Part shown: in pieces, positions 1-54,084 of the stretch
How the letters are laid out: each line of letters begins with the position of its first letter
Numbering within the stretch: the first letter of the stretch is position 1
DNA from: a virus
Lineage: Duplodnaviria > Caudoviricetes
Virus record (IMG/VR): IMGVR_UViG_3300048686_000814
Span: 1 to 54,084 of that record
Length of the DNA stretch: 54,084 nucleotides
Strand: one strand, 5' to 3'
Notes under the pieces: generated by a model
Told to the model about the DNA's origin: nothing
What the model saw: only the letters and a program-made list of their open reading frames with translations
The model's database searches: none
Position numbers and translations under genes: made by a program

Positions 1-2683
1 CAAGGTACCCAGGGGTTACAAGGTACTCAGGGGGTTACAGGGACTTAGTATACAAGGTACTCAGGGGTTACAAGGTATACAAGGACAACAAGGTATACAA
101 GGTTTTGGTTATGAACAAAACCAAGGTATACAAGGTACCCAGGGGTTACAAGGTACCCAGGGGTTACAAGGTATACAAGGACAACAAGGTATACAAGGTT
201 TTGGTTATGAACAAAACCAAGGTATACAAGGTACACAAGGGTTACAAGGTACACAAGGTGTACAAGGTATACAAGGACAACAAGGTATACAAGGTTTTGG
301 TTATGAACAAAATCAAGGTATTCAGGGTACTCAAGGTATACAAGGACAACAAGGTATACAAGGTTTTGGTTATGAACAAAACCAAGGTATTCAGGGCACT
401 CAAGGGCTAAGGGGTATCCAAGGCACTACTGGTAGTCAAGGTAATCAAGGTGTACAAGGTGTACAAGGCCGAGAAGGTATTCAAGGCATAGGAGGTATAC
501 AAGGAACATCTAGCGGATATAGTCAAGATTGGTTGTTTGATACTAATACAAATTTAGGTACTACAGCTAATAAGGTTAGATTAAGTACTAGTTGGGCTAG
601 CGGTGCTGTATTTAAGTTATATATAAATAATTATAATGCTGATGGTAATTTAACTACAAATTGGTTAAATTCACTTTCAACATTTGGTACAGATAATAGT
701 TATTATGGTACTATTTCTATATTTACAATTGGTGACTCTACTAGGCGACTAATAGGAAAAGTTACTAGTATTATTAATAATACTACATATTACACACTTA
801 ATTGTGAGCCTGTTGAGACAGATGGCATATCACCGGTATTAAATCAACGAGTAACACTTTCATTTGCGCCTGCAGGTCAACGTGGTATACAGGGTGTACA
901 AGGCGTACAAGGTCATCAAGGTGTACAAGGTCGTCAAGGCATACAAGGTCCACAGAGTACACAAGGCATACAAGGTGAGCGCGGAGAAATAGGGCCAGGC
1001 TTTAGAATTACTATAGTTTACACAACTGTAGCCGACCTATTAGCAGATTTATATCCAGCAAATACTGAACCAGGAAATTTTGCATTAATTAATACAAATC
1101 CACCAACTGATCCTGATAATAATAAGGTTTATTTATGGACAGGGCATCCAGGTAGTGGAGGTAGTGGCTGGGTTTATCAAATAGATTTAGACGGTAGTCA
1201 TGCTGTACAAGGTATACGCGGTCCACAAGGTACTACCGGACAAGGTATACAAGGTATACAAGGTCAACAAGGCACACAAGGTGATATAGGATTACAAGGC
1301 ATAGATGGACAGTATGCTGGACAGGGTATACAAGGTCAGCAAGGCACACAAGGTAACATAGGATTACAAGGTATACAAGGTCCACAGAGTACACAAGGTA
1401 TACAGGGACAGCAAGGCACACAAGGTAACATAGGATTACAAGGCATACAAGGTCCACAGAGTATACAAGGCATACAGGGCTTACAAGGTTTTGGTTATCA
1501 ACAAAATCAAGGTATACAAGGTCCAGCTGGTTCTTATGGAAGTGGTGGATACCAGTACTATAATTTTACAGGTAATGGGACTCAAACACAATTTGTAATT
1601 ACTGGCGCTAATAATTTAACTAGTTTAAATATATTAGTATTAGAAAACGGTATTTTGCAACGTCCAGATATAGACTATACAGTTATTGCACCAAATGTAC
1701 TAAATTTTGTTATTGCTCCTCCTGTAAACATGAACATTCAAGTACGTGTGTTAGCAGGCGGGCTGCAGGGTATTCAAGGTTTTGGTTATCAACAAAATCA
1801 AGGTATACAAGGCGCTCAGGGTTTAGCTGGGCAATACGCTGGACAAGGTGACATAGGATTACAGGGTATACAAGGTTTTGGGTACGAACAAAATCAAGGT
1901 GTGCAAGGTATACAAGGTCATCAAGGTGTGCAAGGTGTGCAAGGTCATCAAGGTGTGCAAGGTGTGCAAGGTGTGCAAGGTCTACAAGGACTTTCAGTAG
2001 CTTGGCAGAATAATTGGAGTAACTATACTATATCATTTTTGCCGAATGATTATTTATTAAATGATATAGTATTTTATAGAGGTGCTAGCTATATATGTAT
2101 AACTCCACATACTAGTACAAATGATTTAACAGCCACTGGTTATCCCGATCAATCTGCTAATTGGAATTTAGTAGTTAGTCAAGGTGTACAAGGTATACAG
2201 GGTCAGCAAGGTACACAAGGATTTGATGGTATACAAGGTGCTCAAGGTTTAGTAGGAATACAAGGATACGGTTGGGCACAACAACGTGGTATTCAAGGTA
2301 CGCAAGGTGTTCAGGGTCGAGATGGTCAGTTTGTTGCTCAAGGCATACAAGGTCCAACAGGTAGAGCTGGTGGAGATGTTATAAAAACCTATAACATATT
2401 AAATGATTTTACAGCACCAATTACAGGATCACAAATTTTTGTACCAGCATCTAATACTAGCATAACAAAATTACAGATTACTAATGGGGAGCCAGCAAAA
2501 GTAGATATTACATTAGGTTTATATAAAAACAACAATTTATTAACATATATTACCCTATCTTCAGGTTTAATATCATATATGTTAACTGGTTTAAATTTTA
2601 GTATAAGTATTAACGATTATATAACGGTAAACGTAATAGCTGGTTATGGAAAAAATATGTCTCTTACATTGTTAAATACTTAA
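1..2683 (+). CDS. Collagen-like (Gly-X-Gln) tail fibre/virion protein, 5'-truncated at the window edge
   Basis: Frame 2 is open from 2 to 2683, so the ORF-track TTG start at 533 is internal. Long QGIQG/QGTQG/QGVQG runs alternate with globular inserts: a tail repeat ([27 protein letters not shown]) and a CBM5/12-like segment ([22 protein letters not shown]). Confidence 0.8.
71..390 (+). repeat. Four near-identical ~59-bp coding repeats ([19 protein letters not shown])
   Basis: caaggtatacaaggacaacaaggtatacaaggttttggttatgaacaaaa(c/t)caaggtat starts at 71, 167, 263 and 332. Confidence 0.9.
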
Positions 2684-2712
2684 TTAATAAATACTTTTTT
2701 TGGAGAATTTTA

Positions 2713-5700
2713 ATGGCAGTAACTATAACTGAAACTGGTAGAAATAGTGCCACCGTAACATACGGTGGCATTGCAACAGGTGCAGACATATGGGATACAT
2801 TTAGAGCTGTTGATAAATGGATTAGAAACGATACTTTAAGCGGTACAGTAACAGCATCAGCATCAACAGTTACAGGTACTAATACTGTATTTCTTAAGCA
2901 GTTAACTGCTGGCGATCAAATAATGATTGGAAGTCAGGTTAGAACTGTTGCTACTGTACCGAATGATACCACATTTACAGTAACTTCAGCATTTAGTCCA
3001 GCAATAACACTACCTTCATCAGTTCACTATATACGAGGTAGTTTAACAGGTACTTCTGCTGCTACTACAGTTAGAGGCACTACTAATGGGACTGTAGCAA
3101 CTACTGCAGGAAGTACTACAGTAACCGGTACAGGTACGTGGTTTATGAGTTGCGCAACTAATTCTATAGTACCAATTCTTTTATCAGGTACAGTAGAAGT
3201 ATCGTCAACAACGGATACTCCTGCTAATACAATTACAGGTATAGGTACAAGTTTTGCTACAGGAGATCACACAAGTTCAACTAGACTACAACCTGGAGAT
3301 TGTATTACAGTAGTATCTAATGGTCGTAGCTTTTATTTTGAAGTAGACCAAGTCAGTAGTGATTTGAGTGTTACGGTAGTGTCTGGCCCAACAACTGCAA
3401 TAGCAGCAGGTGCTCAAATATATAAAGCTACTAATGGTGCTACAGGAAGAACTATCAGTATTAATGGGCAAATACGACAGATAACAGCTTTAACTAGCAA
3501 CACTTCTCTAACTGTTAATGCGCCATTTGATTTTACCGACTCCGGCATGCGTATGAAAACATATCCACGAGGAACAGTTGCTAATGCTGTAGCCGGAACA
3601 AGAATTCAATCTACTGGTTGTAGTAGCAGCGGCACGGTATTAACAGTTGCAGCAACACTTACTGGTTTAGTAACTGTAGGATCTGCTCTACAAGTTACAG
3701 CAGGTACAGGTGCACTAGCTACCGGCGTGGCAACTACTATACTTAATCAAATAACGGGTGGTAGCGGAGCATCTGTTACTAGTGCTAGTTGTAGCGGTAG
3801 CTCCGGTACTAATACTATTACTCTTGGCGCCACTAATAGTTCTATTAGAGTTGGGCAATTATTATCTGGTAATGGTGCAACTATAGCTGGTATAGAGCCA
3901 GACACATATGTAACAACTATTAGTGGAACAACTGTTACGTTAAGTAAAAATTTAAGTGGCACTTTAAGTGGCACAACAGTTCACTTTTATAATCCAGGTG
4001 GATTAGGTACATATACATTAAGTGCAACACCAGGAACACCATTAAGTGCAGCTACAGTAACATTTAGCACTATTCAAGGTACTAATGCTAATTTTGCTTG
4101 GGATCTTGCTGATGGTGATCAAGTATGGATTGGTGATGAGCTGAGAACTTTTAAGTTTTCCACTAGTGGTACAGGAATAACATCTACAACAACAGGTGGT
4201 GCAGTAGATATAGGATATACTTTAGATTATGCTACTTATACCGGTACTACACCTATACACACTATGCGACAGCTATATCAAGGAGTACTATTACGCCCTG
4301 AAGAAAGTTATATTAATGGTACAGGAACAGCATTTTTAACAGAACTACGTGTTGGTGACGAATTAAATATAGAAGGTACAGATGTTATAGTAAGCCAAAT
4401 TTTAAGTAATACTAGATGTAGAATAACTACAGATTTTAGTCATACTCTTGGTACTAGTAGCACTATATATAAAAAATTAAAAATACACGGCAATGTACTT
4501 GAAGGTAATAGAGATGGTGGAACTACACCAGGCAATAAATTTAGCCAAGCAACTACAATATTAGCAACCACAAATAGCGTTTATTTAGCAGGTACAAATC
4601 AAATTACTGTAGCAAGTGCTACAAACTTTAATCAATATAATTTAATTAAAATACATGGTGCAGGCGGAGCACCAGTAGTATTAAGCGGAACTATCAATAA
4701 TGTAACCGCAAGCACAACTGTTACAGGTACAGGAACCTTATTTACTACTCAATTATTTATAGGTGCTGAAGTTTCTATAGCTGGGCAATATTTTGTAGTT
4801 ACAGCTATTGCTAGTGATACTTCAATGACAGTTAATTCGGCTATGACTGTAGTTGGACCAACTCCAATATATCGAACAATACCTCACTATTCGGCTATTG
4901 CATCAGCATCAGGAGTAGCCGCTGTTACACTAGCACAGCCTATTCAACATACAGTGTATGCTACTGCTGCTAATCCTTGTATTGTTTATACGCCTAATAC
5001 AGGAGCTGATTTTATTGAATATGTATATTCTTCACCTAATAAAAGTGCTGAAGCAAGTACAGCATTACTTAATACTAGTTTAGACAGAAAGTATTTTGGA
5101 TTTAGATTTTATCCGCTAATGCAAAATGCAACGACTTATAGCACAGGAAATGTTATAAGTGGATATACTCCAACTGCAACTGCAACTATTTCAACAGCTT
5201 TAAGTGGTTGGAACACTCCTGTATATGAGCGTTGGGCAGCTGGTTATGCTGGCACTGGTGGTGTAGGTATTAATTTAGCAGATTGTTCTGGTGGTACTGT
5301 TATGATTGGTTCACAGCCAACTACAACAACCTTTACACTAAGTAATTTAATTTGCGGCAGTGTTGCTGTACCAGCTACAACTACACAGTATTCTCCATTT
5401 GCAGCAGGTGTTGCAGATAACGTAGTTACAGCTATATCAGGCGGAACAGTAAATGCATCTGCTTCTACATATACAATGACTTTAAGCCCTACTATTGCTG
5501 CAAATTCAGTTGTAATAGGCGGCATAAGCACAGTTTTTGATACACAAATAGGTACACAAACTAGTGGTGGATCACTATATTTATTTGGCAATTCTAGATA
5601 TTTTTGCTTGCAAGGCAAAAGCCTAGCTAATGTGCCTACAAATTGGATAGGTTGTTTTGAATTTGAGCGCGCTCAACCAGAAGATTTAGGAACAGGAATA

Positions 5701-6549
5701 GTAGGTACTACTGGAGTTACTATAAGTTCATTTAATTTAGCTGGTGGTGTAGCAGCAGGTAGCACATTTTTAACAGAACCGGCAAAAAATCAAGGTATGG
5801 GTGCTTCAGCAGTTCTTTATGCTTCAGGTGCAACACCATATCCGTGCTATGGCTATATAAACGGTCAACGAATGCCTGTAGGAGCTTCACAATATCCTAG
5901 CTTACCTGGACCTGGAAATGCTCCGGTACATGGAAATGTAATATCTGTGCCTCGTGTACGATCATCACCTACAGATCTAGTTGGTGTTAATGCGCATATA
6001 TATAGTGCACTTACTATTACTTTAGGTAGATGGGGTCACATGTATGATTTATCAGCTACTGGAGCATATATTAGTCCTGGAACTATTGCTTCAAATGGTT
6101 TACCTGTTCAAACCACTACAGCACCTGCTACAGCAACTGTTGATAGTATACCACAACCACATTTAGGTCAAATAGTACCAGTAAATACTAATCTATATGG
6201 TGGAAAACGTTTTATGTTTAGTCCTATAGTAGTTCTTGGTAATGCAGTTGATCCTGATATACGTGGTAGAATATACGGATTAAAAATAGTATCTAGTAAT
6301 TTAGGAACACTAATGGATACTGTTTCAATTAATATTGATAGTAATCAATTTTATGATGCTGGTGGTACTACTACAGATCATTGGTTATTAACAGCAGCTG
6401 CGCGTACGTTTAGATATACTCTTCGTAGTAGAACAGATACTACTGATCCTAGACAAAGTTATAGAAGCTTGGAAGATACTGCCGCACAAACTGCAAATAC
6501 AATTGCAACTGCTTTTGCTAATAATTTTAGAGTAGCATTGGCAGTATAA
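2713..6549 (+). CDS. Large Thr/Gly/Ser-rich tail fibre/receptor-binding-like protein
   Basis: 1278 aa with a recurrent module TVTGTGTxF...L..GD.I.I.G....V..I.S.T...V (about 6 copies). SD ggag upstream; follows the collagen fibre gene. Confidence 0.7.
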   Translation: MAVTITETGRNSATVTYGGIATGADIWDTFRAVDKWIRNDTLSGTVTASASTVTGTNTVFLKQLTAGDQIMIGSQVRTVATVPNDTTFTVTSAFSPAITLPSSVHYIRGSLTGTSAATTVRGTTNGTVATTAGSTTVTGTGTWFMSCATNSIVPILLSGTVEVSSTTDTPANTITGIGTSFATGDHTSSTRLQPGDCITVVSNGRSFYFEVDQVSSDLSVTVVSGPTTAIAAGAQIYKATNGATGRTISINGQIRQITALTSNTSLTVNAPFDFTDSGMRMKTYPRGTVANAVAGTRIQSTGCSSSGTVLTVAATLTGLVTVGSALQVTAGTGALATGVATTILNQITGGSGASVTSASCSGSSGTNTITLGATNSSIRVGQLLSGNGATIAGIEPDTYVTTISGTTVTLSKNLSGTLSGTTVHFYNPGGLGTYTLSATPGTPLSAATVTFSTIQGTNANFAWDLADGDQVWIGDELRTFKFSTSGTGITSTTTGGAVDIGYTLDYATYTGTTPIHTMRQLYQGVLLRPEESYINGTGTAFLTELRVGDELNIEGTDVIVSQILSNTRCRITTDFSHTLGTSSTIYKKLKIHGNVLEGNRDGGTTPGNKFSQATTILATTNSVYLAGTNQITVASATNFNQYNLIKIHGAGGAPVVLSGTINNVTASTTVTGTGTLFTTQLFIGAEVSIAGQYFVVTAIASDTSMTVNSAMTVVGPTPIYRTIPHYSAIASASGVAAVTLAQPIQHTVYATAANPCIVYTPNTGADFIEYVYSSPNKSAEASTALLNTSLDRKYFGFRFYPLMQNATTYSTGNVISGYTPTATATISTALSGWNTPVYERWAAGYAGTGGVGINLADCSGGTVMIGSQPTTTTFTLSNLICGSVAVPATTTQYSPFAAGVADNVVTAISGGTVNASASTYTMTLSPTIAANSVVIGGISTVFDTQIGTQTSGGSLYLFGNSRYFCLQGKSLANVPTNWIGCFEFERAQPEDLGTGIVGTTGVTISSFNLAGGVAAGSTFLTEPAKNQGMGASAVLYASGATPYPCYGYINGQRMPVGASQYPSLPGPGNAPVHGNVISVPRVRSSPTDLVGVNAHIYSALTITLGRWGHMYDLSATGAYISPGTIASNGLPVQTTTAPATATVDSIPQPHLGQIVPVNTNLYGGKRFMFSPIVVLGNAVDPDIRGRIYGLKIVSSNLGTLMDTVSINIDSNQFYDAGGTTTDHWLLTAAARTFRYTLRSRTDTTDPRQSYRSLEDTAAQTANTIATAFANNFRVALAV

Positions 6550-6550
6550 A

Positions 6551-6943
6551 ATGGCAGCTATACTAGGTGATTTTTCAGGATTTTCAATCAATAACAGCCA
6601 GGGAAAAATACAACGTATTTTTCCCTTAGCAAGTGCTAGAGCTAACACAACTAGTGGAAATATAGCTAAATTTAATGTAAGTGCTAGAGAAATTAGTAAT
6701 AATTATTTTACAATAACTAGTAAATTACAGCAACCAATACCAGTATTAAAATCGGCTTTAAACCTAGATACTATATCTAATACTGCAGGAAAAACAGTTG
6801 ATAAAACTATTGTTTTAGCCTTGCCAGCAACAATAGATCACTTAAAAGCATTAAATTTTATAAATAAATTTAAAATAAGTGCGTCTGATAGTATAGCAAT
6901 CTATTCTTCGTCTACAAAAGTTCCTATTCAATTTTGGAGTTAA
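6551..6943 (+). CDS. Hypothetical protein (tail-associated?)
   Basis: 130-aa ORF packed directly behind the fibre gene. Confidence 0.6.
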   Translation: MAAILGDFSGFSINNSQGKIQRIFPLASARANTTSGNIAKFNVSAREISNNYFTITSKLQQPIPVLKSALNLDTISNTAGKTVDKTIVLALPATIDHLKALNFINKFKISASDSIAIYSSSTKVPIQFWS

Positions 6944-6950
6944 TTTTTAA

Positions 6951-7175
6951 ATGGAAACCTTATATAATGAACTAAACAATGTATTTCCAAATCAGTGGTG
7001 GTTTTATGAAGTGCAAGGTTTAAATTACTATGAAGCTTCTGATCGATGTGTTAGATTAACAGCTAATCCCTCACACGTAGTAAACTATTATGGAAAATTA
7101 ATTTTTGCCTCTGTAGATAAAATACCTAGTGATGATATACCTTGGTTAGTATTAATTGGCGGTCCCGCTAATTAA
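6951..7175 (+). CDS. Hypothetical protein
   Basis: 74-aa ORF with upstream ggag SD. Confidence 0.6.
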   Translation: METLYNELNNVFPNQWWFYEVQGLNYYEASDRCVRLTANPSHVVNYYGKLIFASVDKIPSDDIPWLVLIGGPAN

Positions 7176-7179
7176 TACT

Positions 7180-7731
7180 ATGTTTATATTAAATTTTATA
7201 CCGGATTGGTTCTTTCCACTATTAGCTGTAGCTTGTATAATTTTGTTTTTTGCTACTAGATTTTTTGCACAATTAATTCCGCAAGCAAAATTAATACACT
7301 ATAGTATGATTCCACTATTTGCACTCTCACTATTTTTAATGGGTGCAAATTGGAATAATAATTATTGGCAAGAAAAGTTAACTGAAGAGACTGCCAAAGC
7401 AGAAGCTGCAGCCAAGCAGCAAGAAGTAGTAAATCAGCAGTTAAAACAAGAACGAGAAGCTAAACTGCAACAACTTAAAGACAGTGCAGAGCGTGAACGT
7501 CAGCAAAATAAACGGTTTATTGAGGTACTTAAATCAAAGGACGCTACAGTGCAAAATGTGTTAGCCACGCTTAGTAAAGCTGAACAGGATAAATATGCTG
7601 CACTAGGCGAAAAAGATAAACTGGCAGCTAATAAAAAACTGGAGGATGTGTTAGCTAACGCCAAAAACTGCCCAACTGTGCCTGAATTGTACCTAGAAAA
7701 ACTTAATAATACTGCTAAGGGTGCAAAATAA
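7180..7731 (+). CDS. Rz-like inner-membrane spanin
   Basis: N-terminal hydrophobic helices, a long coiled coil and a C-terminal CPTVP..LEKLN motif; directly upstream of a lipoprotein and an endolysin. ATG at 7180 preferred. Confidence 0.7.
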   Translation: MFILNFIPDWFFPLLAVACIILFFATRFFAQLIPQAKLIHYSMIPLFALSLFLMGANWNNNYWQEKLTEETAKAEAAAKQQEVVNQQLKQEREAKLQQLKDSAERERQQNKRFIEVLKSKDATVQNVLATLSKAEQDKYAALGEKDKLAANKKLEDVLANAKNCPTVPELYLEKLNNTAKGAK

Positions 7732-7994
7732 TGAAATTAGTAATATTAGCACTAGCTAGCACACTATTAGCTGGCTGCTTCCAAACATTTAAGGTTAATC
7801 CACCCTGGCCACAAATAGCAGATTCAGCAATGCTTAAACAATGCGATCAACTAAAGTTGGCTAATACGCAGGATGTAAGCATGGCAGAGCTTGTAGATTT
7901 AATACAGCAAAACTACAATTTATACCATATGTGTAAGTTAAATAATGATAGTTGGGTACGGTGGTATAATACCCACTGGAAAAAGGAGAAGTAA
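7731..7994 (+). CDS. Rz1-like outer-membrane lipoprotein spanin
   Basis: Lipobox LLAGC, Pro-rich PPWP, and a NY..YH.C...W pattern. Confidence 0.75.
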   Translation: MKLVILALASTLLAGCFQTFKVNPPWPQIADSAMLKQCDQLKLANTQDVSMAELVDLIQQNYNLYHMCKLNNDSWVRWYNTHWKKEK

Positions 7995-8608
7995 TGGAAC
8001 TAACACAAGATCAATTAAAACAAATAATTCCAAAGAACCAATATGTTAGTTACTGGTATACTGCTCTACAGCAATTATTACCACAATATGAAATAAATAC
8101 TGCAGACCGCATAGCTGCCTTTTTAGCACAGTGTGCACACGAGTCGGGCGGTTTTGTGTTTATTAAAGAAAACTTAAACTATCGCTGGCAAAGTCTGCGT
8201 AAAACATTTCCCAAGTATTTTCCTACAGATGCATTGGCGCAGCAATATGAGAAAAAGCCTGAAAAGATTGCTAACCGTGTATATGCTAATCGCATGGGTA
8301 ATGGTCCTGAAGAGTCAGGAGACGGATATAAATTTTGTGGACGTGGATTGATACAAGTAACTGGCAGAGAAAACTATAGTTGGTTTGCTGCAAGCTTACA
8401 GATTAGTCCTGAAGAAGCTAGTGAATATATGGAAACCTTTGAAGGTGCTGCACAAAGTGCATGTTGGTTTTGGGAATCAAATAATCTCAATCAGTGGGCG
8501 GATAAACAAGATATACTTACCCTTACAAAACGCATAAATGGCGGAACAATTGGCTTAGAAGATAGGAAAAAACACTACGAGCATTGCCTACATATACTAA
8601 GTCACTAA
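7994..8608 (+). CDS. Endolysin, glycoside hydrolase family 19
   Basis: AAFLAQCAHESGGF, ENLNY, YANRMGNG, GRGLIQVTGRENY, TKRINGG..GLEDR. Confidence 0.92.
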   Translation: MELTQDQLKQIIPKNQYVSYWYTALQQLLPQYEINTADRIAAFLAQCAHESGGFVFIKENLNYRWQSLRKTFPKYFPTDALAQQYEKKPEKIANRVYANRMGNGPEESGDGYKFCGRGLIQVTGRENYSWFAASLQISPEEASEYMETFEGAAQSACWFWESNNLNQWADKQDILTLTKRINGGTIGLEDRKKHYEHCLHILSH

Positions 8609-8628
8609 AATAGTCTAAGGAGACTAAT

Positions 8629-10092
8629 ATGAGAAAAGTATTAGCCTTTATTACAGCTTTATTATTTGGCTTAGTAGGTCCAAGCCTTGCTCAACAAACT
8701 CTTATCAACCAAGCTCCTTATACAAGTACGAGTTTAGTTGATACTAATAGTACTAGTAATAGTACAAGTAATGTTACTACCAACAATACCACTACTTCAA
8801 CCACTAATAATACTAATACAAACATTCAGAGTGGTACAGTAACTAATAACAATGTTATGAGCGGTAGTGTAACTTATACTAATAATAATGTGCAAAGCGG
8901 TACATTAACTAATATTAATCAAAATACCAATACTAATACAAACACTAGCACTAATACCAACAACAATATACAAAGTGGTACTGTAACTAATAATAATGTT
9001 ATGAGCGGTAGTGTAACTTATACTAATAATAATGTGCAAAGCGGTACACTAACTAACATCAATCAAAACACTAACGCTACTACAAGTGATAACACGAATA
9101 GAACTATAATGAGTGGTAGTTTAACTAATACCAACATCAATACCAACAACAACATCAACTCTGGTGATCAAACAATTCGCAATGTACAGAGTGGTACAGT
9201 AACCTATAATAATAACAATGTAAATAGTTCTACATCAACTAGTGATAATACCAATCGCAATATCATGTCAGGCACTGTGACTTATAATAACAACAATGTT
9301 ACAACTAGCAACAATGTCAACCAAAACATTAATTCTGGTACAATGACGTATAACAATAATAATATTAACACTAGTAACAGTACTAACACTAATACAAATA
9401 ATAATATTAATACTGGTGACATGACCAACCGCAACATCAATACATCTACCAGCACTGCGGTCAATACCAATCAAAACAATAATGTCAATACCAGCACCAG
9501 TACCAGTAGAAATGTCAACACTAATAACAATATTAATACTGGTGATCAAACTGTGCGTACTGTACAAAGCGGAGGCACAGACAATAAAAATACCAATGTC
9601 AATACTAACGAAAACAAGAGTACTAGTACTAATACCAATAATAATGTACAAACAGGAGACATGACCAACCGTAATATCAACGACACTAGAATAACACAGA
9701 CCATACGTCAACCGCCCCCAACAGCAGTAGCACCAGCCATGATGAGCATGGGTCAAGATCTTTGTGTGACCGGTGTGAGTGGTGCAGCACAAACACAGGT
9801 GCTTGGTATTAGTTTTGGTGCAACACAGCGTGATTTCAACTGCGAAAGATTGCGTCTAAGCAAAACACTATATGACATGGGTATGAAAGTCGCTGCTGTA
9901 GCCACTATGTGTCAGGATCGTAGAATATGGGACGCCATGATGGCTGCAGGTACACCATGCCCAATAGAAGGCAAAATTGGTGATCAGGCACGTGAAGCGT
10001 GGAAAAAAAATCCACACTTAATTCCTGATCCTGTAGAAAAACTAGCTGTAGTTGATGACAATTACGAAGATCGCGTAAGGTATCGCAGGTAA
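8629..10092 (+). CDS. Secreted Asn/Thr-rich repeat protein with Cys-containing C-terminal domain
   Basis: Signal peptide (MRK..PSLA), about 330 aa of N/T-rich repeats, and a C-terminal PPPTAVAP..DLC..CERLRLSK..MCQD..GTPCP domain. Confidence 0.8.
   Translation: MRKVLAFITALLFGLVGPSLAQQTLINQAPYTSTSLVDTNSTSNSTSNVTTNNTTTSTTNNTNTNIQSGTVTNNNVMSGSVTYTNNNVQSGTLTNINQNTNTNTNTSTNTNNNIQSGTVTNNNVMSGSVTYTNNNVQSGTLTNINQNTNATTSDNTNRTIMSGSLTNTNINTNNNINSGDQTIRNVQSGTVTYNNNNVNSSTSTSDNTNRNIMSGTVTYNNNNVTTSNNVNQNINSGTMTYNNNNINTSNSTNTNTNNNINTGDMTNRNINTSTSTAVNTNQNNNVNTSTSTSRNVNTNNNINTGDQTVRTVQSGGTDNKNTNVNTNENKSTSTNTNNNVQTGDMTNRNINDTRITQTIRQPPPTAVAPAMMSMGQDLCVTGVSGAAQTQVLGISFGATQRDFNCERLRLSKTLYDMGMKVAAVATMCQDRRIWDAMMAAGTPCPIEGKIGDQAREAWKKNPHLIPDPVEKLAVVDDNYEDRVRYRR
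8830..9071 (+). repeat. ~100-bp near-identical direct repeat inside the Asn-rich gene
   Basis: SGTVTNNNVMSGSVTYTNNNVQSGTLTNINQNT is encoded at ~8830-8928 and ~8973-9071 with few synonymous changes. Confidence 0.85.
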
Positions 10093-11849
10093 TGTATACT
10101 ATTGCTAAATCTATAATCTTTAGTTTATTATATTTATATACATCATTAGTTTATAGCCAAACCAGTTATACTGGTAATTTAGTTGATAATAATTGGAGTA
10201 ATGGATATCCTGTGTCTACACTAACATGCTGGCAAGCAGGTGATCCTAATTGTAGTCCGGGAACACCATATATAAGACCTGATGGTAACATAAATTTTAG
10301 TTATAATGCGACAGAATTGTATCAAGCACGAGCAATAGCAGATGTGCTACCAAATTCAGGTACAGGCTTAATTGCTACAGGATTCCAATTTAATTGGCGT
10401 AGTAAAAACGGAAATGGTTGGGACAATGGTGCTTTAGATACTCTGCAGGCCTATGTTCAAATGTACAGCAAGGGTGGCCAATGGATAGAAGCACAAACTT
10501 ATAACCTAAATTTTATACACGATTGGACTGACTTTTCATGGTCAGGAAACTTTACCAAGGAGCGCAGAGGCAGTGATCTAGGCACTATACTCTACGGTTT
10601 CTATGGTAGAGACAACAATTATTGGGTAGGACCATATGGGCCAGAGATTACTAATGTAAGTTTTAGCTTACGCTATCAACCTGATCCTTGTGTAGTAAAT
10701 CCACTACATAGTACAGAATGTCCTGGATTTTTAACAGCAATTAATAAACCCATACCTGGCCTAGCAGAAGCCAGTGCTAGTTATAGCCTAACAACTACCC
10801 AATCAAGTTCAATAATACCATCACCTAGCGTCAGTACTGCTATGAGTGTGATTAAATTAAACGCTCAACGCGACTTGGCCGCGGCAGAAACTGCTATTGA
10901 ACAAAATACTAACACAGAAAAAACAAGCAACCAAACCGCTTTGGCTATTGCTATGCCTACACAAAACTTGGCAACATCTGCTACTAAGTCTACGAATCGC
11001 GGCCAAGACACACAAACAATAGGACAAGAACAAGAACAATCATCGGGTTTACCAACAACCGCAGCAGTCTCAGTCAGCGTACCAATCCAATTACCACAAA
11101 TGTCAAGACCGGTGCAAAGAGCAGACTCTCAAACAAGGTCAGACTCTGCGGTAGAGATTGTATCATTAGATCAATTGCTGGCACCACCACAGATAAATCA
11201 ACAGTTGGTTACAACCACAGCAGTATCATTGCCTCCCACACCCGCTCGCACCAGTTCTACTAGCCAAACACAAGATATTGATACCAGTGCCGCAGTACAA
11301 GTAGCCATAATTAGAATGCCAGAACCAACGCAGGTTCAAATAGATCAAAGTCAGTCAACATTGCCAGAGCGTCCCATACAAGAGAATAGTACTATTGCTA
11401 TGCCCGCAGTAATACAACCTGCAATGGCCGCAGCAGTTGTGCCAGAACCACCGCAGGCTGAATCCCCTAGACCACCGCAAGTGGAAACTGCCACAGTAGA
11501 TGCACCCACTAATATCATCGCTACAGCCCTAATAGATCGTACCAATCCACTTAATGACATGTTAAACGGGCAACAGCAGATGACACAATCTGGTCCGGTA
11601 TTTGCGGGTCCAGCAGTCAAATCAAACACAGCAGACAATGACTTGGCAGGCGGAGTCAGTATCAGTCAAATTGCTCGTGTGCCAGCAGGATTTGATGTCT
11701 ACACAAATTTAGCTATAAGAGAAATAGCCTTTTATCAACCAAAGGAAATCTATCGTGGTCAACGCACTGTAGACAATGTTCGAGCCTTGCGTAGCCTAGG
11801 ACAAGACGCAAAACACCAAGAAATAATAGACCAACAATATAGGAGGTAA
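10092..11849 (+). CDS. Secreted protein with Trp/Gly-rich beta domain and P/Q/T-rich linker
   Basis: Signal peptide; DPCVVNPLHSTECPGF motif; C-terminal FYQPKEIY..VDNVRALR..HQEIIDQQY. TAATG overlap with the upstream gene. Confidence 0.75.
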   Translation: MYTIAKSIIFSLLYLYTSLVYSQTSYTGNLVDNNWSNGYPVSTLTCWQAGDPNCSPGTPYIRPDGNINFSYNATELYQARAIADVLPNSGTGLIATGFQFNWRSKNGNGWDNGALDTLQAYVQMYSKGGQWIEAQTYNLNFIHDWTDFSWSGNFTKERRGSDLGTILYGFYGRDNNYWVGPYGPEITNVSFSLRYQPDPCVVNPLHSTECPGFLTAINKPIPGLAEASASYSLTTTQSSSIIPSPSVSTAMSVIKLNAQRDLAAAETAIEQNTNTEKTSNQTALAIAMPTQNLATSATKSTNRGQDTQTIGQEQEQSSGLPTTAAVSVSVPIQLPQMSRPVQRADSQTRSDSAVEIVSLDQLLAPPQINQQLVTTTAVSLPPTPARTSSTSQTQDIDTSAAVQVAIIRMPEPTQVQIDQSQSTLPERPIQENSTIAMPAVIQPAMAAAVVPEPPQAESPRPPQVETATVDAPTNIIATALIDRTNPLNDMLNGQQQMTQSGPVFAGPAVKSNTADNDLAGGVSISQIARVPAGFDVYTNLAIREIAFYQPKEIYRGQRTVDNVRALRSLGQDAKHQEIIDQQYRR

Positions 11850-11850
11850 T

Positions 11851-11955
11851 ATGGAAATAGGTAATACAAATTATACAGCATTACTACATGTCATATTATT
11901 TATATTTAGTTTATGGATTCTAGCAACTTCAATTAGAGGAAGCAAAGATGAGTGA
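11851..11955 (+). CDS. Small single-TM peptide (34 aa), absent from the ORF track
   Basis: MEIGNTNYTALLHVILFIFSLWILATSIRGSKDE with an AGGAGG SD; fills the intergenic gap. Confidence 0.5.
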   Translation: MEIGNTNYTALLHVILFIFSLWILATSIRGSKDE

Positions 11956-12601
11956 GGAAAAAGTAAACTTAGATAAAAAAGTTGATGAACTTGAAGCCGC
12001 AGCTAAAAAGTATGCTAGTAAAGATACTGTTATTAGCATAGGTGGATACGATTTTACTCCTGCTAAATTAATGGTTGCTGCTACTATATTAAGTAGTGTA
12101 CTTGGTGCATTATACGGTGCTTTTGAAGTCTATAAAGATTATATAGGTATGAAGAAAAAGATTGCAGAATATGTTAGTCCTGATTTTAGCGAGTTTGATA
12201 AAAGATTGGCAGTTATCGAAGAAAACTCTACTAAAACTGCTCAGGCTGTGCAGGAAGGTAGTGATAAAACTGCTGAGTATACTCGTGATATTAAAAACGA
12301 CTTAAAGAGTGATATACGACGGCTAGAAAAAGTAGTAGAAGAAGTAGAGCGTAATAATAAACAAATTAGTCGTGATGTAGATAAAGCAATTGCAGAAGCT
12401 AAAACTGAAATACGAGCAGCCCAAAAACAAGTTGATACTGCTAGTACGCAGTTAAATAAAGATGTTAGTTTGGCAGTTAGAAATACTGAGCAACAACTTC
12501 GTGCTCAAGATAGAGAAGTAGATCAAAAATTAAAAGCCTTAGAGAGAAAAATAGCAGATGATCTTAAAAAGGCACTTGATAATCCACTAGCTAATAAGTA
12601 G
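11948..12601 (+). CDS. Membrane-anchored coiled-coil protein
   Basis: One TM segment, long heptad-rich helix, C-terminal KALDNPLAN. Confidence 0.75.
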   Translation: MSEEKVNLDKKVDELEAAAKKYASKDTVISIGGYDFTPAKLMVAATILSSVLGALYGAFEVYKDYIGMKKKIAEYVSPDFSEFDKRLAVIEENSTKTAQAVQEGSDKTAEYTRDIKNDLKSDIRRLEKVVEEVERNNKQISRDVDKAIAEAKTEIRAAQKQVDTASTQLNKDVSLAVRNTEQQLRAQDREVDQKLKALERKIADDLKKALDNPLANK

Positions 12602-12610
12602 AGGCAGTTT

Positions 12611-13138
12611 ATGACAGAAAAAACAGAAATCAAACCATTAACACGTAGCGAAAAAGAAGCTAAAATTAAGGATAAGGCAGGGTTTGTTATTGTGTTTCTT
12701 GCCGCATTATTAGCCATTAATACAATGATCGGTGGAAGTAATAGTAGCAAAATACAAAATAATACTATACAGGCTAACAACATGTGGGCTTGGTATCAAG
12801 CAAAAAATGTACGTGGTGTACTATATGAGATTAATGCCCTAGAAACTAATAAGCCGGAAAATAAGGATAAATTTCTTGCCGAAGCTAAACGTATGAGCGA
12901 TGATAAGAAAGATATTATGGAAAAGGCTAAGCTATTAGAAGCTGAACGCGATGAAGCTAAAAAACGCAGTCCCTGGTTTACTTGGGGCGGTAGCATATTA
13001 CAAATTAGTATTGTACTGTTAACGGCAAGTATTTTAGCAGCTAGTATGCCAATGTTTTACGTAAGCACTGTTGTTGGACTTGCCGGAGCATTTATAGTAA
13101 GTCAAGCACTATGGATGTGGTTGCCGTGGTTAGGGTAG
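12611..13138 (+). CDS. DUF4337-like membrane protein
   Basis: TM helix, WAWYQAK motif, helical linker, and two C-terminal TMs (LQISIVL). Confidence 0.7.
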   Translation: MTEKTEIKPLTRSEKEAKIKDKAGFVIVFLAALLAINTMIGGSNSSKIQNNTIQANNMWAWYQAKNVRGVLYEINALETNKPENKDKFLAEAKRMSDDKKDIMEKAKLLEAERDEAKKRSPWFTWGGSILQISIVLLTASILAASMPMFYVSTVVGLAGAFIVSQALWMWLPWLG

Positions 13139-13347
13139 TATTATTATCGCTGCTATTAGCTAGTTGTAGTGATATGTATAGGTACCCCTGTCAAAATCCA
13201 GATAATTGGGAGCATAAGGTATGTAAAAAACCTTATTGCAGTGCTAACGGCACTTGCCCAGAAGATTTAACTCCATATGAAAAAGATCGTGTAACTAGTA
13301 AAACAACTACTACACCAGCACAAGCAGCAGTAAAGGATTGTAAATGA
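13111..13347 (+). CDS. Small Cys-rich lipoprotein
   Basis: Lipobox LLASC, then YRYPCQNPDNW..C..P.C...GTCP. Confidence 0.7.
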   Translation: MDVVAVVRVVLLSLLLASCSDMYRYPCQNPDNWEHKVCKKPYCSANGTCPEDLTPYEKDRVTSKTTTTPAQAAVKDCK

Positions 13348-13796
13348 TTAAAGATTTTTTCGTAGGGCCACGCTATACTGAAGAAGAGTTAATGGCTAGG
13401 CTCAAATTTTTTATAGGTATGGTACTAGCACTAACATTATTTGGTATCGTATTTGTAGTTCTTTACAGTTTAATATTCGTAACACAACCAATGAACGGTA
13501 TTAGTCCTGTAGATAATAAGTTTTTTGAATTAATTATTCCTATTGCTACATTTTTAACAGGTACACTTAGTGGTATTATGTTAGCCAGTGGTGACAAGGA
13601 AGCCCAAAAAGCAGCCCTACAAGCTGCAAACAAAGGTTGGGATAAGCCACCAGGCCCACCACCTATGTCTCCTGCTACAGTTACCCTAGGTAATAATGGC
13701 AGTATAAACATAGCACCATCATCTGGTGGTAATCAAGTAACTGTTGGGTTTGGCGGTAAAGCCGCCCCACCTCAACCAGTATTTCCAGAACTATAA
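13344..13796 (+). CDS. Two-TM membrane protein with Pro-rich tail
   Basis: Two hydrophobic helices; ATGA overlap with the lipoprotein gene. Confidence 0.75.
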   Translation: MIKDFFVGPRYTEEELMARLKFFIGMVLALTLFGIVFVVLYSLIFVTQPMNGISPVDNKFFELIIPIATFLTGTLSGIMLASGDKEAQKAALQAANKGWDKPPGPPPMSPATVTLGNNGSINIAPSSGGNQVTVGFGGKAAPPQPVFPEL

Positions 13797-13808
13797 TAGG
13801 AAATTTAT

Positions 13809-14096
13809 ATGACTAAAATTTTATTAGCATTTATGGCTTCTGCATTATTATTGCAACCAGCAATTGCTGCTGATCCACCAAAAAAAGAGGAAAAAGCACC
13901 TGCTAAAGTAGAAGCTAAAAAAGATGAGCCAGCAAAGAAAGAAGAAAAGGCTCCTGCTAAGAAAGAAAAAGCTTGTATTGATAAAGTAAAAGATGGCAAA
14001 CCTGTAATTGGTAAAGATGGAAAACCAGAGCAAGTTTGTAAAGAAGTTAAGGTTCATGAAAAGTTAGATGGGCACAAAGTACCAGATAAAAAATAA
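13809..14096 (+). CDS. Secreted Lys/Glu-rich small protein
   Basis: Signal peptide ending PAIA, two KKEEKAPAK repeats, and a Cys pair. Confidence 0.7.
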   Translation: MTKILLAFMASALLLQPAIAADPPKKEEKAPAKVEAKKDEPAKKEEKAPAKKEKACIDKVKDGKPVIGKDGKPEQVCKEVKVHEKLDGHKVPDKK

Positions 14097-14120
14097 TAAA
14101 CCTTAACAAGGAAACTTTTC

Positions 14121-14804
14121 ATGGCCAAAAGCAGTGCTAAAAAATTACGCAGTGTACAACGAGATAATGTTGTTCCCCTGGAAATAGGTTTTGAAAATGT
14201 AAAACCACTTAATTATATTCAAGAAGAATATTTAAAGGCTATACATGAAAATAGTATAATTTTTGGTATAGGTAGTGCAGGCACTGGTAAAACCTATATT
14301 GCAGCAACATATGCGGCTGGTGAGTTATTTCACCGCCGTATAAAAAAGATTATACTAACTAGACCAAATATAGAAACAGGCCGAGGATTAGGATTTTTGC
14401 CTGGTACTCTAGAAGAAAAGTATGCTCCCTATCTTGAACCTTTTGACCAAATTTTTTCAAATAGTTTAGGACGCGGATTTTACGAATATGCACTAAATAA
14501 AAAACAAATAGAACCTAAACCGCTGGGATTTATGCGTGGACTAACATTTGATGATTGTATAGTTTTACTTGACGAAGCACAAAATGCAACTAGAGATGAA
14601 ATGAAAATGATCTTGTCACGCATAGGTAAAAACTGTAAAATAATAATTAGCGGAGATCACGATCAAAGTGATATTAGTAACAGTGGGCTATTAGATGCTA
14701 CAAATAGATTAGAGCATATAGAAGGTATCGAAGTTGTTAGATTTCGTGACGAAGATATTGTACGTAGCAAATTATGTAAACAAATAATTTTAGCATATAA
14801 ATAG
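14121..14804 (+). CDS. phoH: PhoH-like ATPase
   Basis: GSAGTGKT, LGFLPG, FMRGLTF, LDEAQN, GD.DQ.D and DIVRS motifs. Confidence 0.95.
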   Translation: MAKSSAKKLRSVQRDNVVPLEIGFENVKPLNYIQEEYLKAIHENSIIFGIGSAGTGKTYIAATYAAGELFHRRIKKIILTRPNIETGRGLGFLPGTLEEKYAPYLEPFDQIFSNSLGRGFYEYALNKKQIEPKPLGFMRGLTFDDCIVLLDEAQNATRDEMKMILSRIGKNCKIIISGDHDQSDISNSGLLDATNRLEHIEGIEVVRFRDEDIVRSKLCKQIILAYK

Positions 14805-14815
14805 GAGCACTAGCT

Positions 14816-15004
14816 ATGGAAACTGTTACAGACGCTGTAGGTAAACTTTGGTTTTTAGGTGCTGGAATAGTTGCCATAGCTGCCTACGCTGTTACTATTA
14901 AAGTAAGATTAGACTACTTAGAAAAAAACTATGATCGTCAAATTACTGCACTTTGGGATCAGGTTAATAAATTAGTAAAAGACGTAAGAAACAATGGAAA
15001 CTAA
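14816..15004 (+). CDS. Small single-TM protein (holin-like?)
   Basis: One TM helix plus a short coil; SD ggag; overlaps the cyclase start. Confidence 0.6.
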   Translation: METVTDAVGKLWFLGAGIVAIAAYAVTIKVRLDYLEKNYDRQITALWDQVNKLVKDVRNNGN

Positions 15005-16217
15005 ATTAGCTACTATTATATGCAGCGATGTTATAGGCTATAGTTCGTTAATGCAAAAAGACGAACAAGGTACACTAGCTAAGTTAGATGTTTGCAGAGC
15101 CATAATTGATAAGCTAATTTTAGAATACAGAGGAAGATTGTTTAATACAGGCGGAGATAGTGTACTTATTGAATTTGCTAGTGCAGTAGATGCCGTTCGG
15201 TTTGGCGTTGCAATGCAGACACAAATGCATAAGTTGAATAATGGACTACGTTGGCGTGTAGGCATGCATGTAGGTGAAGTATGGATATATGGCACTAACC
15301 TAATGGGCGATGCCGTTAACTTAGCGGCTCGTACAGAAAGTCTAGCTGATCTTGGTGGTGTTACTATGACTGATAGCGTGTATAGACTAGTTAATGCAAA
15401 AATAAAAGACCTTAAATTTACTAGTCGTGGCCAGCAAGCGTTTAAAAATGTAGAGCCTATGGAGATCTGGAGTGTAGGTATACCAGGTAGTGAACCTAAT
15501 CCGCACTTAAATAAGCAAACAGTTAAGCCAACTAAAACTAAAAGTCATACCGAATTAGTAAATGCTATATTAAACGATCAAGCTGCTCGCAATCGTACAT
15601 TAAACGATGCAATTGCGTTTAAACACGATCAAAAGTATAACGCAGCAACAAGAATATTAATGTGGAGAAGTATTAAAAATGATCCGCAGGCAGTAGATGA
15701 ACTAATAAATATGCTGCAAAAGAAAATTGTTCCCGATGACCTACAACCTTATGTTTATGCCGTATTTAGAGAAATATATACAAAATTAACTAGTGAAACA
15801 GCATTAAAAATTGTTGAATTAGTAAAAGACACAAGTCATAGCTTAGCTATGCAAGTATTACGACATGCTGCTAGGGTTAATGAACAAGCAAATCAACAAT
15901 TAGCGAATATGGTATTTAATGATCCACACAGTAGTCAGTCAGATATTGAAAACTTACTTGGCGATTTAAAAGAGTCGGCGTCAAAACGTAATATTAGTAG
16001 TATGCTTAATTTGGGTAAATACTATTTACAAATACAAGATAAAAAAAGTGCTTTTCGCTGGCTGTACGCTGCTAGAGCAGAGCGAAATACAGAAGCCCAA
16101 AATTTATTAGAGCAATTAATAAAAACGATAAGTAAAAGTGATTTCAATAATTTCAAAACTGATGCAGATGCACTGGTAGACGAAATTAAATTTATAGATG
16201 ATAATCGCATGAGATAA
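14994..16217 (+). CDS. Class III adenylate/guanylate cyclase-family protein with helical Sel1-like C-terminus
   Basis: IICSDVIGYS, GRLFNTGGDS, RVGMHVGEV, GDAVNLAAR, FKN; C-terminal NLGKYY..AFRW..A. Confidence 0.88.
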   Translation: METKLATIICSDVIGYSSLMQKDEQGTLAKLDVCRAIIDKLILEYRGRLFNTGGDSVLIEFASAVDAVRFGVAMQTQMHKLNNGLRWRVGMHVGEVWIYGTNLMGDAVNLAARTESLADLGGVTMTDSVYRLVNAKIKDLKFTSRGQQAFKNVEPMEIWSVGIPGSEPNPHLNKQTVKPTKTKSHTELVNAILNDQAARNRTLNDAIAFKHDQKYNAATRILMWRSIKNDPQAVDELINMLQKKIVPDDLQPYVYAVFREIYTKLTSETALKIVELVKDTSHSLAMQVLRHAARVNEQANQQLANMVFNDPHSSQSDIENLLGDLKESASKRNISSMLNLGKYYLQIQDKKSAFRWLYAARAERNTEAQNLLEQLIKTISKSDFNNFKTDADALVDEIKFIDDNRMR

Positions 16218-16228
16218 TAGGAGTTATC

Positions 16229-16873
16229 ATGGCTAAAACGTATAAACCAACAAGCGGCATGGCCAGTGCCGCCAAAAGAGCACTAAAGTGGAAACAAGAA
16301 GGTAAAGCCGGTGGCACACTTGTTGGCTTAGCTAGAGCTAATCAATTAAAGGATCGAGATCCACTATCGGCAAGTGTAGTGTTACGCATGTACAGCTTTT
16401 TTAGCCGTCATGAAGTAGATAAGAAAGCTACAGGTTTTTACAGTGGACAAGAAGGCTTTCCTAGTAAAGGTAGAGTAGCTTGGGATTTGTGGGGCGGTGA
16501 TGGTGGATATAGTTGGAGTAGTGCTAAGCGTAATCAAATTATGCGTGAGCGTGAAGGAAAAGCACTTCAACTGGTACGCATAGCACAAAAAGGCATGATT
16601 AGTAAACCACTGCGTATGATGGCAGCACAGGTAATTGAAAATTATGCTAATAGTAATATCAGTGAAGACTTAGAGGCTTTTGGTCAATTTATGTACCATG
16701 CAGAATTATTACGTAATGATCACTTAGATATTTATCTCCTAGATCTACACCGTGTAGATCAACCTTATCGTGATATACTCGTAGAAGTATTTAGTCAACT
16801 AGATGACATGCACGATGGTGATAATAGTATAGATGACGAAGATAGTGATGATGACACACCTCTAAGTTTATAA
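16229..16873 (+). CDS. Hypothetical protein with a conserved phage N-terminal domain
   Basis: GGTLVGLARANQL..RMYSFFSRHE..GRVAWDLWGGDGG motif, familiar from head-morphogenesis-associated phage proteins; acidic tail. Confidence 0.65.
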   Translation: MAKTYKPTSGMASAAKRALKWKQEGKAGGTLVGLARANQLKDRDPLSASVVLRMYSFFSRHEVDKKATGFYSGQEGFPSKGRVAWDLWGGDGGYSWSSAKRNQIMREREGKALQLVRIAQKGMISKPLRMMAAQVIENYANSNISEDLEAFGQFMYHAELLRNDHLDIYLLDLHRVDQPYRDILVEVFSQLDDMHDGDNSIDDEDSDDDTPLSL

Positions 16874-17172
16874 TGCGAGTTAGACTGCCGCCCAAAAATA
16901 TGAATCAAGGCATATATTGGGTATCTACTTATCTTAAATATAATCTTGATAAGCCGCCTAAAGTGGCGAAACCAACAAAGCAAGAAGAATATAGACAAGT
17001 ATTACACAGTATCCTAAAAGAATATACACTAGACTTAGAAGATTATCCAGAAGATTTTCAAGAACATATAGTTGAAATACACAGAGTTTTAGGTCTAAAA
17101 TCAATAACTAAAAAACATATGCAAAAAATAGTTGATACTATTGATGTTTTAGTTGAAAAATATAAACAATAA
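16873..17172 (+). CDS. Hypothetical protein
   Basis: 99 aa; TAATG coupling; last gene of the + strand block. Confidence 0.6.
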   Translation: MRVRLPPKNMNQGIYWVSTYLKYNLDKPPKVAKPTKQEEYRQVLHSILKEYTLDLEDYPEDFQEHIVEIHRVLGLKSITKKHMQKIVDTIDVLVEKYKQ

Positions 17173-17189
17173 ATAAGCGGGCTTTTTTA

Positions 17190-17375
17190 TTATTTTACTA
17201 CTTCTAATCTCTTTTCATCTTCTAAGTTTAGTTGTGGTCTAGCTTGCTCTTGTAACTTTTGAGTAAGTGGATTTGATATTTTTGCTGGCAATTCTTGTAA
17301 TCCGGCAATAATAATATTAGCTTCTTCGTATGTTACTGTAAATGTTAATTCTACGTTGTTCATTTTATTGGACAT
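17190..17375 (-). CDS. Hypothetical protein
   Basis: 61 aa; overlaps the end of the RNR gene. Confidence 0.6.
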   Translation of the reverse strand: MSNKMNNVELTFTVTYEEANIIIAGLQELPAKISNPLTQKLQEQARPQLNLEDEKRLEVVK

Positions 17376-19324
17376 GCTCCTGTACTACAGTCATCACCAA
17401 CAATTTCATCAAAACTGTTAGCACCTTCTAAATTTACTGGTTTTAAATTATAAACATAGTCTTTGTAAGTTTGCTCATCTACGACTTCTTGAGGAAGATA
17501 TAGATAACCTAAATCTTGAGCGGTTTTAGTAGGATCAGTTCTATAGATAAAACTTACGCCCACATAACAATCCCAGTTATTGAGTAACCAATCAATAATT
17601 TCATTAACCTCACCAGCATCATAACTAATTGTTACTGATGTATTTTGCTGTGTCCAACTAGTTTGTAGCAATTTATATCGCTCAAGTTGATGTACAGCGC
17701 TTTCAAGATTAACTTCTTTTCCTGACTCTTTATGAAAAGGCACGTCTTTCCACTCTACGGGAAATGTTACTAGTACTCCTGTAGGATCCGTAGGATGATT
17801 CATTACTTTATAGCCTGCTTCACGCATTAGAGGAATAACAGGATCATAAGTACTAAACTGCACGTTGTTGAAAATGTACTTGCCTAGTGGCTTGTGTACA
17901 CCTTCAGTACAATCCATGATCTTTGACAGCGTGCCCGATGGCTTAACACAAGTAACATTTTTAGGACGTGGTAAGCCTAATTCATCTGCCATGCTAATAG
18001 CTGCACTAGTTGCTGTCCGCTTAAGATATTCATAGTCATAACTATTCATATCAGGACGCATTGCAATACCTGTTAAACCGACCCCACAGAGACGTAGGAA
18101 ATAGTTGTTAAGGTGCCATGCTTCTTGTAAGATCCCGTCTTTAAGATTAACACAGGTCTGACGATAATTTGCCCTGGCAGCCAATCTGATCGCATCGTGT
18201 AATCCAGCGGTGTCACCTTTAAACTTGGAGATGTCCGTTTCTGTAAGGTTACAGAAGGATTTGTTTCCCAATAAGATTTCGACGCATGGATTTGCTCCTT
18301 TATACCACGGAGCACGTCTAAGAGCTTCTTGTTCATTTATAAATCCTGGCTCGCTGCCACCAGCTTCCTGCATAAGATTAAATATATGCTTTAGTTCCTG
18401 GCGACTGGGTTTTTCCTTAAATACTAAACTATTATTTGACTGCTGACGATGCTCACGACCGTACAACCAAAAATCTTTTTTAGCTATTGCAAATTCTTCC
18501 CACTCCGGTTGACCATAGTCGAAAAGAGCAATTTCAGCCGATCTACGACTGGACAAGATCGTTCCAAGATGATTGACAATATCAAGAATATCCATCCTAG
18601 TGAGAAGAGTATCAGCCCTACCATTAAGTATGTTGGCAATTGCAACATAAGCTTTTGAGATAGCACTGTCACCACTGCTAATCCATCCATATCCTTTTAA
18701 CCTTTCCCCAGCAGGTCTGAGCTGACTAAAATCAAGCACAAGAGTATTAGCAGGATATTTGCCAGCAAGGAGCTTGCCGATAGATTTAGCCCAAGCCTCG
18801 GCACTGTCTCCAACTTGTATTGTCCAAGTTTTTGTGTTTGCATCCCAGGTTTCAACATTGTGTTCAAGTCCGCCTTTAGCTGTTCGTTGGCTTTTAACGA
18901 CTTGAATATTTTTGATAGGTTTTGAGAATCCATTTAGTGTACCTACAATTGGCTTAAATCCTACACCACAACCTTGTAGCAACAACCATAATACATCTAC
19001 TACATCATATACTGTTTCTACCTGTGTAAAACTACAGTTAAATTGGCTGGCCTCACGGGTTTGTGCTACATTTGTACCACCTAACCACAATGTACGGCCA
19101 CTCATTAACACTTTGCGAGCAAGCATAAGTTGCTCTAGTTGATCTAATTCTTCTACTTCATTAAAGTATAGCTGACGCCCTACACTGCGTTCCCATAACC
19201 AGTGTTGATGTTCGCGTACTCGTCTAATTGTTTGTGCCCATGTTTCAAATTGTTTACCATCATCAGTGGTAGGTCTGTTGTATGTTCGTCTGGTAATAAC
19301 TTGTGCTCTTGTACTTACTTGCAT
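17360..19324 (-). CDS. nrdJ: Class II (adenosylcobalamin-dependent) ribonucleotide reductase
   Basis: GRTLWLGG, FNC, GCGVGF, ANPCVEI, FCNL, TCVKPSGT and C-terminal DCSTGACPIK; no beta subunit adjacent. Confidence 0.9.
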   Translation of the reverse strand: MQVSTRAQVITRRTYNRPTTDDGKQFETWAQTIRRVREHQHWLWERSVGRQLYFNEVEELDQLEQLMLARKVLMSGRTLWLGGTNVAQTREASQFNCSFTQVETVYDVVDVLWLLLQGCGVGFKPIVGTLNGFSKPIKNIQVVKSQRTAKGGLEHNVETWDANTKTWTIQVGDSAEAWAKSIGKLLAGKYPANTLVLDFSQLRPAGERLKGYGWISSGDSAISKAYVAIANILNGRADTLLTRMDILDIVNHLGTILSSRRSAEIALFDYGQPEWEEFAIAKKDFWLYGREHRQQSNNSLVFKEKPSRQELKHIFNLMQEAGGSEPGFINEQEALRRAPWYKGANPCVEILLGNKSFCNLTETDISKFKGDTAGLHDAIRLAARANYRQTCVNLKDGILQEAWHLNNYFLRLCGVGLTGIAMRPDMNSYDYEYLKRTATSAAISMADELGLPRPKNVTCVKPSGTLSKIMDCTEGVHKPLGKYIFNNVQFSTYDPVIPLMREAGYKVMNHPTDPTGVLVTFPVEWKDVPFHKESGKEVNLESAVHQLERYKLLQTSWTQQNTSVTISYDAGEVNEIIDWLLNNWDCYVGVSFIYRTDPTKTAQDLGYLYLPQEVVDEQTYKDYVYNLKPVNLEGANSFDEIVGDDCSTGACPIK

Positions 19325-19332
19325 AATTTCTC

Positions 19333-19818
19333 CTATTTTCCTGTGCTACCAAACCCTCCAGTACCACGTTCTGTGTCATTCCAGCTGTCAACAAAATCGC
19401 AAAGTATAACTGGCATGATAACCAATTGAGCAATTCTATCTCCAACCTCTATTGTATATCTATTTTCACTAATATTTTTTAATGCGATTTTTATATTTCC
19501 ACGATAATCACTGTCAATAACGCCTACGCCATTAAGCACAATAATTCCGTTTTTGCCTTGTCCCGATCTGTTAAATACGAACCCGCCGTAGCCCTGTGGA
19601 ATTTTGACCGCTACACCAGTATCTAACAATTTTGTTTCGCCAGGATAGATTTCACATTTTTCAGTGCTGCGTAGGTCTGCTCCTGCATCTGTAGCATTAG
19701 CACGTTTTGGTAGGTATGCTGCGTTATCTACACGACACTCTACTACTTGTTTGACCACTGCATCACGAGCGTGATCATAGCTTTTGTTAATATTAAAAAA
19801 TTGTATACTTTCTTTCAT
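19333..19818 (-). CDS. dut: dUTPase
   Basis: AGADL, RSG, GVIDSDYRG, RIAQL, RGTGGFGSTG. Confidence 0.97.
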   Translation of the reverse strand: MKESIQFFNINKSYDHARDAVVKQVVECRVDNAAYLPKRANATDAGADLRSTEKCEIYPGETKLLDTGVAVKIPQGYGGFVFNRSGQGKNGIIVLNGVGVIDSDYRGNIKIALKNISENRYTIEVGDRIAQLVIMPVILCDFVDSWNDTERGTGGFGSTGK

Positions 19819-20651
19819 TTGATGGTTAACTCTAATATTTGGTCAATCTCTTGACAGTGCTCAATGCCAATGGCATCTTTACAGTATGTTTGTAGATCCA
19901 TTAGCTGATAATTAACCTCTAATTGTTGTTTATGCTCGTTGAGCGCCTGGATATACTTATACCTACCTTGTAGGGGAATACTGTTAATAATATCCCAGGC
20001 AGTACCATACTCTTCAACAAGCTGCTGAGCGCGTTTAGGTCCAATACCAGGCACACCAGGGACATTATCGCCACTATCGCCCATAAGACACTTAACGGAA
20101 ATATACTGTTCGGGTTCAAATGGATATTGATCATTCCAATTTTCCCAAGTAGTTTCTTTTCTAGTAACATAACTAAATCTGTTAACTCCTGGTTTTATTA
20201 ATAAATCCCAATCTTTATCACTACTCATCAGCCAAATCTCATTGACAGCTAGTTTGCGTTTTTTGGCTACAATATAAGCAGCAATATCATCTGCTTCAAC
20301 TCCTTGAAATCGTAGCACTGGATAATGTTCGCCAAGTAGTTCTAGTGTTGTGGTAAAATCTTCAAAGAATAGTTCAAACTCTAGGCGTTCTTGTTCAGTT
20401 TGCTGATCGTATTTGTCTTTGCGATTTTGTTTGTACAGTGGGTAAATATTCTTTCTATAGCTACTAGATCCTTGATCTGCGGTAATAATAACCCACTTGG
20501 CTTTATAACTCTTTTTTAGGCTTTCAACAGTGCGTAGGTAGTCTTCTGCAAAATTTCTAGCTCCACTATGTTTATAGCGAAAGGCGAGATTAAGTGCATC
20601 AACTATCATCAGTGTCTTTTCAGTTGTTTCAAATTGTGTAAAAGGTTTCAT
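19815..20651 (-). CDS. D15: T5 D15-like 5'-3' exonuclease/flap endonuclease
   Basis: IVDALNLAFR, YKQNR, GVEADD, SSDKD, GDSGDNVPGVPGIGPKRA. Start moved to ATG 20651, downstream of a promoter. Confidence 0.92.
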   Translation of the reverse strand: MKPFTQFETTEKTLMIVDALNLAFRYKHSGARNFAEDYLRTVESLKKSYKAKWVIITADQGSSSYRKNIYPLYKQNRKDKYDQQTEQERLEFELFFEDFTTTLELLGEHYPVLRFQGVEADDIAAYIVAKKRKLAVNEIWLMSSDKDWDLLIKPGVNRFSYVTRKETTWENWNDQYPFEPEQYISVKCLMGDSGDNVPGVPGIGPKRAQQLVEEYGTAWDIINSIPLQGRYKYIQALNEHKQQLEVNYQLMDLQTYCKDAIGIEHCQEIDQILELTIK

Positions 20652-20676
20652 ATTATTTTTTAAGGTGTAATCTATT

Positions 20677-20705
20677 ATTATATCACTGTTGATACATAAA
20701 GTCAA
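20677..20705 (-). promoter_or_regulatory. Sigma70-type promoter
   Basis: TTGACT-N17-TATAAT. Confidence 0.8.
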
Positions 20706-21163
20706 GATATAAATTTAACCGTGGGTCCACTAAGCCAATCTTCTAATAGCATAATATAAAACTCGTAATCACCACCATTGCTGTACAGCAACCAGCGATT
20801 ATCTAACATGTCAAGTTCATATACTACAGTAGCTACAAACAATTTACTTCGATCATATTTAAATATAAGTAATGGTAATTTATCTACTTGACGTGCTTGT
20901 CGATCAGTTTGTTGCCACCATTCTATAAGTTGTGGCGTTTTATGCGTTAGCAACCCACTATTTATGTGGTCTTCTGCATAACCTTTTACTTCTACACAAA
21001 ACCTATTATTAACACCAGGTATGTATAAGTCTCCCTTAAGCTGATGTTTAGGGTCAAGAGCACCTGATCCAGGTACTCGCTCCCAATTTAGGCTAGTGTG
21101 CTTACGTAACATATCACGTGCTAATATTTCTGTACGCGCACCTTTTTGACGACTATCTACCAC
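20702..21163 (-). CDS. D14: T5 D14-like PD-(D/E)XK nuclease (resolvase-like)
   Basis: DSRQKGAR.E, WERVPGSGA, LKGD, EVK, WWQQ; synteny with T5. Confidence 0.82.
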   Translation of the reverse strand: MVDSRQKGARTEILARDMLRKHTSLNWERVPGSGALDPKHQLKGDLYIPGVNNRFCVEVKGYAEDHINSGLLTHKTPQLIEWWQQTDRQARQVDKLPLLIFKYDRSKLFVATVVYELDMLDNRWLLYSNGGDYEFYIMLLEDWLSGPTVKFIS

Positions 21164-21335
21164 TGGTAGCCTCACTAACATGTTTAGCTAACTTATTCCA
21201 ATCAATATCGCCATTAGCGTTCATATATAATGGCAGTTTCTGATCTAGTACAGCTAATTCTTCAATAGATTTTGTAGCTTTTTCTACCAACTTACGTTTG
21301 CGTTCTAGTAATTTTTCAAATCTTTTAGCTCGCAT
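21153..21335 (-). CDS. Hypothetical protein
   Basis: Fills the D13-D14 gap; start MRAKRF avoids overlap. Confidence 0.55.
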   Translation of the reverse strand: MRAKRFEKLLERKRKLVEKATKSIEELAVLDQKLPLYMNANGDIDWNKLAKHVSEATSGR

Positions 21336-21339
21336 ATAT

Positions 21340-23142
21340 TCATGCCTCAATACGAGATATATTACTGTGTTTAACAATTCCAATTCTCTCAATTAAGGGG
21401 TGACTAAAAGAGTGACTTATTAAAACAGTATTAAGATGCTCTTCCCCAAGTAATACGTCTACTAGTTTTTCTTTACCTTCTACGTCTAGTGCTTCTACTG
21501 TTTCATCTAATATTAATAAATTAATTCTACTACTGCTAAGTGTTTGCATTAATTTACGAATAGCTAATAGTGTAGCAACATTAACTCTAGCTCGTTCCCC
21601 ACCACTAAGTGCATTAATATCAATATCTCGTCCATTATCTGTGATAATTACATTTAGTTTATCACTACTATTTACTTTGAAACTAATTTGAAATCTGCCA
21701 TCACTTAGATCAACTAAATAACTGTTAGTAATAGCTTCTAAGTCTTTTACTAAACATTCTATTTTGTATGCCACAAGACCAGTAGTACTAAATGTTTTCG
21801 TAAGTACTTGTAGAATACTCATACGCTCATTCATAAGATTTAGCTGAAAACTATGTTCTTCTAATTCTTCGTTCATCTCTTGCAACTGTTGCTTAATAGT
21901 TTCTACGCGACTATTATGCTGCTGAATTTTTAAATTATTTTCTTCGGCTAATTTAATTCTTTGTTGAGTATCTTTTAACGTTTTAGCTAAATTATTGTAC
22001 TTAGCTTGTAATTCGTCTTTTACTAGAGTTTTGTTTGGCAGAGAATTATCTATTAATAAGTGTAATTTTTCCCACTCTGTTTGTTGTTTTATATGTTGAT
22101 TATATAACTTGTCTTTTTGCTCAAGATCACTAGCAGATATAAGTGCAACAGCAGCACTAGCTCTAGCATTTTCTACTTCATCAGTTTTTTCTTTTATTAA
22201 TTCTGATACTTTTTCTTCGTTTATTTCACTAAAACAGGTTGGACATATACCATGTAAATTATTTAATTTTTTGATAAATGCTTCGCCGTCTTTGACAGTT
22301 TTCATATGTTCAGCTTGTTGTTGCTGTAGTCTTTTAATATCCTCTTTTTCTACTTTATCAGGGTTAGATACTGACAAGTCTATATTACTTAATTGTTGTT
22401 TATAAGTATTATTTTGTATAATTTTACGATTAGTTTTATCTAAATTACTAATATCTATTTCTAATTCTGCTACCTGTCTGGGTAATTCATTATTTAGTGT
22501 TTCTACTATATGGAAACTTTTTACAGTTAAATCAGTTTTTTCATATTTGTTCAACCAATTATTTATAGTATTAACTTTTGTCTGACATTCACTAATTTCT
22601 TTGCCAAGTTCTAGTGTTATTTCTTTAAATCTCTCGCTAGCTTTAGTATATTTAGTTAAATTCAATATCTCTATTAAGAATTTTTTACGAGCAGTATCTG
22701 CACTGGTTAAAAATTCTAGACTAACAGCACTACTTTGATATACTATTTGTGTAAAACTCTTGTGATCAATACCTATAATATCTTCAATTATTTTATAAGT
22801 TTGGGTTGCAGTATGACTGCTAATGTCTTGACCATTTTTTGATAATTTTACAGTTTGCTGCCCTCCTCGTATACACTTAATAGTATACTGATTACCGTCT
22901 CGCTCTAAATCTAACTCAATAGTATAATTTTTATCATTAATATACCTATTATGAATATCAGCTTTTTTTATACCTTTACTATTTTTATTAAATAGTACTT
23001 CTTCTAATATTAGAGCTACACTGCTTTTACCGTGTCCATTTTTACCTACTAATTGAATAAGCGGACTTTTAATAAAATTAATAGTATTACTACTACCGTA
23101 GCTAAAGCAGTTACTCCAACGTAGTTCTTTAATTGTTATCAT
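21340..23142 (-). CDS. D13: SbcC/Rad50-like ATPase (T5 D13)
   Basis: GKNGHGKS, CPTC zinc hook, LSGGE, LILDE. Confidence 0.93.
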   Translation of the reverse strand: MITIKELRWSNCFSYGSSNTINFIKSPLIQLVGKNGHGKSSVALILEEVLFNKNSKGIKKADIHNRYINDKNYTIELDLERDGNQYTIKCIRGGQQTVKLSKNGQDISSHTATQTYKIIEDIIGIDHKSFTQIVYQSSAVSLEFLTSADTARKKFLIEILNLTKYTKASERFKEITLELGKEISECQTKVNTINNWLNKYEKTDLTVKSFHIVETLNNELPRQVAELEIDISNLDKTNRKIIQNNTYKQQLSNIDLSVSNPDKVEKEDIKRLQQQQAEHMKTVKDGEAFIKKLNNLHGICPTCFSEINEEKVSELIKEKTDEVENARASAAVALISASDLEQKDKLYNQHIKQQTEWEKLHLLIDNSLPNKTLVKDELQAKYNNLAKTLKDTQQRIKLAEENNLKIQQHNSRVETIKQQLQEMNEELEEHSFQLNLMNERMSILQVLTKTFSTTGLVAYKIECLVKDLEAITNSYLVDLSDGRFQISFKVNSSDKLNVIITDNGRDIDINALSGGERARVNVATLLAIRKLMQTLSSSRINLLILDETVEALDVEGKEKLVDVLLGEEHLNTVLISHSFSHPLIERIGIVKHSNISRIEA

Positions 23143-23314
23143 TTTTCCAAAACTTCTTTTTATTTAAGAATCCTAGCTGTTCTACTAGTAGTATTGTGTT
23201 TTTTGCTTCATCGTAGTAATCAAACCAACGCTCTTGATCTCCGCAGCTACGTTCAGCAATAATTCTAGCAACATACACCATGTTTGGATGATATTCTGTA
23301 ATAATATCACTCAT
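23129..23314 (-). CDS. Hypothetical protein
   Basis: 61 aa, coupled between D12 and D13. Confidence 0.6.
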   Translation of the reverse strand: MSDIITEYHPNMVYVARIIAERSCGDQERWFDYYDEAKNTILLVEQLGFLNKKKFWKNDNN

Positions 23315-24266
23315 GTTCTATCTTATCTAAATTATTTTGTACTTCTTGTATACATTTATCAATAGTTTCTTGGTTTAAATTTAGAATATATTGTAAATAT
23401 TCTCGAACTTCTTCAACAAGAGTCATTTCATTATCTAGCATTAATTCTACGTCGCTAGTTCGCTTTATTACTTTGCGATCAATTAATTCATTATCTTCAA
23501 GTTGCCCTAGTTCTTGCATGTCACCCTCAACTTGATATATTGTATGGTCATAATCAGTTGGCGGTTTAGGGTCACTTGCAGATACAGTTTTACGAATAAG
23601 CTGTGGTAAGTTTAATTTTATCCATTGATGTTTTAATGTTTCTGTATCTAAAAGTATCACACCAGTATCAACATTTTGTCTATGAAAACTTGTTGTTACT
23701 GGACTACCTGGATATAAAATATTTAATTGACAATTTTCGTAACTATGTAAATCACCAGCTAAAACTATTTGCCAATCTTTAAATATATTAAGGTTAACTT
23801 CTGGACTAACATGTGGCGGAATTGCTCCTCGCACATGTGTACATAAAATATTGCCTCCCTCAGGCCAGGGATTGTTTTGCTCAAAGTCTTTTAACTTATT
23901 ATAAGGTACAAATTCTATACCATAATCACTATAATAATCATCTAATATAATTACTTTGCGATTCATAAGATTAGTGGCACGAGCTAAATTTGTTAAAAAA
24001 GTTGTTGATTTTTTAACTGCTTCATGATTTCCACTATAAATAAGAGTTGGTATATTACAGTTACTAATCATGTCAAAATAAATCTCTAATTCATCCATAC
24101 TAGGCAACTTGTCAAAAATATCTCCGCCTATAATAAATAAATCTGCTTTATTTTGTACTAAAGCTAGTTGCTGCCACAATAATTTATACCTATTTTTAGC
24201 CCATTCTACAGGAACATTTTTTTGACCTAATTTTATATGAATATCGGCTGTAAATAGTACTTGCAT
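23307..24266 (-). CDS. D12: SbcD/Mre11-like nuclease (T5 D12)
   Basis: ADIH, GGDIFD, GNHE, GDLH, YPGSP. Confidence 0.92.
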   Translation of the reverse strand: MQVLFTADIHIKLGQKNVPVEWAKNRYKLLWQQLALVQNKADLFIIGGDIFDKLPSMDELEIYFDMISNCNIPTLIYSGNHEAVKKSTTFLTNLARATNLMNRKVIILDDYYSDYGIEFVPYNKLKDFEQNNPWPEGGNILCTHVRGAIPPHVSPEVNLNIFKDWQIVLAGDLHSYENCQLNILYPGSPVTTSFHRQNVDTGVILLDTETLKHQWIKLNLPQLIRKTVSASDPKPPTDYDHTIYQVEGDMQELGQLEDNELIDRKVIKRTSDVELMLDNEMTLVEEVREYLQYILNLNQETIDKCIQEVQNNLDKIEHE

Positions 24267-24283
24267 TATATTTCCTAAAATGT

Positions 24284-24311
24284 TAAGCCCAGTAGTAAAC
24301 TACTGGGCTTA
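24284..24311. terminator. Perfect 12-bp hairpin
   Basis: taagcccagtag-taaa-ctactgggctta, just after the D11 stop. Confidence 0.6.
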
Positions 24312-24315
24312 TATA

Positions 24316-24954
24316 TTATCCTAGTTCTTTAATTGCTTCTGCTTGACTTTGATCAATGTCTTCTTCTTCTTGTTGATTATTTACTTTTTCTAAAAGTGCT
24401 TTTACTTCTTCGGGAGTTGGTCTAGGAAATTTTTCATCTATATTTTGGGCACTATCAGCTAAAGCTTTTTCTTCAGCACTTAATTTTCTTGGTTTGCAAC
24501 GTAGTACCTGTAATGTATATTCTACATTAAAAGCTAACGGGCCGGTTTTAGTACGCTTAAATACTACATCCCAACCACTATCGTAATCAGTAGGATCACC
24601 TAAATCTTCTGCAGCTGTAAGAATCTGCTCAAATAATTTCTTTTTGAGATTAAGAGCTTTAACCTTACCATCTTTAGGATCAATACAATTGATAGAGTAA
24701 CTCCAGCTGCATTTTAAGTCTGGATAATAATCTGGAACATGATCTTTTTCAAGATTATCGAATTTTTCTTTATCACGGCTAAATGCTAAGCACTCGATAG
24801 GAATATCTTTGTTGTTTGTACCTTTGATCCAGTAAATATAACGAGGAAGAATACCGCCAATTAATCTTACTGTATTTTCGCCATCTTTATACTCGTAGGT
24901 TTCTACTTTATTTGTTACTGCTTTACCTTTTGTTTGTTTAAAAGTTAGTGCCAT
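24316..24954 (-). CDS. D11: T5 D11-like ssDNA-binding protein
   Basis: GILPRYIYW, LGDPTDYDSGWD..FKR.KTGP..NVEY, acidic tail; synteny. Confidence 0.8.
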   Translation of the reverse strand: MALTFKQTKGKAVTNKVETYEYKDGENTVRLIGGILPRYIYWIKGTNNKDIPIECLAFSRDKEKFDNLEKDHVPDYYPDLKCSWSYSINCIDPKDGKVKALNLKKKLFEQILTAAEDLGDPTDYDSGWDVVFKRTKTGPLAFNVEYTLQVLRCKPRKLSAEEKALADSAQNIDEKFPRPTPEEVKALLEKVNNQQEEEDIDQSQAEAIKELG

Positions 24955-25311
24955 TTATTCCTCGTATTTAAAATAAATTTTGTTGTTTTTGATTGTTATT
25001 ATAGGATTGTAGGTTATTGCGTTTATATTTAGATCAGGATAGTAAGTTAAGTCTAGGTGTGTATACTTTAAATCTTTATATTGTTGATAACTCCTGCGCC
25101 CTGCTAAGTCTAGATATTGCGCTCTATATAATATATCTACATTTTTGTCTAAGAAAAAATCTTGTGCATTTTTTAAAAAGCTCAACCCATTCAATTTAGG
25201 GTCATTTCTTTTATAATGTTTATACAATATATTTAACAATTTTACTGGATCATACTTACTTAAAGTTTTAGCTTTTTGTAAATCAAATCTATATATTTTT
25301 CTTTCGACCAT
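24955..25311 (-). CDS. Hypothetical protein at the T5 D10-D11 position
   Basis: AQYLDLAGRRSY..Y motif; synteny. Confidence 0.65.
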   Translation of the reverse strand: MVERKIYRFDLQKAKTLSKYDPVKLLNILYKHYKRNDPKLNGLSFLKNAQDFFLDKNVDILYRAQYLDLAGRRSYQQYKDLKYTHLDLTYYPDLNINAITYNPIITIKNNKIYFKYEE

Positions 25312-25316
25312 TATAT

Positions 25317-25345
25317 ATTATAACACAGCTAGCCAAGTACTGCAA
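25317..25345 (-). promoter_or_regulatory. Sigma70-type promoter (probably a leaderless transcript)
   Basis: TTGCAG-N17-TATAAT; only 5 nt between the -10 hexamer and the ATG. Confidence 0.65.
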
Positions 25346-25355
25346 GTTAAAAATT

Positions 25356-26648
25356 CTATACCGTTATGACTTCCCAGCCCTTTTTAAGATATAGTCCCAG
25401 TCTATCATTATTTTGTTTCTTGTCTAACCAACCGCTAAACTGTACATCTACTACTACAGGAGTTAGTTTACCTGAATGTTCTCTCATAACTCTACCTATA
25501 ATTTGTTCTAGTAGACTATCATTACTCATTGGTACTGCTAGAATTACACAGCTTAATATATTGATGGAAATTCCTTCACTAAATATTTGTCTGCTACCAG
25601 CAATGCACATTTTTGTTTTATTAAGTATTTGTTCTTTTGCAAGTTGTCTTTCTTCTGTTGAGGTGTCGCCAGTAACCAACAAACACGTTTCACCAACATA
25701 TTCTTTTACCTTTTCTAGAAATTCTACTCTGTCCGCTACTATTAGTACACTGTGCCCATTATTAATATGATATTTAGCTAAAACGCTAATAAATTTTCTG
25801 TAATCATTATCTTGCGTCAATTCGTTTATTTTTTCAACCCAGCTAGCTTTTGGATTTAGTACTATATTACTCTTAATTAAATGTACTTGTGGATTAATAG
25901 TATTACTTTGTGGGGGTTTATATACTACATCACCAAAGTAATCTTGAAATACTACATGCTTTCCATCTTTTCTAGTCATAGTACCACTTAATGCGAGCCT
26001 ATATCTACTATGAAAACTATCTACAGTTTGACTAAAAGTGCTTGCTGGACAATGATGCGCTTCATCTAAAATAATAGTGCCAAATTCTTTATTTATTTTT
26101 TCTAAGTGTTTTACAATACTTTGTACATTTCCAACTACTACGCAGTGGTCATCAATATCAAATACTCCACCACCAATAATTCCTGGGGTTATTCCAAATA
26201 GGGTTTCTACTTCATCTACCCACTGATCTCGCAGTGCTGTAGTATGCGTTATAATTAGTGTCTTTTGTTGCCATTTGCTAGCTATGTGTAAGGCAGTAAA
26301 TGTTTTACCCCAGCCTACTAGTGCATTAATAAAGCAGGTATCATTAGCCTGTCTATAAATCTCTTCTTGTTCCGGTCTTAGTTCAAATTTTGCTTTAGGA
26401 AAAGGAACATTATTATATACACGCTTGTCTATAATTTCATATTCTTCCGGTATTAGGTCTGTGCGACCTTGAGGAACACTTATCATACCACCATTAAATA
26501 ATTTATAGTTTTTTATAGTTTCTACTGTATTAAATTTTTTAGATCCAGTATTTTTTACAAGTTTATAGGTTAGTGTATTTGCTATAAATTTAGTAGCAGC
26601 ATTACCTGGATTATCCATATAAATTCTATTACTTATAATAGCTTTCAT
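25356..26648 (-). CDS. D10: SF2 DEAH helicase (T5 D10/UvsW-like)
   Basis: GWGKT, DEAHH, LSGT, EQIIGRVMR. Confidence 0.93.
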   Translation of the reverse strand: MKAIISNRIYMDNPGNAATKFIANTLTYKLVKNTGSKKFNTVETIKNYKLFNGGMISVPQGRTDLIPEEYEIIDKRVYNNVPFPKAKFELRPEQEEIYRQANDTCFINALVGWGKTFTALHIASKWQQKTLIITHTTALRDQWVDEVETLFGITPGIIGGGVFDIDDHCVVVGNVQSIVKHLEKINKEFGTIILDEAHHCPASTFSQTVDSFHSRYRLALSGTMTRKDGKHVVFQDYFGDVVYKPPQSNTINPQVHLIKSNIVLNPKASWVEKINELTQDNDYRKFISVLAKYHINNGHSVLIVADRVEFLEKVKEYVGETCLLVTGDTSTEERQLAKEQILNKTKMCIAGSRQIFSEGISINILSCVILAVPMSNDSLLEQIIGRVMREHSGKLTPVVVDVQFSGWLDKKQNNDRLGLYLKKGWEVITV

Positions 26649-27169
26649 ACTAATCTCCAAGTTGACTTAATTTTTTCATCGCATAAACCGTAGAATAATA
26701 TTTTGCCGTTGTAGTGTAAAATTGCTGCATATTTTTCATTATTTGGTACTGTCAGTGATTTAAATCTTTCTACTAGACCCTCAACCTCTAATACACACCC
26801 TATGCCACTAACAGGTAAAACTTGTTTAATCTTGTAAATTTGCAGCTTGGCGCGTGTAGATTTTTTGTACTGAAAAATAGCTCCGCTACTGTCTATAAAC
26901 CAAACTTTTGGTGTAGCTATTTTTACTAAATCTTGCAGGGTATATATTGCAGTAGATATTTTATATAAATTATCTTTATTAATACTTAATCTTCGTAAAC
27001 CTAGTGTTTTTTGTGGTAGTGTTTGATCATCTACAACTTTTATTGTATTTACTAAATTGTTTTCTTCGTTGTCTAATAATTCTGTGTGATAATAAACAAC
27101 CCCACTTTCTACTTGAGGCTGTTTATTACCTAACTTAAATACGGGCCAAGCTATTTTCTCTAACTGCAT
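26645..27169 (-). CDS. T5-like hypothetical protein between pol and D10
   Basis: WPVFKL..VVDDQTL..TLGLRRL..FIDSSG; synteny. Confidence 0.7.
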   Translation of the reverse strand: MQLEKIAWPVFKLGNKQPQVESGVVYYHTELLDNEENNLVNTIKVVDDQTLPQKTLGLRRLSINKDNLYKISTAIYTLQDLVKIATPKVWFIDSSGAIFQYKKSTRAKLQIYKIKQVLPVSGIGCVLEVEGLVERFKSLTVPNNEKYAAILHYNGKILFYGLCDEKIKSTWRLV

Positions 27170-29414
27170 AGGTTTCTTCAAAATGACCAAAGCTATAATC
27201 ATCACCAATATCTTGATCTACACCAATAGGAAATCCGCGAATGTTACAGCCCCAGTCATATTGAGTATTACTACGCAATATACTACAATACTGCTCTACG
27301 TGCTCGGTCTTAACAAGTGCCACGATTGAGTCATGGACAAGCATGAAGATTCTTGCGTCAAGTCCGCACTCGACAATTTCTCTAGCAGTTCCAATAGCTC
27401 CGAGTAGGTTAACGTCACTTGCCAGCGATTGGATTTCTGAATTAATTCCACTTCGTACTTCGTGGGCTGCGATTCCTTTGTCACTGCTGAATACGTTAGG
27501 AAGCCGTCTTTTTCGGCCAAAAAACGAGTAAGTATATCCATTCTGTTGAATAAAGTCCTTGCGAGTGTCTAACCACTGCTTTAATTTCTTAAAAGTTGTA
27601 AAATACTGCTTAATATCATCACGAGCACGATCTACAGGATAATGTTGACCAGTAGCTTTAGTAACAGTAACACTGACTTTATCTGCCCCACTGCCATATA
27701 AAATACCAAATGAGATTGCTTTAGCACTTTGACGCATATCTGGATAAATTTTCTTTACCTGCTCTACATCACAGGGTAAATCAAACACCATTTTAGCAAT
27801 ACTACTGTGAAAGTCTCCGCCATCTGTAAATACTTTTTGTAGATTTTTATCGCCTGACAGCACGGCTGCATAATACATTTCAGCAGTTCGTAAGTCTTGA
27901 CTGACTATTTTATATCCTTGTGGTGCTTTGATGCAGCCTTTGATGATTGGGTCGTCTCTGGGGATTTGTTGTGCATTAAACTTCCCACTACTAGAAAGAC
28001 GACCACTAGTGGTAAAGATAAGATTAAAATTAGTACGAATCCTATCATCTTTATCAAGCTCAGGAAGTATCTTGTGTATATATGTGTTTTGGATTTTGGA
28101 TAGTTTACGTACTTGTAATATCGCTTTAGGAAGCTCATGTTCTTCACCTAATTGTTCTAGGACTTCTGCATCAGTACTAATCGCACCTGTACCAGTCTTT
28201 TTGCCAGTGGGTGTTAACCCTAGATAGTCAAATAGGATACTGCGCAGCTGTATAACACTATTAGGGTTAAATACCTTACACTGACTAAATTCAAACTGTT
28301 TTACTTCGTCAAAAGTATAAATGTGCTGTTTAGCTTCTTCAATCTTTGTAGTTAGGTACTCGTCCGCTAGTTGCATACGTTCACGACTAATAGGAATACC
28401 TACTTCCTCCATATCCATTAGGAATAGTGTACCTGGAATTAAGATTTCTGTGTAAACTTTACGCAAATTGTCATTCTTTTGTACAATAGGCCAGAACTTG
28501 TTGAATAGTTCTAGTGTAACTGCTGTGTCTATACTAGCATATTCGCTAATAATGTCAAATGGTATTAAGTCATAGGTAAAATTCTCGTTGAGTACCCCAT
28601 GTTGGCGACAATACTCCTTTTTAAATTCATCCAGTTTAGCGTCATAGTCTCCGTAATCTGTGTATTTTAGTGCTAAATCTTTTAAGCCGTGACCGTCTGT
28701 TTCGTCTAGTACATAGTGCATGACCATAGTATCGTGTACTCTAGTACGATCGAAGTCTAAGTCAAGATGATATTTGAGCATTTTATAGTCAAATTTCATA
28801 TTATGGAAAACTATTGTAAATCTACTACAAATTTCCTGCAATAACTCAAACGTACTTTCTCCAATACAATCGCAGCTAATATATCTGCCATGATTTGGCT
28901 TATAACTCATGCTAATACCAAGTACATACCCATCGCGTGGATATAATCCCGTAGTTTCTGTGTCTATAGCGACAATACCTTGTGCGTTGTCTAGTACTTC
29001 TTGAAAGAAAGCCAGTGCTTCTGCTTCATTATTAATACCAGCAAAATCACCAGTTTTAACGCCACGAGTTTCACCATTAATATACTTGTGTATTTTATCT
29101 ACTGCACGCTCAAAATCAGGCTTGCCCTCTGGTTTAAATGCTAGCATTGCAGGGTTACTGATAGGAATAAACTTTTCATTTACTAATTGACCAGCATAAT
29201 TAGTCACACTGGTAATTTTAGCATATTCTTTGGCCGCTTCAGCTCCTACCAAGATTACTAAATCGTAGAGATCGGTATCTATATCAAGATCAACATCTTT
29301 TTTCAACAATTTAGTTATTGGCTTTGAACTCATGTGAAAATGCTCAAAGTCAAACTTAAAATAATCATTATATTTTGTGCGATTTGGTGCTTTGTCAATT
29401 ACGGCAATTTTCAT
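27135..29414 (-). CDS. pol: Family A DNA polymerase, T5-type, with 3'-5' exonuclease
   Basis: IDTETTGL, HNMKFD, YASID, TTSGRLSS, QDLRTAE, RQSAKAISFGILYG, VHDSI. Confidence 0.96.
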   Translation of the reverse strand: MKIAVIDKAPNRTKYNDYFKFDFEHFHMSSKPITKLLKKDVDLDIDTDLYDLVILVGAEAAKEYAKITSVTNYAGQLVNEKFIPISNPAMLAFKPEGKPDFERAVDKIHKYINGETRGVKTGDFAGINNEAEALAFFQEVLDNAQGIVAIDTETTGLYPRDGYVLGISMSYKPNHGRYISCDCIGESTFELLQEICSRFTIVFHNMKFDYKMLKYHLDLDFDRTRVHDTMVMHYVLDETDGHGLKDLALKYTDYGDYDAKLDEFKKEYCRQHGVLNENFTYDLIPFDIISEYASIDTAVTLELFNKFWPIVQKNDNLRKVYTEILIPGTLFLMDMEEVGIPISRERMQLADEYLTTKIEEAKQHIYTFDEVKQFEFSQCKVFNPNSVIQLRSILFDYLGLTPTGKKTGTGAISTDAEVLEQLGEEHELPKAILQVRKLSKIQNTYIHKILPELDKDDRIRTNFNLIFTTSGRLSSSGKFNAQQIPRDDPIIKGCIKAPQGYKIVSQDLRTAEMYYAAVLSGDKNLQKVFTDGGDFHSSIAKMVFDLPCDVEQVKKIYPDMRQSAKAISFGILYGSGADKVSVTVTKATGQHYPVDRARDDIKQYFTTFKKLKQWLDTRKDFIQQNGYTYSFFGRKRRLPNVFSSDKGIAAHEVRSGINSEIQSLASDVNLLGAIGTAREIVECGLDARIFMLVHDSIVALVKTEHVEQYCSILRSNTQYDWGCNIRGFPIGVDQDIGDDYSFGHFEETYAVRENSLARI

Positions 29415-30259
29415 TGAATATACTCTTTTATACTTTGTACATCTATTGTGTCTAATTCGCCAGGATCAACACCATCTGGCAGTTTAATTATTTCCACCAT
29501 AAAGTCATCTTCTTCTAGTGTTGGTTTGAGCTGACGTGCTGCTTTTTCACCCGCTTCATCACCGTCAAATAATATATAAATGTTTGTAACACCCTGTGCT
29601 TTAAATGGTAATAGTTTTTGCTTTGTAGTATTTTGTAGTGTATTTGTGCCAAAACAGCAGACTGCATTTTTAATTCCTTTATCGTAAAGATTAAGCATGT
29701 CAAACACGCCTTCTACTAGAACAATACTACGACTAGGTTGTTCTAAATAGCTAGGAAATAGTGGTAATTGTACACCACTAGGATAGTTGATATATCTAGG
29801 GTTTACATTGCTTAGTGTATGACGACCTACAAATACTTTTATTTGATTAGTTACATCTCGTATAGGAAATACTATACGATCTTGTAATTTTTCTACTTGA
29901 TTGGTATAAAATGCATCAAAATGTTTTAGTGTTTGGCTACTAATACCACGAAAAGGCTTTGTCCAGGGCGTATGCCCTAGTGGTATATCTACCTCTCGTT
30001 TTGTAGCAAGTTCTTGTAGTTTCTTTTTAAGATTAGCAATCCTAAGTGGCACAGGATTAGTAAATACACCAAAATATTTAAAGATATTAGTTTTAAACCC
30101 ACAGCTAAAACAATGTGCAGCACCACTCATTCTATCAATTCTAAAACTAGGGTTATTATCTTCGTGTTCTGGATTCAAACATTTTACTAGATAATCGCGC
30201 CCGCTAACAGTATAGCCTAGGCTGTTCTTTTGTAATAGTTCTAGTACAGGATCACTCAT
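29411..30259 (-). CDS. dnaG: DNA primase (Zn finger + TOPRIM)
   Basis: CLNPEHED..HCFSCG; LVEGVFD; FDGDEAG. Confidence 0.92.
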   Translation of the reverse strand: MSDPVLELLQKNSLGYTVSGRDYLVKCLNPEHEDNNPSFRIDRMSGAAHCFSCGFKTNIFKYFGVFTNPVPLRIANLKKKLQELATKREVDIPLGHTPWTKPFRGISSQTLKHFDAFYTNQVEKLQDRIVFPIRDVTNQIKVFVGRHTLSNVNPRYINYPSGVQLPLFPSYLEQPSRSIVLVEGVFDMLNLYDKGIKNAVCCFGTNTLQNTTKQKLLPFKAQGVTNIYILFDGDEAGEKAARQLKPTLEEDDFMVEIIKLPDGVDPGELDTIDVQSIKEYIQ

Positions 30260-31639
30260 TTATGCATCCCATGGTAAATCAGCACTAGTATCATCCTGTT
30301 TTAAGTTTTTCTTTCCTGCTTTTTTAATTGTTTCTTTTTCATGTGGTTTTTCTATACTTTGTGGACTTATTTTTAATGTATCCCAATCAATAGGACTAGT
30401 AAATTTCATTTCTTTACCGCCACGAATTTTAGTAGTTTCAAAACTAATTGCATTACTACTTTTATCATGAGCTTCCATTACTAGTGCAATATCTGCTGCA
30501 TCTAAAATGCCTTTTGCAAAACGAGCTTCACCAGTTGCATCAATTTGATACGGGCTTACTAATACAACCTCATACTTTCTAGCTAAATTTTTTAATTTTT
30601 TTGATACTTCAATTTGTGGCTTCCAATCATACATATCAGCGCCTTCAATAACAATTTGATTTAAGTAATCAACTACTACAACTTGTAATTTATCACCAAA
30701 TTTTGCCTTAGCTTTACCAATATGTAAATCTATGCTACTAATAGTAAGATCACGATCATCAACAATAATCATTTGATTATCAGGTTTTAATTGATGATTG
30801 CGTACTAATTGTTCTTCAAATTTAAATCTATCTCTATGACGAAGAAACTCTAGTACAGTTTGATCTGATTCCTCAAACATAGCGGCTCTAGATTTTACTA
30901 CTTTTAGTACTTCTTCATCGGTTAATTTATTTTGTTTTAATCTCTGTAAATTAACTCCAGCAAGTATTGATAAGTTACGCTCCATAACCTCATAGGCTGT
31001 CATTTCTATGGAGAAATAAATTGAGCTATTCCCATTCTCATACTGATTAATAAAAATATTACTGCTAGTAATACTTTTACCGCTACCTCGCTTTCCGCCG
31101 ATGAGTATGAGTTCTTGTCTAGCCACACCACCAAGAACAGCATCAAAAGTATTATTAAGTCCCAAATAAACACGTTCTTTCTCCAAGTCGTCTGGGTGGC
31201 GAAATAACATCATATCAGCCATAGTAAATACTTTTTCACTGGTATGCGTTTTTTCTTCTATAGTCATAGCTATAGTAGATAAATTTTCTTTTATTTCATT
31301 GCTATCATAAAGTGGCAGTTTATCTACAAATTTATCTAGTAATTTTACAGTTTCGTTTTGTGTATATTGATCTATTAATGCATCTAGTGCAATTTCTGCA
31401 CTAACGTCTGGCACTTCCGTTAAACGGAGAGTAGCTAACGTTTTAGACGCCGGCCCCTCCCTTATGGTTAATGCTAGATCATCAAAACTAGGTACCTGAT
31501 GGTACTTTTCATAATGTTTATTGATTGCACTGTAGAGAGAGCTATAGGCAGGGTCTAAAAATACTAGTTTGAGTCTGGCCCATAATTCTAGGTTTTGCTC
31601 TGCTAGTAGTTTATTTAAGACTACTGCACTTGTATCCAA
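30260..31639 (-). CDS. dnaB: DnaB-like replicative helicase
   Basis: GKRGSGKS, FSIEM, VVDYLN, ARFAKGILDAAD. Confidence 0.9.
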   Translation of the reverse strand: MDTSAVVLNKLLAEQNLELWARLKLVFLDPAYSSLYSAINKHYEKYHQVPSFDDLALTIREGPASKTLATLRLTEVPDVSAEIALDALIDQYTQNETVKLLDKFVDKLPLYDSNEIKENLSTIAMTIEEKTHTSEKVFTMADMMLFRHPDDLEKERVYLGLNNTFDAVLGGVARQELILIGGKRGSGKSITSSNIFINQYENGNSSIYFSIEMTAYEVMERNLSILAGVNLQRLKQNKLTDEEVLKVVKSRAAMFEESDQTVLEFLRHRDRFKFEEQLVRNHQLKPDNQMIIVDDRDLTISSIDLHIGKAKAKFGDKLQVVVVDYLNQIVIEGADMYDWKPQIEVSKKLKNLARKYEVVLVSPYQIDATGEARFAKGILDAADIALVMEAHDKSSNAISFETTKIRGGKEMKFTSPIDWDTLKISPQSIEKPHEKETIKKAGKKNLKQDDTSADLPWDA

Positions 31640-31641
31640 AG

Positions 31642-31941
31642 TTAACCTACTTTCGATTCGTTGTCTATAATTACTTGATCTATAATTTCCGTTACTTTAT
31701 AAAGTACTTCTTCTCTTATTTTTTTAATATCTTGTTGATAGCTTGCATCTCGCTCAAATAACAAACTAAGTTGTTCATGAGTAATTAATTGCTGTAAGCC
31801 AAAATAAATATGATCATAAGCTAATGTTGATTCAGGCATTATTTCGACTTGGGCTGTGCGACCATAATTATGTGTAGCTTGCTTTACTATTTCTTCAACA
31901 GTAAAACTTTCATTATCATGGTATGTTATTGTAACCTTCAT
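31642..31941 (-). CDS. Hypothetical protein
   Basis: 99-aa ORF in operon context. Confidence 0.65.
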   Translation of the reverse strand: MKVTITYHDNESFTVEEIVKQATHNYGRTAQVEIMPESTLAYDHIYFGLQQLITHEQLSLLFERDASYQQDIKKIREEVLYKVTEIIDQVIIDNESKVG

Positions 31942-31960
31942 CTATATGCTCTAAAAGTAG

Positions 31961-31992
31961 AAAAGGCCGGGAGGTTTTAATTCTCCCAGCCT
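31961..31992 (-). terminator. Rho-independent terminator
   Basis: Minus strand aggctgggag-aattaaaac-ctcccggcct followed by tttctactttt, after D5. Confidence 0.7.
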
Positions 31993-32013
31993 GCGGGCTT
32001 TGTTATTTTTTAA

Positions 32014-32766
32014 TTAAGCTGCTTGACGTGCTTCTGCTTTTGCACGTTTTGCTGCTCCATCATAATCAGCAACTTTGATTCCACGACGTGTAAGTAAGGT
32101 TTTAAGGCCTCGCTCAGTTTTATCAACTGCAGCTGCAATTTGTGCAACTGTCATTTTGTGAATATCTGCACCTAATGCTGTAACTGGATCAACATTTTCT
32201 TTGGCATAGCTATTCTTTTGTGCAGGAATCTTAGCAATCTGTCCCTTACGAGTAAGACTAAGTGCTTTACCACGAACACTTGCTACAGTTTTATTTAAAG
32301 CTGCAGCAATATCTTCAATAAATGCGCCTTTTTCGGCCATTGTAATAAATTTAGCTTCTTCAGCATCAGTATAAGTACGTGCTACTTCTACTTTGTCTGC
32401 TGGCTTAACACTAGCAGTAAGCTCAAGGGCTAATAGTTTGCCTTGAATTTGTTTAGCAGTAAACTTGCCATCCATAAATTCTTCAGCAATTTGTTTGTAA
32501 GTATATTCGCCAGGATTATTTACAACGAATTCTGCAAGTTCAGCGCCTTCATCTTCTGTAAAAGCACTGGTTTTTTCTTTTGCCATGCTAGCTACTTCTA
32601 CTTCTAGTTGACGTAGTTTGCTAGCTACACTCCTAGGGGTAAAATCGTCGCCTAAAGATTCAGCAGCATGTACAACTGTTTCAGCACTAACTGGACGCTG
32701 CTTACCGATAAGTTTCATTAGATGGTCTACTGTTTCTTCTGACCATTTTTTAGTTTTTTCAGTCAT
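32014..32766 (-). CDS. D5: T5 D5-like DNA-binding protein
   Basis: RSVASKLR, KQIQGKLLALEL, SVRGKALSL, RGLKTLLTRRG..DYDG; synteny. Confidence 0.85.
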   Translation of the reverse strand: MTEKTKKWSEETVDHLMKLIGKQRPVSAETVVHAAESLGDDFTPRSVASKLRQLEVEVASMAKEKTSAFTEDEGAELAEFVVNNPGEYTYKQIAEEFMDGKFTAKQIQGKLLALELTASVKPADKVEVARTYTDAEEAKFITMAEKGAFIEDIAAALNKTVASVRGKALSLTRKGQIAKIPAQKNSYAKENVDPVTALGADIHKMTVAQIAAAVDKTERGLKTLLTRRGIKVADYDGAAKRAKAEARQAA

Positions 32767-33520
32767 TAATATGTTCTCTTAAAAAAGTTTCTAAATTTGT
32801 AATAATTTTAATGCCTAGTTGATCGGCTTTTTTACGCTTACTACTATTGTTATCTTCTTCATCTACTAAATAGCTAACAGACTTACTTACTGTCTCACTG
32901 ATATTAAATCCGTGTTCTGTTAATATTTTATAGGCTTCAGCTTTTGTTTTAAAAGAAGATAGTTTACCAGTAATACAAATAATTTCTTTATTAGTATTAT
33001 CAGCTACTGGAGTTTCATTACGAAATGAAAACGGCAAGAATCTTTTCATTTCTGTAAATTCTGTTTCTAACCAATTTATTAGATTATATGTTACTTTGTC
33101 CCCTAAACCGGCTTTCTTGCAAGAATCTAAATTAATATCATCTATTGTAGAAATAACTCTGCATAATTTATTGCTAGCTGTAGAACCCATTAATGGAATA
33201 CTAAAACTTGCTAAAACTATATTAAGAGGTGCTAATTTACTTTTATCTATTTCATCTAGTAGTTTTTCAGCGACTTTTTCACTATTTAATTGAATAGCTA
33301 CTTCCTGTTTGTCAAGATAAAATATTTCTGTTATATCACCTAATTCTAGTTTTTCTATAGTCTTAGCACCCATACCTTTGATTCCAAGAGTTTTGCAAAA
33401 ATGTTCTACTCTTTTAGCAGTTTGTGCTTCACATGCTTTATTACGACAAAACAGTTGGTCTTTTACTAATTCTAGTTTAGAATTACAACACGGACATTCC
33501 GTTGGAATTTTAATTTTCAT
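32759..33520 (-). CDS. ligB: NAD-dependent DNA ligase subunit B (Zn finger, HhH, BRCT)
   Basis: PTECPCC..LFCRN..C, IKGMG, ICITGKL..SSKRKKA. Confidence 0.9.
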   Translation of the reverse strand: MKIKIPTECPCCNSKLELVKDQLFCRNKACEAQTAKRVEHFCKTLGIKGMGAKTIEKLELGDITEIFYLDKQEVAIQLNSEKVAEKLLDEIDKSKLAPLNIVLASFSIPLMGSTASNKLCRVISTIDDINLDSCKKAGLGDKVTYNLINWLETEFTEMKRFLPFSFRNETPVADNTNKEIICITGKLSSFKTKAEAYKILTEHGFNISETVSKSVSYLVDEEDNNSSKRKKADQLGIKIITNLETFLREHIND

Positions 33521-33544
33521 ATAGATTAATTAACTTAAGATATT

Positions 33545-33573
33545 ATTATACACTAATAACTAGTAATTGACAA
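33545..33573 (-). promoter_or_regulatory. Sigma70-type promoter between the ligase halves
   Basis: TTGTCA-N17-TATAAT with an A/T tract upstream. Confidence 0.75.
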
Positions 33574-33604
33574 GCTAAAATTTTTACTGCCTTTGATAAA
33601 AATT

Positions 33605-34561
33605 TTAAATATTTATTTTGTGAAGTATGCAGGGTATAATTGAACCAGCTCTGGCTACGGCTACAGTATCTCCAATTTGGAGATCAAGGGCTTCTATAAA
33701 TCCAGGATTGTTTAGTGTAGCTCTACTTACCAAAGCATCACCAATTTTTACTGGTTCTAGTATAGCAGTAGGTGTTACTTTACCTGTTTTTCCAACATTC
33801 CACTCTACGTCTAATAGTATGGTTTCTACAAAATCCGCGCGTTCTTTTTTAGCATATGCTCCGCGAGGATGTTTACTGGTATAACCCAGCTGTTCAAATT
33901 GATAGTTGTTTTCTAGCCTTACTACTATTCCATCACTTGGATAAATATTACCAAGTTCAGGTTCTAATACAGTGTTAAACCCTAATTGTTTTAGCATACG
34001 CATATCACCAGACCAAGTCTGATTTAAATTAGGTGTTACTTGATATGCAAAGAACTCTATTGCCCTAGTTTTAAACTCGTTTAAATCTTTAAGATTTAGT
34101 GATCCAGCTGCATAATTACGACTATTTTCCACATGCAGTGGAGCTACAATTTCGCCAGTAATTTGCACAGTTACATTGCCAATATTAATGGCAAGTGGTA
34201 CTAGACCACCATGTTCGTACATCTTATCTGTAATAACCTGACCCTCAACACCATCACCACGAGTAAGTGCTTGCACTAGTATGCCGTCTACATATAATAA
34301 ACTAATAGCTGCGCCGTCTAATTTAATACTTGTAATAACGTCTAGGCCTGCTAGTGGATCACTTTTACCCTCATCCTCATAGTATTTTTGCAAACTATAC
34401 ATGGGATATAAGTGCTTGCCTTTTTTGCCGTGCACGGGTGCACCAAGTTTATTGTAGCCACAGCTATCTGCTAGTTGATCAAAAACGTAATCAGGAATAG
34501 TGGGCTTACCGGCATAGTAGGCTTCACTGGCTTTATCTAATAGTTTATGTAATTTATTCAT
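33605..34561 (-). CDS. ligA: NAD-dependent DNA ligase subunit A (adenylation + OB)
   Basis: AYY..PTIPDYVFD, KLDG, LTRGDG, SRNYAAG, DGIVVR, SRATL.N, AGSIIP. Confidence 0.93.
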   Translation of the reverse strand: MNKLHKLLDKASEAYYAGKPTIPDYVFDQLADSCGYNKLGAPVHGKKGKHLYPMYSLQKYYEDEGKSDPLAGLDVITSIKLDGAAISLLYVDGILVQALTRGDGVEGQVITDKMYEHGGLVPLAINIGNVTVQITGEIVAPLHVENSRNYAAGSLNLKDLNEFKTRAIEFFAYQVTPNLNQTWSGDMRMLKQLGFNTVLEPELGNIYPSDGIVVRLENNYQFEQLGYTSKHPRGAYAKKERADFVETILLDVEWNVGKTGKVTPTAILEPVKIGDALVSRATLNNPGFIEALDLQIGDTVAVARAGSIIPCILHKINI

Positions 34562-34568
34562 AAATAAT

Positions 34569-34597
34569 ATTATAGCAGTTTAGGGTCTGTTTGTCAA
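34569..34597 (-). promoter_or_regulatory. Consensus sigma70 promoter (near-leaderless ligA)
   Basis: TTGACA-N17-TATAAT with extended TG; 7 nt between the -10 hexamer and the ATG. Confidence 0.85.
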
Positions 34598-34598
34598 G

Positions 34599-34880
34599 TT
34601 ACTTTTTAACTATCTCATCGTAGAAATGTTTAATTACTTCTTCGCCTTCAGCTTTAGCACAAATATCTAAGAGTCCGTATAGCAGACTATGTATGTTTTC
34701 TATACTAGCAGGAATACTAATACCCTCTCTAGACGCTTGCCAATCACCTTCATAGGTAAGAAAATATTTGCGAAGTTGTATATAAGTAATTTCTCTGAAG
34801 TCATTCACCACTAGTTTAACCTGAAAACCTTTTTCTAGATTTTCTTCTATTAAGCGTTCGTATAATATATTACTGTCCAC
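34599..34880 (-). CDS. PC4/p15-like ssDNA-binding transcription coactivator
   Basis: VVNDFREITYIQLRKYF..W...REGISI. Confidence 0.75.
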   Translation of the reverse strand: MDSNILYERLIEENLEKGFQVKLVVNDFREITYIQLRKYFLTYEGDWQASREGISIPASIENIHSLLYGLLDICAKAEGEEVIKHFYDEIVKK

Positions 34881-34886
34881 GGTTTT

Positions 34887-36179
34887 TCAATCAAAAAAGA
34901 ACATTTGCCATAGTCGTCCATTCTCTTTAATTGTTCCAAAATATTGACTAGCAGAATGTATTGAACTCGCGTCAAATATTACTAATCTATTAAAAACATT
35001 GCCTAAAACGTCTACTGGTTCAAAATATGTTCCATCTAAATGACAATCTCCTGGTATTCCAGTCCATGCAGAATCCCATCCTTTATCGTGATATGATCTA
35101 GCTCTAGTAACTTTATGGGCTAATAGTGATGTTCCACAAGAATATGGTGCATTTGGAGTTAAGTAGATCATTCCAGCCCATTTTTGACTGTCACAGTGAT
35201 ACACTAAAGGTTCTCCTGACCAGGCTACTTGAAATTTTCCGTTTTCACTGTGACTTTCCCATTCTAATATAGATCTTCCCATTATTTGCTCAAAACGAGA
35301 TTTAAGTTCAGAGAATAAAAATTGTTTTTCAGTACGTCTGCCTATAAACCCTCTTCCTATGCCCCCTTCTATGTATGTTTGAGATAAGGCAAATTGTCTA
35401 ATTTTATATGGGTCTTCGTAGAAGTTATCAACAATCCATGCTTTTGGCTTCACTAAAAGGTTAAGACTATCTGTAAATTCGAAGCTAATATTACAGTAAT
35501 TTAGATTTTCGTGAACAAAATTATTATTCCATATTCTATCATTTATAGAATCTATAATCGCATATTTATTAGATATATATGCGTGTACATTTTTTGCATT
35601 AATTAAGTATAGGTCTCTAAATTTAATAAAGTTATTTTTAGATTTTTGATCTGGCAAATGAAATTCACCAACAATCTTCTTAACATTTTTATGAATCCAA
35701 GGATAGTTTTCCTCAGTAAATATATCCCACTCGGCCCCTTCTGAATCTGATTTTAAGAAATCTATGTGAGTTATATTACGGCTATCTATATAATCTTTAA
35801 ATGTTATAGAGCTAACCTCTATTTCTGACAATGTTTCTTGAGTGTCTATAAAAGACCTTATATTTATACTTTCTTCAGTTTGACTATGAATTGCCAAACA
35901 ATTAAAAATAATATTACTATAGTCTTTAAGATTATTTTTTAATGTATCAAATACTTGTCTATGAGGTTCAAAGCAATGAACTTCTTTAGGATTTTTATTT
36001 AAAATACTAGCCGTAAATGGCCCTATACTAGCACCAATATCAAATACAATATCTCCTGGGTTTACATCACAAAACTTAGTATATACTCCGTGTTTAATCT
36101 CTGATTCTATAAACTCTTTTTCAGTAGGTGATTTATTAAATATACCCCAATCAAGTTTATCAAATATATCAATATTCAT
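34887..36179 (-). CDS. FkbM-family methyltransferase fused to a 2OG-Fe(II) oxygenase (DUF6445-like)
   Basis: N-terminal FDIGASIG..FEP..IDFLKSDSEGAE; C-terminal IVDNFY.DP..HCD..IYLTP..FNRLVIFD..HSA..R.WQMFFFD. Confidence 0.82.
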   Translation of the reverse strand: MNIDIFDKLDWGIFNKSPTEKEFIESEIKHGVYTKFCDVNPGDIVFDIGASIGPFTASILNKNPKEVHCFEPHRQVFDTLKNNLKDYSNIIFNCLAIHSQTEESINIRSFIDTQETLSEIEVSSITFKDYIDSRNITHIDFLKSDSEGAEWDIFTEENYPWIHKNVKKIVGEFHLPDQKSKNNFIKFRDLYLINAKNVHAYISNKYAIIDSINDRIWNNNFVHENLNYCNISFEFTDSLNLLVKPKAWIVDNFYEDPYKIRQFALSQTYIEGGIGRGFIGRRTEKQFLFSELKSRFEQIMGRSILEWESHSENGKFQVAWSGEPLVYHCDSQKWAGMIYLTPNAPYSCGTSLLAHKVTRARSYHDKGWDSAWTGIPGDCHLDGTYFEPVDVLGNVFNRLVIFDASSIHSASQYFGTIKENGRLWQMFFFD

Positions 36180-36187
36180 ACAATTGT

Positions 36188-37426
36188 CTACGCATAAAAA
36201 TATTCTTCAGGATATTTATATAGTTGATTATCAATCATTTTATCAACTAATAAAGAATCTGTTAAGCTTGGATGTACCCACCAATCCTCATATGAGCACC
36301 GTTTTTTCCTATCCGCACATATATCACTTACAACCAGTCTGTACCCTAAATCTTGTAAATATTTTCTAGACAAATTCCTACAGCTTTTAGTAATATCTGA
36401 ATAATAATCATGTTCATATGTTATTACTCTAAACTTATATTCGTTAAAAGGTATTTTTTTAAGAATATCATAAGTAACTATGGCAGGCTCAGCATCTATC
36501 TGTAAATAATCTACTAAACCTTCTATAGCGATTTGGTTTAATAAACTATTATAATTAGCTATTGTAGCGTCTTGCTCTATTGCTTTATTAGATCGTTGCT
36601 GATTATATTTATCAACTAATTCCTTTTTTAATTCTAAACCTATACCTGTCCAACCAAATGTTTTTTCCAATAAATAAGTATTATTTCCTATAATTGGATC
36701 AGCACTACCGATTTCTAAGTAAGTTCCGTTATATTTTCCATTTAAAACAGATAGTACAAATAGTTCTTGCATAGATTGACTATAAGTTTGATCTATGTTT
36801 ATTGCACCTGTAAATTTGTATTTTAATGATCCAAATTTATTTTTAGTATAAATACAGTGAGGTTCTGAACTACCTAATCTTGTAATATTTTGTTGCAAAC
36901 TTATTTTATGGGCCTCATCCATATGTTCAAATAGTTCGTTTTTGAGAAAATGAAGTAAATCTCTACTTTCCTCTCCTCGTCCTATGTGCCAGGAACTGAT
37001 TGCTTTTTGAAAAAGTGGACCGTATAAATACGGATAATTTAATTTATTTTGGTATATATCATTAGTACTCTTTTTTAGAGTAGCTAATTCTGCAAAAAAA
37101 TATGCATCAATCCATTCTGAGAAATTTTCATATAATCTGCTTAAATAGTAGTAAGCTTCTGGCCTATCTGGTAAAAGTTTTATTGCGTGTTTATATAACG
37201 TCATTACACTATGTTTTCTATTTTTAGGTATCTCAAAACATTTTGCACACCTAATTAAACAGTAATATTGTAAGTCTTTATTATCACTAAGCTCTGCTGT
37301 TTTTAAATAAAAAGTCAAAGCTATTGCATATTGTTGTTCTTTATAATATTCTTCGGCTAACGCAAATCTATTATCTACTGTTGGATTATAAACAAAACTA
37401 TATATTAGATCTCTTATTCTAGACAT
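36188..37426 (-). CDS. TPR protein fused to an FkbM-like methyltransferase
   Basis: Helical repeats (PDRPEAYY); YSQ..Q, YLEIGSADP..GNNT, DYLQID.E, ITYEHD, EDWWVHP. Confidence 0.78.
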   Translation of the reverse strand: MSRIRDLIYSFVYNPTVDNRFALAEEYYKEQQYAIALTFYLKTAELSDNKDLQYYCLIRCAKCFEIPKNRKHSVMTLYKHAIKLLPDRPEAYYYLSRLYENFSEWIDAYFFAELATLKKSTNDIYQNKLNYPYLYGPLFQKAISSWHIGRGEESRDLLHFLKNELFEHMDEAHKISLQQNITRLGSSEPHCIYTKNKFGSLKYKFTGAINIDQTYSQSMQELFVLSVLNGKYNGTYLEIGSADPIIGNNTYLLEKTFGWTGIGLELKKELVDKYNQQRSNKAIEQDATIANYNSLLNQIAIEGLVDYLQIDAEPAIVTYDILKKIPFNEYKFRVITYEHDYYSDITKSCRNLSRKYLQDLGYRLVVSDICADRKKRCSYEDWWVHPSLTDSLLVDKMIDNQLYKYPEEYFYA

Positions 37427-38394
37427 ATTTTTTCCATAGTATCTACTGGTATTGATAGAATATAGGAAGAATTATCTTGTAGGCCAAAACTTAATAAAAA
37501 TGCGTCTTTATACCTAGTCATTCCGGCACAAAATTCTATTTTGTAATCAAAAAATGCAAATTCAGGGGTATGTTTTATTACATTCCAATTATTATCCCAT
37601 ATAATAAAACAATGTCTATATACCGCATTTTTTCTGCCTTGTTCTGATTTATATAAATTTACCGTATGAACACACGCAAACCTATATTTATCATTAAGTC
37701 GTATTACTTGAGAACCACCACGGAAATCTCTAGGATACCAAAAGCTATCTCCTAAAATAAGTTGAGTAGTTTTATTAGATTCCGTATTAGCTAATACTAT
37801 TTCAGTTGGATTACACCATTTTACATATTGAAACTCTGTGTCAACTATTGGCATCCAATTTTTTTCACAGTAGCTGTTATTATCAATAGGAGGTTCTAAC
37901 CTATGTCTAGCTATTTCTTTTACTATATTAGACTGTATTTTTAATTCTGATAATTCTATTCTTCCTTGCCCATTAGTCGTGGTATCGCGCCTAACTCCGC
38001 TAATGTATATTTTATTATTCCATTTAACAATTCTGCAGTCTTCAAGACCCACAAAATTCCAAATCGGAGTAACGTCTAAAAGAGAAGTATCAACTTTAGT
38101 AATATAATTATAATTAAATGTTTTTGTATTTAGCTCACCAAAATAATTAGTAGTAGTTAAAGTACAATCGTTTTCTGGATGACAATAGTGTAATGGCCCC
38201 CAAAAACTTTCAAAATAATCGTGTTCTGAATGATATAATGTTACCTGGCAATGGCGTATATTTATATATAGTTTATCTACTTCTTGGTCGTAATAAACGC
38301 TGGGATTAAATATCCCCGTACCATTTGTTACTTCAAATGGTAACATAATTGGATATATAGATCCTCCAGCATCTAAAATTTTTTTGATAAACAT
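37414..38394 (-). CDS. Five-bladed beta-propeller glycosidase/phosphorylase-like protein
   Basis: FNPS, GLEDCR, EKNWMP, RGGSQ, YRH, IEFCAG, FG.QD motifs (GH130/GH43-like). Confidence 0.7.
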   Translation of the reverse strand: MFIKKILDAGGSIYPIMLPFEVTNGTGIFNPSVYYDQEVDKLYINIRHCQVTLYHSEHDYFESFWGPLHYCHPENDCTLTTTNYFGELNTKTFNYNYITKVDTSLLDVTPIWNFVGLEDCRIVKWNNKIYISGVRRDTTTNGQGRIELSELKIQSNIVKEIARHRLEPPIDNNSYCEKNWMPIVDTEFQYVKWCNPTEIVLANTESNKTTQLILGDSFWYPRDFRGGSQVIRLNDKYRFACVHTVNLYKSEQGRKNAVYRHCFIIWDNNWNVIKHTPEFAFFDYKIEFCAGMTRYKDAFLLSFGLQDNSSYILSIPVDTMEKICLE

Positions 38395-38399
38395 TATGA

Positions 38400-38576
38400 T
38401 TAATGCCTACCACAAATACTAACAATGTCACTAGCAGTATAATTCTTTTGCATACCAGTGTTAATACAATCGCGCTTATGATTTGATGCCACAGTTATTG
38501 GCATTACAAATACAAATAATATAAACACAAATCCTAATGTTCCATAAACCATTGCTTCTTTTAATGCTTCACTCAC
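38400..38576 (-). CDS. Small membrane protein (58 aa), absent from the ORF track
   Basis: MSEALKEAMVYGTLGFVFILFVFVMPITVASNHKRDCINTGMQKNYTASDIVSICGRH; GTGA coupling to the upstream gene. Confidence 0.6.
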   Translation of the reverse strand: MSEALKEAMVYGTLGFVFILFVFVMPITVASNHKRDCINTGMQKNYTASDIVSICGRH

Positions 38577-39196
38577 ACCTGAACTCCTAGTTCTCTTAAA
38601 TGCTCTAAACTGGCTAACTCATAGTTAGGCTGCCAGCAATATTGTCGTTGCTTATCATCCATTAGCCATAAGTGATAAATATATCCATGTTTAGGGTCTA
38701 GTTTCTCGCTATATATTTTAGCTAATGATACGTACCTTGTGCTCCAAACTACTTCACCAATTTCAAATTTATCACGAACCGCACCATCTGGTACAAGTTG
38801 CGGATTAAAGTAAGTTTGTCCTGGTATTCGTATTGGAACACTATACTCATCTAATACTTGTTTAACGATTGTGACGCCACGATACGTGCTTTTAGTAATA
38901 CTATCAATAGTACCACCACTAAGATACTCTTGTATAATAAATATTTTTTCGTCTTTAGTAACTGGTTTACCACGTAGCTTAGCCCGCTGCTCTGCTGTTC
39001 TGCGTTGACGTTCTTTAAACTGCTCTAGGATTGTGCCAAGACGGGTAGTATTATAAGCCATACCAAGCATTTGGCACGCTTCTTTTTTAGTTATTGGTTT
39101 TTTACCTTCTTCGGGTTCTAGCAATTTAATAACACGACTAAGATTGCTATCCGTCATACGTTCTTCTTCAAGCTCAGTCTTGCGTTTTCTTGCCAT
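38573..39196 (-). CDS. T5-like conserved protein (possibly D2-like)
   Basis: TKKEACQMLG, YLSG, YELASLEHL..LGV; adjacent to D3. Confidence 0.65.
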   Translation of the reverse strand: MARKRKTELEEERMTDSNLSRVIKLLEPEEGKKPITKKEACQMLGMAYNTTRLGTILEQFKERQRRTAEQRAKLRGKPVTKDEKIFIIQEYLSGGTIDSITKSTYRGVTIVKQVLDEYSVPIRIPGQTYFNPQLVPDGAVRDKFEIGEVVWSTRYVSLAKIYSEKLDPKHGYIYHLWLMDDKQRQYCWQPNYELASLEHLRELGVQV

Positions 39197-39212
39197 GCGA
39201 TTCTCCAGAAGT

Positions 39213-39233
39213 AAAAGGCGGCACTAGGCCGCC
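39213..39233 (-). terminator. Rho-independent terminator
   Basis: ggcggc-ctagt-gccgcc-tttt. Confidence 0.7.
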
Positions 39234-39237
39234 ACAA

Positions 39238-39612
39238 TTATGCTGCTTTTAAGACACTAGCAAAGTAAACTGCAGCTTTGCCGGTAAGTTTGCCAAGGAT
39301 GTCGTCGTCAATAGGACCTCCCTTAGCTTCAATCGCTTGCCGTAAGGACGCAATTGAATCTTCTTTTGAGACGCGCTTAGTACCTTCGCCTGACGCAGTC
39401 TTAGTTGTCTTAGCTGAACCGGCACTGGGGTCTTTCTTAACATATACTCCAGCTTGAACGAGCACCATGCGTACGCCGTTTGGTGACATTTCAATTTCTT
39501 CGGCAATATCTTTGATGATTTCAGTTGAACTTTCAGGAGTTGGACCTGCCTGTTCATACATTTCAATAACTTTAGTTTTGAGTTCATCTGTCCACTGTGA
39601 TTGCGTTGCCAT
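39238..39612 (-). CDS. D3: T5 D3-like protein
   Basis: QWTDEL, PNGVRM.L..AGVYVKK, RVSK, DDDILGKLTGKAA. Confidence 0.8.
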   Translation of the reverse strand: MATQSQWTDELKTKVIEMYEQAGPTPESSTEIIKDIAEEIEMSPNGVRMVLVQAGVYVKKDPSAGSAKTTKTASGEGTKRVSKEDSIASLRQAIEAKGGPIDDDILGKLTGKAAVYFASVLKAA

Positions 39613-39622
39613 TTTTATTTCC

Positions 39623-39874
39623 TTAGTGTATATTTAAATTGTTTTTTGGATTAAGTGTTTTTAATAAATCTTGCTCTAATAATTTATTGTACATAGCTTC
39701 ATTACTAGCTACAAGCATATAAAGTAATGCACTAGGAACTAAACTGTCTGGTAGCTCATGTAAATGTTTTTGATTTTCAATACACAGTTGTTCTAGTTTT
39801 GCACGAAATTGTACGCTATATTTTATTGTTTCATGTAATTGAATACTATCCCATATTCTAAATTTTTCAGACAT
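39623..39874 (-). CDS. Hypothetical protein
   Basis: 83 aa, coupled to neighbour. Confidence 0.6.
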   Translation of the reverse strand: MSEKFRIWDSIQLHETIKYSVQFRAKLEQLCIENQKHLHELPDSLVPSALLYMLVASNEAMYNKLLEQDLLKTLNPKNNLNIH

Positions 39875-40139
39875 ACTCTACTTGAACATCACTCATACTT
39901 TCCGGCTTAAATCGCCTATAGTTATGCTTGAGATCAAATTCCTGTAATACTTGCATTGTTTCTTCGTGTTGACGACGACGCAATGCGCCCATAGTCTCTG
40001 TAAATTTAGCAAATTCGTTGTTATCAAGACTGCTAACATCCCATCCTTCTATAAACTTTGTAGGGGTAACAAGCTCAATAATTGCTCGTTTAGTAACCTC
40101 ACCATCCTGTTTAGTATAATTAAATTCAAGTAGTTTCAT
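39867..40139 (-). CDS. Hypothetical protein
   Basis: FNYTKQDG..R..YRRFKPE; directly downstream of a promoter. Confidence 0.65.
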   Translation of the reverse strand: MKLLEFNYTKQDGEVTKRAIIELVTPTKFIEGWDVSSLDNNEFAKFTETMGALRRRQHEETMQVLQEFDLKHNYRRFKPESMSDVQVEYV

Positions 40140-40169
40140 AGGCAGCCTTTCTATATCAACAGAAATAAT

Positions 40170-40198
40170 ATTATACAGTGTTTAATTAAAAATTTCAA
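40170..40198 (-). promoter_or_regulatory. Sigma70-type promoter
   Basis: TTGAAA-N17-TATAAT. Confidence 0.75.
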
Positions 40199-40208
40199 AT
40201 AAAAAATT

Positions 40209-40469
40209 TTACTCTTGTTTTAAGATTTCGCTGCGTAATGCCTTGCGAAAAAGCTCACCTTTTTCCTCACTAAATAGTGGAATAAACAAGCTAGGTGCTA
40301 CTAGTATACTAATACAAATATATGTAATACTACTTAGAGTAGGACTACGAGTAAAAGTATTATCTATTCCTAGTTTTTTAGCTTCTTGGACTATGGGTAC
40401 GTAAAAAAATAACCAACAACATATACCTGTAGTTACTGCAAATACAAGGTATAATGTTAAGGCATCCAT
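40209..40469 (-). CDS. Two-TM membrane protein
   Basis: Two hydrophobic segments. Confidence 0.65.
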   Translation of the reverse strand: MDALTLYLVFAVTTGICCWLFFYVPIVQEAKKLGIDNTFTRSPTLSSITYICISILVAPSLFIPLFSEEKGELFRKALRSEILKQE

Positions 40470-40864
40470 ACGTGGCGACCATACCTATCATGCGCACGCG
40501 CACCAATTGAGAAATCTACTCTACTAGTTTGATTAACCTTAGTACCAGCTTTTGGCTTATTATAACTAGCAAGTGCTTCTAGTTGAATCTTATGATTGCT
40601 GTTAAACATATCACGGTTAACAAATCCTGCAAAGCTTTTGAATAGTTTAGCAATCTTAATATTTCCAGGAGTCCACTGTGGATCTTTGGGTGTAGCACGA
40701 CGATATTTAATAGCACTAGTAGCTTTTTCTGCTACTTTATCATTGGGATGTTGTTTTAAATGTTTTGCTAGTTTACGTTTACGATTGGTTTCCCATACTT
40801 TATTACTTTTATATCTTGACCAGTAATTTTGATCACTTTTACTGCTAGTTTTACCTTTGGCCAT
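40457..40864 (-). CDS. Basic hypothetical protein
   Basis: 135 aa, K/R-rich, with HLKQHPND. Confidence 0.65.
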   Translation of the reverse strand: MAKGKTSSKSDQNYWSRYKSNKVWETNRKRKLAKHLKQHPNDKVAEKATSAIKYRRATPKDPQWTPGNIKIAKLFKSFAGFVNRDMFNSNHKIQLEALASYNKPKAGTKVNQTSRVDFSIGARAHDRYGRHVWMP

Positions 40865-41074
40865 TTATACCTCAATATAATTAATCAATGATTCTTCACT
40901 ATCCCACAACCATTGCTGCAACTCATAGGCATTGTCAATACCTTCAGGTACATGATCATAATCTAAAAAATGTAACATTGCATCTAATGGGCTACTAGCC
41001 CATACTACTTCTAGGTCAATGCCATCATCTTGGGGGTGTTGAAAAGCTACCACATATTTCTTATCTTGTTCCAT
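40865..41074 (-). CDS. Acidic hypothetical protein
   Basis: SD aagga; first gene after a promoter. Confidence 0.65.
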   Translation of the reverse strand: MEQDKKYVVAFQHPQDDGIDLEVVWASSPLDAMLHFLDYDHVPEGIDNAYELQQWLWDSEESLINYIEV

Positions 41075-41101
41075 AGTCCTTTCCTTTATTATCGAATAAT
41101 T

Positions 41102-41130
41102 ATTATAGCAAAATACAACTACTGTGTCAA
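41102..41130 (-). promoter_or_regulatory. Consensus sigma70 promoter
   Basis: TTGACA-N17-TATAAT with extended TG. Confidence 0.85.
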
Positions 41131-41147
41131 TATAATTTTTTTACAAC

Positions 41148-41172
41148 AAAAAACCCAGCCTAAGCTGGGTTT
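41148..41172 (-). terminator. Terminator after the tRNA cluster
   Basis: aaacccagc-ttag-gctgggttttttg on the minus strand. Confidence 0.8.
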
Positions 41173-41178
41173 GGTGTT

Positions 41179-41257
<79 letters not shown>

Positions 41258-41258
41258 A

Positions 41259-41333
41259 TGGTACTCAATAACAGATTCGAACTGCTGACCCTGGCCGTGT
41301 AAAGGCCACGCTCTACCACTGAGCTAATTGAGT
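41259..41333 (-). tRNA. tRNA-Val(TAC)
   Basis: Cloverleaf; tggcc-TTTACAC-ggcca; TTCGAAT; CCA. Confidence 0.9.
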
Positions 41334-41339
41334 ATTTAT

Positions 41340-41849
41340 TTAAACCATTATTTTACTTACTGCGGTTATTACACTACTAATACGACCAATATCTCGCAAT
41401 TGTTCTACATTGTAGCCCGCCTTGCGTAGTGTATCGTAGTGTGCTTTTACACAAAATTCGCATTTACCTACTATACTAGCTGCTAAACTATATATCTCAA
41501 ATTTATCTTTAGTAGTACCGGCATGAGTACTAATAGCGTTCATACGTAGTTGAGCAGGTAAATTTTTTAATTGAATATCTTTACTCATTTCTACATATGG
41601 ATACCAAGTATTATTCATAGCCATAATACTAGCGGCTGTAATAGCTGCTTCAGCCTCTTTATTATCAGTCATCTCACTATGAATCCAAGTCCACAGTTTG
41701 TGGTGTCCAGTAGCAAAAGCTGCTGCTAATGCTACATATTCCGCTGTTTCTCCTAGTATACTGCGTTTAATAGTAGTATCTAGGTTTAGCTTAATATCCT
41801 TGGCATAATCTGGAATTTCACCTTTAAGGTTGTCTACCCACTGTGTCAC
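41340..41849 (-). CDS. ahpD: Alkylhydroperoxidase AhpD
   Basis: IPDYAKDIKLNL, MAMNN.WY, LRMN, SIVGKCEFCVKAH. Confidence 0.92.
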   Translation of the reverse strand: MTQWVDNLKGEIPDYAKDIKLNLDTTIKRSILGETAEYVALAAAFATGHHKLWTWIHSEMTDNKEAEAAITAASIMAMNNTWYPYVEMSKDIQLKNLPAQLRMNAISTHAGTTKDKFEIYSLAASIVGKCEFCVKAHYDTLRKAGYNVEQLRDIGRISSVITAVSKIMV

Positions 41850-42424
41850 AGTGTTGTTCCGCCTACAGCACGATTACATTGACAAAGTTCACCAGTTTGT
41901 AGTGCATCTAATACACGCAGTGTTTCTTCTGGACTGCGACCTACGTTAAGGTTATTTACTGTTACATGCTGAATAACATTATCAGGATCAACAATAAATG
42001 TAGCACGTAGTGCTGCACCTGCTGGTACGTAAAATACACCTAGTTGTTCAATTAAGCTAAGATTTTTATATCCGATGCCAAATGCATCTTCTTCAGTCCA
42101 CTCATTACTTCTGCGCTGTGTATCAGCAAATTGAACGTGTTTGATTTTGCCCAAATCTTGGTGACTACGCTGCCAAGCAAGTTTGCAAAACTCATTATCT
42201 GTGCTGCCTGTTAATAGTACAGCATCACGATCTGCAAAATCTTGAAATAGTTTGTCGTATGCTACAATTTCTGTGGGGCATACAAACGTAAAATCTTTGG
42301 GGTAATATACAACGACTTTCCACTTACCAGGAAAGCTAGTTTCAGTAATATCAAAAAATTGATCGCTGCCTGGATTAATACCAGTTACTAAGAATGGTTT
42401 TAGTTTATCGCCTACTGTTTTCAT
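41846..42424 (-). CDS. ahpC: Peroxiredoxin AhpC
   Basis: YPKDFTFVCPTE, RATFIVDP, VGR, LDALQTGELCQCN. True start is MKTVG (42424); the longer ORF call runs into a tRNA. Confidence 0.95.
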   Translation of the reverse strand: MKTVGDKLKPFLVTGINPGSDQFFDITETSFPGKWKVVVYYPKDFTFVCPTEIVAYDKLFQDFADRDAVLLTGSTDNEFCKLAWQRSHQDLGKIKHVQFADTQRRSNEWTEEDAFGIGYKNLSLIEQLGVFYVPAGAALRATFIVDPDNVIQHVTVNNLNVGRSPEETLRVLDALQTGELCQCNRAVGGTTL

Positions 42425-42441
42425 AATATCCTTGTGTTGTG

Positions 42442-42517
42442 TGGAGCGGCAAATCGGTCTCGAACCGACAACATCCTGCTTGGAAGGCAGGTGCTCTACC
42501 AATTGAGCTATTGCCGC
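42442..42517 (-). tRNA. tRNA-Gly(TCC)
   Basis: GCGGCAA..cctgc-CTTCCAA-gcagg..TTCGAGA..CTCCA. Confidence 0.93.
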
Positions 42518-42518
42518 A

Positions 42519-42594
<76 letters not shown>

Positions 42595-42687
42595 ACTTTA
42601 ATTAAATCTACTTTTATAAATTGGTATTCATCTAAATACCAACGAAGATACAGTTTAGGGTCGATTAGCTTAATGTACTCTAAACTA

Positions 42688-42894
42688 TCAGTCTGCCCAC
42701 TTATCTTCGTCTTCGTCTGTGTTGGTTTCAGTGTCTGCATAATCGCTCATTACAACAAGACTAACGCCAGTATGACTGGCTAGCTCTTCAACTAGAGCTG
42801 CAATTTTATGTAGGAGATCAACGTGATCATAGTGATCATCTCCATCACACTCAAAACTAACACTCATGCCCGCATGTTTAAACTCTAGTTCCAT
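42688..42894 (-). CDS. Acidic hypothetical protein
   Basis: SD gagga; 68 aa. Confidence 0.6.
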   Translation of the reverse strand: MELEFKHAGMSVSFECDGDDHYDHVDLLHKIAALVEELASHTGVSLVVMSDYADTETNTDEDEDKWAD

Positions 42895-42914
42895 AAATTC
42901 CTCTGTTTGTGTTG

Positions 42915-43235
42915 TTGGTGGCGGTTGTTGGCTAATAAGGTCAACCGCCTAAACCCCAGCCTAGCTTATGCAGCTAAGGCAAATACCTCATCGTTGGCAT
43001 TTATCTTATTTGCTTCTTTTACGGAGATCGCCTACCGAGTTGTCCACCGCAATACTCTTTACCCCGTCGAAACCGTGACTGGCCCATCAAAAGCACAATA
43101 CTAGCATATAAGCTAAATGGATCGATCCTTCCAACCACTGTCGATCACCCGTTGGGTAGGGTATTATGCTTTTGGTGGACCAGAGGGGAGTCGAACCCCT
43201 GTCCGCAGTACGTTTCTATTAGCTTCATACAACTA
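42915..43235 (-). ncRNA. ssrA: Circularly permuted (two-piece) tmRNA with tag ANDEVFALAA
   Basis: On the minus strand the acceptor piece (..GGACAGGGGTTCGACTCCCCTCTGGTCCACCA, CCA end at 43173) comes BEFORE the 5' piece GGGCCAGTCACGGTTTCGAC (starts 43085). The acceptor stem has G3-U70. The tag ORF gcc aac gat gag gta ttt gcc tta gct gca taa is at 42998-42966. Outer ends approximate. Confidence 0.9.
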
Positions 43236-43240
43236 TATTA

Positions 43241-43504
43241 CTACATCTTTCCAATTCTATCCTTAGCACGTTGTCGTTGTTCGCGCTCTTTTATTACTCC
43301 ATATTTATTTTCTAGCTCATCAATAATATTTTTCATATGTAAGTAGTGTTTATATATATTACCTATTTTGTTTTCAATATAAAAAGTTATACCAAAAGCT
43401 AATAATAGTATACATATAAAATTAATTCCCACTAATGCCGCTAAAATAATAAATTGTTCTTGTAAAGCATCGAATTGAATTATTAGTTTATCAATTATTT
43501 GCAT
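43241..43504 (-). CDS. Single-TM hypothetical protein
   Basis: 87 aa, between tRNA-Thr and the tmRNA. Confidence 0.6.
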   Translation of the reverse strand: MQIIDKLIIQFDALQEQFIILAALVGINFICILLLAFGITFYIENKIGNIYKHYLHMKNIIDELENKYGVIKEREQRQRAKDRIGKM

Positions 43505-43521
43505 TTTATATAAATTATATT

Positions 43522-43596
43522 TGGTGCTGAATATCGGATTCGAACTGATGACCTACCGCTTACAAGGCGGTTGCTCTACCACTGAGCTAATTCAGC
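43522..43596 (-). tRNA. tRNA-Thr(TGT)
   Basis: GCTGAAT..accgc-CTTGTAA-gcggt..TTCGAAT..CACCA. Confidence 0.92.
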
Positions 43597-43678
43597 AAAA
43601 ATAAATCTAGCTAGAAAGCCTAGCAAAAATGCTAATGCTACGGCTTCTAGTAATGTAAAAGGTTGACTATTATAAGCA

Positions 43679-43897
43679 TTAACTACTGATCTTTTGATGT
43701 TGACATAGTTCTTCAAAACAATCCCACAATTTATTAAATTTTACTTCATAAATGGTTTCTAAGCCAAGTAAATAATTTGCAATCTGATCTTTGGTTGGGT
43801 CACCCTCCAAGACTAATTCTTGCAAGTGTTTAATCTCGGTAGTAATTTCCCAGTTTTTTAGGATTAGCTGCTCTAGGTCAAATCTAGTATATTTCAT
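43679..43897 (-). CDS. Hypothetical protein
   Basis: RFDLEQLI..W..N.LLG..Y..KF..LW..FE pattern. Confidence 0.7.
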   Translation of the reverse strand: MKYTRFDLEQLILKNWEITTEIKHLQELVLEGDPTKDQIANYLLGLETIYEVKFNKLWDCFEELCQHQKISS

Positions 43898-44376
43898 CGG
43901 TTTAATATAAATTTTAGTCTGTCAGCTGCATAGCTTGCAGCAAAAGCATCTGGTTTGATTAAGGCTTCTACACTACAAGTACCACGAATATAGCCTATAG
44001 CTTGTTGCACTACTTGATTACTAGCATAGCACTCCTGTGGGTTAAGGTCTAGGTGTATTTCAACGTGACGATCCTCAATTACATCCTTTAGCTCTAAAAA
44101 GATTTCACTGACCTTATAAACTTCAGTCATCAATCTAATACTGGGTCTATTACGCTTTTGATCATAGTCACGTTCACGAACATGATAGCCAAATATTTTA
44201 CAGCCGTGTTTACCATCTATGTGTATTACTATAGCAACTGTATAATCAGCCCACCAAACCTTGTCTAGTCTAGTACGCTCACTGTCTGCGCCTAAGTAGA
44301 TTTTACTCTCTTGACTACTTTGCCGTATATAGTCTTTTACTTCGTTAATATCGAAAGGTTTCATTTTTATTCTCAT
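43894..44376 (-). CDS. RNase H-like YkuK-family protein
   Basis: KIYLGADS, RLMTEV, EIHLD.N, IKPDAFAASYAAD. Confidence 0.82.
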   Translation of the reverse strand: MRIKMKPFDINEVKDYIRQSSQESKIYLGADSERTRLDKVWWADYTVAIVIHIDGKHGCKIFGYHVRERDYDQKRNRPSIRLMTEVYKVSEIFLELKDVIEDRHVEIHLDLNPQECYASNQVVQQAIGYIRGTCSVEALIKPDAFAASYAADRLKFILNR

Positions 44377-44386
44377 AGCTTTTTAG

Positions 44387-44416
44387 TATAGCCAAGTAAT
44401 TTAATACTTGGCTATA
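44387..44416. other. Perfect 12-bp inverted repeat
   Basis: tatagccaagta-atttaa-tacttggctata. Confidence 0.6.
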
Positions 44417-44424
44417 GTAAAACT

Positions 44425-44646
44425 CTAGTCGTCGCCTTCAACCCTTACATATCTATAGTTTCTAGCTATTTCTTTAACCATTAGTTTAAAGTTCTCTCTA
44501 GACTCTATAAATTGTGTATATCCCTGAGCACCATTAGTTGCTAATGCCAATGCTGCTGCTCCCACGTCATCAACTCCACTCATTATAATGTCAAAATCTT
44601 GCGTATGTCGTTTACAATTTTGTGGATATACTTTTATACTGCTCAT
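44425..44646 (-). CDS. Hypothetical protein
   Basis: Start MSSIK; GAQGYTQFIESRE. Confidence 0.6.
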   Translation of the reverse strand: MSSIKVYPQNCKRHTQDFDIIMSGVDDVGAAALALATNGAQGYTQFIESRENFKLMVKEIARNYRYVRVEGDD

Positions 44647-44648
44647 TT

Positions 44649-45242
44649 TTACACCTGTGCCTGCCCTGTTATATGCCAACTGTCATTAAAAATTAGTGTT
44701 ACGGATTCGTATGGAGATTGTAATACTAGCTCATCACCGTCGTCAATCTTATCTCCATTTTGTGTTACAATATAGATCTTCTTGTTTCCAATCTGCTTTT
44801 GCTGTGCTTTGATTATAAGCATTTTGCCCTTAGGCGGATTTTGTGGTAGATATATTTCTATACTTTTTGTGTTGATGACTCCTATGTAACAATCTTCTGG
44901 TTGAATGTAATAACTTTCTGCAATAACTTTTGTTGGTAATATACAACTATTAGTTACTGGTTCACTGTTGCCACTAGGTCCCTGTATACCTTGTATGCCT
45001 TGTATGCCACTACCATCTTGTCCACTAGTACCTTGTACTCCCTCTGGGCCTTGGCTTCCAGTTAAACCTTGCGTACCTTGTGCAACTGCACTGCCACTTA
45101 TACCTTGTACACCTTGCGTGCCCTGCACTCCACCTTGATTTATTATTGTATCGTTATCACTAATTGTTCTAGTTTGTGGTAATATTGGTGGTGGTGTAAA
45201 AAACCAAGGCGGTGGTGGAAAGAAATATTGATTTTGATACAT
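44649..45242 (-). CDS. Pro-rich N-terminus, short GXQ collagen segment and C-terminal beta domain
   Basis: PPPPWFFTPPP; [11 protein letters not shown]..; DCYIGV..IYLP..GK..IIK..IDDG..SVTLIF..W. Confidence 0.7.
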   Translation of the reverse strand: MYQNQYFFPPPPWFFTPPPILPQTRTISDNDTIINQGGVQGTQGVQGISGSAVAQGTQGLTGSQGPEGVQGTSGQDGSGIQGIQGIQGPSGNSEPVTNSCILPTKVIAESYYIQPEDCYIGVINTKSIEIYLPQNPPKGKMLIIKAQQKQIGNKKIYIVTQNGDKIDDGDELVLQSPYESVTLIFNDSWHITGQAQV

Positions 45243-45260
45243 AGTAACCTCCAATAAAGC

Positions 45261-45285
45261 GCCCCACAGCTTTTGGCTGTGGGGC
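45261..45285. terminator. GC-rich hairpin
   Basis: gccccacagc-ttttg-gctgtggggc, after the 45302 gene. Confidence 0.6.
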
Positions 45286-45301
45286 TAACAAGTATTAAAA
45301 G

Positions 45302-46063
45302 TTATCTAATATTTGTGTTTGTGTTGGCTGGATTAGCAGTTTGTGTACCACTGCCAACATTAATTGCACTATTAGTGCTTTGAATATTTTGAGCAATGCC
45401 CCAGAGTAGATTATATAACTGGCCCCACTGCTGTTGCTGTTGCTGTTGCTGTTGCATTTGGTTGATGTTGTTAGTTGTGGTAACCTCAACGCCACGAGCT
45501 ACGCTGCCATTATCTAGCTTAGCTTGTAGTGCTATTACAGCTGCATTAGCATCTGTAAGTTGACGGTTTAGGGTCGCCTCATATTGTTGTACTAGCAGTG
45601 CACGAGTTTTATCGCCATCACTGCTAATATCCTTGCTTAGCTCATAGCGATTTTCCATGATTTGCTGCTGAACGCCGTTAAGTTGCTGTGCAAGTACCAT
45701 AGTACCAGCATTAACTGCTTCTTTAACGCTGTCAGTGCGACTGGCTAAACTGCTTGCTACATTATTAAGCTGAGTTGTTAAGCCCAGTGTTTGTGTAGCT
45801 TGACTAGCTTCCATAGCACTTGTGCCATTAGAAACACTCTTATCTACAGCTCCAATAGCTTGCATTAGGCTCATGTTAGCCTGTACTTGCTCAGGTGGAC
45901 TGCGTAGAGCTGCAGCAGCAGCTGCGTTACCATCGCCGCCAAATAGGTTGCCGTTGTTACGTAGTAGTGAACCTAGGATAAGGCCTCCAATAAGACCATT
46001 ACCACCAAATAGGCCATCACCACCACTCATCATCATACCAGCTGGTGTAATACTTTCTGCCAT
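45302..46063 (-). CDS. Gly-rich N-terminus / Gln-rich coiled-coil hypothetical protein
   Basis: SD aaggag before MAESIT; GGLILGSLL; DGDKTRALL; poly-Q. Confidence 0.75.
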   Translation of the reverse strand: MAESITPAGMMMSGGDGLFGGNGLIGGLILGSLLRNNGNLFGGDGNAAAAAALRSPPEQVQANMSLMQAIGAVDKSVSNGTSAMEASQATQTLGLTTQLNNVASSLASRTDSVKEAVNAGTMVLAQQLNGVQQQIMENRYELSKDISSDGDKTRALLVQQYEATLNRQLTDANAAVIALQAKLDNGSVARGVEVTTTNNINQMQQQQQQQQQWGQLYNLLWGIAQNIQSTNSAINVGSGTQTANPANTNTNIR

Positions 46064-46139
46064 TTTATTCTCCTTGTTGTTATAATTATAGCGGAGTTTA
46101 GGCAAGTAATACTGGCAGGTACTACTTGCCAGTTATAAG

Positions 46140-46421
46140 CTACTTAGGAGTAGCTTCAAAAGTTTCTGTACTAGTAATAGTTTTACTTACTATAAACGGT
46201 TTAGGGTCTGGTTGTTTAGGCTTAATTTCTGGAATAATACTTTTGTATTGATTCATATTTAATCTTACGCCATCTAGGGTAAGTTCACCTATTCGTTCGG
46301 CCATAAAGTGCAAGTCTTCGTCTGTAAGACTTTTTTCTTCGTGTATAAACTCAAATAGTCTTAATAGTAGTGGAACACTCATAAGACTATATCTATGTTC
46401 TATTTTTAATGACTCGTGCAT
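46140..46421 (-). CDS. Hypothetical protein
   Basis: SVPLLLRLFEF..E..DEDLH..AE pattern. Confidence 0.65.
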   Translation of the reverse strand: MHESLKIEHRYSLMSVPLLLRLFEFIHEEKSLTDEDLHFMAERIGELTLDGVRLNMNQYKSIIPEIKPKQPDPKPFIVSKTITSTETFEATPK

Positions 46422-46488
46422 TTTAAGTTTCCTTTATTGTTTTTATTATAAACCATAGTAAAATACTCTCAGCAAGAGCACTTTAGTA

Positions 46489-46566
46489 TGGCGATGCGTA
46501 TGGGATTTGAACCCATGATCTCTGCCGTGACAGGGCAGCGCATTTGGCCAGCTATGCTAACGCACC
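46489..46566 (-). tRNA. tRNA-Asp(GTC)
   Basis: GGTGCGT..ctgcc-CTGTCAC-ggcag..TTCAAAT..CGCCA. Confidence 0.9.
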
Positions 46567-46758
46567 TTAGTGTGGGGCTTCCATTTGGTCTAGTAAGTAA
46601 CTATAAACGCGATTACGACCACTACTAGTATGCCATAAGTCGTCTGGTATTTCTCCATCAAATGCACGATTAGGGCTGTTCCACCAACGATACACTAATT
46701 CATCACTACCTAATAGTGCTTTTAATATACTATTTGCTTTTTCGTCTATAGACCTCAT
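46567..46758 (-). CDS. Xre/MbcA/ParS antitoxin C-terminal (toxin-binding) domain protein
   Basis: MRSIDEKANSILKALLGSDELVYRWWNSPNRAFDGEIPDDLW..SSGRNRVYSYL matches the G..e....W...pN.a..g..P.dl....G...V...L pattern. Confidence 0.7.
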   Translation of the reverse strand: MRSIDEKANSILKALLGSDELVYRWWNSPNRAFDGEIPDDLWHTSSGRNRVYSYLLDQMEAPH

Positions 46759-46770
46759 ACTATTCCTTTT

Positions 46771-46854
46771 TGGTGCCCTAGGCGAGACTCGAACTCGCAC
46801 GCATCTCTGCACTGGCTTCTAAGACCAGCGTGGCTACCATTACACCACCAGGGC
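46771..46854 (-). tRNA. tRNA-Leu(TAG)
   Basis: ctggt-CTTAGAA-gccag, long variable arm, CCA. Confidence 0.9.
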
Positions 46855-46858
46855 AATT

Positions 46859-46943
46859 TGGTAGGGAAGACCGGAGTCGAACCGGTACGCCGTTAGGCGA
46901 CAGATTTTAAGTCTGTTGTGTCTACCTGTTTCACCACATCCCC
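46859..46943 (-). tRNA. tRNA-Leu(TAA)
   Basis: acaga-CTTAAAA-tctgt, long variable arm, CCA. Confidence 0.9.
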
Positions 46944-46947
46944 AGTA

Positions 46948-47163
46948 TTAAACTTCTATAGTGCCGCGACTGTGTATAATGTATACGCGATTATAGCTGC
47001 TGCGTAAATACTCAATATCACGAATACTGCAATATGGTCCAGATTCGATACGAAAGTCTTTACCCGAACGCCAATCTTGGATAATTTCTCCACGGGTTTG
47101 CATCCACCGTCTCCAGGGAGCTGGTGTTAAGTATAGGTTATCAAGTAGTTGCTCAACAGCCAT
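46948..47163 (-). CDS. Hypothetical protein
   Basis: LTPA..R....DW..GKDF....GPYCSIRD; first gene after a promoter. Confidence 0.7.
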   Translation of the reverse strand: MAVEQLLDNLYLTPAPWRRWMQTRGEIIQDWRSGKDFRIESGPYCSIRDIEYLRSSYNRVYIIHSRGTIEV

Positions 47164-47190
47164 TTACTTTCCTTTACCGAGTAAAATAAT

Positions 47191-47219
47191 ATTATACACT
47201 GTAAAGGAAAATAGTTCAA
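47191..47219 (-). promoter_or_regulatory. Sigma70-type promoter at the head of the tRNA region
   Basis: TTGAAC-N17-TATAAT. Confidence 0.75.
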
Positions 47220-47234
47220 CTGTAAATTTTTTAT

Positions 47235-47256
47235 TGCGAGCTGTTGCCAGCTCGCA
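47235..47256. terminator. Hairpin
   Basis: tgcgagctg-ttgc-cagctcgca. Confidence 0.55.
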
Positions 47257-47261
47257 TACTG

Positions 47262-47531
47262 CTATTTTCCGTTACTAGTACCCATAACATAAGCTTCCAT
47301 AGTTTTTGCCAAATCAATGGCTTCCTGTGGAGCATATATTTGTGGCATATAGGTTGTATAATTTTCTATTGGAATACCCTGCTTTAGTTTATATTCAAAA
47401 AACATTTTTGCAAATTTCTTTTGTGTGCGAAATTTACAGTCTAGGTATTCCATAGCTTCTTCTAGTAACTCTTCTCTTAATTCGTTTATATCTGCCATGC
47501 TGGCCCCTTTTTTATTTTTATTATCGGCCAC
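47262..47531 (-). CDS. Hypothetical protein (paralogue of 47681-47905)
   Basis: ELREELLEEAMEYLD..PQIY..E.I..AK....V. Confidence 0.65.
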   Translation of the reverse strand: MADNKNKKGASMADINELREELLEEAMEYLDCKFRTQKKFAKMFFEYKLKQGIPIENYTTYMPQIYAPQEAIDLAKTMEAYVMGTSNGK

Positions 47532-47535
47532 AGTA

Positions 47536-47703
47536 CTATGTCCAGCTATTTTTGTCAGTATAATAGTACCAGACTTTTTCTAGGTATTCTACGTCAGCCA
47601 TTGTTTGCGGGTTATGATCCTCTATAAACTTTTGTAGCGAGTAGGGCTGACTAAAATATTCTTGTACTCGCTGCCAAAGATCACTTACTATTGACAAAGC
47701 CAT
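47536..47703 (-). CDS. Small hypothetical protein
   Basis: MALSIV..LQKFIEDHNPQTMADVEYLEK.W. Confidence 0.6.
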   Translation of the reverse strand: MALSIVSDLWQRVQEYFSQPYSLQKFIEDHNPQTMADVEYLEKVWYYYTDKNSWT

Positions 47704-47905
47704 AGAGTTTTTTTGCTTGTTCAATAACGTCTTCAAAAGTGTACATCTTAGGAGCATATTCCTGATACTTTTGCATCATGTCCTGACCACTTTTAGCCAT
47801 TTCTTCAAAGGCTCGACGTGTAAACTCTGTGTTGACTTCAAACTGTTTGTCTAGATAATCCTTGCTCATTTTTAGTAGTTGAGCTCTGATTTCGAATGGA
47901 TTCAT
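47681..47905 (-). CDS. Hypothetical protein
   Basis: NPFEIRAQLLKMSKDYLD..PKMY..EDVIEQAKKLYGFV; SD ggag. Confidence 0.7.
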   Translation of the reverse strand: MNPFEIRAQLLKMSKDYLDKQFEVNTEFTRRAFEEMAKSGQDMMQKYQEYAPKMYTFEDVIEQAKKLYGFVNSK

Positions 47906-48023
47906 TATTATCTCCGTGATGTGTGTTTTGGTTAATTAACTTTCTAGCTTTGCGCCACTTACCACTACGTGTTAGCTGAGCTGCTAGTAGTGCTTCACAT
48001 ACTATGTGATACCAGCCTTTCAC
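47838..48023 (-). CDS. Small hypothetical protein
   Basis: GTGA-coupled to the upstream peptide; 3' end overlaps the next gene. Confidence 0.4.
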   Translation of the reverse strand: MKGWYHIVCEALLAAQLTRSGKWRKARKLINQNTHHGDNNESIRNQSSTTKNEQGLSRQTV

Positions 48024-48124
48024 TGCCAGCCTCTATAGCTTAAGTAACGTTTTGCCCTTGCCTGACCACTACGCTCTAGTGCTTGAAATATTTTGTTACA
48101 CCAGTAACATACTTTTTTAGTCAT
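48020..48124 (-). CDS. 34-aa peptide, absent from the ORF track
   Basis: GGAGG SD; MTKKVCYWCNKIFQALERSGQARAKRYLSYRGWQ. Confidence 0.55.
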   Translation of the reverse strand: MTKKVCYWCNKIFQALERSGQARAKRYLSYRGWQ

Positions 48125-48167
48125 AAAACCTCCGTGTGTATTTGCCAGTTTTTAACTAGACTGGCAA

Positions 48168-48356
48168 CTAGTTTTTTACATCTTTCCTGGTTTCTTCTTT
48201 CCTGGTTTCTTCATTGGTTTGTAGCTCATTTGTAGGTTTCCTTTTTCTAGCGTGGATTGCTCGTTCTGCTGCTTCACAACTAGCAAGTGTGTCAAATTGA
48301 CAATTGCCCTTTTCTCCATACTTCCACTTACCATTACTACACTTATAACAAGGCAT
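48168..48356 (-). CDS. Small Cys-containing hypothetical protein
   Basis: MPCYKCSNGKWKYG..G.C.FDT...C..A..AIH. Confidence 0.6.
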   Translation of the reverse strand: MPCYKCSNGKWKYGEKGNCQFDTLASCEAAERAIHARKRKPTNELQTNEETRKEETRKDVKN

Positions 48357-48670
48357 TATAGTGCCTCTATTTTAGTTAATGTACTAACTTTATGCCCTAC
48401 AATAGTATCAGTTGGTTTATACTTGCCACTATCATCAGGTCTATACACACGGATAAGTGCGCCTGGATCTTCTTTAGTACCTGTAATCTTAAAACTGCTG
48501 CCAGGTACGTCAACACTGCCACTGGTAATTACTCTAGTAACCTTACCACGTGCAGTGCCTCCACTACTATTCCAGCTAACACTATCACCTCGTTTTACAC
48601 TTCCAGCTTTGGCTTTTTGAATAGCCGCAAGCATGCTTGTATAAAACTCTAGTTCATAAATTTTATCCAT
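48356..48670 (-). CDS. Tudor/SH3-like (DUF2945/Hva1-like) domain protein
   Basis: GDSVSWNSSGG..RGKV..GTKEDP..VGHKVSTL; SD ggagga. Confidence 0.7.
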   Translation of the reverse strand: MDKIYELEFYTSMLAAIQKAKAGSVKRGDSVSWNSSGGTARGKVTRVITSGSVDVPGSSFKITGTKEDPGALIRVYRPDDSGKYKPTDTIVGHKVSTLTKIEAL

Positions 48671-48679
48671 TATAGTCCT

Positions 48680-48868
48680 CCATATTGGGGTGCCCTCTGT
48701 TTACTGCCTAGGCCGCTAAGCCCGTGCCCTAAACTTACATAGTTTCATGACGACTTGCTATACTTTAGGGTCAGACACGACTACTAGCTACTATTCCGGT
48801 CTTTGCTAGTAATAGACTCTGCAATGTTCCGGATGTTCCGGCTACGAGCAAAGAGCACCACAATATGG
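48680..48868 (-). ncRNA. Candidate structured RNA of unknown class (189 nt)
   Basis: Closing stem CCAUAUUG-U-GGUGCUCUUUG / CAGAGGGCACC-C-CAAUAUGG encloses 3-4 hairpins; G-U pairs favour the minus strand. Confidence 0.65.
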
Positions 48869-48869
48869 C

Positions 48870-49025
48870 CTATTTTAAGTAGGCCTCTGTGACTTGGTTA
48901 TATGCTTCAACAAAGTCACTATAACTGCAACTAGTATCTATATACACTAAACTAAATAGTTTTTCTTTATTTATGTTCATGTCATTGGCTAAATGCCAGC
49001 AAATACTGTGCAGTATTTCGTACAT
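48870..49025 (-). CDS. 51-aa ORF, absent from the ORF track
   Basis: TAATG-coupled to uvsE; MYEILHSICWHLANDMNINKKKLFSLVYIDTSCSYSDFVEAYNQVTEAYLK. Confidence 0.5.
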   Translation of the reverse strand: MYEILHSICWHLANDMNINKEKLFSLVYIDTSCSYSDFVEAYNQVTEAYLK

Positions 49026-50035
49026 TATAGGTAGTCCTTTACAAACTTACTACTAGCTAGATTTTTTTGCTTACTCTCACACATAATATCTGCCCATTCA
49101 TTATGACTTGCAGCCCAGTTATTTACTCGGTCATTCCAGTAGTAATCACTATGTGCTCGCAGTTTAGCTGACGTAAAACCCATGCTTGTAAGTAGTTTGT
49201 AGTCGGGCAGTTCATCTCTTGCATGTTCGACAAGCACATCTTCTCTGGATACTGAATAGTGTATAACTGGTCTAATACCTCTCCACGAATCTTTAACCAC
49301 TCTGATTCGCTTATCGTCTGGTTCAATGTATTCTCCCTTGCTGTAAATCCAGTGGTGATGTATATCTAAAACTAAGGCACAGTGATCTACTAACTCTAAG
49401 CTATGCTCTAGGCCCCAGGTATACTCGGCGTTTTCGATTGTTAATATATTACGTGCTTCTGGGCTTAATTTATTACACGCTTGTATAATTCCTGCTGGCC
49501 CACGCTTGCCGCCAATATGAACATTACACTTAAAGTCTTGAAACTTCCTGCCATAGCCCATATAGCGGGCGATGTCAGTATGATACTCAAACTCAGTAAT
49601 GCTGTTGTCAACAATTCCATCATTTTCACTTGCCAATACACAAAATTGTCCTGGATGAAAGCTAAGACGTACGTCTCGGCCACGTGCAATATCACCTACT
49701 TTAGCAAGGTGTGTTTCTAGGTACTTTACTACATCACTTTCAAAATAAAACCACATCCAGTCTTCGTGTGTATAAGCTGGAAATAAATCACTACTCAATC
49801 TAAACTGACGCTGATCTCTAGGCAGGCTACCAACCCACTCTACCTGTCGCTTCAGAGTTTCGCAGTTGTGATGTATAATTGTCCATATCTTTTCTACTGC
49901 TTTATCCCTAGTCTGACGATTAAGATATGTTAATGTAGTTGTAGTTGTATTTAATTTTTTGTCCGCTTTGTCATGTGCATTTTGAATCTTGCAGGCAAAG
50001 CCAACGCGTTTAATACTATTATCAAATGTGTGCAT
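49025..50035 (-). CDS. uvsE: UV-damage endonuclease UvsE
   Basis: RVGFACK, FRLSSDLFP, RLSFHPGQF.VLAS, NVH, TIEN, LVLDIHHHW, HYS, AHSD, DIMCESK.KN. Confidence 0.93.
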   Translation of the reverse strand: MHTFDNSIKRVGFACKIQNAHDKADKKLNTTTTTLTYLNRQTRDKAVEKIWTIIHHNCETLKRQVEWVGSLPRDQRQFRLSSDLFPAYTHEDWMWFYFESDVVKYLETHLAKVGDIARGRDVRLSFHPGQFCVLASENDGIVDNSITEFEYHTDIARYMGYGRKFQDFKCNVHIGGKRGPAGIIQACNKLSPEARNILTIENAEYTWGLEHSLELVDHCALVLDIHHHWIYSKGEYIEPDDKRIRVVKDSWRGIRPVIHYSVSREDVLVEHARDELPDYKLLTSMGFTSAKLRAHSDYYWNDRVNNWAASHNEWADIMCESKQKNLASSKFVKDYL

Positions 50036-50036
50036 A

Positions 50037-50198
50037 TTATTGTGGCCAACGATTAATTGGACACCTATTAGTAATTCGTTTATTATAAATTGCTACTATT
50101 TTTTCTGTTTGCTGACATGTATCCATTATACGGTTGTAACTAGTACAATTTCTGCATATTTTAGTACGTACGTCATAGAGTGTTTGTTGTTGTTCCAT
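50037..50198 (-). CDS. 53-aa Cys-rich protein (DUF6171-like), absent from the ORF track
   Basis: MEQQQTLYDVRTKICRNCTSYNRIMDTCQQTEKIVAIYNKRITNRCPINRWPQ. Confidence 0.65.
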   Translation of the reverse strand: MEQQQTLYDVRTKICRNCTSYNRIMDTCQQTEKIVAIYNKRITNRCPINRWPQ

Positions 50199-50224
50199 TA
50201 CCCAGGCATCTATTTATAAAATAT

Positions 50225-50431
50225 TCACGGTTCTTGTGCCCATTTATTAAGTGGACATGTAGAATTTTTAAAGCTAACTTTTACAGGCATAAAACAACCA
50301 CATTGTCCACACACAAACATTTTATAGTATTTACATTCTTTGCAAATTTTGATTCTGCGTTGAGCAAATGATTTCTCGGGATCGGCACTAGGATTAAATT
50401 TTTGTGCTGACATATTATTTAATTGATACAA
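50225..50431 (-). CDS. Cys-rich DUF6171-like protein
   Basis: RIKICKEC..CGQCGCFM..K..CPLNKW. Confidence 0.7.
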   Translation of the reverse strand: MYQLNNMSAQKFNPSADPEKSFAQRRIKICKECKYYKMFVCGQCGCFMPVKVSFKNSTCPLNKWAQEP

Positions 50432-50600
50432 TAGTTTCTTGTTCTATCATTTTTATTATATCCTTAGTTAGCTTATACTCACGCTCAATCCATACTAACT
50501 TTTCAGTAATGATTTCAAGTTGTTCGCGGTAGTAAGCTAACTCTTTTTCCTTCTGTTCTTTAATAGCATAAACATCTTGTAGCAGTACGATTTTAGTCAT
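50415..50600 (-). CDS. Small coiled-coil protein
   Basis: KEKELAYY..QL..I pattern; ATGA coupling. Confidence 0.65.
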   Translation of the reverse strand: MTKIVLLQDVYAIKEQKEKELAYYREQLEIITEKLVWIEREYKLTKDIIKMIEQETIVSIK

Positions 50601-50800
50601 CGTTTAATATCTGCCTTATAGTTACGTAAATATTCAGCATCTAGTGATGCATAATCACGAAACTTATCTTTACCGTATGTATCATAGGTTTTATTGGCAA
50701 TTTGTTCAAGACTTAGTAAGTTTTCAATAGTAATACTAGGTACTTTAGTAAATCGCCACAGATAAGCATCAATTAAAAATTCGCGCGTATATCCAGCCAT
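50597..50800 (-). CDS. Hypothetical protein
   Basis: SD aggag; MAGYTREFLIDAY..YD..GKDKFR..SLDA. Confidence 0.7.
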   Translation of the reverse strand: MAGYTREFLIDAYLWRFTKVPSITIENLLSLEQIANKTYDTYGKDKFRDYASLDAEYLRNYKADIKR

Positions 50801-50824
50801 GTTAAACTCCTAGAATAGATAACT

Positions 50825-50853
50825 ATTATAGCAGTTTTAATATCATTTATCAA
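50825..50853 (-). promoter_or_regulatory. Sigma70-type promoter
   Basis: TTGATA-N17-TATAAT with extended TG. Confidence 0.8.
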
Positions 50854-50901
50854 GATAATAATTATTGTTGTCCTAAAAGTGTCAACAAAGTTCGGACAAA
50901 T

Positions 50902-51135
50902 TTATAAGCCAATTAATTTAACACAGTAGCTGCAAATAGGATTGTCATCTAAGTCTGGCACTAGTGATTTAGACCATACATTGCAGTGTGTACACTGATC
51001 TATTTGCTTGGTAAGTGTAGCTAAATCTACTTCGCTAATATCTACTCCAAGCTCTTGACAAACTTGAAGTAGATTTTTATGAGTTTTATGTAAATTATTT
51101 ACTAACTGTTGGTACATTTGGTTTATAACGATCAT
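50902..51135 (-). CDS. Zn-ribbon hypothetical protein
   Basis: CTHC..W..CSYC. Confidence 0.65.
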   Translation of the reverse strand: MIVINQMYQQLVNNLHKTHKNLLQVCQELGVDISEVDLATLTKQIDQCTHCNVWSKSLVPDLDDNPICSYCVKLIGL

Positions 51136-51775
51136 CCAGTTCGGGATGAGTTTTTTCGAATTCTAATAAAAACATGATGCAACAAGCTGCATGTGCAAGA
51201 TGGCTTAAGCCACTTTCAGGATCTTTGTCTTCACCATCATTGTATGCCATAATATGTCGCATTGCTGCGGCTAGTGGTCGTGACCAGGCAAAGCCATCAC
51301 GCCAATTGTGTGCATGATACTTATCAGCACCAAATTTTAATACTGCTGCTGTTTGTAAGAGTGCTTCTGTGCTTAATAGGTTAACAGGTAGTTTATCGCT
51401 GTCAAACTTCATAGCTGAACCAGTTTTTTCTTGGCTAGTAGATGAAACACTACCACCAGCACTACCGGTAACTACAAGGTTAGTCCAGTCAATGGGCTGG
51501 TATAAATGCTGTGGTTTAGGGTCTGTATTTGTAGTTATACTAATAGTCTGATTATTAGGAAGTATACTACTAATTGTAATTTTATCTTCTGCACCGCTTG
51601 TTGCCATTGTACTAAAATTCATATTATCAAAAACAGCTCCTTCATACCCTGGGTGATATGGAGCTTCTGCTACTAAACGTTTATTTTCTGCACTGTTAGC
51701 AGGCGGGATGTTTGTATTTGTGTTAAAAAATAAATTTAACTCTTGCTGTTGGGTAAATTCTTCGTGTTTGGGCAT
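51095..51775 (-). CDS. dATP/dGTP diphosphohydrolase-domain (DUF5664-like) protein with N-terminal extension
   Basis: KFDSDK..LL..VLKFGADKY..HNWR.G..AAMRH..GEDKDPESGLSHLAHAACC.MFL. Confidence 0.85.
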   Translation of the reverse strand: MPKHEEFTQQQELNLFFNTNTNIPPANSAENKRLVAEAPYHPGYEGAVFDNMNFSTMATSGAEDKITISSILPNNQTISITTNTDPKPQHLYQPIDWTNLVVTGSAGGSVSSTSQEKTGSAMKFDSDKLPVNLLSTEALLQTAAVLKFGADKYHAHNWRDGFAWSRPLAAAMRHIMAYNDGEDKDPESGLSHLAHAACCIMFLLEFEKTHPELDDRYKPNVPTVSK

Positions 51776-51781
51776 AATGGT

Positions 51782-51801
51782 AAAAGGGGGCTAATGCCCC
51801 C
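51782..51801 (-). terminator. Terminator after hsp20
   Basis: gggggc-atta-gccccc-tttt on the minus strand. Confidence 0.7.
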
Positions 51802-51805
51802 TAGA

Positions 51806-52207
51806 TTAGTTGATAGTAATAAGTTTAGGTTTTTTACTCTCAGGTACGCGCTGCTCTAAATAAATATTTAGCATACCATCCTTATATTCTGCATGTTTAA
51901 TTTTAATATGGTCTTGTATATATAAGCTCTTCTCAAAATTACGCATTGCCAATCCTCTATACAAGTATTGTCTACCTGCTTGCTCCGCTTTTTGACCGCG
52001 GATTGTCAATGTGTTCTCGTGAAGTTCCACAGTTAGCTCGTCCCTATTAAAACCAGCAGCTGCTAACTCTACAAGCCAATTGTCCTCATCAATTTTTACT
52101 ACATTGTGTGGCGGATAAGTTTTTGTGCTAGCGCGAACATTATCCAGTTGATTAAAGATTCTATCGAATCCAATAAGTGCGTGATTAACTAAATCTAATT
52201 GCGTCAT
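51806..52207 (-). CDS. hsp20: Small heat-shock protein (Hsp20/IbpA-like)
   Basis: IGFDRIF, YPPHN, ELAAAGF, YLYRGLA.R.F, DGML.I.L...PE.KKP; SD aaggag before ATG 52207. Confidence 0.93.
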   Translation of the reverse strand: MTQLDLVNHALIGFDRIFNQLDNVRASTKTYPPHNVVKIDEDNWLVELAAAGFNRDELTVELHENTLTIRGQKAEQAGRQYLYRGLAMRNFEKSLYIQDHIKIKHAEYKDGMLNIYLEQRVPESKKPKLITIN

Positions 52208-52210
52208 GTT

Positions 52211-52234
52211 ATCTCCTTTAAATTCAAGCAAGAT
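52211..52234 (-). promoter_or_regulatory. ROSE-like RNA thermometer hairpin
   Basis: AUCUU(G)CUU-GAAUUUA-AAGGAGAU: the UUGCU motif with a bulged G pairs with the SD. Confidence 0.65.
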
Positions 52235-52432
52235 TTAGGCAGGAGGAATATTTTACTAGCCGGCCCTCCCACTGCTAGCCTCTGATAAGAATTGAGAAAC
52301 CCTCAGTAAAGGGATTTTTAATCTCAGCATCTAGTTGTCCCAACGCTATTACTGTAGCCGTTTTTGATACTAGATTTTGACAAGTTGAGTTGTTTTTAAA
52401 ATATTCGTAGTCAACGGTCAAACACTACGTTT

Positions 52433-53047
52433 TTAAAGTTTTTCAAAAATATAATTGTCAGATAACTTAGTAATAAACTTATATTGGATACTATTCATAT
52501 ACTCAGTATATTCTGATTTATGCAACCAATTTTCAATAATTATTAGATTTGGTGAGTATTTTTTATTATCAAACCCCTGCAATACAGATAATTCCCAACC
52601 TTCAACATCAATAGATAGTACATCTATTTTTGATACGTTTGCAAATTCTAATACTTTATCTAAAGTTACTACCATAGTAGTAAATTTATACTGGATATTA
52701 TGTTTTGGTACACCTGGTAATTTAATATCTATTGCAGAAAAACTTACTCCGTCAACATCTCTTGAATAACTGTTATCGTTATTATAGTTTACTGTAAATT
52801 TTGATAAACCATTACTATCAGAACAAGCTACTCCATAAATTTCATTTCCAGCGTACATATGTTGAAGTACAAATTTAGGATTGGGATCAATGCCTATTAC
52901 TCTCCAACCAGTATCTCTAAAATGTTTAGAATTGCTTTTGAAAACTAGCGGTCCAATGCCTACATCTACAAATATTCCTTTATACTCTATATCTTGATAA
53001 TAGTTATTTCGTATAAACTCGTCTAAGTTATTTTCTGCGTACCACAT
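52433..53047 (-). CDS. FkbM-family methyltransferase
   Basis: FVDVG..SNS..F...GW....DPN; IDVLSIDVEGWE..VL.G; IIIEN. Confidence 0.85.
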   Translation of the reverse strand: MWYAENNLDEFIRNNYYQDIEYKGIFVDVGIGPLVFKSNSKHFRDTGWRVIGIDPNPKFVLQHMYAGNEIYGVACSDSNGLSKFTVNYNNDNSYSRDVDGVSFSAIDIKLPGVPKHNIQYKFTTMVVTLDKVLEFANVSKIDVLSIDVEGWELSVLQGFDNKKYSPNLIIIENWLHKSEYTEYMNSIQYKFITKLSDNYIFEKL

Positions 53048-53050
53048 AAG

Positions 53051-53281
53051 TTAATTTGTTATAAAAAGAAACGCCCCTAATAATATAATCATTATAGTAG
53101 GAACTGCCCAACTTACAAGCCATCCTAAATAGATAAATAGCAGTAGCCAAGTTAGGTGATATGTATTGAAAAACACTGGGTTCGCTATAAAGTTAAACGC
53201 CTTAGAACGTAACTCTGATGCCTGCTCCAAGTGCAGTTTCCTTAATGTCTTGCGTGCTCTTACTTGCACCAACGTTAGCAC
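53051..53281 (-). CDS. Small membrane protein (start uncertain)
   Basis: Hydrophobic C-terminal half fills the gap; the 5' part overlaps the OMP gene. Confidence 0.4.
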   Translation of the reverse strand: MLTLVQVRARKTLRKLHLEQASELRSKAFNFIANPVFFNTYHLTWLLLFIYLGWLVSWAVPTIMIILLGAFLFITN

Positions 53282-53741
53282 TTAATTGTTTTGTAATTGG
53301 CATGCTAACACCAATAAAAGTTACTGTTTGTTTTGGATTATGATCATCCCAATTTACGCGAGTTTTAGCTCCGCCATAGGCATATAATTTTCCTAGCGGC
53401 ATACCAGCACTAACTCCTAGTAATCCATATTGGAAACTACCGCTGCCATTAAACCCTAAGTCATGACCTACGCCAACAAAAGGACTTAATGCACCAAATT
53501 GTTTACCAGCAGTAAGCTCTACACTATGTACCATGCCGCCACGATCAAAACTAGCTGTACGAGCTTGCATCATTGTATTAAATCCAGCTACTGTTCCGCC
53601 AGCACGAATATAGTGTGCTTGACTATCGCTGCCGCCTTTGGAATCATTCTTTACATTATCTAGATCATAACTAATCCAGGCAGCATTAGCTGTTGAAGTT
53701 AAACCTAATGCAATTGCGGCTGTTAAAATTGTTTTTTTCAA
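53202..53741 (-). CDS. Outer-membrane beta-barrel protein
   Basis: Signal peptide (ANA|A), alternating amphipathic beta strands, C-terminal BAM signal GIRVTF. Confidence 0.78.
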   Translation of the reverse strand: MKKTILTAAIALGLTSTANAAWISYDLDNVKNDSKGGSDSQAHYIRAGGTVAGFNTMMQARTASFDRGGMVHSVELTAGKQFGALSPFVGVGHDLGFNGSGSFQYGLLGVSAGMPLGKLYAYGGAKTRVNWDDHNPKQTVTFIGVSMPITKQLSANVGASKSTQDIKETALGAGIRVTF

Positions 53742-53773
53742 TTGAAGTTCCTTGAAATTGTTACGGAATTAAT

Positions 53774-53802
53774 ATTATAGCAAACAAAATAAAAATTTTC
53801 AA
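53774..53802 (-). promoter_or_regulatory. Sigma70-type promoter
   Basis: TTGAAA-N17-TATAAT with extended TG. Confidence 0.75.
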
Positions 53803-53996
53803 GATAAATTTTTTCTGGGTTTCAGCAATGCCCCAGGATCGCGTTTTTCTTTAACTTCGCCTAATATACTATAGTCAATGTCTTTCTTAGCTAATGGACT
53901 AAAAGGGAATTTTTTGCAGTAGTCCTCATAAACTGGTAATAAAGTATTAACTATTAAATATTCTAATTCCGCTGTGTAGTTAATAATTTTAGACAT
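53799..53996 (-). CDS. Hypothetical protein
   Basis: SD ggagg; YTAELEYLIVNTLLPVY. Confidence 0.65.
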   Translation of the reverse strand: MSKIINYTAELEYLIVNTLLPVYEDYCKKFPFSPLAKKDIDYSILGEVKEKRDPGALLKPRKNLS

Positions 53997-54016
53997 TTTA
54001 TTCCTCCATTCACTAT

Positions 54017-54045
54017 ATTATAGCAGCTGGGCAAACTTTTGTCTA
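54017..54045 (-). promoter_or_regulatory. Sigma70-type promoter
   Basis: TAGACA-N17-TATAAT with extended TG. Confidence 0.75.
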
Positions 54046-54084
54046 GTAGAATTTTTTGCATGTCTTTATTACCAGTTTATGAGG

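What the first reader, a model, noticed from the sequence alone, without database searches (positions are those of the whole stretch)
48680..48868. Unrecognised 189-nt multi-stem RNA that exactly fills an intergenic gap
Seen on the minus strand: a ~19-bp closing stem with several G-U pairs, enclosing four hairpins. These are CCGGA-ACA-UCCGG; AUUACUAGC/GCUAGUAGU, whose loop carries a second CCGGA (alternative or pseudoknot partner for UCCGG); a long arm CGUG..CCCUAAA-GUAUAG-loop-CUAUGU..UUUAGGG-CACG; and GGC-UUAGCG-GCC. It is GC-richer than the flanks, and its 3' GG overlaps the GGAGGA SD of the Tudor-like gene. I cannot match it to tRNA, SRP, 6S, RNase P or known ribozymes. Inference: a novel phage ncRNA or cis-switch, possibly bound by the adjacent Tudor/SH3-like protein.
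Basis: partly seen in the sequence, partly recalled or inferred. Interest (0 to 1): 0.72.

Follow-up and report, generated by a model that had tools for sequence, protein, structure and literature searches.

The report
Self-pairing small RNA of phage tRNA islands
This is a previously uncatalogued, strongly conserved ~190-base folded RNA of freshwater T5-like phages whose two hairpin tips always spell self-complementary words, so copies of the RNA probably stick to one another like the recently discovered RNA-only assemblies of other phages.

Summary
Window 48680-48868 (minus strand) folds far better than shuffles (z -4.4) and matches no Rfam 15 family. I found 75 distinct homologues, all on viral or metagenome contigs. 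On these, 93.9% of pair cells are standard pairs against 68.9% when shuffled, and 47 of 57 pairs change on both sides.

It is a five-helix junction: closing stem P1, short P2, long arms P3 and P4, and P5 with an invariant UAGC tetraloop.

Both long arms end in palindromic words that change between lineages yet stay palindromic. P3 carries CCGG (the window), UGUACA, CACGUG, CUCGAG, UCUAGA, CCUAGG, CCCGGG or UCCGGA. P4 carries UCAUGA, UAAUUA or UCGCGA in a 9-nt loop. Adjacent bases cannot pair within one chain, so this points to symmetric kissing loops between copies.

In 24 of 75 relatives the RNA starts on the CCA of tRNA-Pro. In 19 of 75 it ends at the first base of tRNA-Leu or tRNA-Ala. It therefore looks like a stand-alone stable RNA of the phage tRNA island, not a switch for the Tudor-like gene, which follows it in only 19 of 75.

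Assembly and function are inferred, not shown. It is a new family of the ROOL/GOLLD/manA kind.

The parts
48680..48868 (-). The whole RNA as seen in the window (189 nt; the CM match with flanks is 48673-48875).
   Evidence: (247 bits with model R1).
48849..48868 (-). P1, 5' strand (CCAUAUUG-U-GGUGCUCUUUG). The first three bases, CCA, are the encoded 3' CCA of tRNA-Pro(UGG) in 23 relatives.
   Evidence: (helix 1: 19 pairs, 15 with changes on both sides, 97.3% paired).
48680..48699 (-). P1, 3' strand (CAGAGGGCACC-C-CAAUAUGG). The terminal GG overlaps the GGAGGA Shine-Dalgarno of the next gene here, and overlaps the first bases of tRNA-Ala in 7 relatives.
48845..48852 (-). UUUGCUCG: the end of P1 plus the J1/2 junction, nearly invariant (UUGCUCG or UUGCUAG in the family).
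48829..48841 (-). P2, a short hairpin (CCGGA-ACA-UCCGG).
   Evidence: helix 2: 4 pairs, 3 with changes on both sides, 93.7% paired.
48772..48821 (-). P3 arm: basal stem CAGA/UCUG, an internal loop, a 9-bp stem and a 16-nt apical loop.
   Evidence: helices 3-5.
48796..48799 (-). CCGG, the self-complementary word in the P3 apical loop (loop = 48789-48804). Other lineages have 6-8-nt palindromes at the same place.
48728..48769 (-). P4 arm: outer stem CCUAAA/UUUAGG, a conserved internal loop (AUAG / UAA), a 6-bp inner stem and a 9-nt loop.
   Evidence: helices 6, 7.
48745..48750 (-). UCAUGA, a 6-nt palindrome at positions 3-8 of the 9-nt P4 loop CGUCAUGAA (loop = 48744-48752).
   Evidence: 224 of 225 cells self-complementary; C-G 45 / A-U 29; A-U 71 / G-C 4.
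48706..48727 (-). P5 hairpin with invariant CUUAGCGG (48713-48720): a UAGC tetraloop closed by U-G and C-G.
   Evidence: pairs 224-231 and 225-230 invariant in 75 of 75.
48699..48708 (-). GGCAGUAAAC, the nearly invariant junction between P5 and the P1 3' strand.

Best explanation
Window 48680-48868 (minus strand) is the gene of a stand-alone, stable, structured non-coding RNA of about 185-190 nt. It belongs to the tRNA/tmRNA island of a clade of uncultured freshwater phages that are distantly T5-like.

Fold: it forms a five-helix junction of P1 to P5.

Maturation (inferred): in the layout seen in about a third of the family, the RNA is transcribed inside the tRNA array and lies flush between tRNA-Pro(UGG) and tRNA-Leu(UAG) or tRNA-Ala(UGC). 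Ordinary tRNA processing would then set it free: 3' trimming behind the CCA of tRNA-Pro, and RNase P at the 5' end of the next tRNA. In the window's own lineage the gene sits between two protein genes instead.

Action (inferred): the two long arms, P3 and P4, each end in a loop that displays a self-complementary word (CCGG and UCAUGA in the window). Each word pairs with the same word on another copy, giving two different symmetric kissing loops per molecule. The RNA would therefore act as a homodimer or a higher homo-oligomer (ring, cage or chain). The invariant junction and P5 nucleotides would fix the angle between the arms.

What is shown: the fold, its conservation, the palindrome-preserving changes, the tRNA context, and its absence from Rfam.

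What is inferred: processing by tRNA enzymes, self-assembly, and any downstream role. That role is unknown, as it is for ROOL, GOLLD and manA.
For: - Fold: z = -4.39.
- Family size: 95 full-length matches give 75 distinct sequences, from IMG/VR and metagenome contigs only.
- Covariation on the model-based alignment: 93.9% of 4141 cells are paired against 68.9% in shuffles (0 of 500 shuffles reach it). 47 of 57 pairs change on both sides. The covariation score is 0.669 against 0.229 shuffled and 0.05-0.12 for slid partners.
- Strand: the reverse strand scores 19-39 bits where the forward strand scores 227-252. G-U pairs are frequent, for example U-G in 75 of 75 at the P5 loop closure.
- P4 loop: the 6-nt word is self-complementary in 224 of 225 cells, with C-G/A-U (45/29) and A-U/G-C (71/4) exchanges. 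Slid controls give 3-50%.
- P3 loop: nine different palindromic words occur. 75 of 75 sequences have a palindrome of at least 4 nt and 54 of 75 have one of at least 6 nt. In register, 18, 20 and 15 of 21 distinct 16-nt apices pair across the centre; every other register gives 9 of 21 or fewer.
- No partner within the chain: none of the 54 words of 6 nt or more occurs a second time in its RNA, and the P4 word does so in 1 of 75.
- Word switching: words differ between RNAs that are 86-89% identical elsewhere.
- Precedent for the argument: the same reasoning (adjacent bases cannot pair within one chain, yet palindromes covary) was confirmed by cryo-EM for OLE L9.3 and GOLLD L21a (PMC12286853, passages read).
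- Stand-alone gene: tRNA-Pro(UGG) ends on the first three bases of P1 in 23 of 75 sequences, with one more 6 nt away. tRNA-Leu(UAG) (12) or tRNA-Ala(UGC) (7) starts within -4 to +8 nt of the end of P1.
- Weak hint of a discrete, abundant transcript: in 2 of 4 metatranscriptome runs, contigs cover the RNA while the flanking bins are near zero. In X17 a 116-nt contig has depth 279.6, against 3.7-27.7 for contigs on neighbouring genes. That contig carries the compensatory P4 changes.
Against: - No experiment or three-dimensional model shows dimers or multimers; no tool here folds RNA complexes.
- In the window's own subgroup the P3 word is only 4 nt (CCGG). That is expected by chance in 41% of shuffled loops, and it also occurs in the P2 stem in 16 of 21 sequences.
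- The P4 word UAAUUA would give a very weak isolated duplex, -0.4 kcal/mol.
- One sequence, L094, has an imperfect P4 word, UCAUAA.
- Palindromic loops could instead be sites for a dimeric protein.
- In the window itself no tRNA flanks the RNA; the nearest is about 1.7 kb downstream. No promoter or terminator consensus lies beside it, so its ends here are unknown.
- 2 of 4 RNA runs showed no contig on it, and contig depth is a poor measure of expression.
- The alignment used for the pair counts was fitted to the model's structure, which favours that structure.
Confidence: 0.62

Rival explanations
1. It is a monomeric protein-binding RNA. The two palindromic loop words are recognition sites for a symmetric (dimeric) phage or host protein, or for a double-strand-specific nuclease after transient pairing. 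The RNA would act as a scaffold, sponge or decoy, for example against a host defence that targets tRNAs.
For: - The nearly invariant unpaired nucleotides (UUGCUMG, CUUAGCGG, GGYAGUAAAC) would suit protein contacts.
- It sits among phage tRNAs and a tmRNA.
Against: - A protein site would be expected to keep its sequence. Here nine unrelated P3 words and three P4 words replace each other, and only self-complementarity is kept.
- No protein gene is consistently adjacent.
Confidence: 0.17
2. It is a cis-acting leader (riboswitch or translational operator) that controls the downstream Tudor-like gene by hiding its ribosome-binding site at the foot of P1.
For: - In the window and 18 other distinct sequences the Tudor gene starts 9-11 nt after P1 (within P1 in two). 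The last GG of P1 is part of GGAGGA.
- In the L017 lineage a 42-aa ORF starts 4 nt after P1.
Against: - The downstream feature is not conserved: the Tudor gene in 19 of 75, and tRNA genes within 8 nt in 19 of 75.
- 64 of the 80 Tudor loci have no copy within 3 kb.
- P1 covaries as a stable 19-bp stem, and no alternative pairing is conserved.
Confidence: 0.07
3. It is a structured spacer of the tRNA precursor. Its only role would be to bring the 3' end of tRNA-Pro and the 5' end of the next tRNA together through P1, so that processing enzymes cut correctly. The excised piece would be a by-product.
For: P1 incorporates the CCA of tRNA-Pro and the first G residues of tRNA-Ala, with no spacer between them.
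Against: - The RNA is kept at full length, with covarying arms, in lineages where no tRNA flanks it: the window group and the L017 group, together more than 40 of the 75 sequences.
- A spacer needs neither two covarying palindromic loops nor invariant junction bases.
- There is a hint of high steady-state level in one metatranscriptome.
Confidence: 0.08
4. It is a DNA-level element, such as an origin, a recombination or packaging site, or a cluster of restriction-type palindromes, and not an RNA.
For: The loop words are all classical 4-8-bp DNA palindromes.
Against: - The signal is strand-specific: many G-U pairs would be A-C on the other strand, and the reverse strand scores 19-39 bits against 227-252.
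- The fold z-score is weaker on the plus strand.
- It lies flush between tRNA genes on their strand.
- It is present in metatranscriptome contigs.
Confidence: 0.02

Closest known systems
ROOL (RF03087) and GOLLD (RF01998), large ornate RNAs of phages and prophages
   Same: - Encoded by phages, often in or beside tRNA islands, with function unknown.
- They form RNA-only homo-oligomers held by kissing loops, among other contacts.
- Symmetric kissing loops were recognised by palindromes that covary into other palindromes (PMC12286853, passages read). This RNA shows the same signature twice, and it lies in tRNA arrays.
   Different: - No sequence or structure match at E <= 10 in the local Rfam search.
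- About 190 nt here, against about 600-800 nt or more.
- A single five-way junction without the many pseudoknots.
- Assembly here is only inferred.
manA RNA motif (RF01745)
   Same: A phage-associated RNA under 200 nt that cryo-EM shows forming decamers and a 60-mer cage through intermolecular kissing loops (bioRxiv 10.64898/2026.07.01.735769, abstract and Results part 1 read).
   Different: - No Rfam match.
- The manA contacts described are between different loops (L5-L7', L8-L9'), not self-complementary loops.
- manA is described there as a putative 5'-UTR element, whereas this RNA sits between tRNA genes.
Stable RNAs of unknown function in the tRNA regions of T5 (RNA2H, RNAI, RNAIII and others) and T4 (rnaC and rnaD, species 1 and 2)
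   Same: - Small stable RNAs annotated inside phage tRNA clusters, flush with tRNA genes.
- T5 RNA2H (172 nt) lies directly upstream of tRNA-Ala(UGC) and tRNA-Leu(UAG), the same neighbours as in this family. The window's DNA polymerase is closest to T5-like Demerecviridae, at 48-49% amino-acid identity.
- RNA2H also folds with a closing stem, z = -3.0.
   Different: - Model R2 run with filters off gives no match to RNA2H on its strand. The best score anywhere in the T5 and T4 tRNA regions is 21 bits, on an unrelated 83-nt hairpin.
- In the RNA2H MFE the CCUAGG and UCUAGA words pair with each other in a stem instead of sitting in loops.
- Three other cultured T5-like phages and Limnohabitans phage DC31 lack the family.
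HIV-1 dimerisation initiation site and other six-nucleotide palindromic apical loops (oskar 3'UTR)
   Same: - A 6-nt palindrome displayed in an apical loop makes a symmetric kissing-loop homodimer, and compensatory changes restore it (PMC7357161, passages read).
- The P4 loop here has 9 nt with the palindrome at positions 3-8. I recall the same layout for the HIV-1 DIS loop, but did not check it in a call.
   Different: - Unrelated RNA and biology: a dsDNA phage, not a retroviral genome.
- Two different palindromic loops per molecule, which allows more than a dimer.
phi29 prohead RNA (pRNA)
   Same: A phage RNA with a closing helix and two loops that make intermolecular Watson-Crick contacts and build rings (PMC7357161, passages read). 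The pRNA length, about 120-174 nt, is recalled and comes from no call.
   Different: - pRNA loops are complementary to each other (head-to-tail), not self-complementary.
- I recall pRNA as belonging to small phi29-like podoviruses; this was not checked in a call.
- No Rfam match here, and the context here is a tRNA island, not the packaging genes.

Membership tests
Any Rfam 15 family (4227 models) | A match to the family covariance model at or near its gathering score. | tested here: not met
   - Whole window at gathering threshold: 10 matches, all tRNA or tmRNA, none at 48680-48868.
- Local search of 48550-49000 at E <= 10: three matches of 8-17 bits against gathering scores of 45-55.
- Five loci of other subgroups at E <= 1: no match inside the RNA intervals.
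ROOL / GOLLD / manA kind (phage RNA-only self-assembling RNAs) | Encoded by phages, typically at tRNA islands. | tested here: met
   - All 75 sequences come from viral or metagenome contigs; 0 of 46 cellular-genome pattern hits were confirmed by the model.
- tRNA genes lie flush on one or both sides in 24 and 19 of 75.
ROOL / GOLLD / manA kind (phage RNA-only self-assembling RNAs) | Intermolecular contacts supported by covariation (palindrome-to-palindrome changes in loops). | tested here: met
ROOL / GOLLD / manA kind (phage RNA-only self-assembling RNAs) | A homo-oligomer observed physically (cryo-EM, SEC, native gel). | not testable with these tools
   No RNA complex or three-dimensional prediction tool is available; no experiment was done.
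ROOL / GOLLD / manA kind (phage RNA-only self-assembling RNAs) | Sequence or structure homology to one of these families. | tested here: not met
   No hit to RF03087, RF01998 or RF01745 at E <= 10.
T5 RNA2H / T4 species 1 and 2 stable RNAs | Homology to the annotated RNAs. | tested here: not met
   Model R2 with filters off on the T5 region 28000-46000 and the T4 region 69500-73500: nothing on the RNA2H strand and interval, and at most 3.4 bits at rnaC/rnaD.
T5 RNA2H / T4 species 1 and 2 stable RNAs | A small RNA gene embedded in, and flush with, a phage tRNA array. | tested here: met
   This holds for relatives; in the window itself the RNA lies about 1.7 kb upstream of the first tRNA.
Riboswitch or cis-regulatory leader | A constant position upstream of one class of gene, with an expression platform. 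| tested here: not met
   The downstream neighbour varies: the Tudor gene in 19 of 75, tRNA genes in 19 of 75, other small ORFs elsewhere. No terminator-like site lies beside it.
tRNA / tmRNA | Cloverleaf or tmRNA features found by ARAGORN or the Rfam models. | tested here: not met
   ARAGORN finds 9 genes in the window, none at 48680-48868. Rfam finds none there either.
Retron ncRNA, or omega-RNA of IscB/TnpB | An adjacent reverse transcriptase, or an IscB/TnpB gene. | tested here: not met
   - The neighbours are UvdE, a 51-aa ORF, the Tudor-like gene and a CxxC protein.
- 20 of the larger ORFs on the window's minus strand (of 42 ORFs of 150 aa or more on both strands) show replication and repair domains, with no RT or TnpB. 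The other ORFs, including all those on the plus strand, were not scanned.

The most novel reading that the evidence does not exclude
The RNA is the protomer of a defined RNA-only homo-oligomer: a dihedral ring, a small cage or a filament. It would be built from just two orthogonal symmetric kissing loops on a junction of about 185 nt, and released ready-made from a tRNA precursor by RNase P and tRNA 3' processing. The loop words would act as lineage-specific 'addresses' that turn over quickly: nine P3 words, which switch between RNAs 86-89% identical elsewhere. RNAs of co-infecting relatives would then not co-assemble. That would make it the simplest natural two-interface self-assembling RNA, and a third or fourth independent invention of RNA assemblies in phage tRNA islands.
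Probability: 0.3. Interest if true: 0.85.

Novelty: new variant of a known kind. Interest (0 to 1): 0.72.

Why it matters
Natural RNA-only assemblies (OLE, ROOL, GOLLD, manA) were recognised only in 2025-2026, and their function is unknown. Most of them are phage RNAs near tRNA genes.

- This family adds an independent, small and easily synthesised example with an unusually clean sequence signature: two loops, each switching among palindromes.
- It makes two questions directly testable. Why do phages place self-assembling RNAs in tRNA islands? How few interfaces suffice for a defined RNA assembly?
- It gives a possible modern reading of the decades-old 'stable RNAs of unknown function' in T4 and T5 tRNA clusters.
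- It supplies 75 sequences and a covariance model for a new Rfam-type family.

Tried and rejected
- Known families: Rfam at gathering threshold and at E <= 10 found nothing. ARAGORN found nothing at the site.
- Cultured phages: blastn (distant mode) of a 1-kb region and of two other family members against 50,697 phage records gave no match. Model R2 on Limnohabitans phage DC31, Enterobacter phage KKP_3711, Vibrio phage Thalassa and Vibrio phage VPT02 gave only a 59-nt, 21-bit match.
- T5 and T4: RNA2H looked promising by position and length, but R2 with filters off does not match it, nor T4 rnaC or rnaD.
- Cellular genomes: 46 pattern hits in 185,579 species genomes, of which the model confirms 0. 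12 of 69 metagenome pattern hits and 5 of 24 viral ones were also unconfirmed, about the number expected by chance on my own estimate.
- A P2-loop to P4-loop contact (UUCA/UGAA), and a J1/2 GCU(A) to P5 UAGC pseudoknot: I considered both by eye on A5. The first fails in lineages with the UAAUUA loop. The second involves invariant bases and so cannot be tested by covariation; L025 lacks the GCU.
- Promoter and terminator scans beside the RNA in the window, L017 and L019: nothing convincing.
- MAFFT alignment A5 with alifold lost P3 and P4 because of indels. I replaced it with the model-based alignment A6.
- The 42-aa basic ORF after the RNA in the L017 lineage reminded me of ribosome-rescue factor ArfA (recalled). 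Pfam gives no hit, so I dropped the idea.
- RNA runs X16 and X18 had no contig on the RNA. This is no evidence of absence.
- Supplements are closed. I could not check whether the 8,495 unnamed candidate RNAs from IMG/VR in PMC10690425 (passages read) include part of this motif.
- Literature: three full-text searches turned up no description of this RNA.
Full report
**1. The observation**

- On the minus strand, the 189 nt from 48868 down to 48680 sit between the stop codon of a 51-aa ORF (48870-49025) and the start codon of a 104-aa gene with an Hva1_TUDOR domain (48356-48670; PF11160, 3e-08). A UvdE UV-endonuclease gene (49025-50035) lies further upstream.
- The strand folds to -66.4 kcal/mol. 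Shuffles give -50.35 +/- 3.66, so z = -4.39, and 0 of 200 shuffles fold as well. The opposite strand gives z = -2.49.
- G+C is 0.48, against 0.36 for the window and 0.37-0.39 for the flanks. The phage's tmRNA gene is similar at 0.45.

**2. Not a known family**

- Rfam 15 at gathering threshold finds eight tRNA matches and two overlapping tmRNA-model matches in the window, and nothing at this site. ARAGORN calls eight tRNAs and one permuted tmRNA.
- A permissive local search at E <= 10 gives only three chance-level matches of 8-17 bits.
- Five loci from other subgroups also give no match inside the RNA.
- ARAGORN finds no tRNA or tmRNA at the site.

**3. A large family with heavy covariation**

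How the family was collected:
- Loci fetched through the Tudor-like protein (148 relatives, the best 80 kept) contained eight near-full-length copies at 82-96% identity.
- A covariance model from nine sequences (A1, R1) then found seven distant full-length copies at 59-75 bits.
- Two DNA patterns taken from invariant blocks brought 24 and 33 viral loci and 69 metagenome loci. R1 confirmed 19 of the first 24, and 78 of 90 new loci: 21 of 21 viral and 57 of 69 metagenome.
- None of 46 pattern hits in cellular genomes was confirmed.

How the set was trimmed:
- I dropped cut copies (L014/L092, L097, L179, L190, L223), a deletion variant (L082), and loci that re-fetch the same contigs.
- That left 95 full-length matches, which collapse to 75 distinct sequences.

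Pair counts on the model-based alignment A6:
- 93.9% of 4141 cells are standard pairs, against 68.9 +/- 0.5% after shuffling (0 of 500 shuffles reach it).
- 47 of 57 pairs show changes on both sides.
- The covariation score is 0.669, against 0.229 shuffled and 0.05-0.12 with slid partners.
- Caveat: A6 is fitted to the model's structure, which favours that structure. The nine-sequence MAFFT alignment had already given 13 compensatory pairs.

Strand: the signal is strand-specific. The reverse strand scores 19-39 bits against 227-252 forward, and G-U pairs are frequent.

**4. Anatomy**

| Element | Description |
|---|---|
| P1 | 19 bp; 15 pairs covary |
| J1/2 | UUGCUMG, nearly invariant |
| P2 | short hairpin |
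| P3 | long arm: basal stem, internal loop, 8-9-bp stem, apical loop |
| P4 | long arm: 6-7-bp outer stem, conserved AUAG/UAA internal loop, 6-bp inner stem, 9-nt loop |
| P5 | invariant C-U-[UAGC]-G-G |
| J5/1 | GGYAGUAAAC, nearly invariant |

**5. The key finding: two loops that stay palindromic**

P4 loop:
- It is always 9 nt, N-G-[6-nt word]-A.
- The word is UCAUGA (41 of 75), UAAUUA (25), UCGCGA (4), UAAUUG (4, with a wobble) or UCAUAA (1, imperfect).
- Counted as three nested pairs, 224 of 225 cells are self-complementary. Exchanges are C-G/A-U (45/29) and A-U/G-C (71/4). Slid registers give 3-50%.

P3 apex:

| Word | Sequences |
|---|---|
| UCUAGA | 24 |
| CCGG (includes the window) | 21 |
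| CCUAGG | 9 |
| CCCGGG | 8 |
| UCCUAGGA | 4 |
| CACGUG | 3 |
| UCCGGA | 3 |
| UGUACA | 2 |
| CUCGAG | 1 |

- In register, 18, 20 and 15 of 21 distinct 16-nt apices are Watson-Crick across the centre. Every other register gives 9 of 21 or fewer.
- A single 6-nt palindrome in such a loop is not rare by chance (0.15-0.29 per loop). The evidence is the in-register replacement of one palindrome by another, even between RNAs 86-89% identical elsewhere.

Why this points to pairing between copies:
- Adjacent bases cannot pair within one chain.
- No second copy of a word of 6 nt or more exists in the same RNA, in 0 of 54 sequences. The P4 word recurs in 1 of 75.
- The partner must therefore be another molecule.
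- Exactly this argument was validated by cryo-EM for OLE L9.3 and GOLLD L21a (PMC12286853, passages read).
- Six-nt palindromic apical loops drive HIV-1 DIS and oskar dimerisation (PMC7357161, passages read).

Two different self-complementary loops per molecule allow a doubly bonded dimer. If the arms diverge, they allow dihedral rings, cages or chains. I cannot tell which.

**6. Context: a stable RNA of the tRNA island**

- In 23 of 75 sequences the first three bases of P1 (CCA) are the encoded CCA of tRNA-Pro(UGG); one more lies 6 nt away.
- In 19 of 75 sequences tRNA-Leu(UAG) (12) or tRNA-Ala(UGC) (7) begins within -4 to +8 nt of the end of P1. The Rfam tRNA model ends exactly before the CCA.
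- The parts of P1 shared with the tRNAs pair with each other. tRNA 3' processing and RNase P would therefore release a blunt-ended RNA. This is an inference.
- In the window's subgroup the gene sits instead between UvdE or the 51-aa ORF and the Tudor gene. In the L017 subgroup it sits between a 76-aa ORF and a 42-aa basic ORF.
- The Tudor gene follows in only 19 of 75, and only 16 of 80 Tudor loci (plus one cut copy) hold the RNA within 3 kb. This argues against a dedicated switch or a Tudor partnership.
- The window encodes replication and repair genes (RNR, SbcC-like, helicases, PolA, DnaB, primase, NAD ligase). No RT, IscB or TnpB appeared among the 20 larger ORFs scanned.
- Its PolA is closest to T5-like Demerecviridae at 48-49% identity.

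**7. Expression**

- Contigs of four metatranscriptome runs were laid on 47500-50000.
- In X17 the two bins over the RNA have depths 216 and 356, and the adjoining bins have 0. A 116-nt contig of depth 279.6 covers 48695-48803; contigs on neighbouring genes have depths of 3.7-27.7.
- In X15 the RNA bins have depths 45-55, against 2.5 and 9.9 beside them.
- X16 and X18 have none.
- The contigs carry the compensatory P4 changes at 48742/48743 and 48753/48754.
- Contig depth is a poor measure, and conserved sequence attracts relatives' contigs. I count this as a weak hint of a discrete, abundant RNA.

**8. Comparison with what is known**

- Closest in kind are the phage tRNA-island RNAs that self-assemble: ROOL, GOLLD (PMC12286853) and the sub-200-nt manA motif (bioRxiv 10.64898/2026.07.01.735769, Results part 1 read). 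None is homologous.
- Closest in place are the 'stable RNAs with unknown functions' annotated in the T5 and T4 tRNA regions. T5 RNA2H (172 nt) even precedes tRNA-Ala(UGC) and tRNA-Leu(UAG). But model R2 with filters off does not match it, and its predicted fold puts its palindromes in a stem.
- No cultured phage in the collection carries the family.
- The unnamed catalogue of 8,495 candidates from IMG/VR (PMC10690425, passages read) may contain part of it.

**9. Verdict**

- The feature is real.
- It is a new RNA family: 75 distinct sequences, found only on viral or metagenome contigs. The sequencing runs that hold the window are lake, river and other freshwater samples, though some carrier contigs are labelled marine.
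- It is most likely a stand-alone stable RNA that self-associates through two symmetric kissing loops.
- Its cellular role is unknown.

Noticed in passing
window 42875-43286 (-), with tRNAs at 41179-46943 (-): The phage encodes a permuted (two-piece) tmRNA of the beta-proteobacterial type (tag ANDEVFALAA) and eight tRNAs. Relatives carry the same tmRNA with tags ANDTQFALAA, ANDQVYALAA and ANDSQFALAA.
   Followed up: partly
window 51095-51775 (-): A 226-aa protein with the dATP/dGTP diphosphohydrolase N-terminal domain (PF18909, 9.7e-36). I recall this domain as linked to phages that modify their DNA bases; no such pathway was searched for.
   Followed up: no
L017:1996-2124 and equivalents in about 20 relatives: A conserved, very basic 42-aa ORF (MKKKKLPKMRNL...) starts 4 nt after the RNA in the L017 lineage. 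It has no Pfam match.
   Followed up: partly
L019:2775-2875, L220:542-642, L218:589-689, L212:1925-2025: ARAGORN calls an over-long (about 100 nt) tRNA with a four-base anticodon 'tacc'. At the same array position other relatives have a 92-97-nt 'tRNA-Ile(tat)'. These are unusual tRNAs worth a look.
   Followed up: no
L248:3809-3980 (-), phage T5 NC_005859 31808-31979: T5 RNA2H, a 172-nt stable RNA of unknown function, precedes tRNA-Ala(UGC) and tRNA-Leu(UAG). It folds with a closing stem (z = -3.0) and matches no Rfam family in the stretch searched. It is not homologous to the present family by model search.
   Followed up: yes
L082:1631-1785: A 155-nt copy with an internal deletion of about 48 nt that removes half of P3 and the 5' strand of P4 (102.5 bits). 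It is probably a decayed gene.
   Followed up: partly
window 48356-48670 (-); L242 (Limnohabitans phage DC31): The Tudor-like protein has only two relatives among cultured phages. One is inside a 405-aa protein two genes upstream of the major capsid gene of Limnohabitans phage DC31. The other is in a gene annotated as major capsid protein in Roseobacter phage CRP-811. This hints at a virion role, not an RNA-binding one.
   Followed up: partly
window 48870-49025 (-): The 51-aa ORF between UvdE and the RNA is an indel. Relatives L002, L010 and L012 lack it, and an RNA-run contig joins 48874 to 49038 with 27 other letters.
   Followed up: partly
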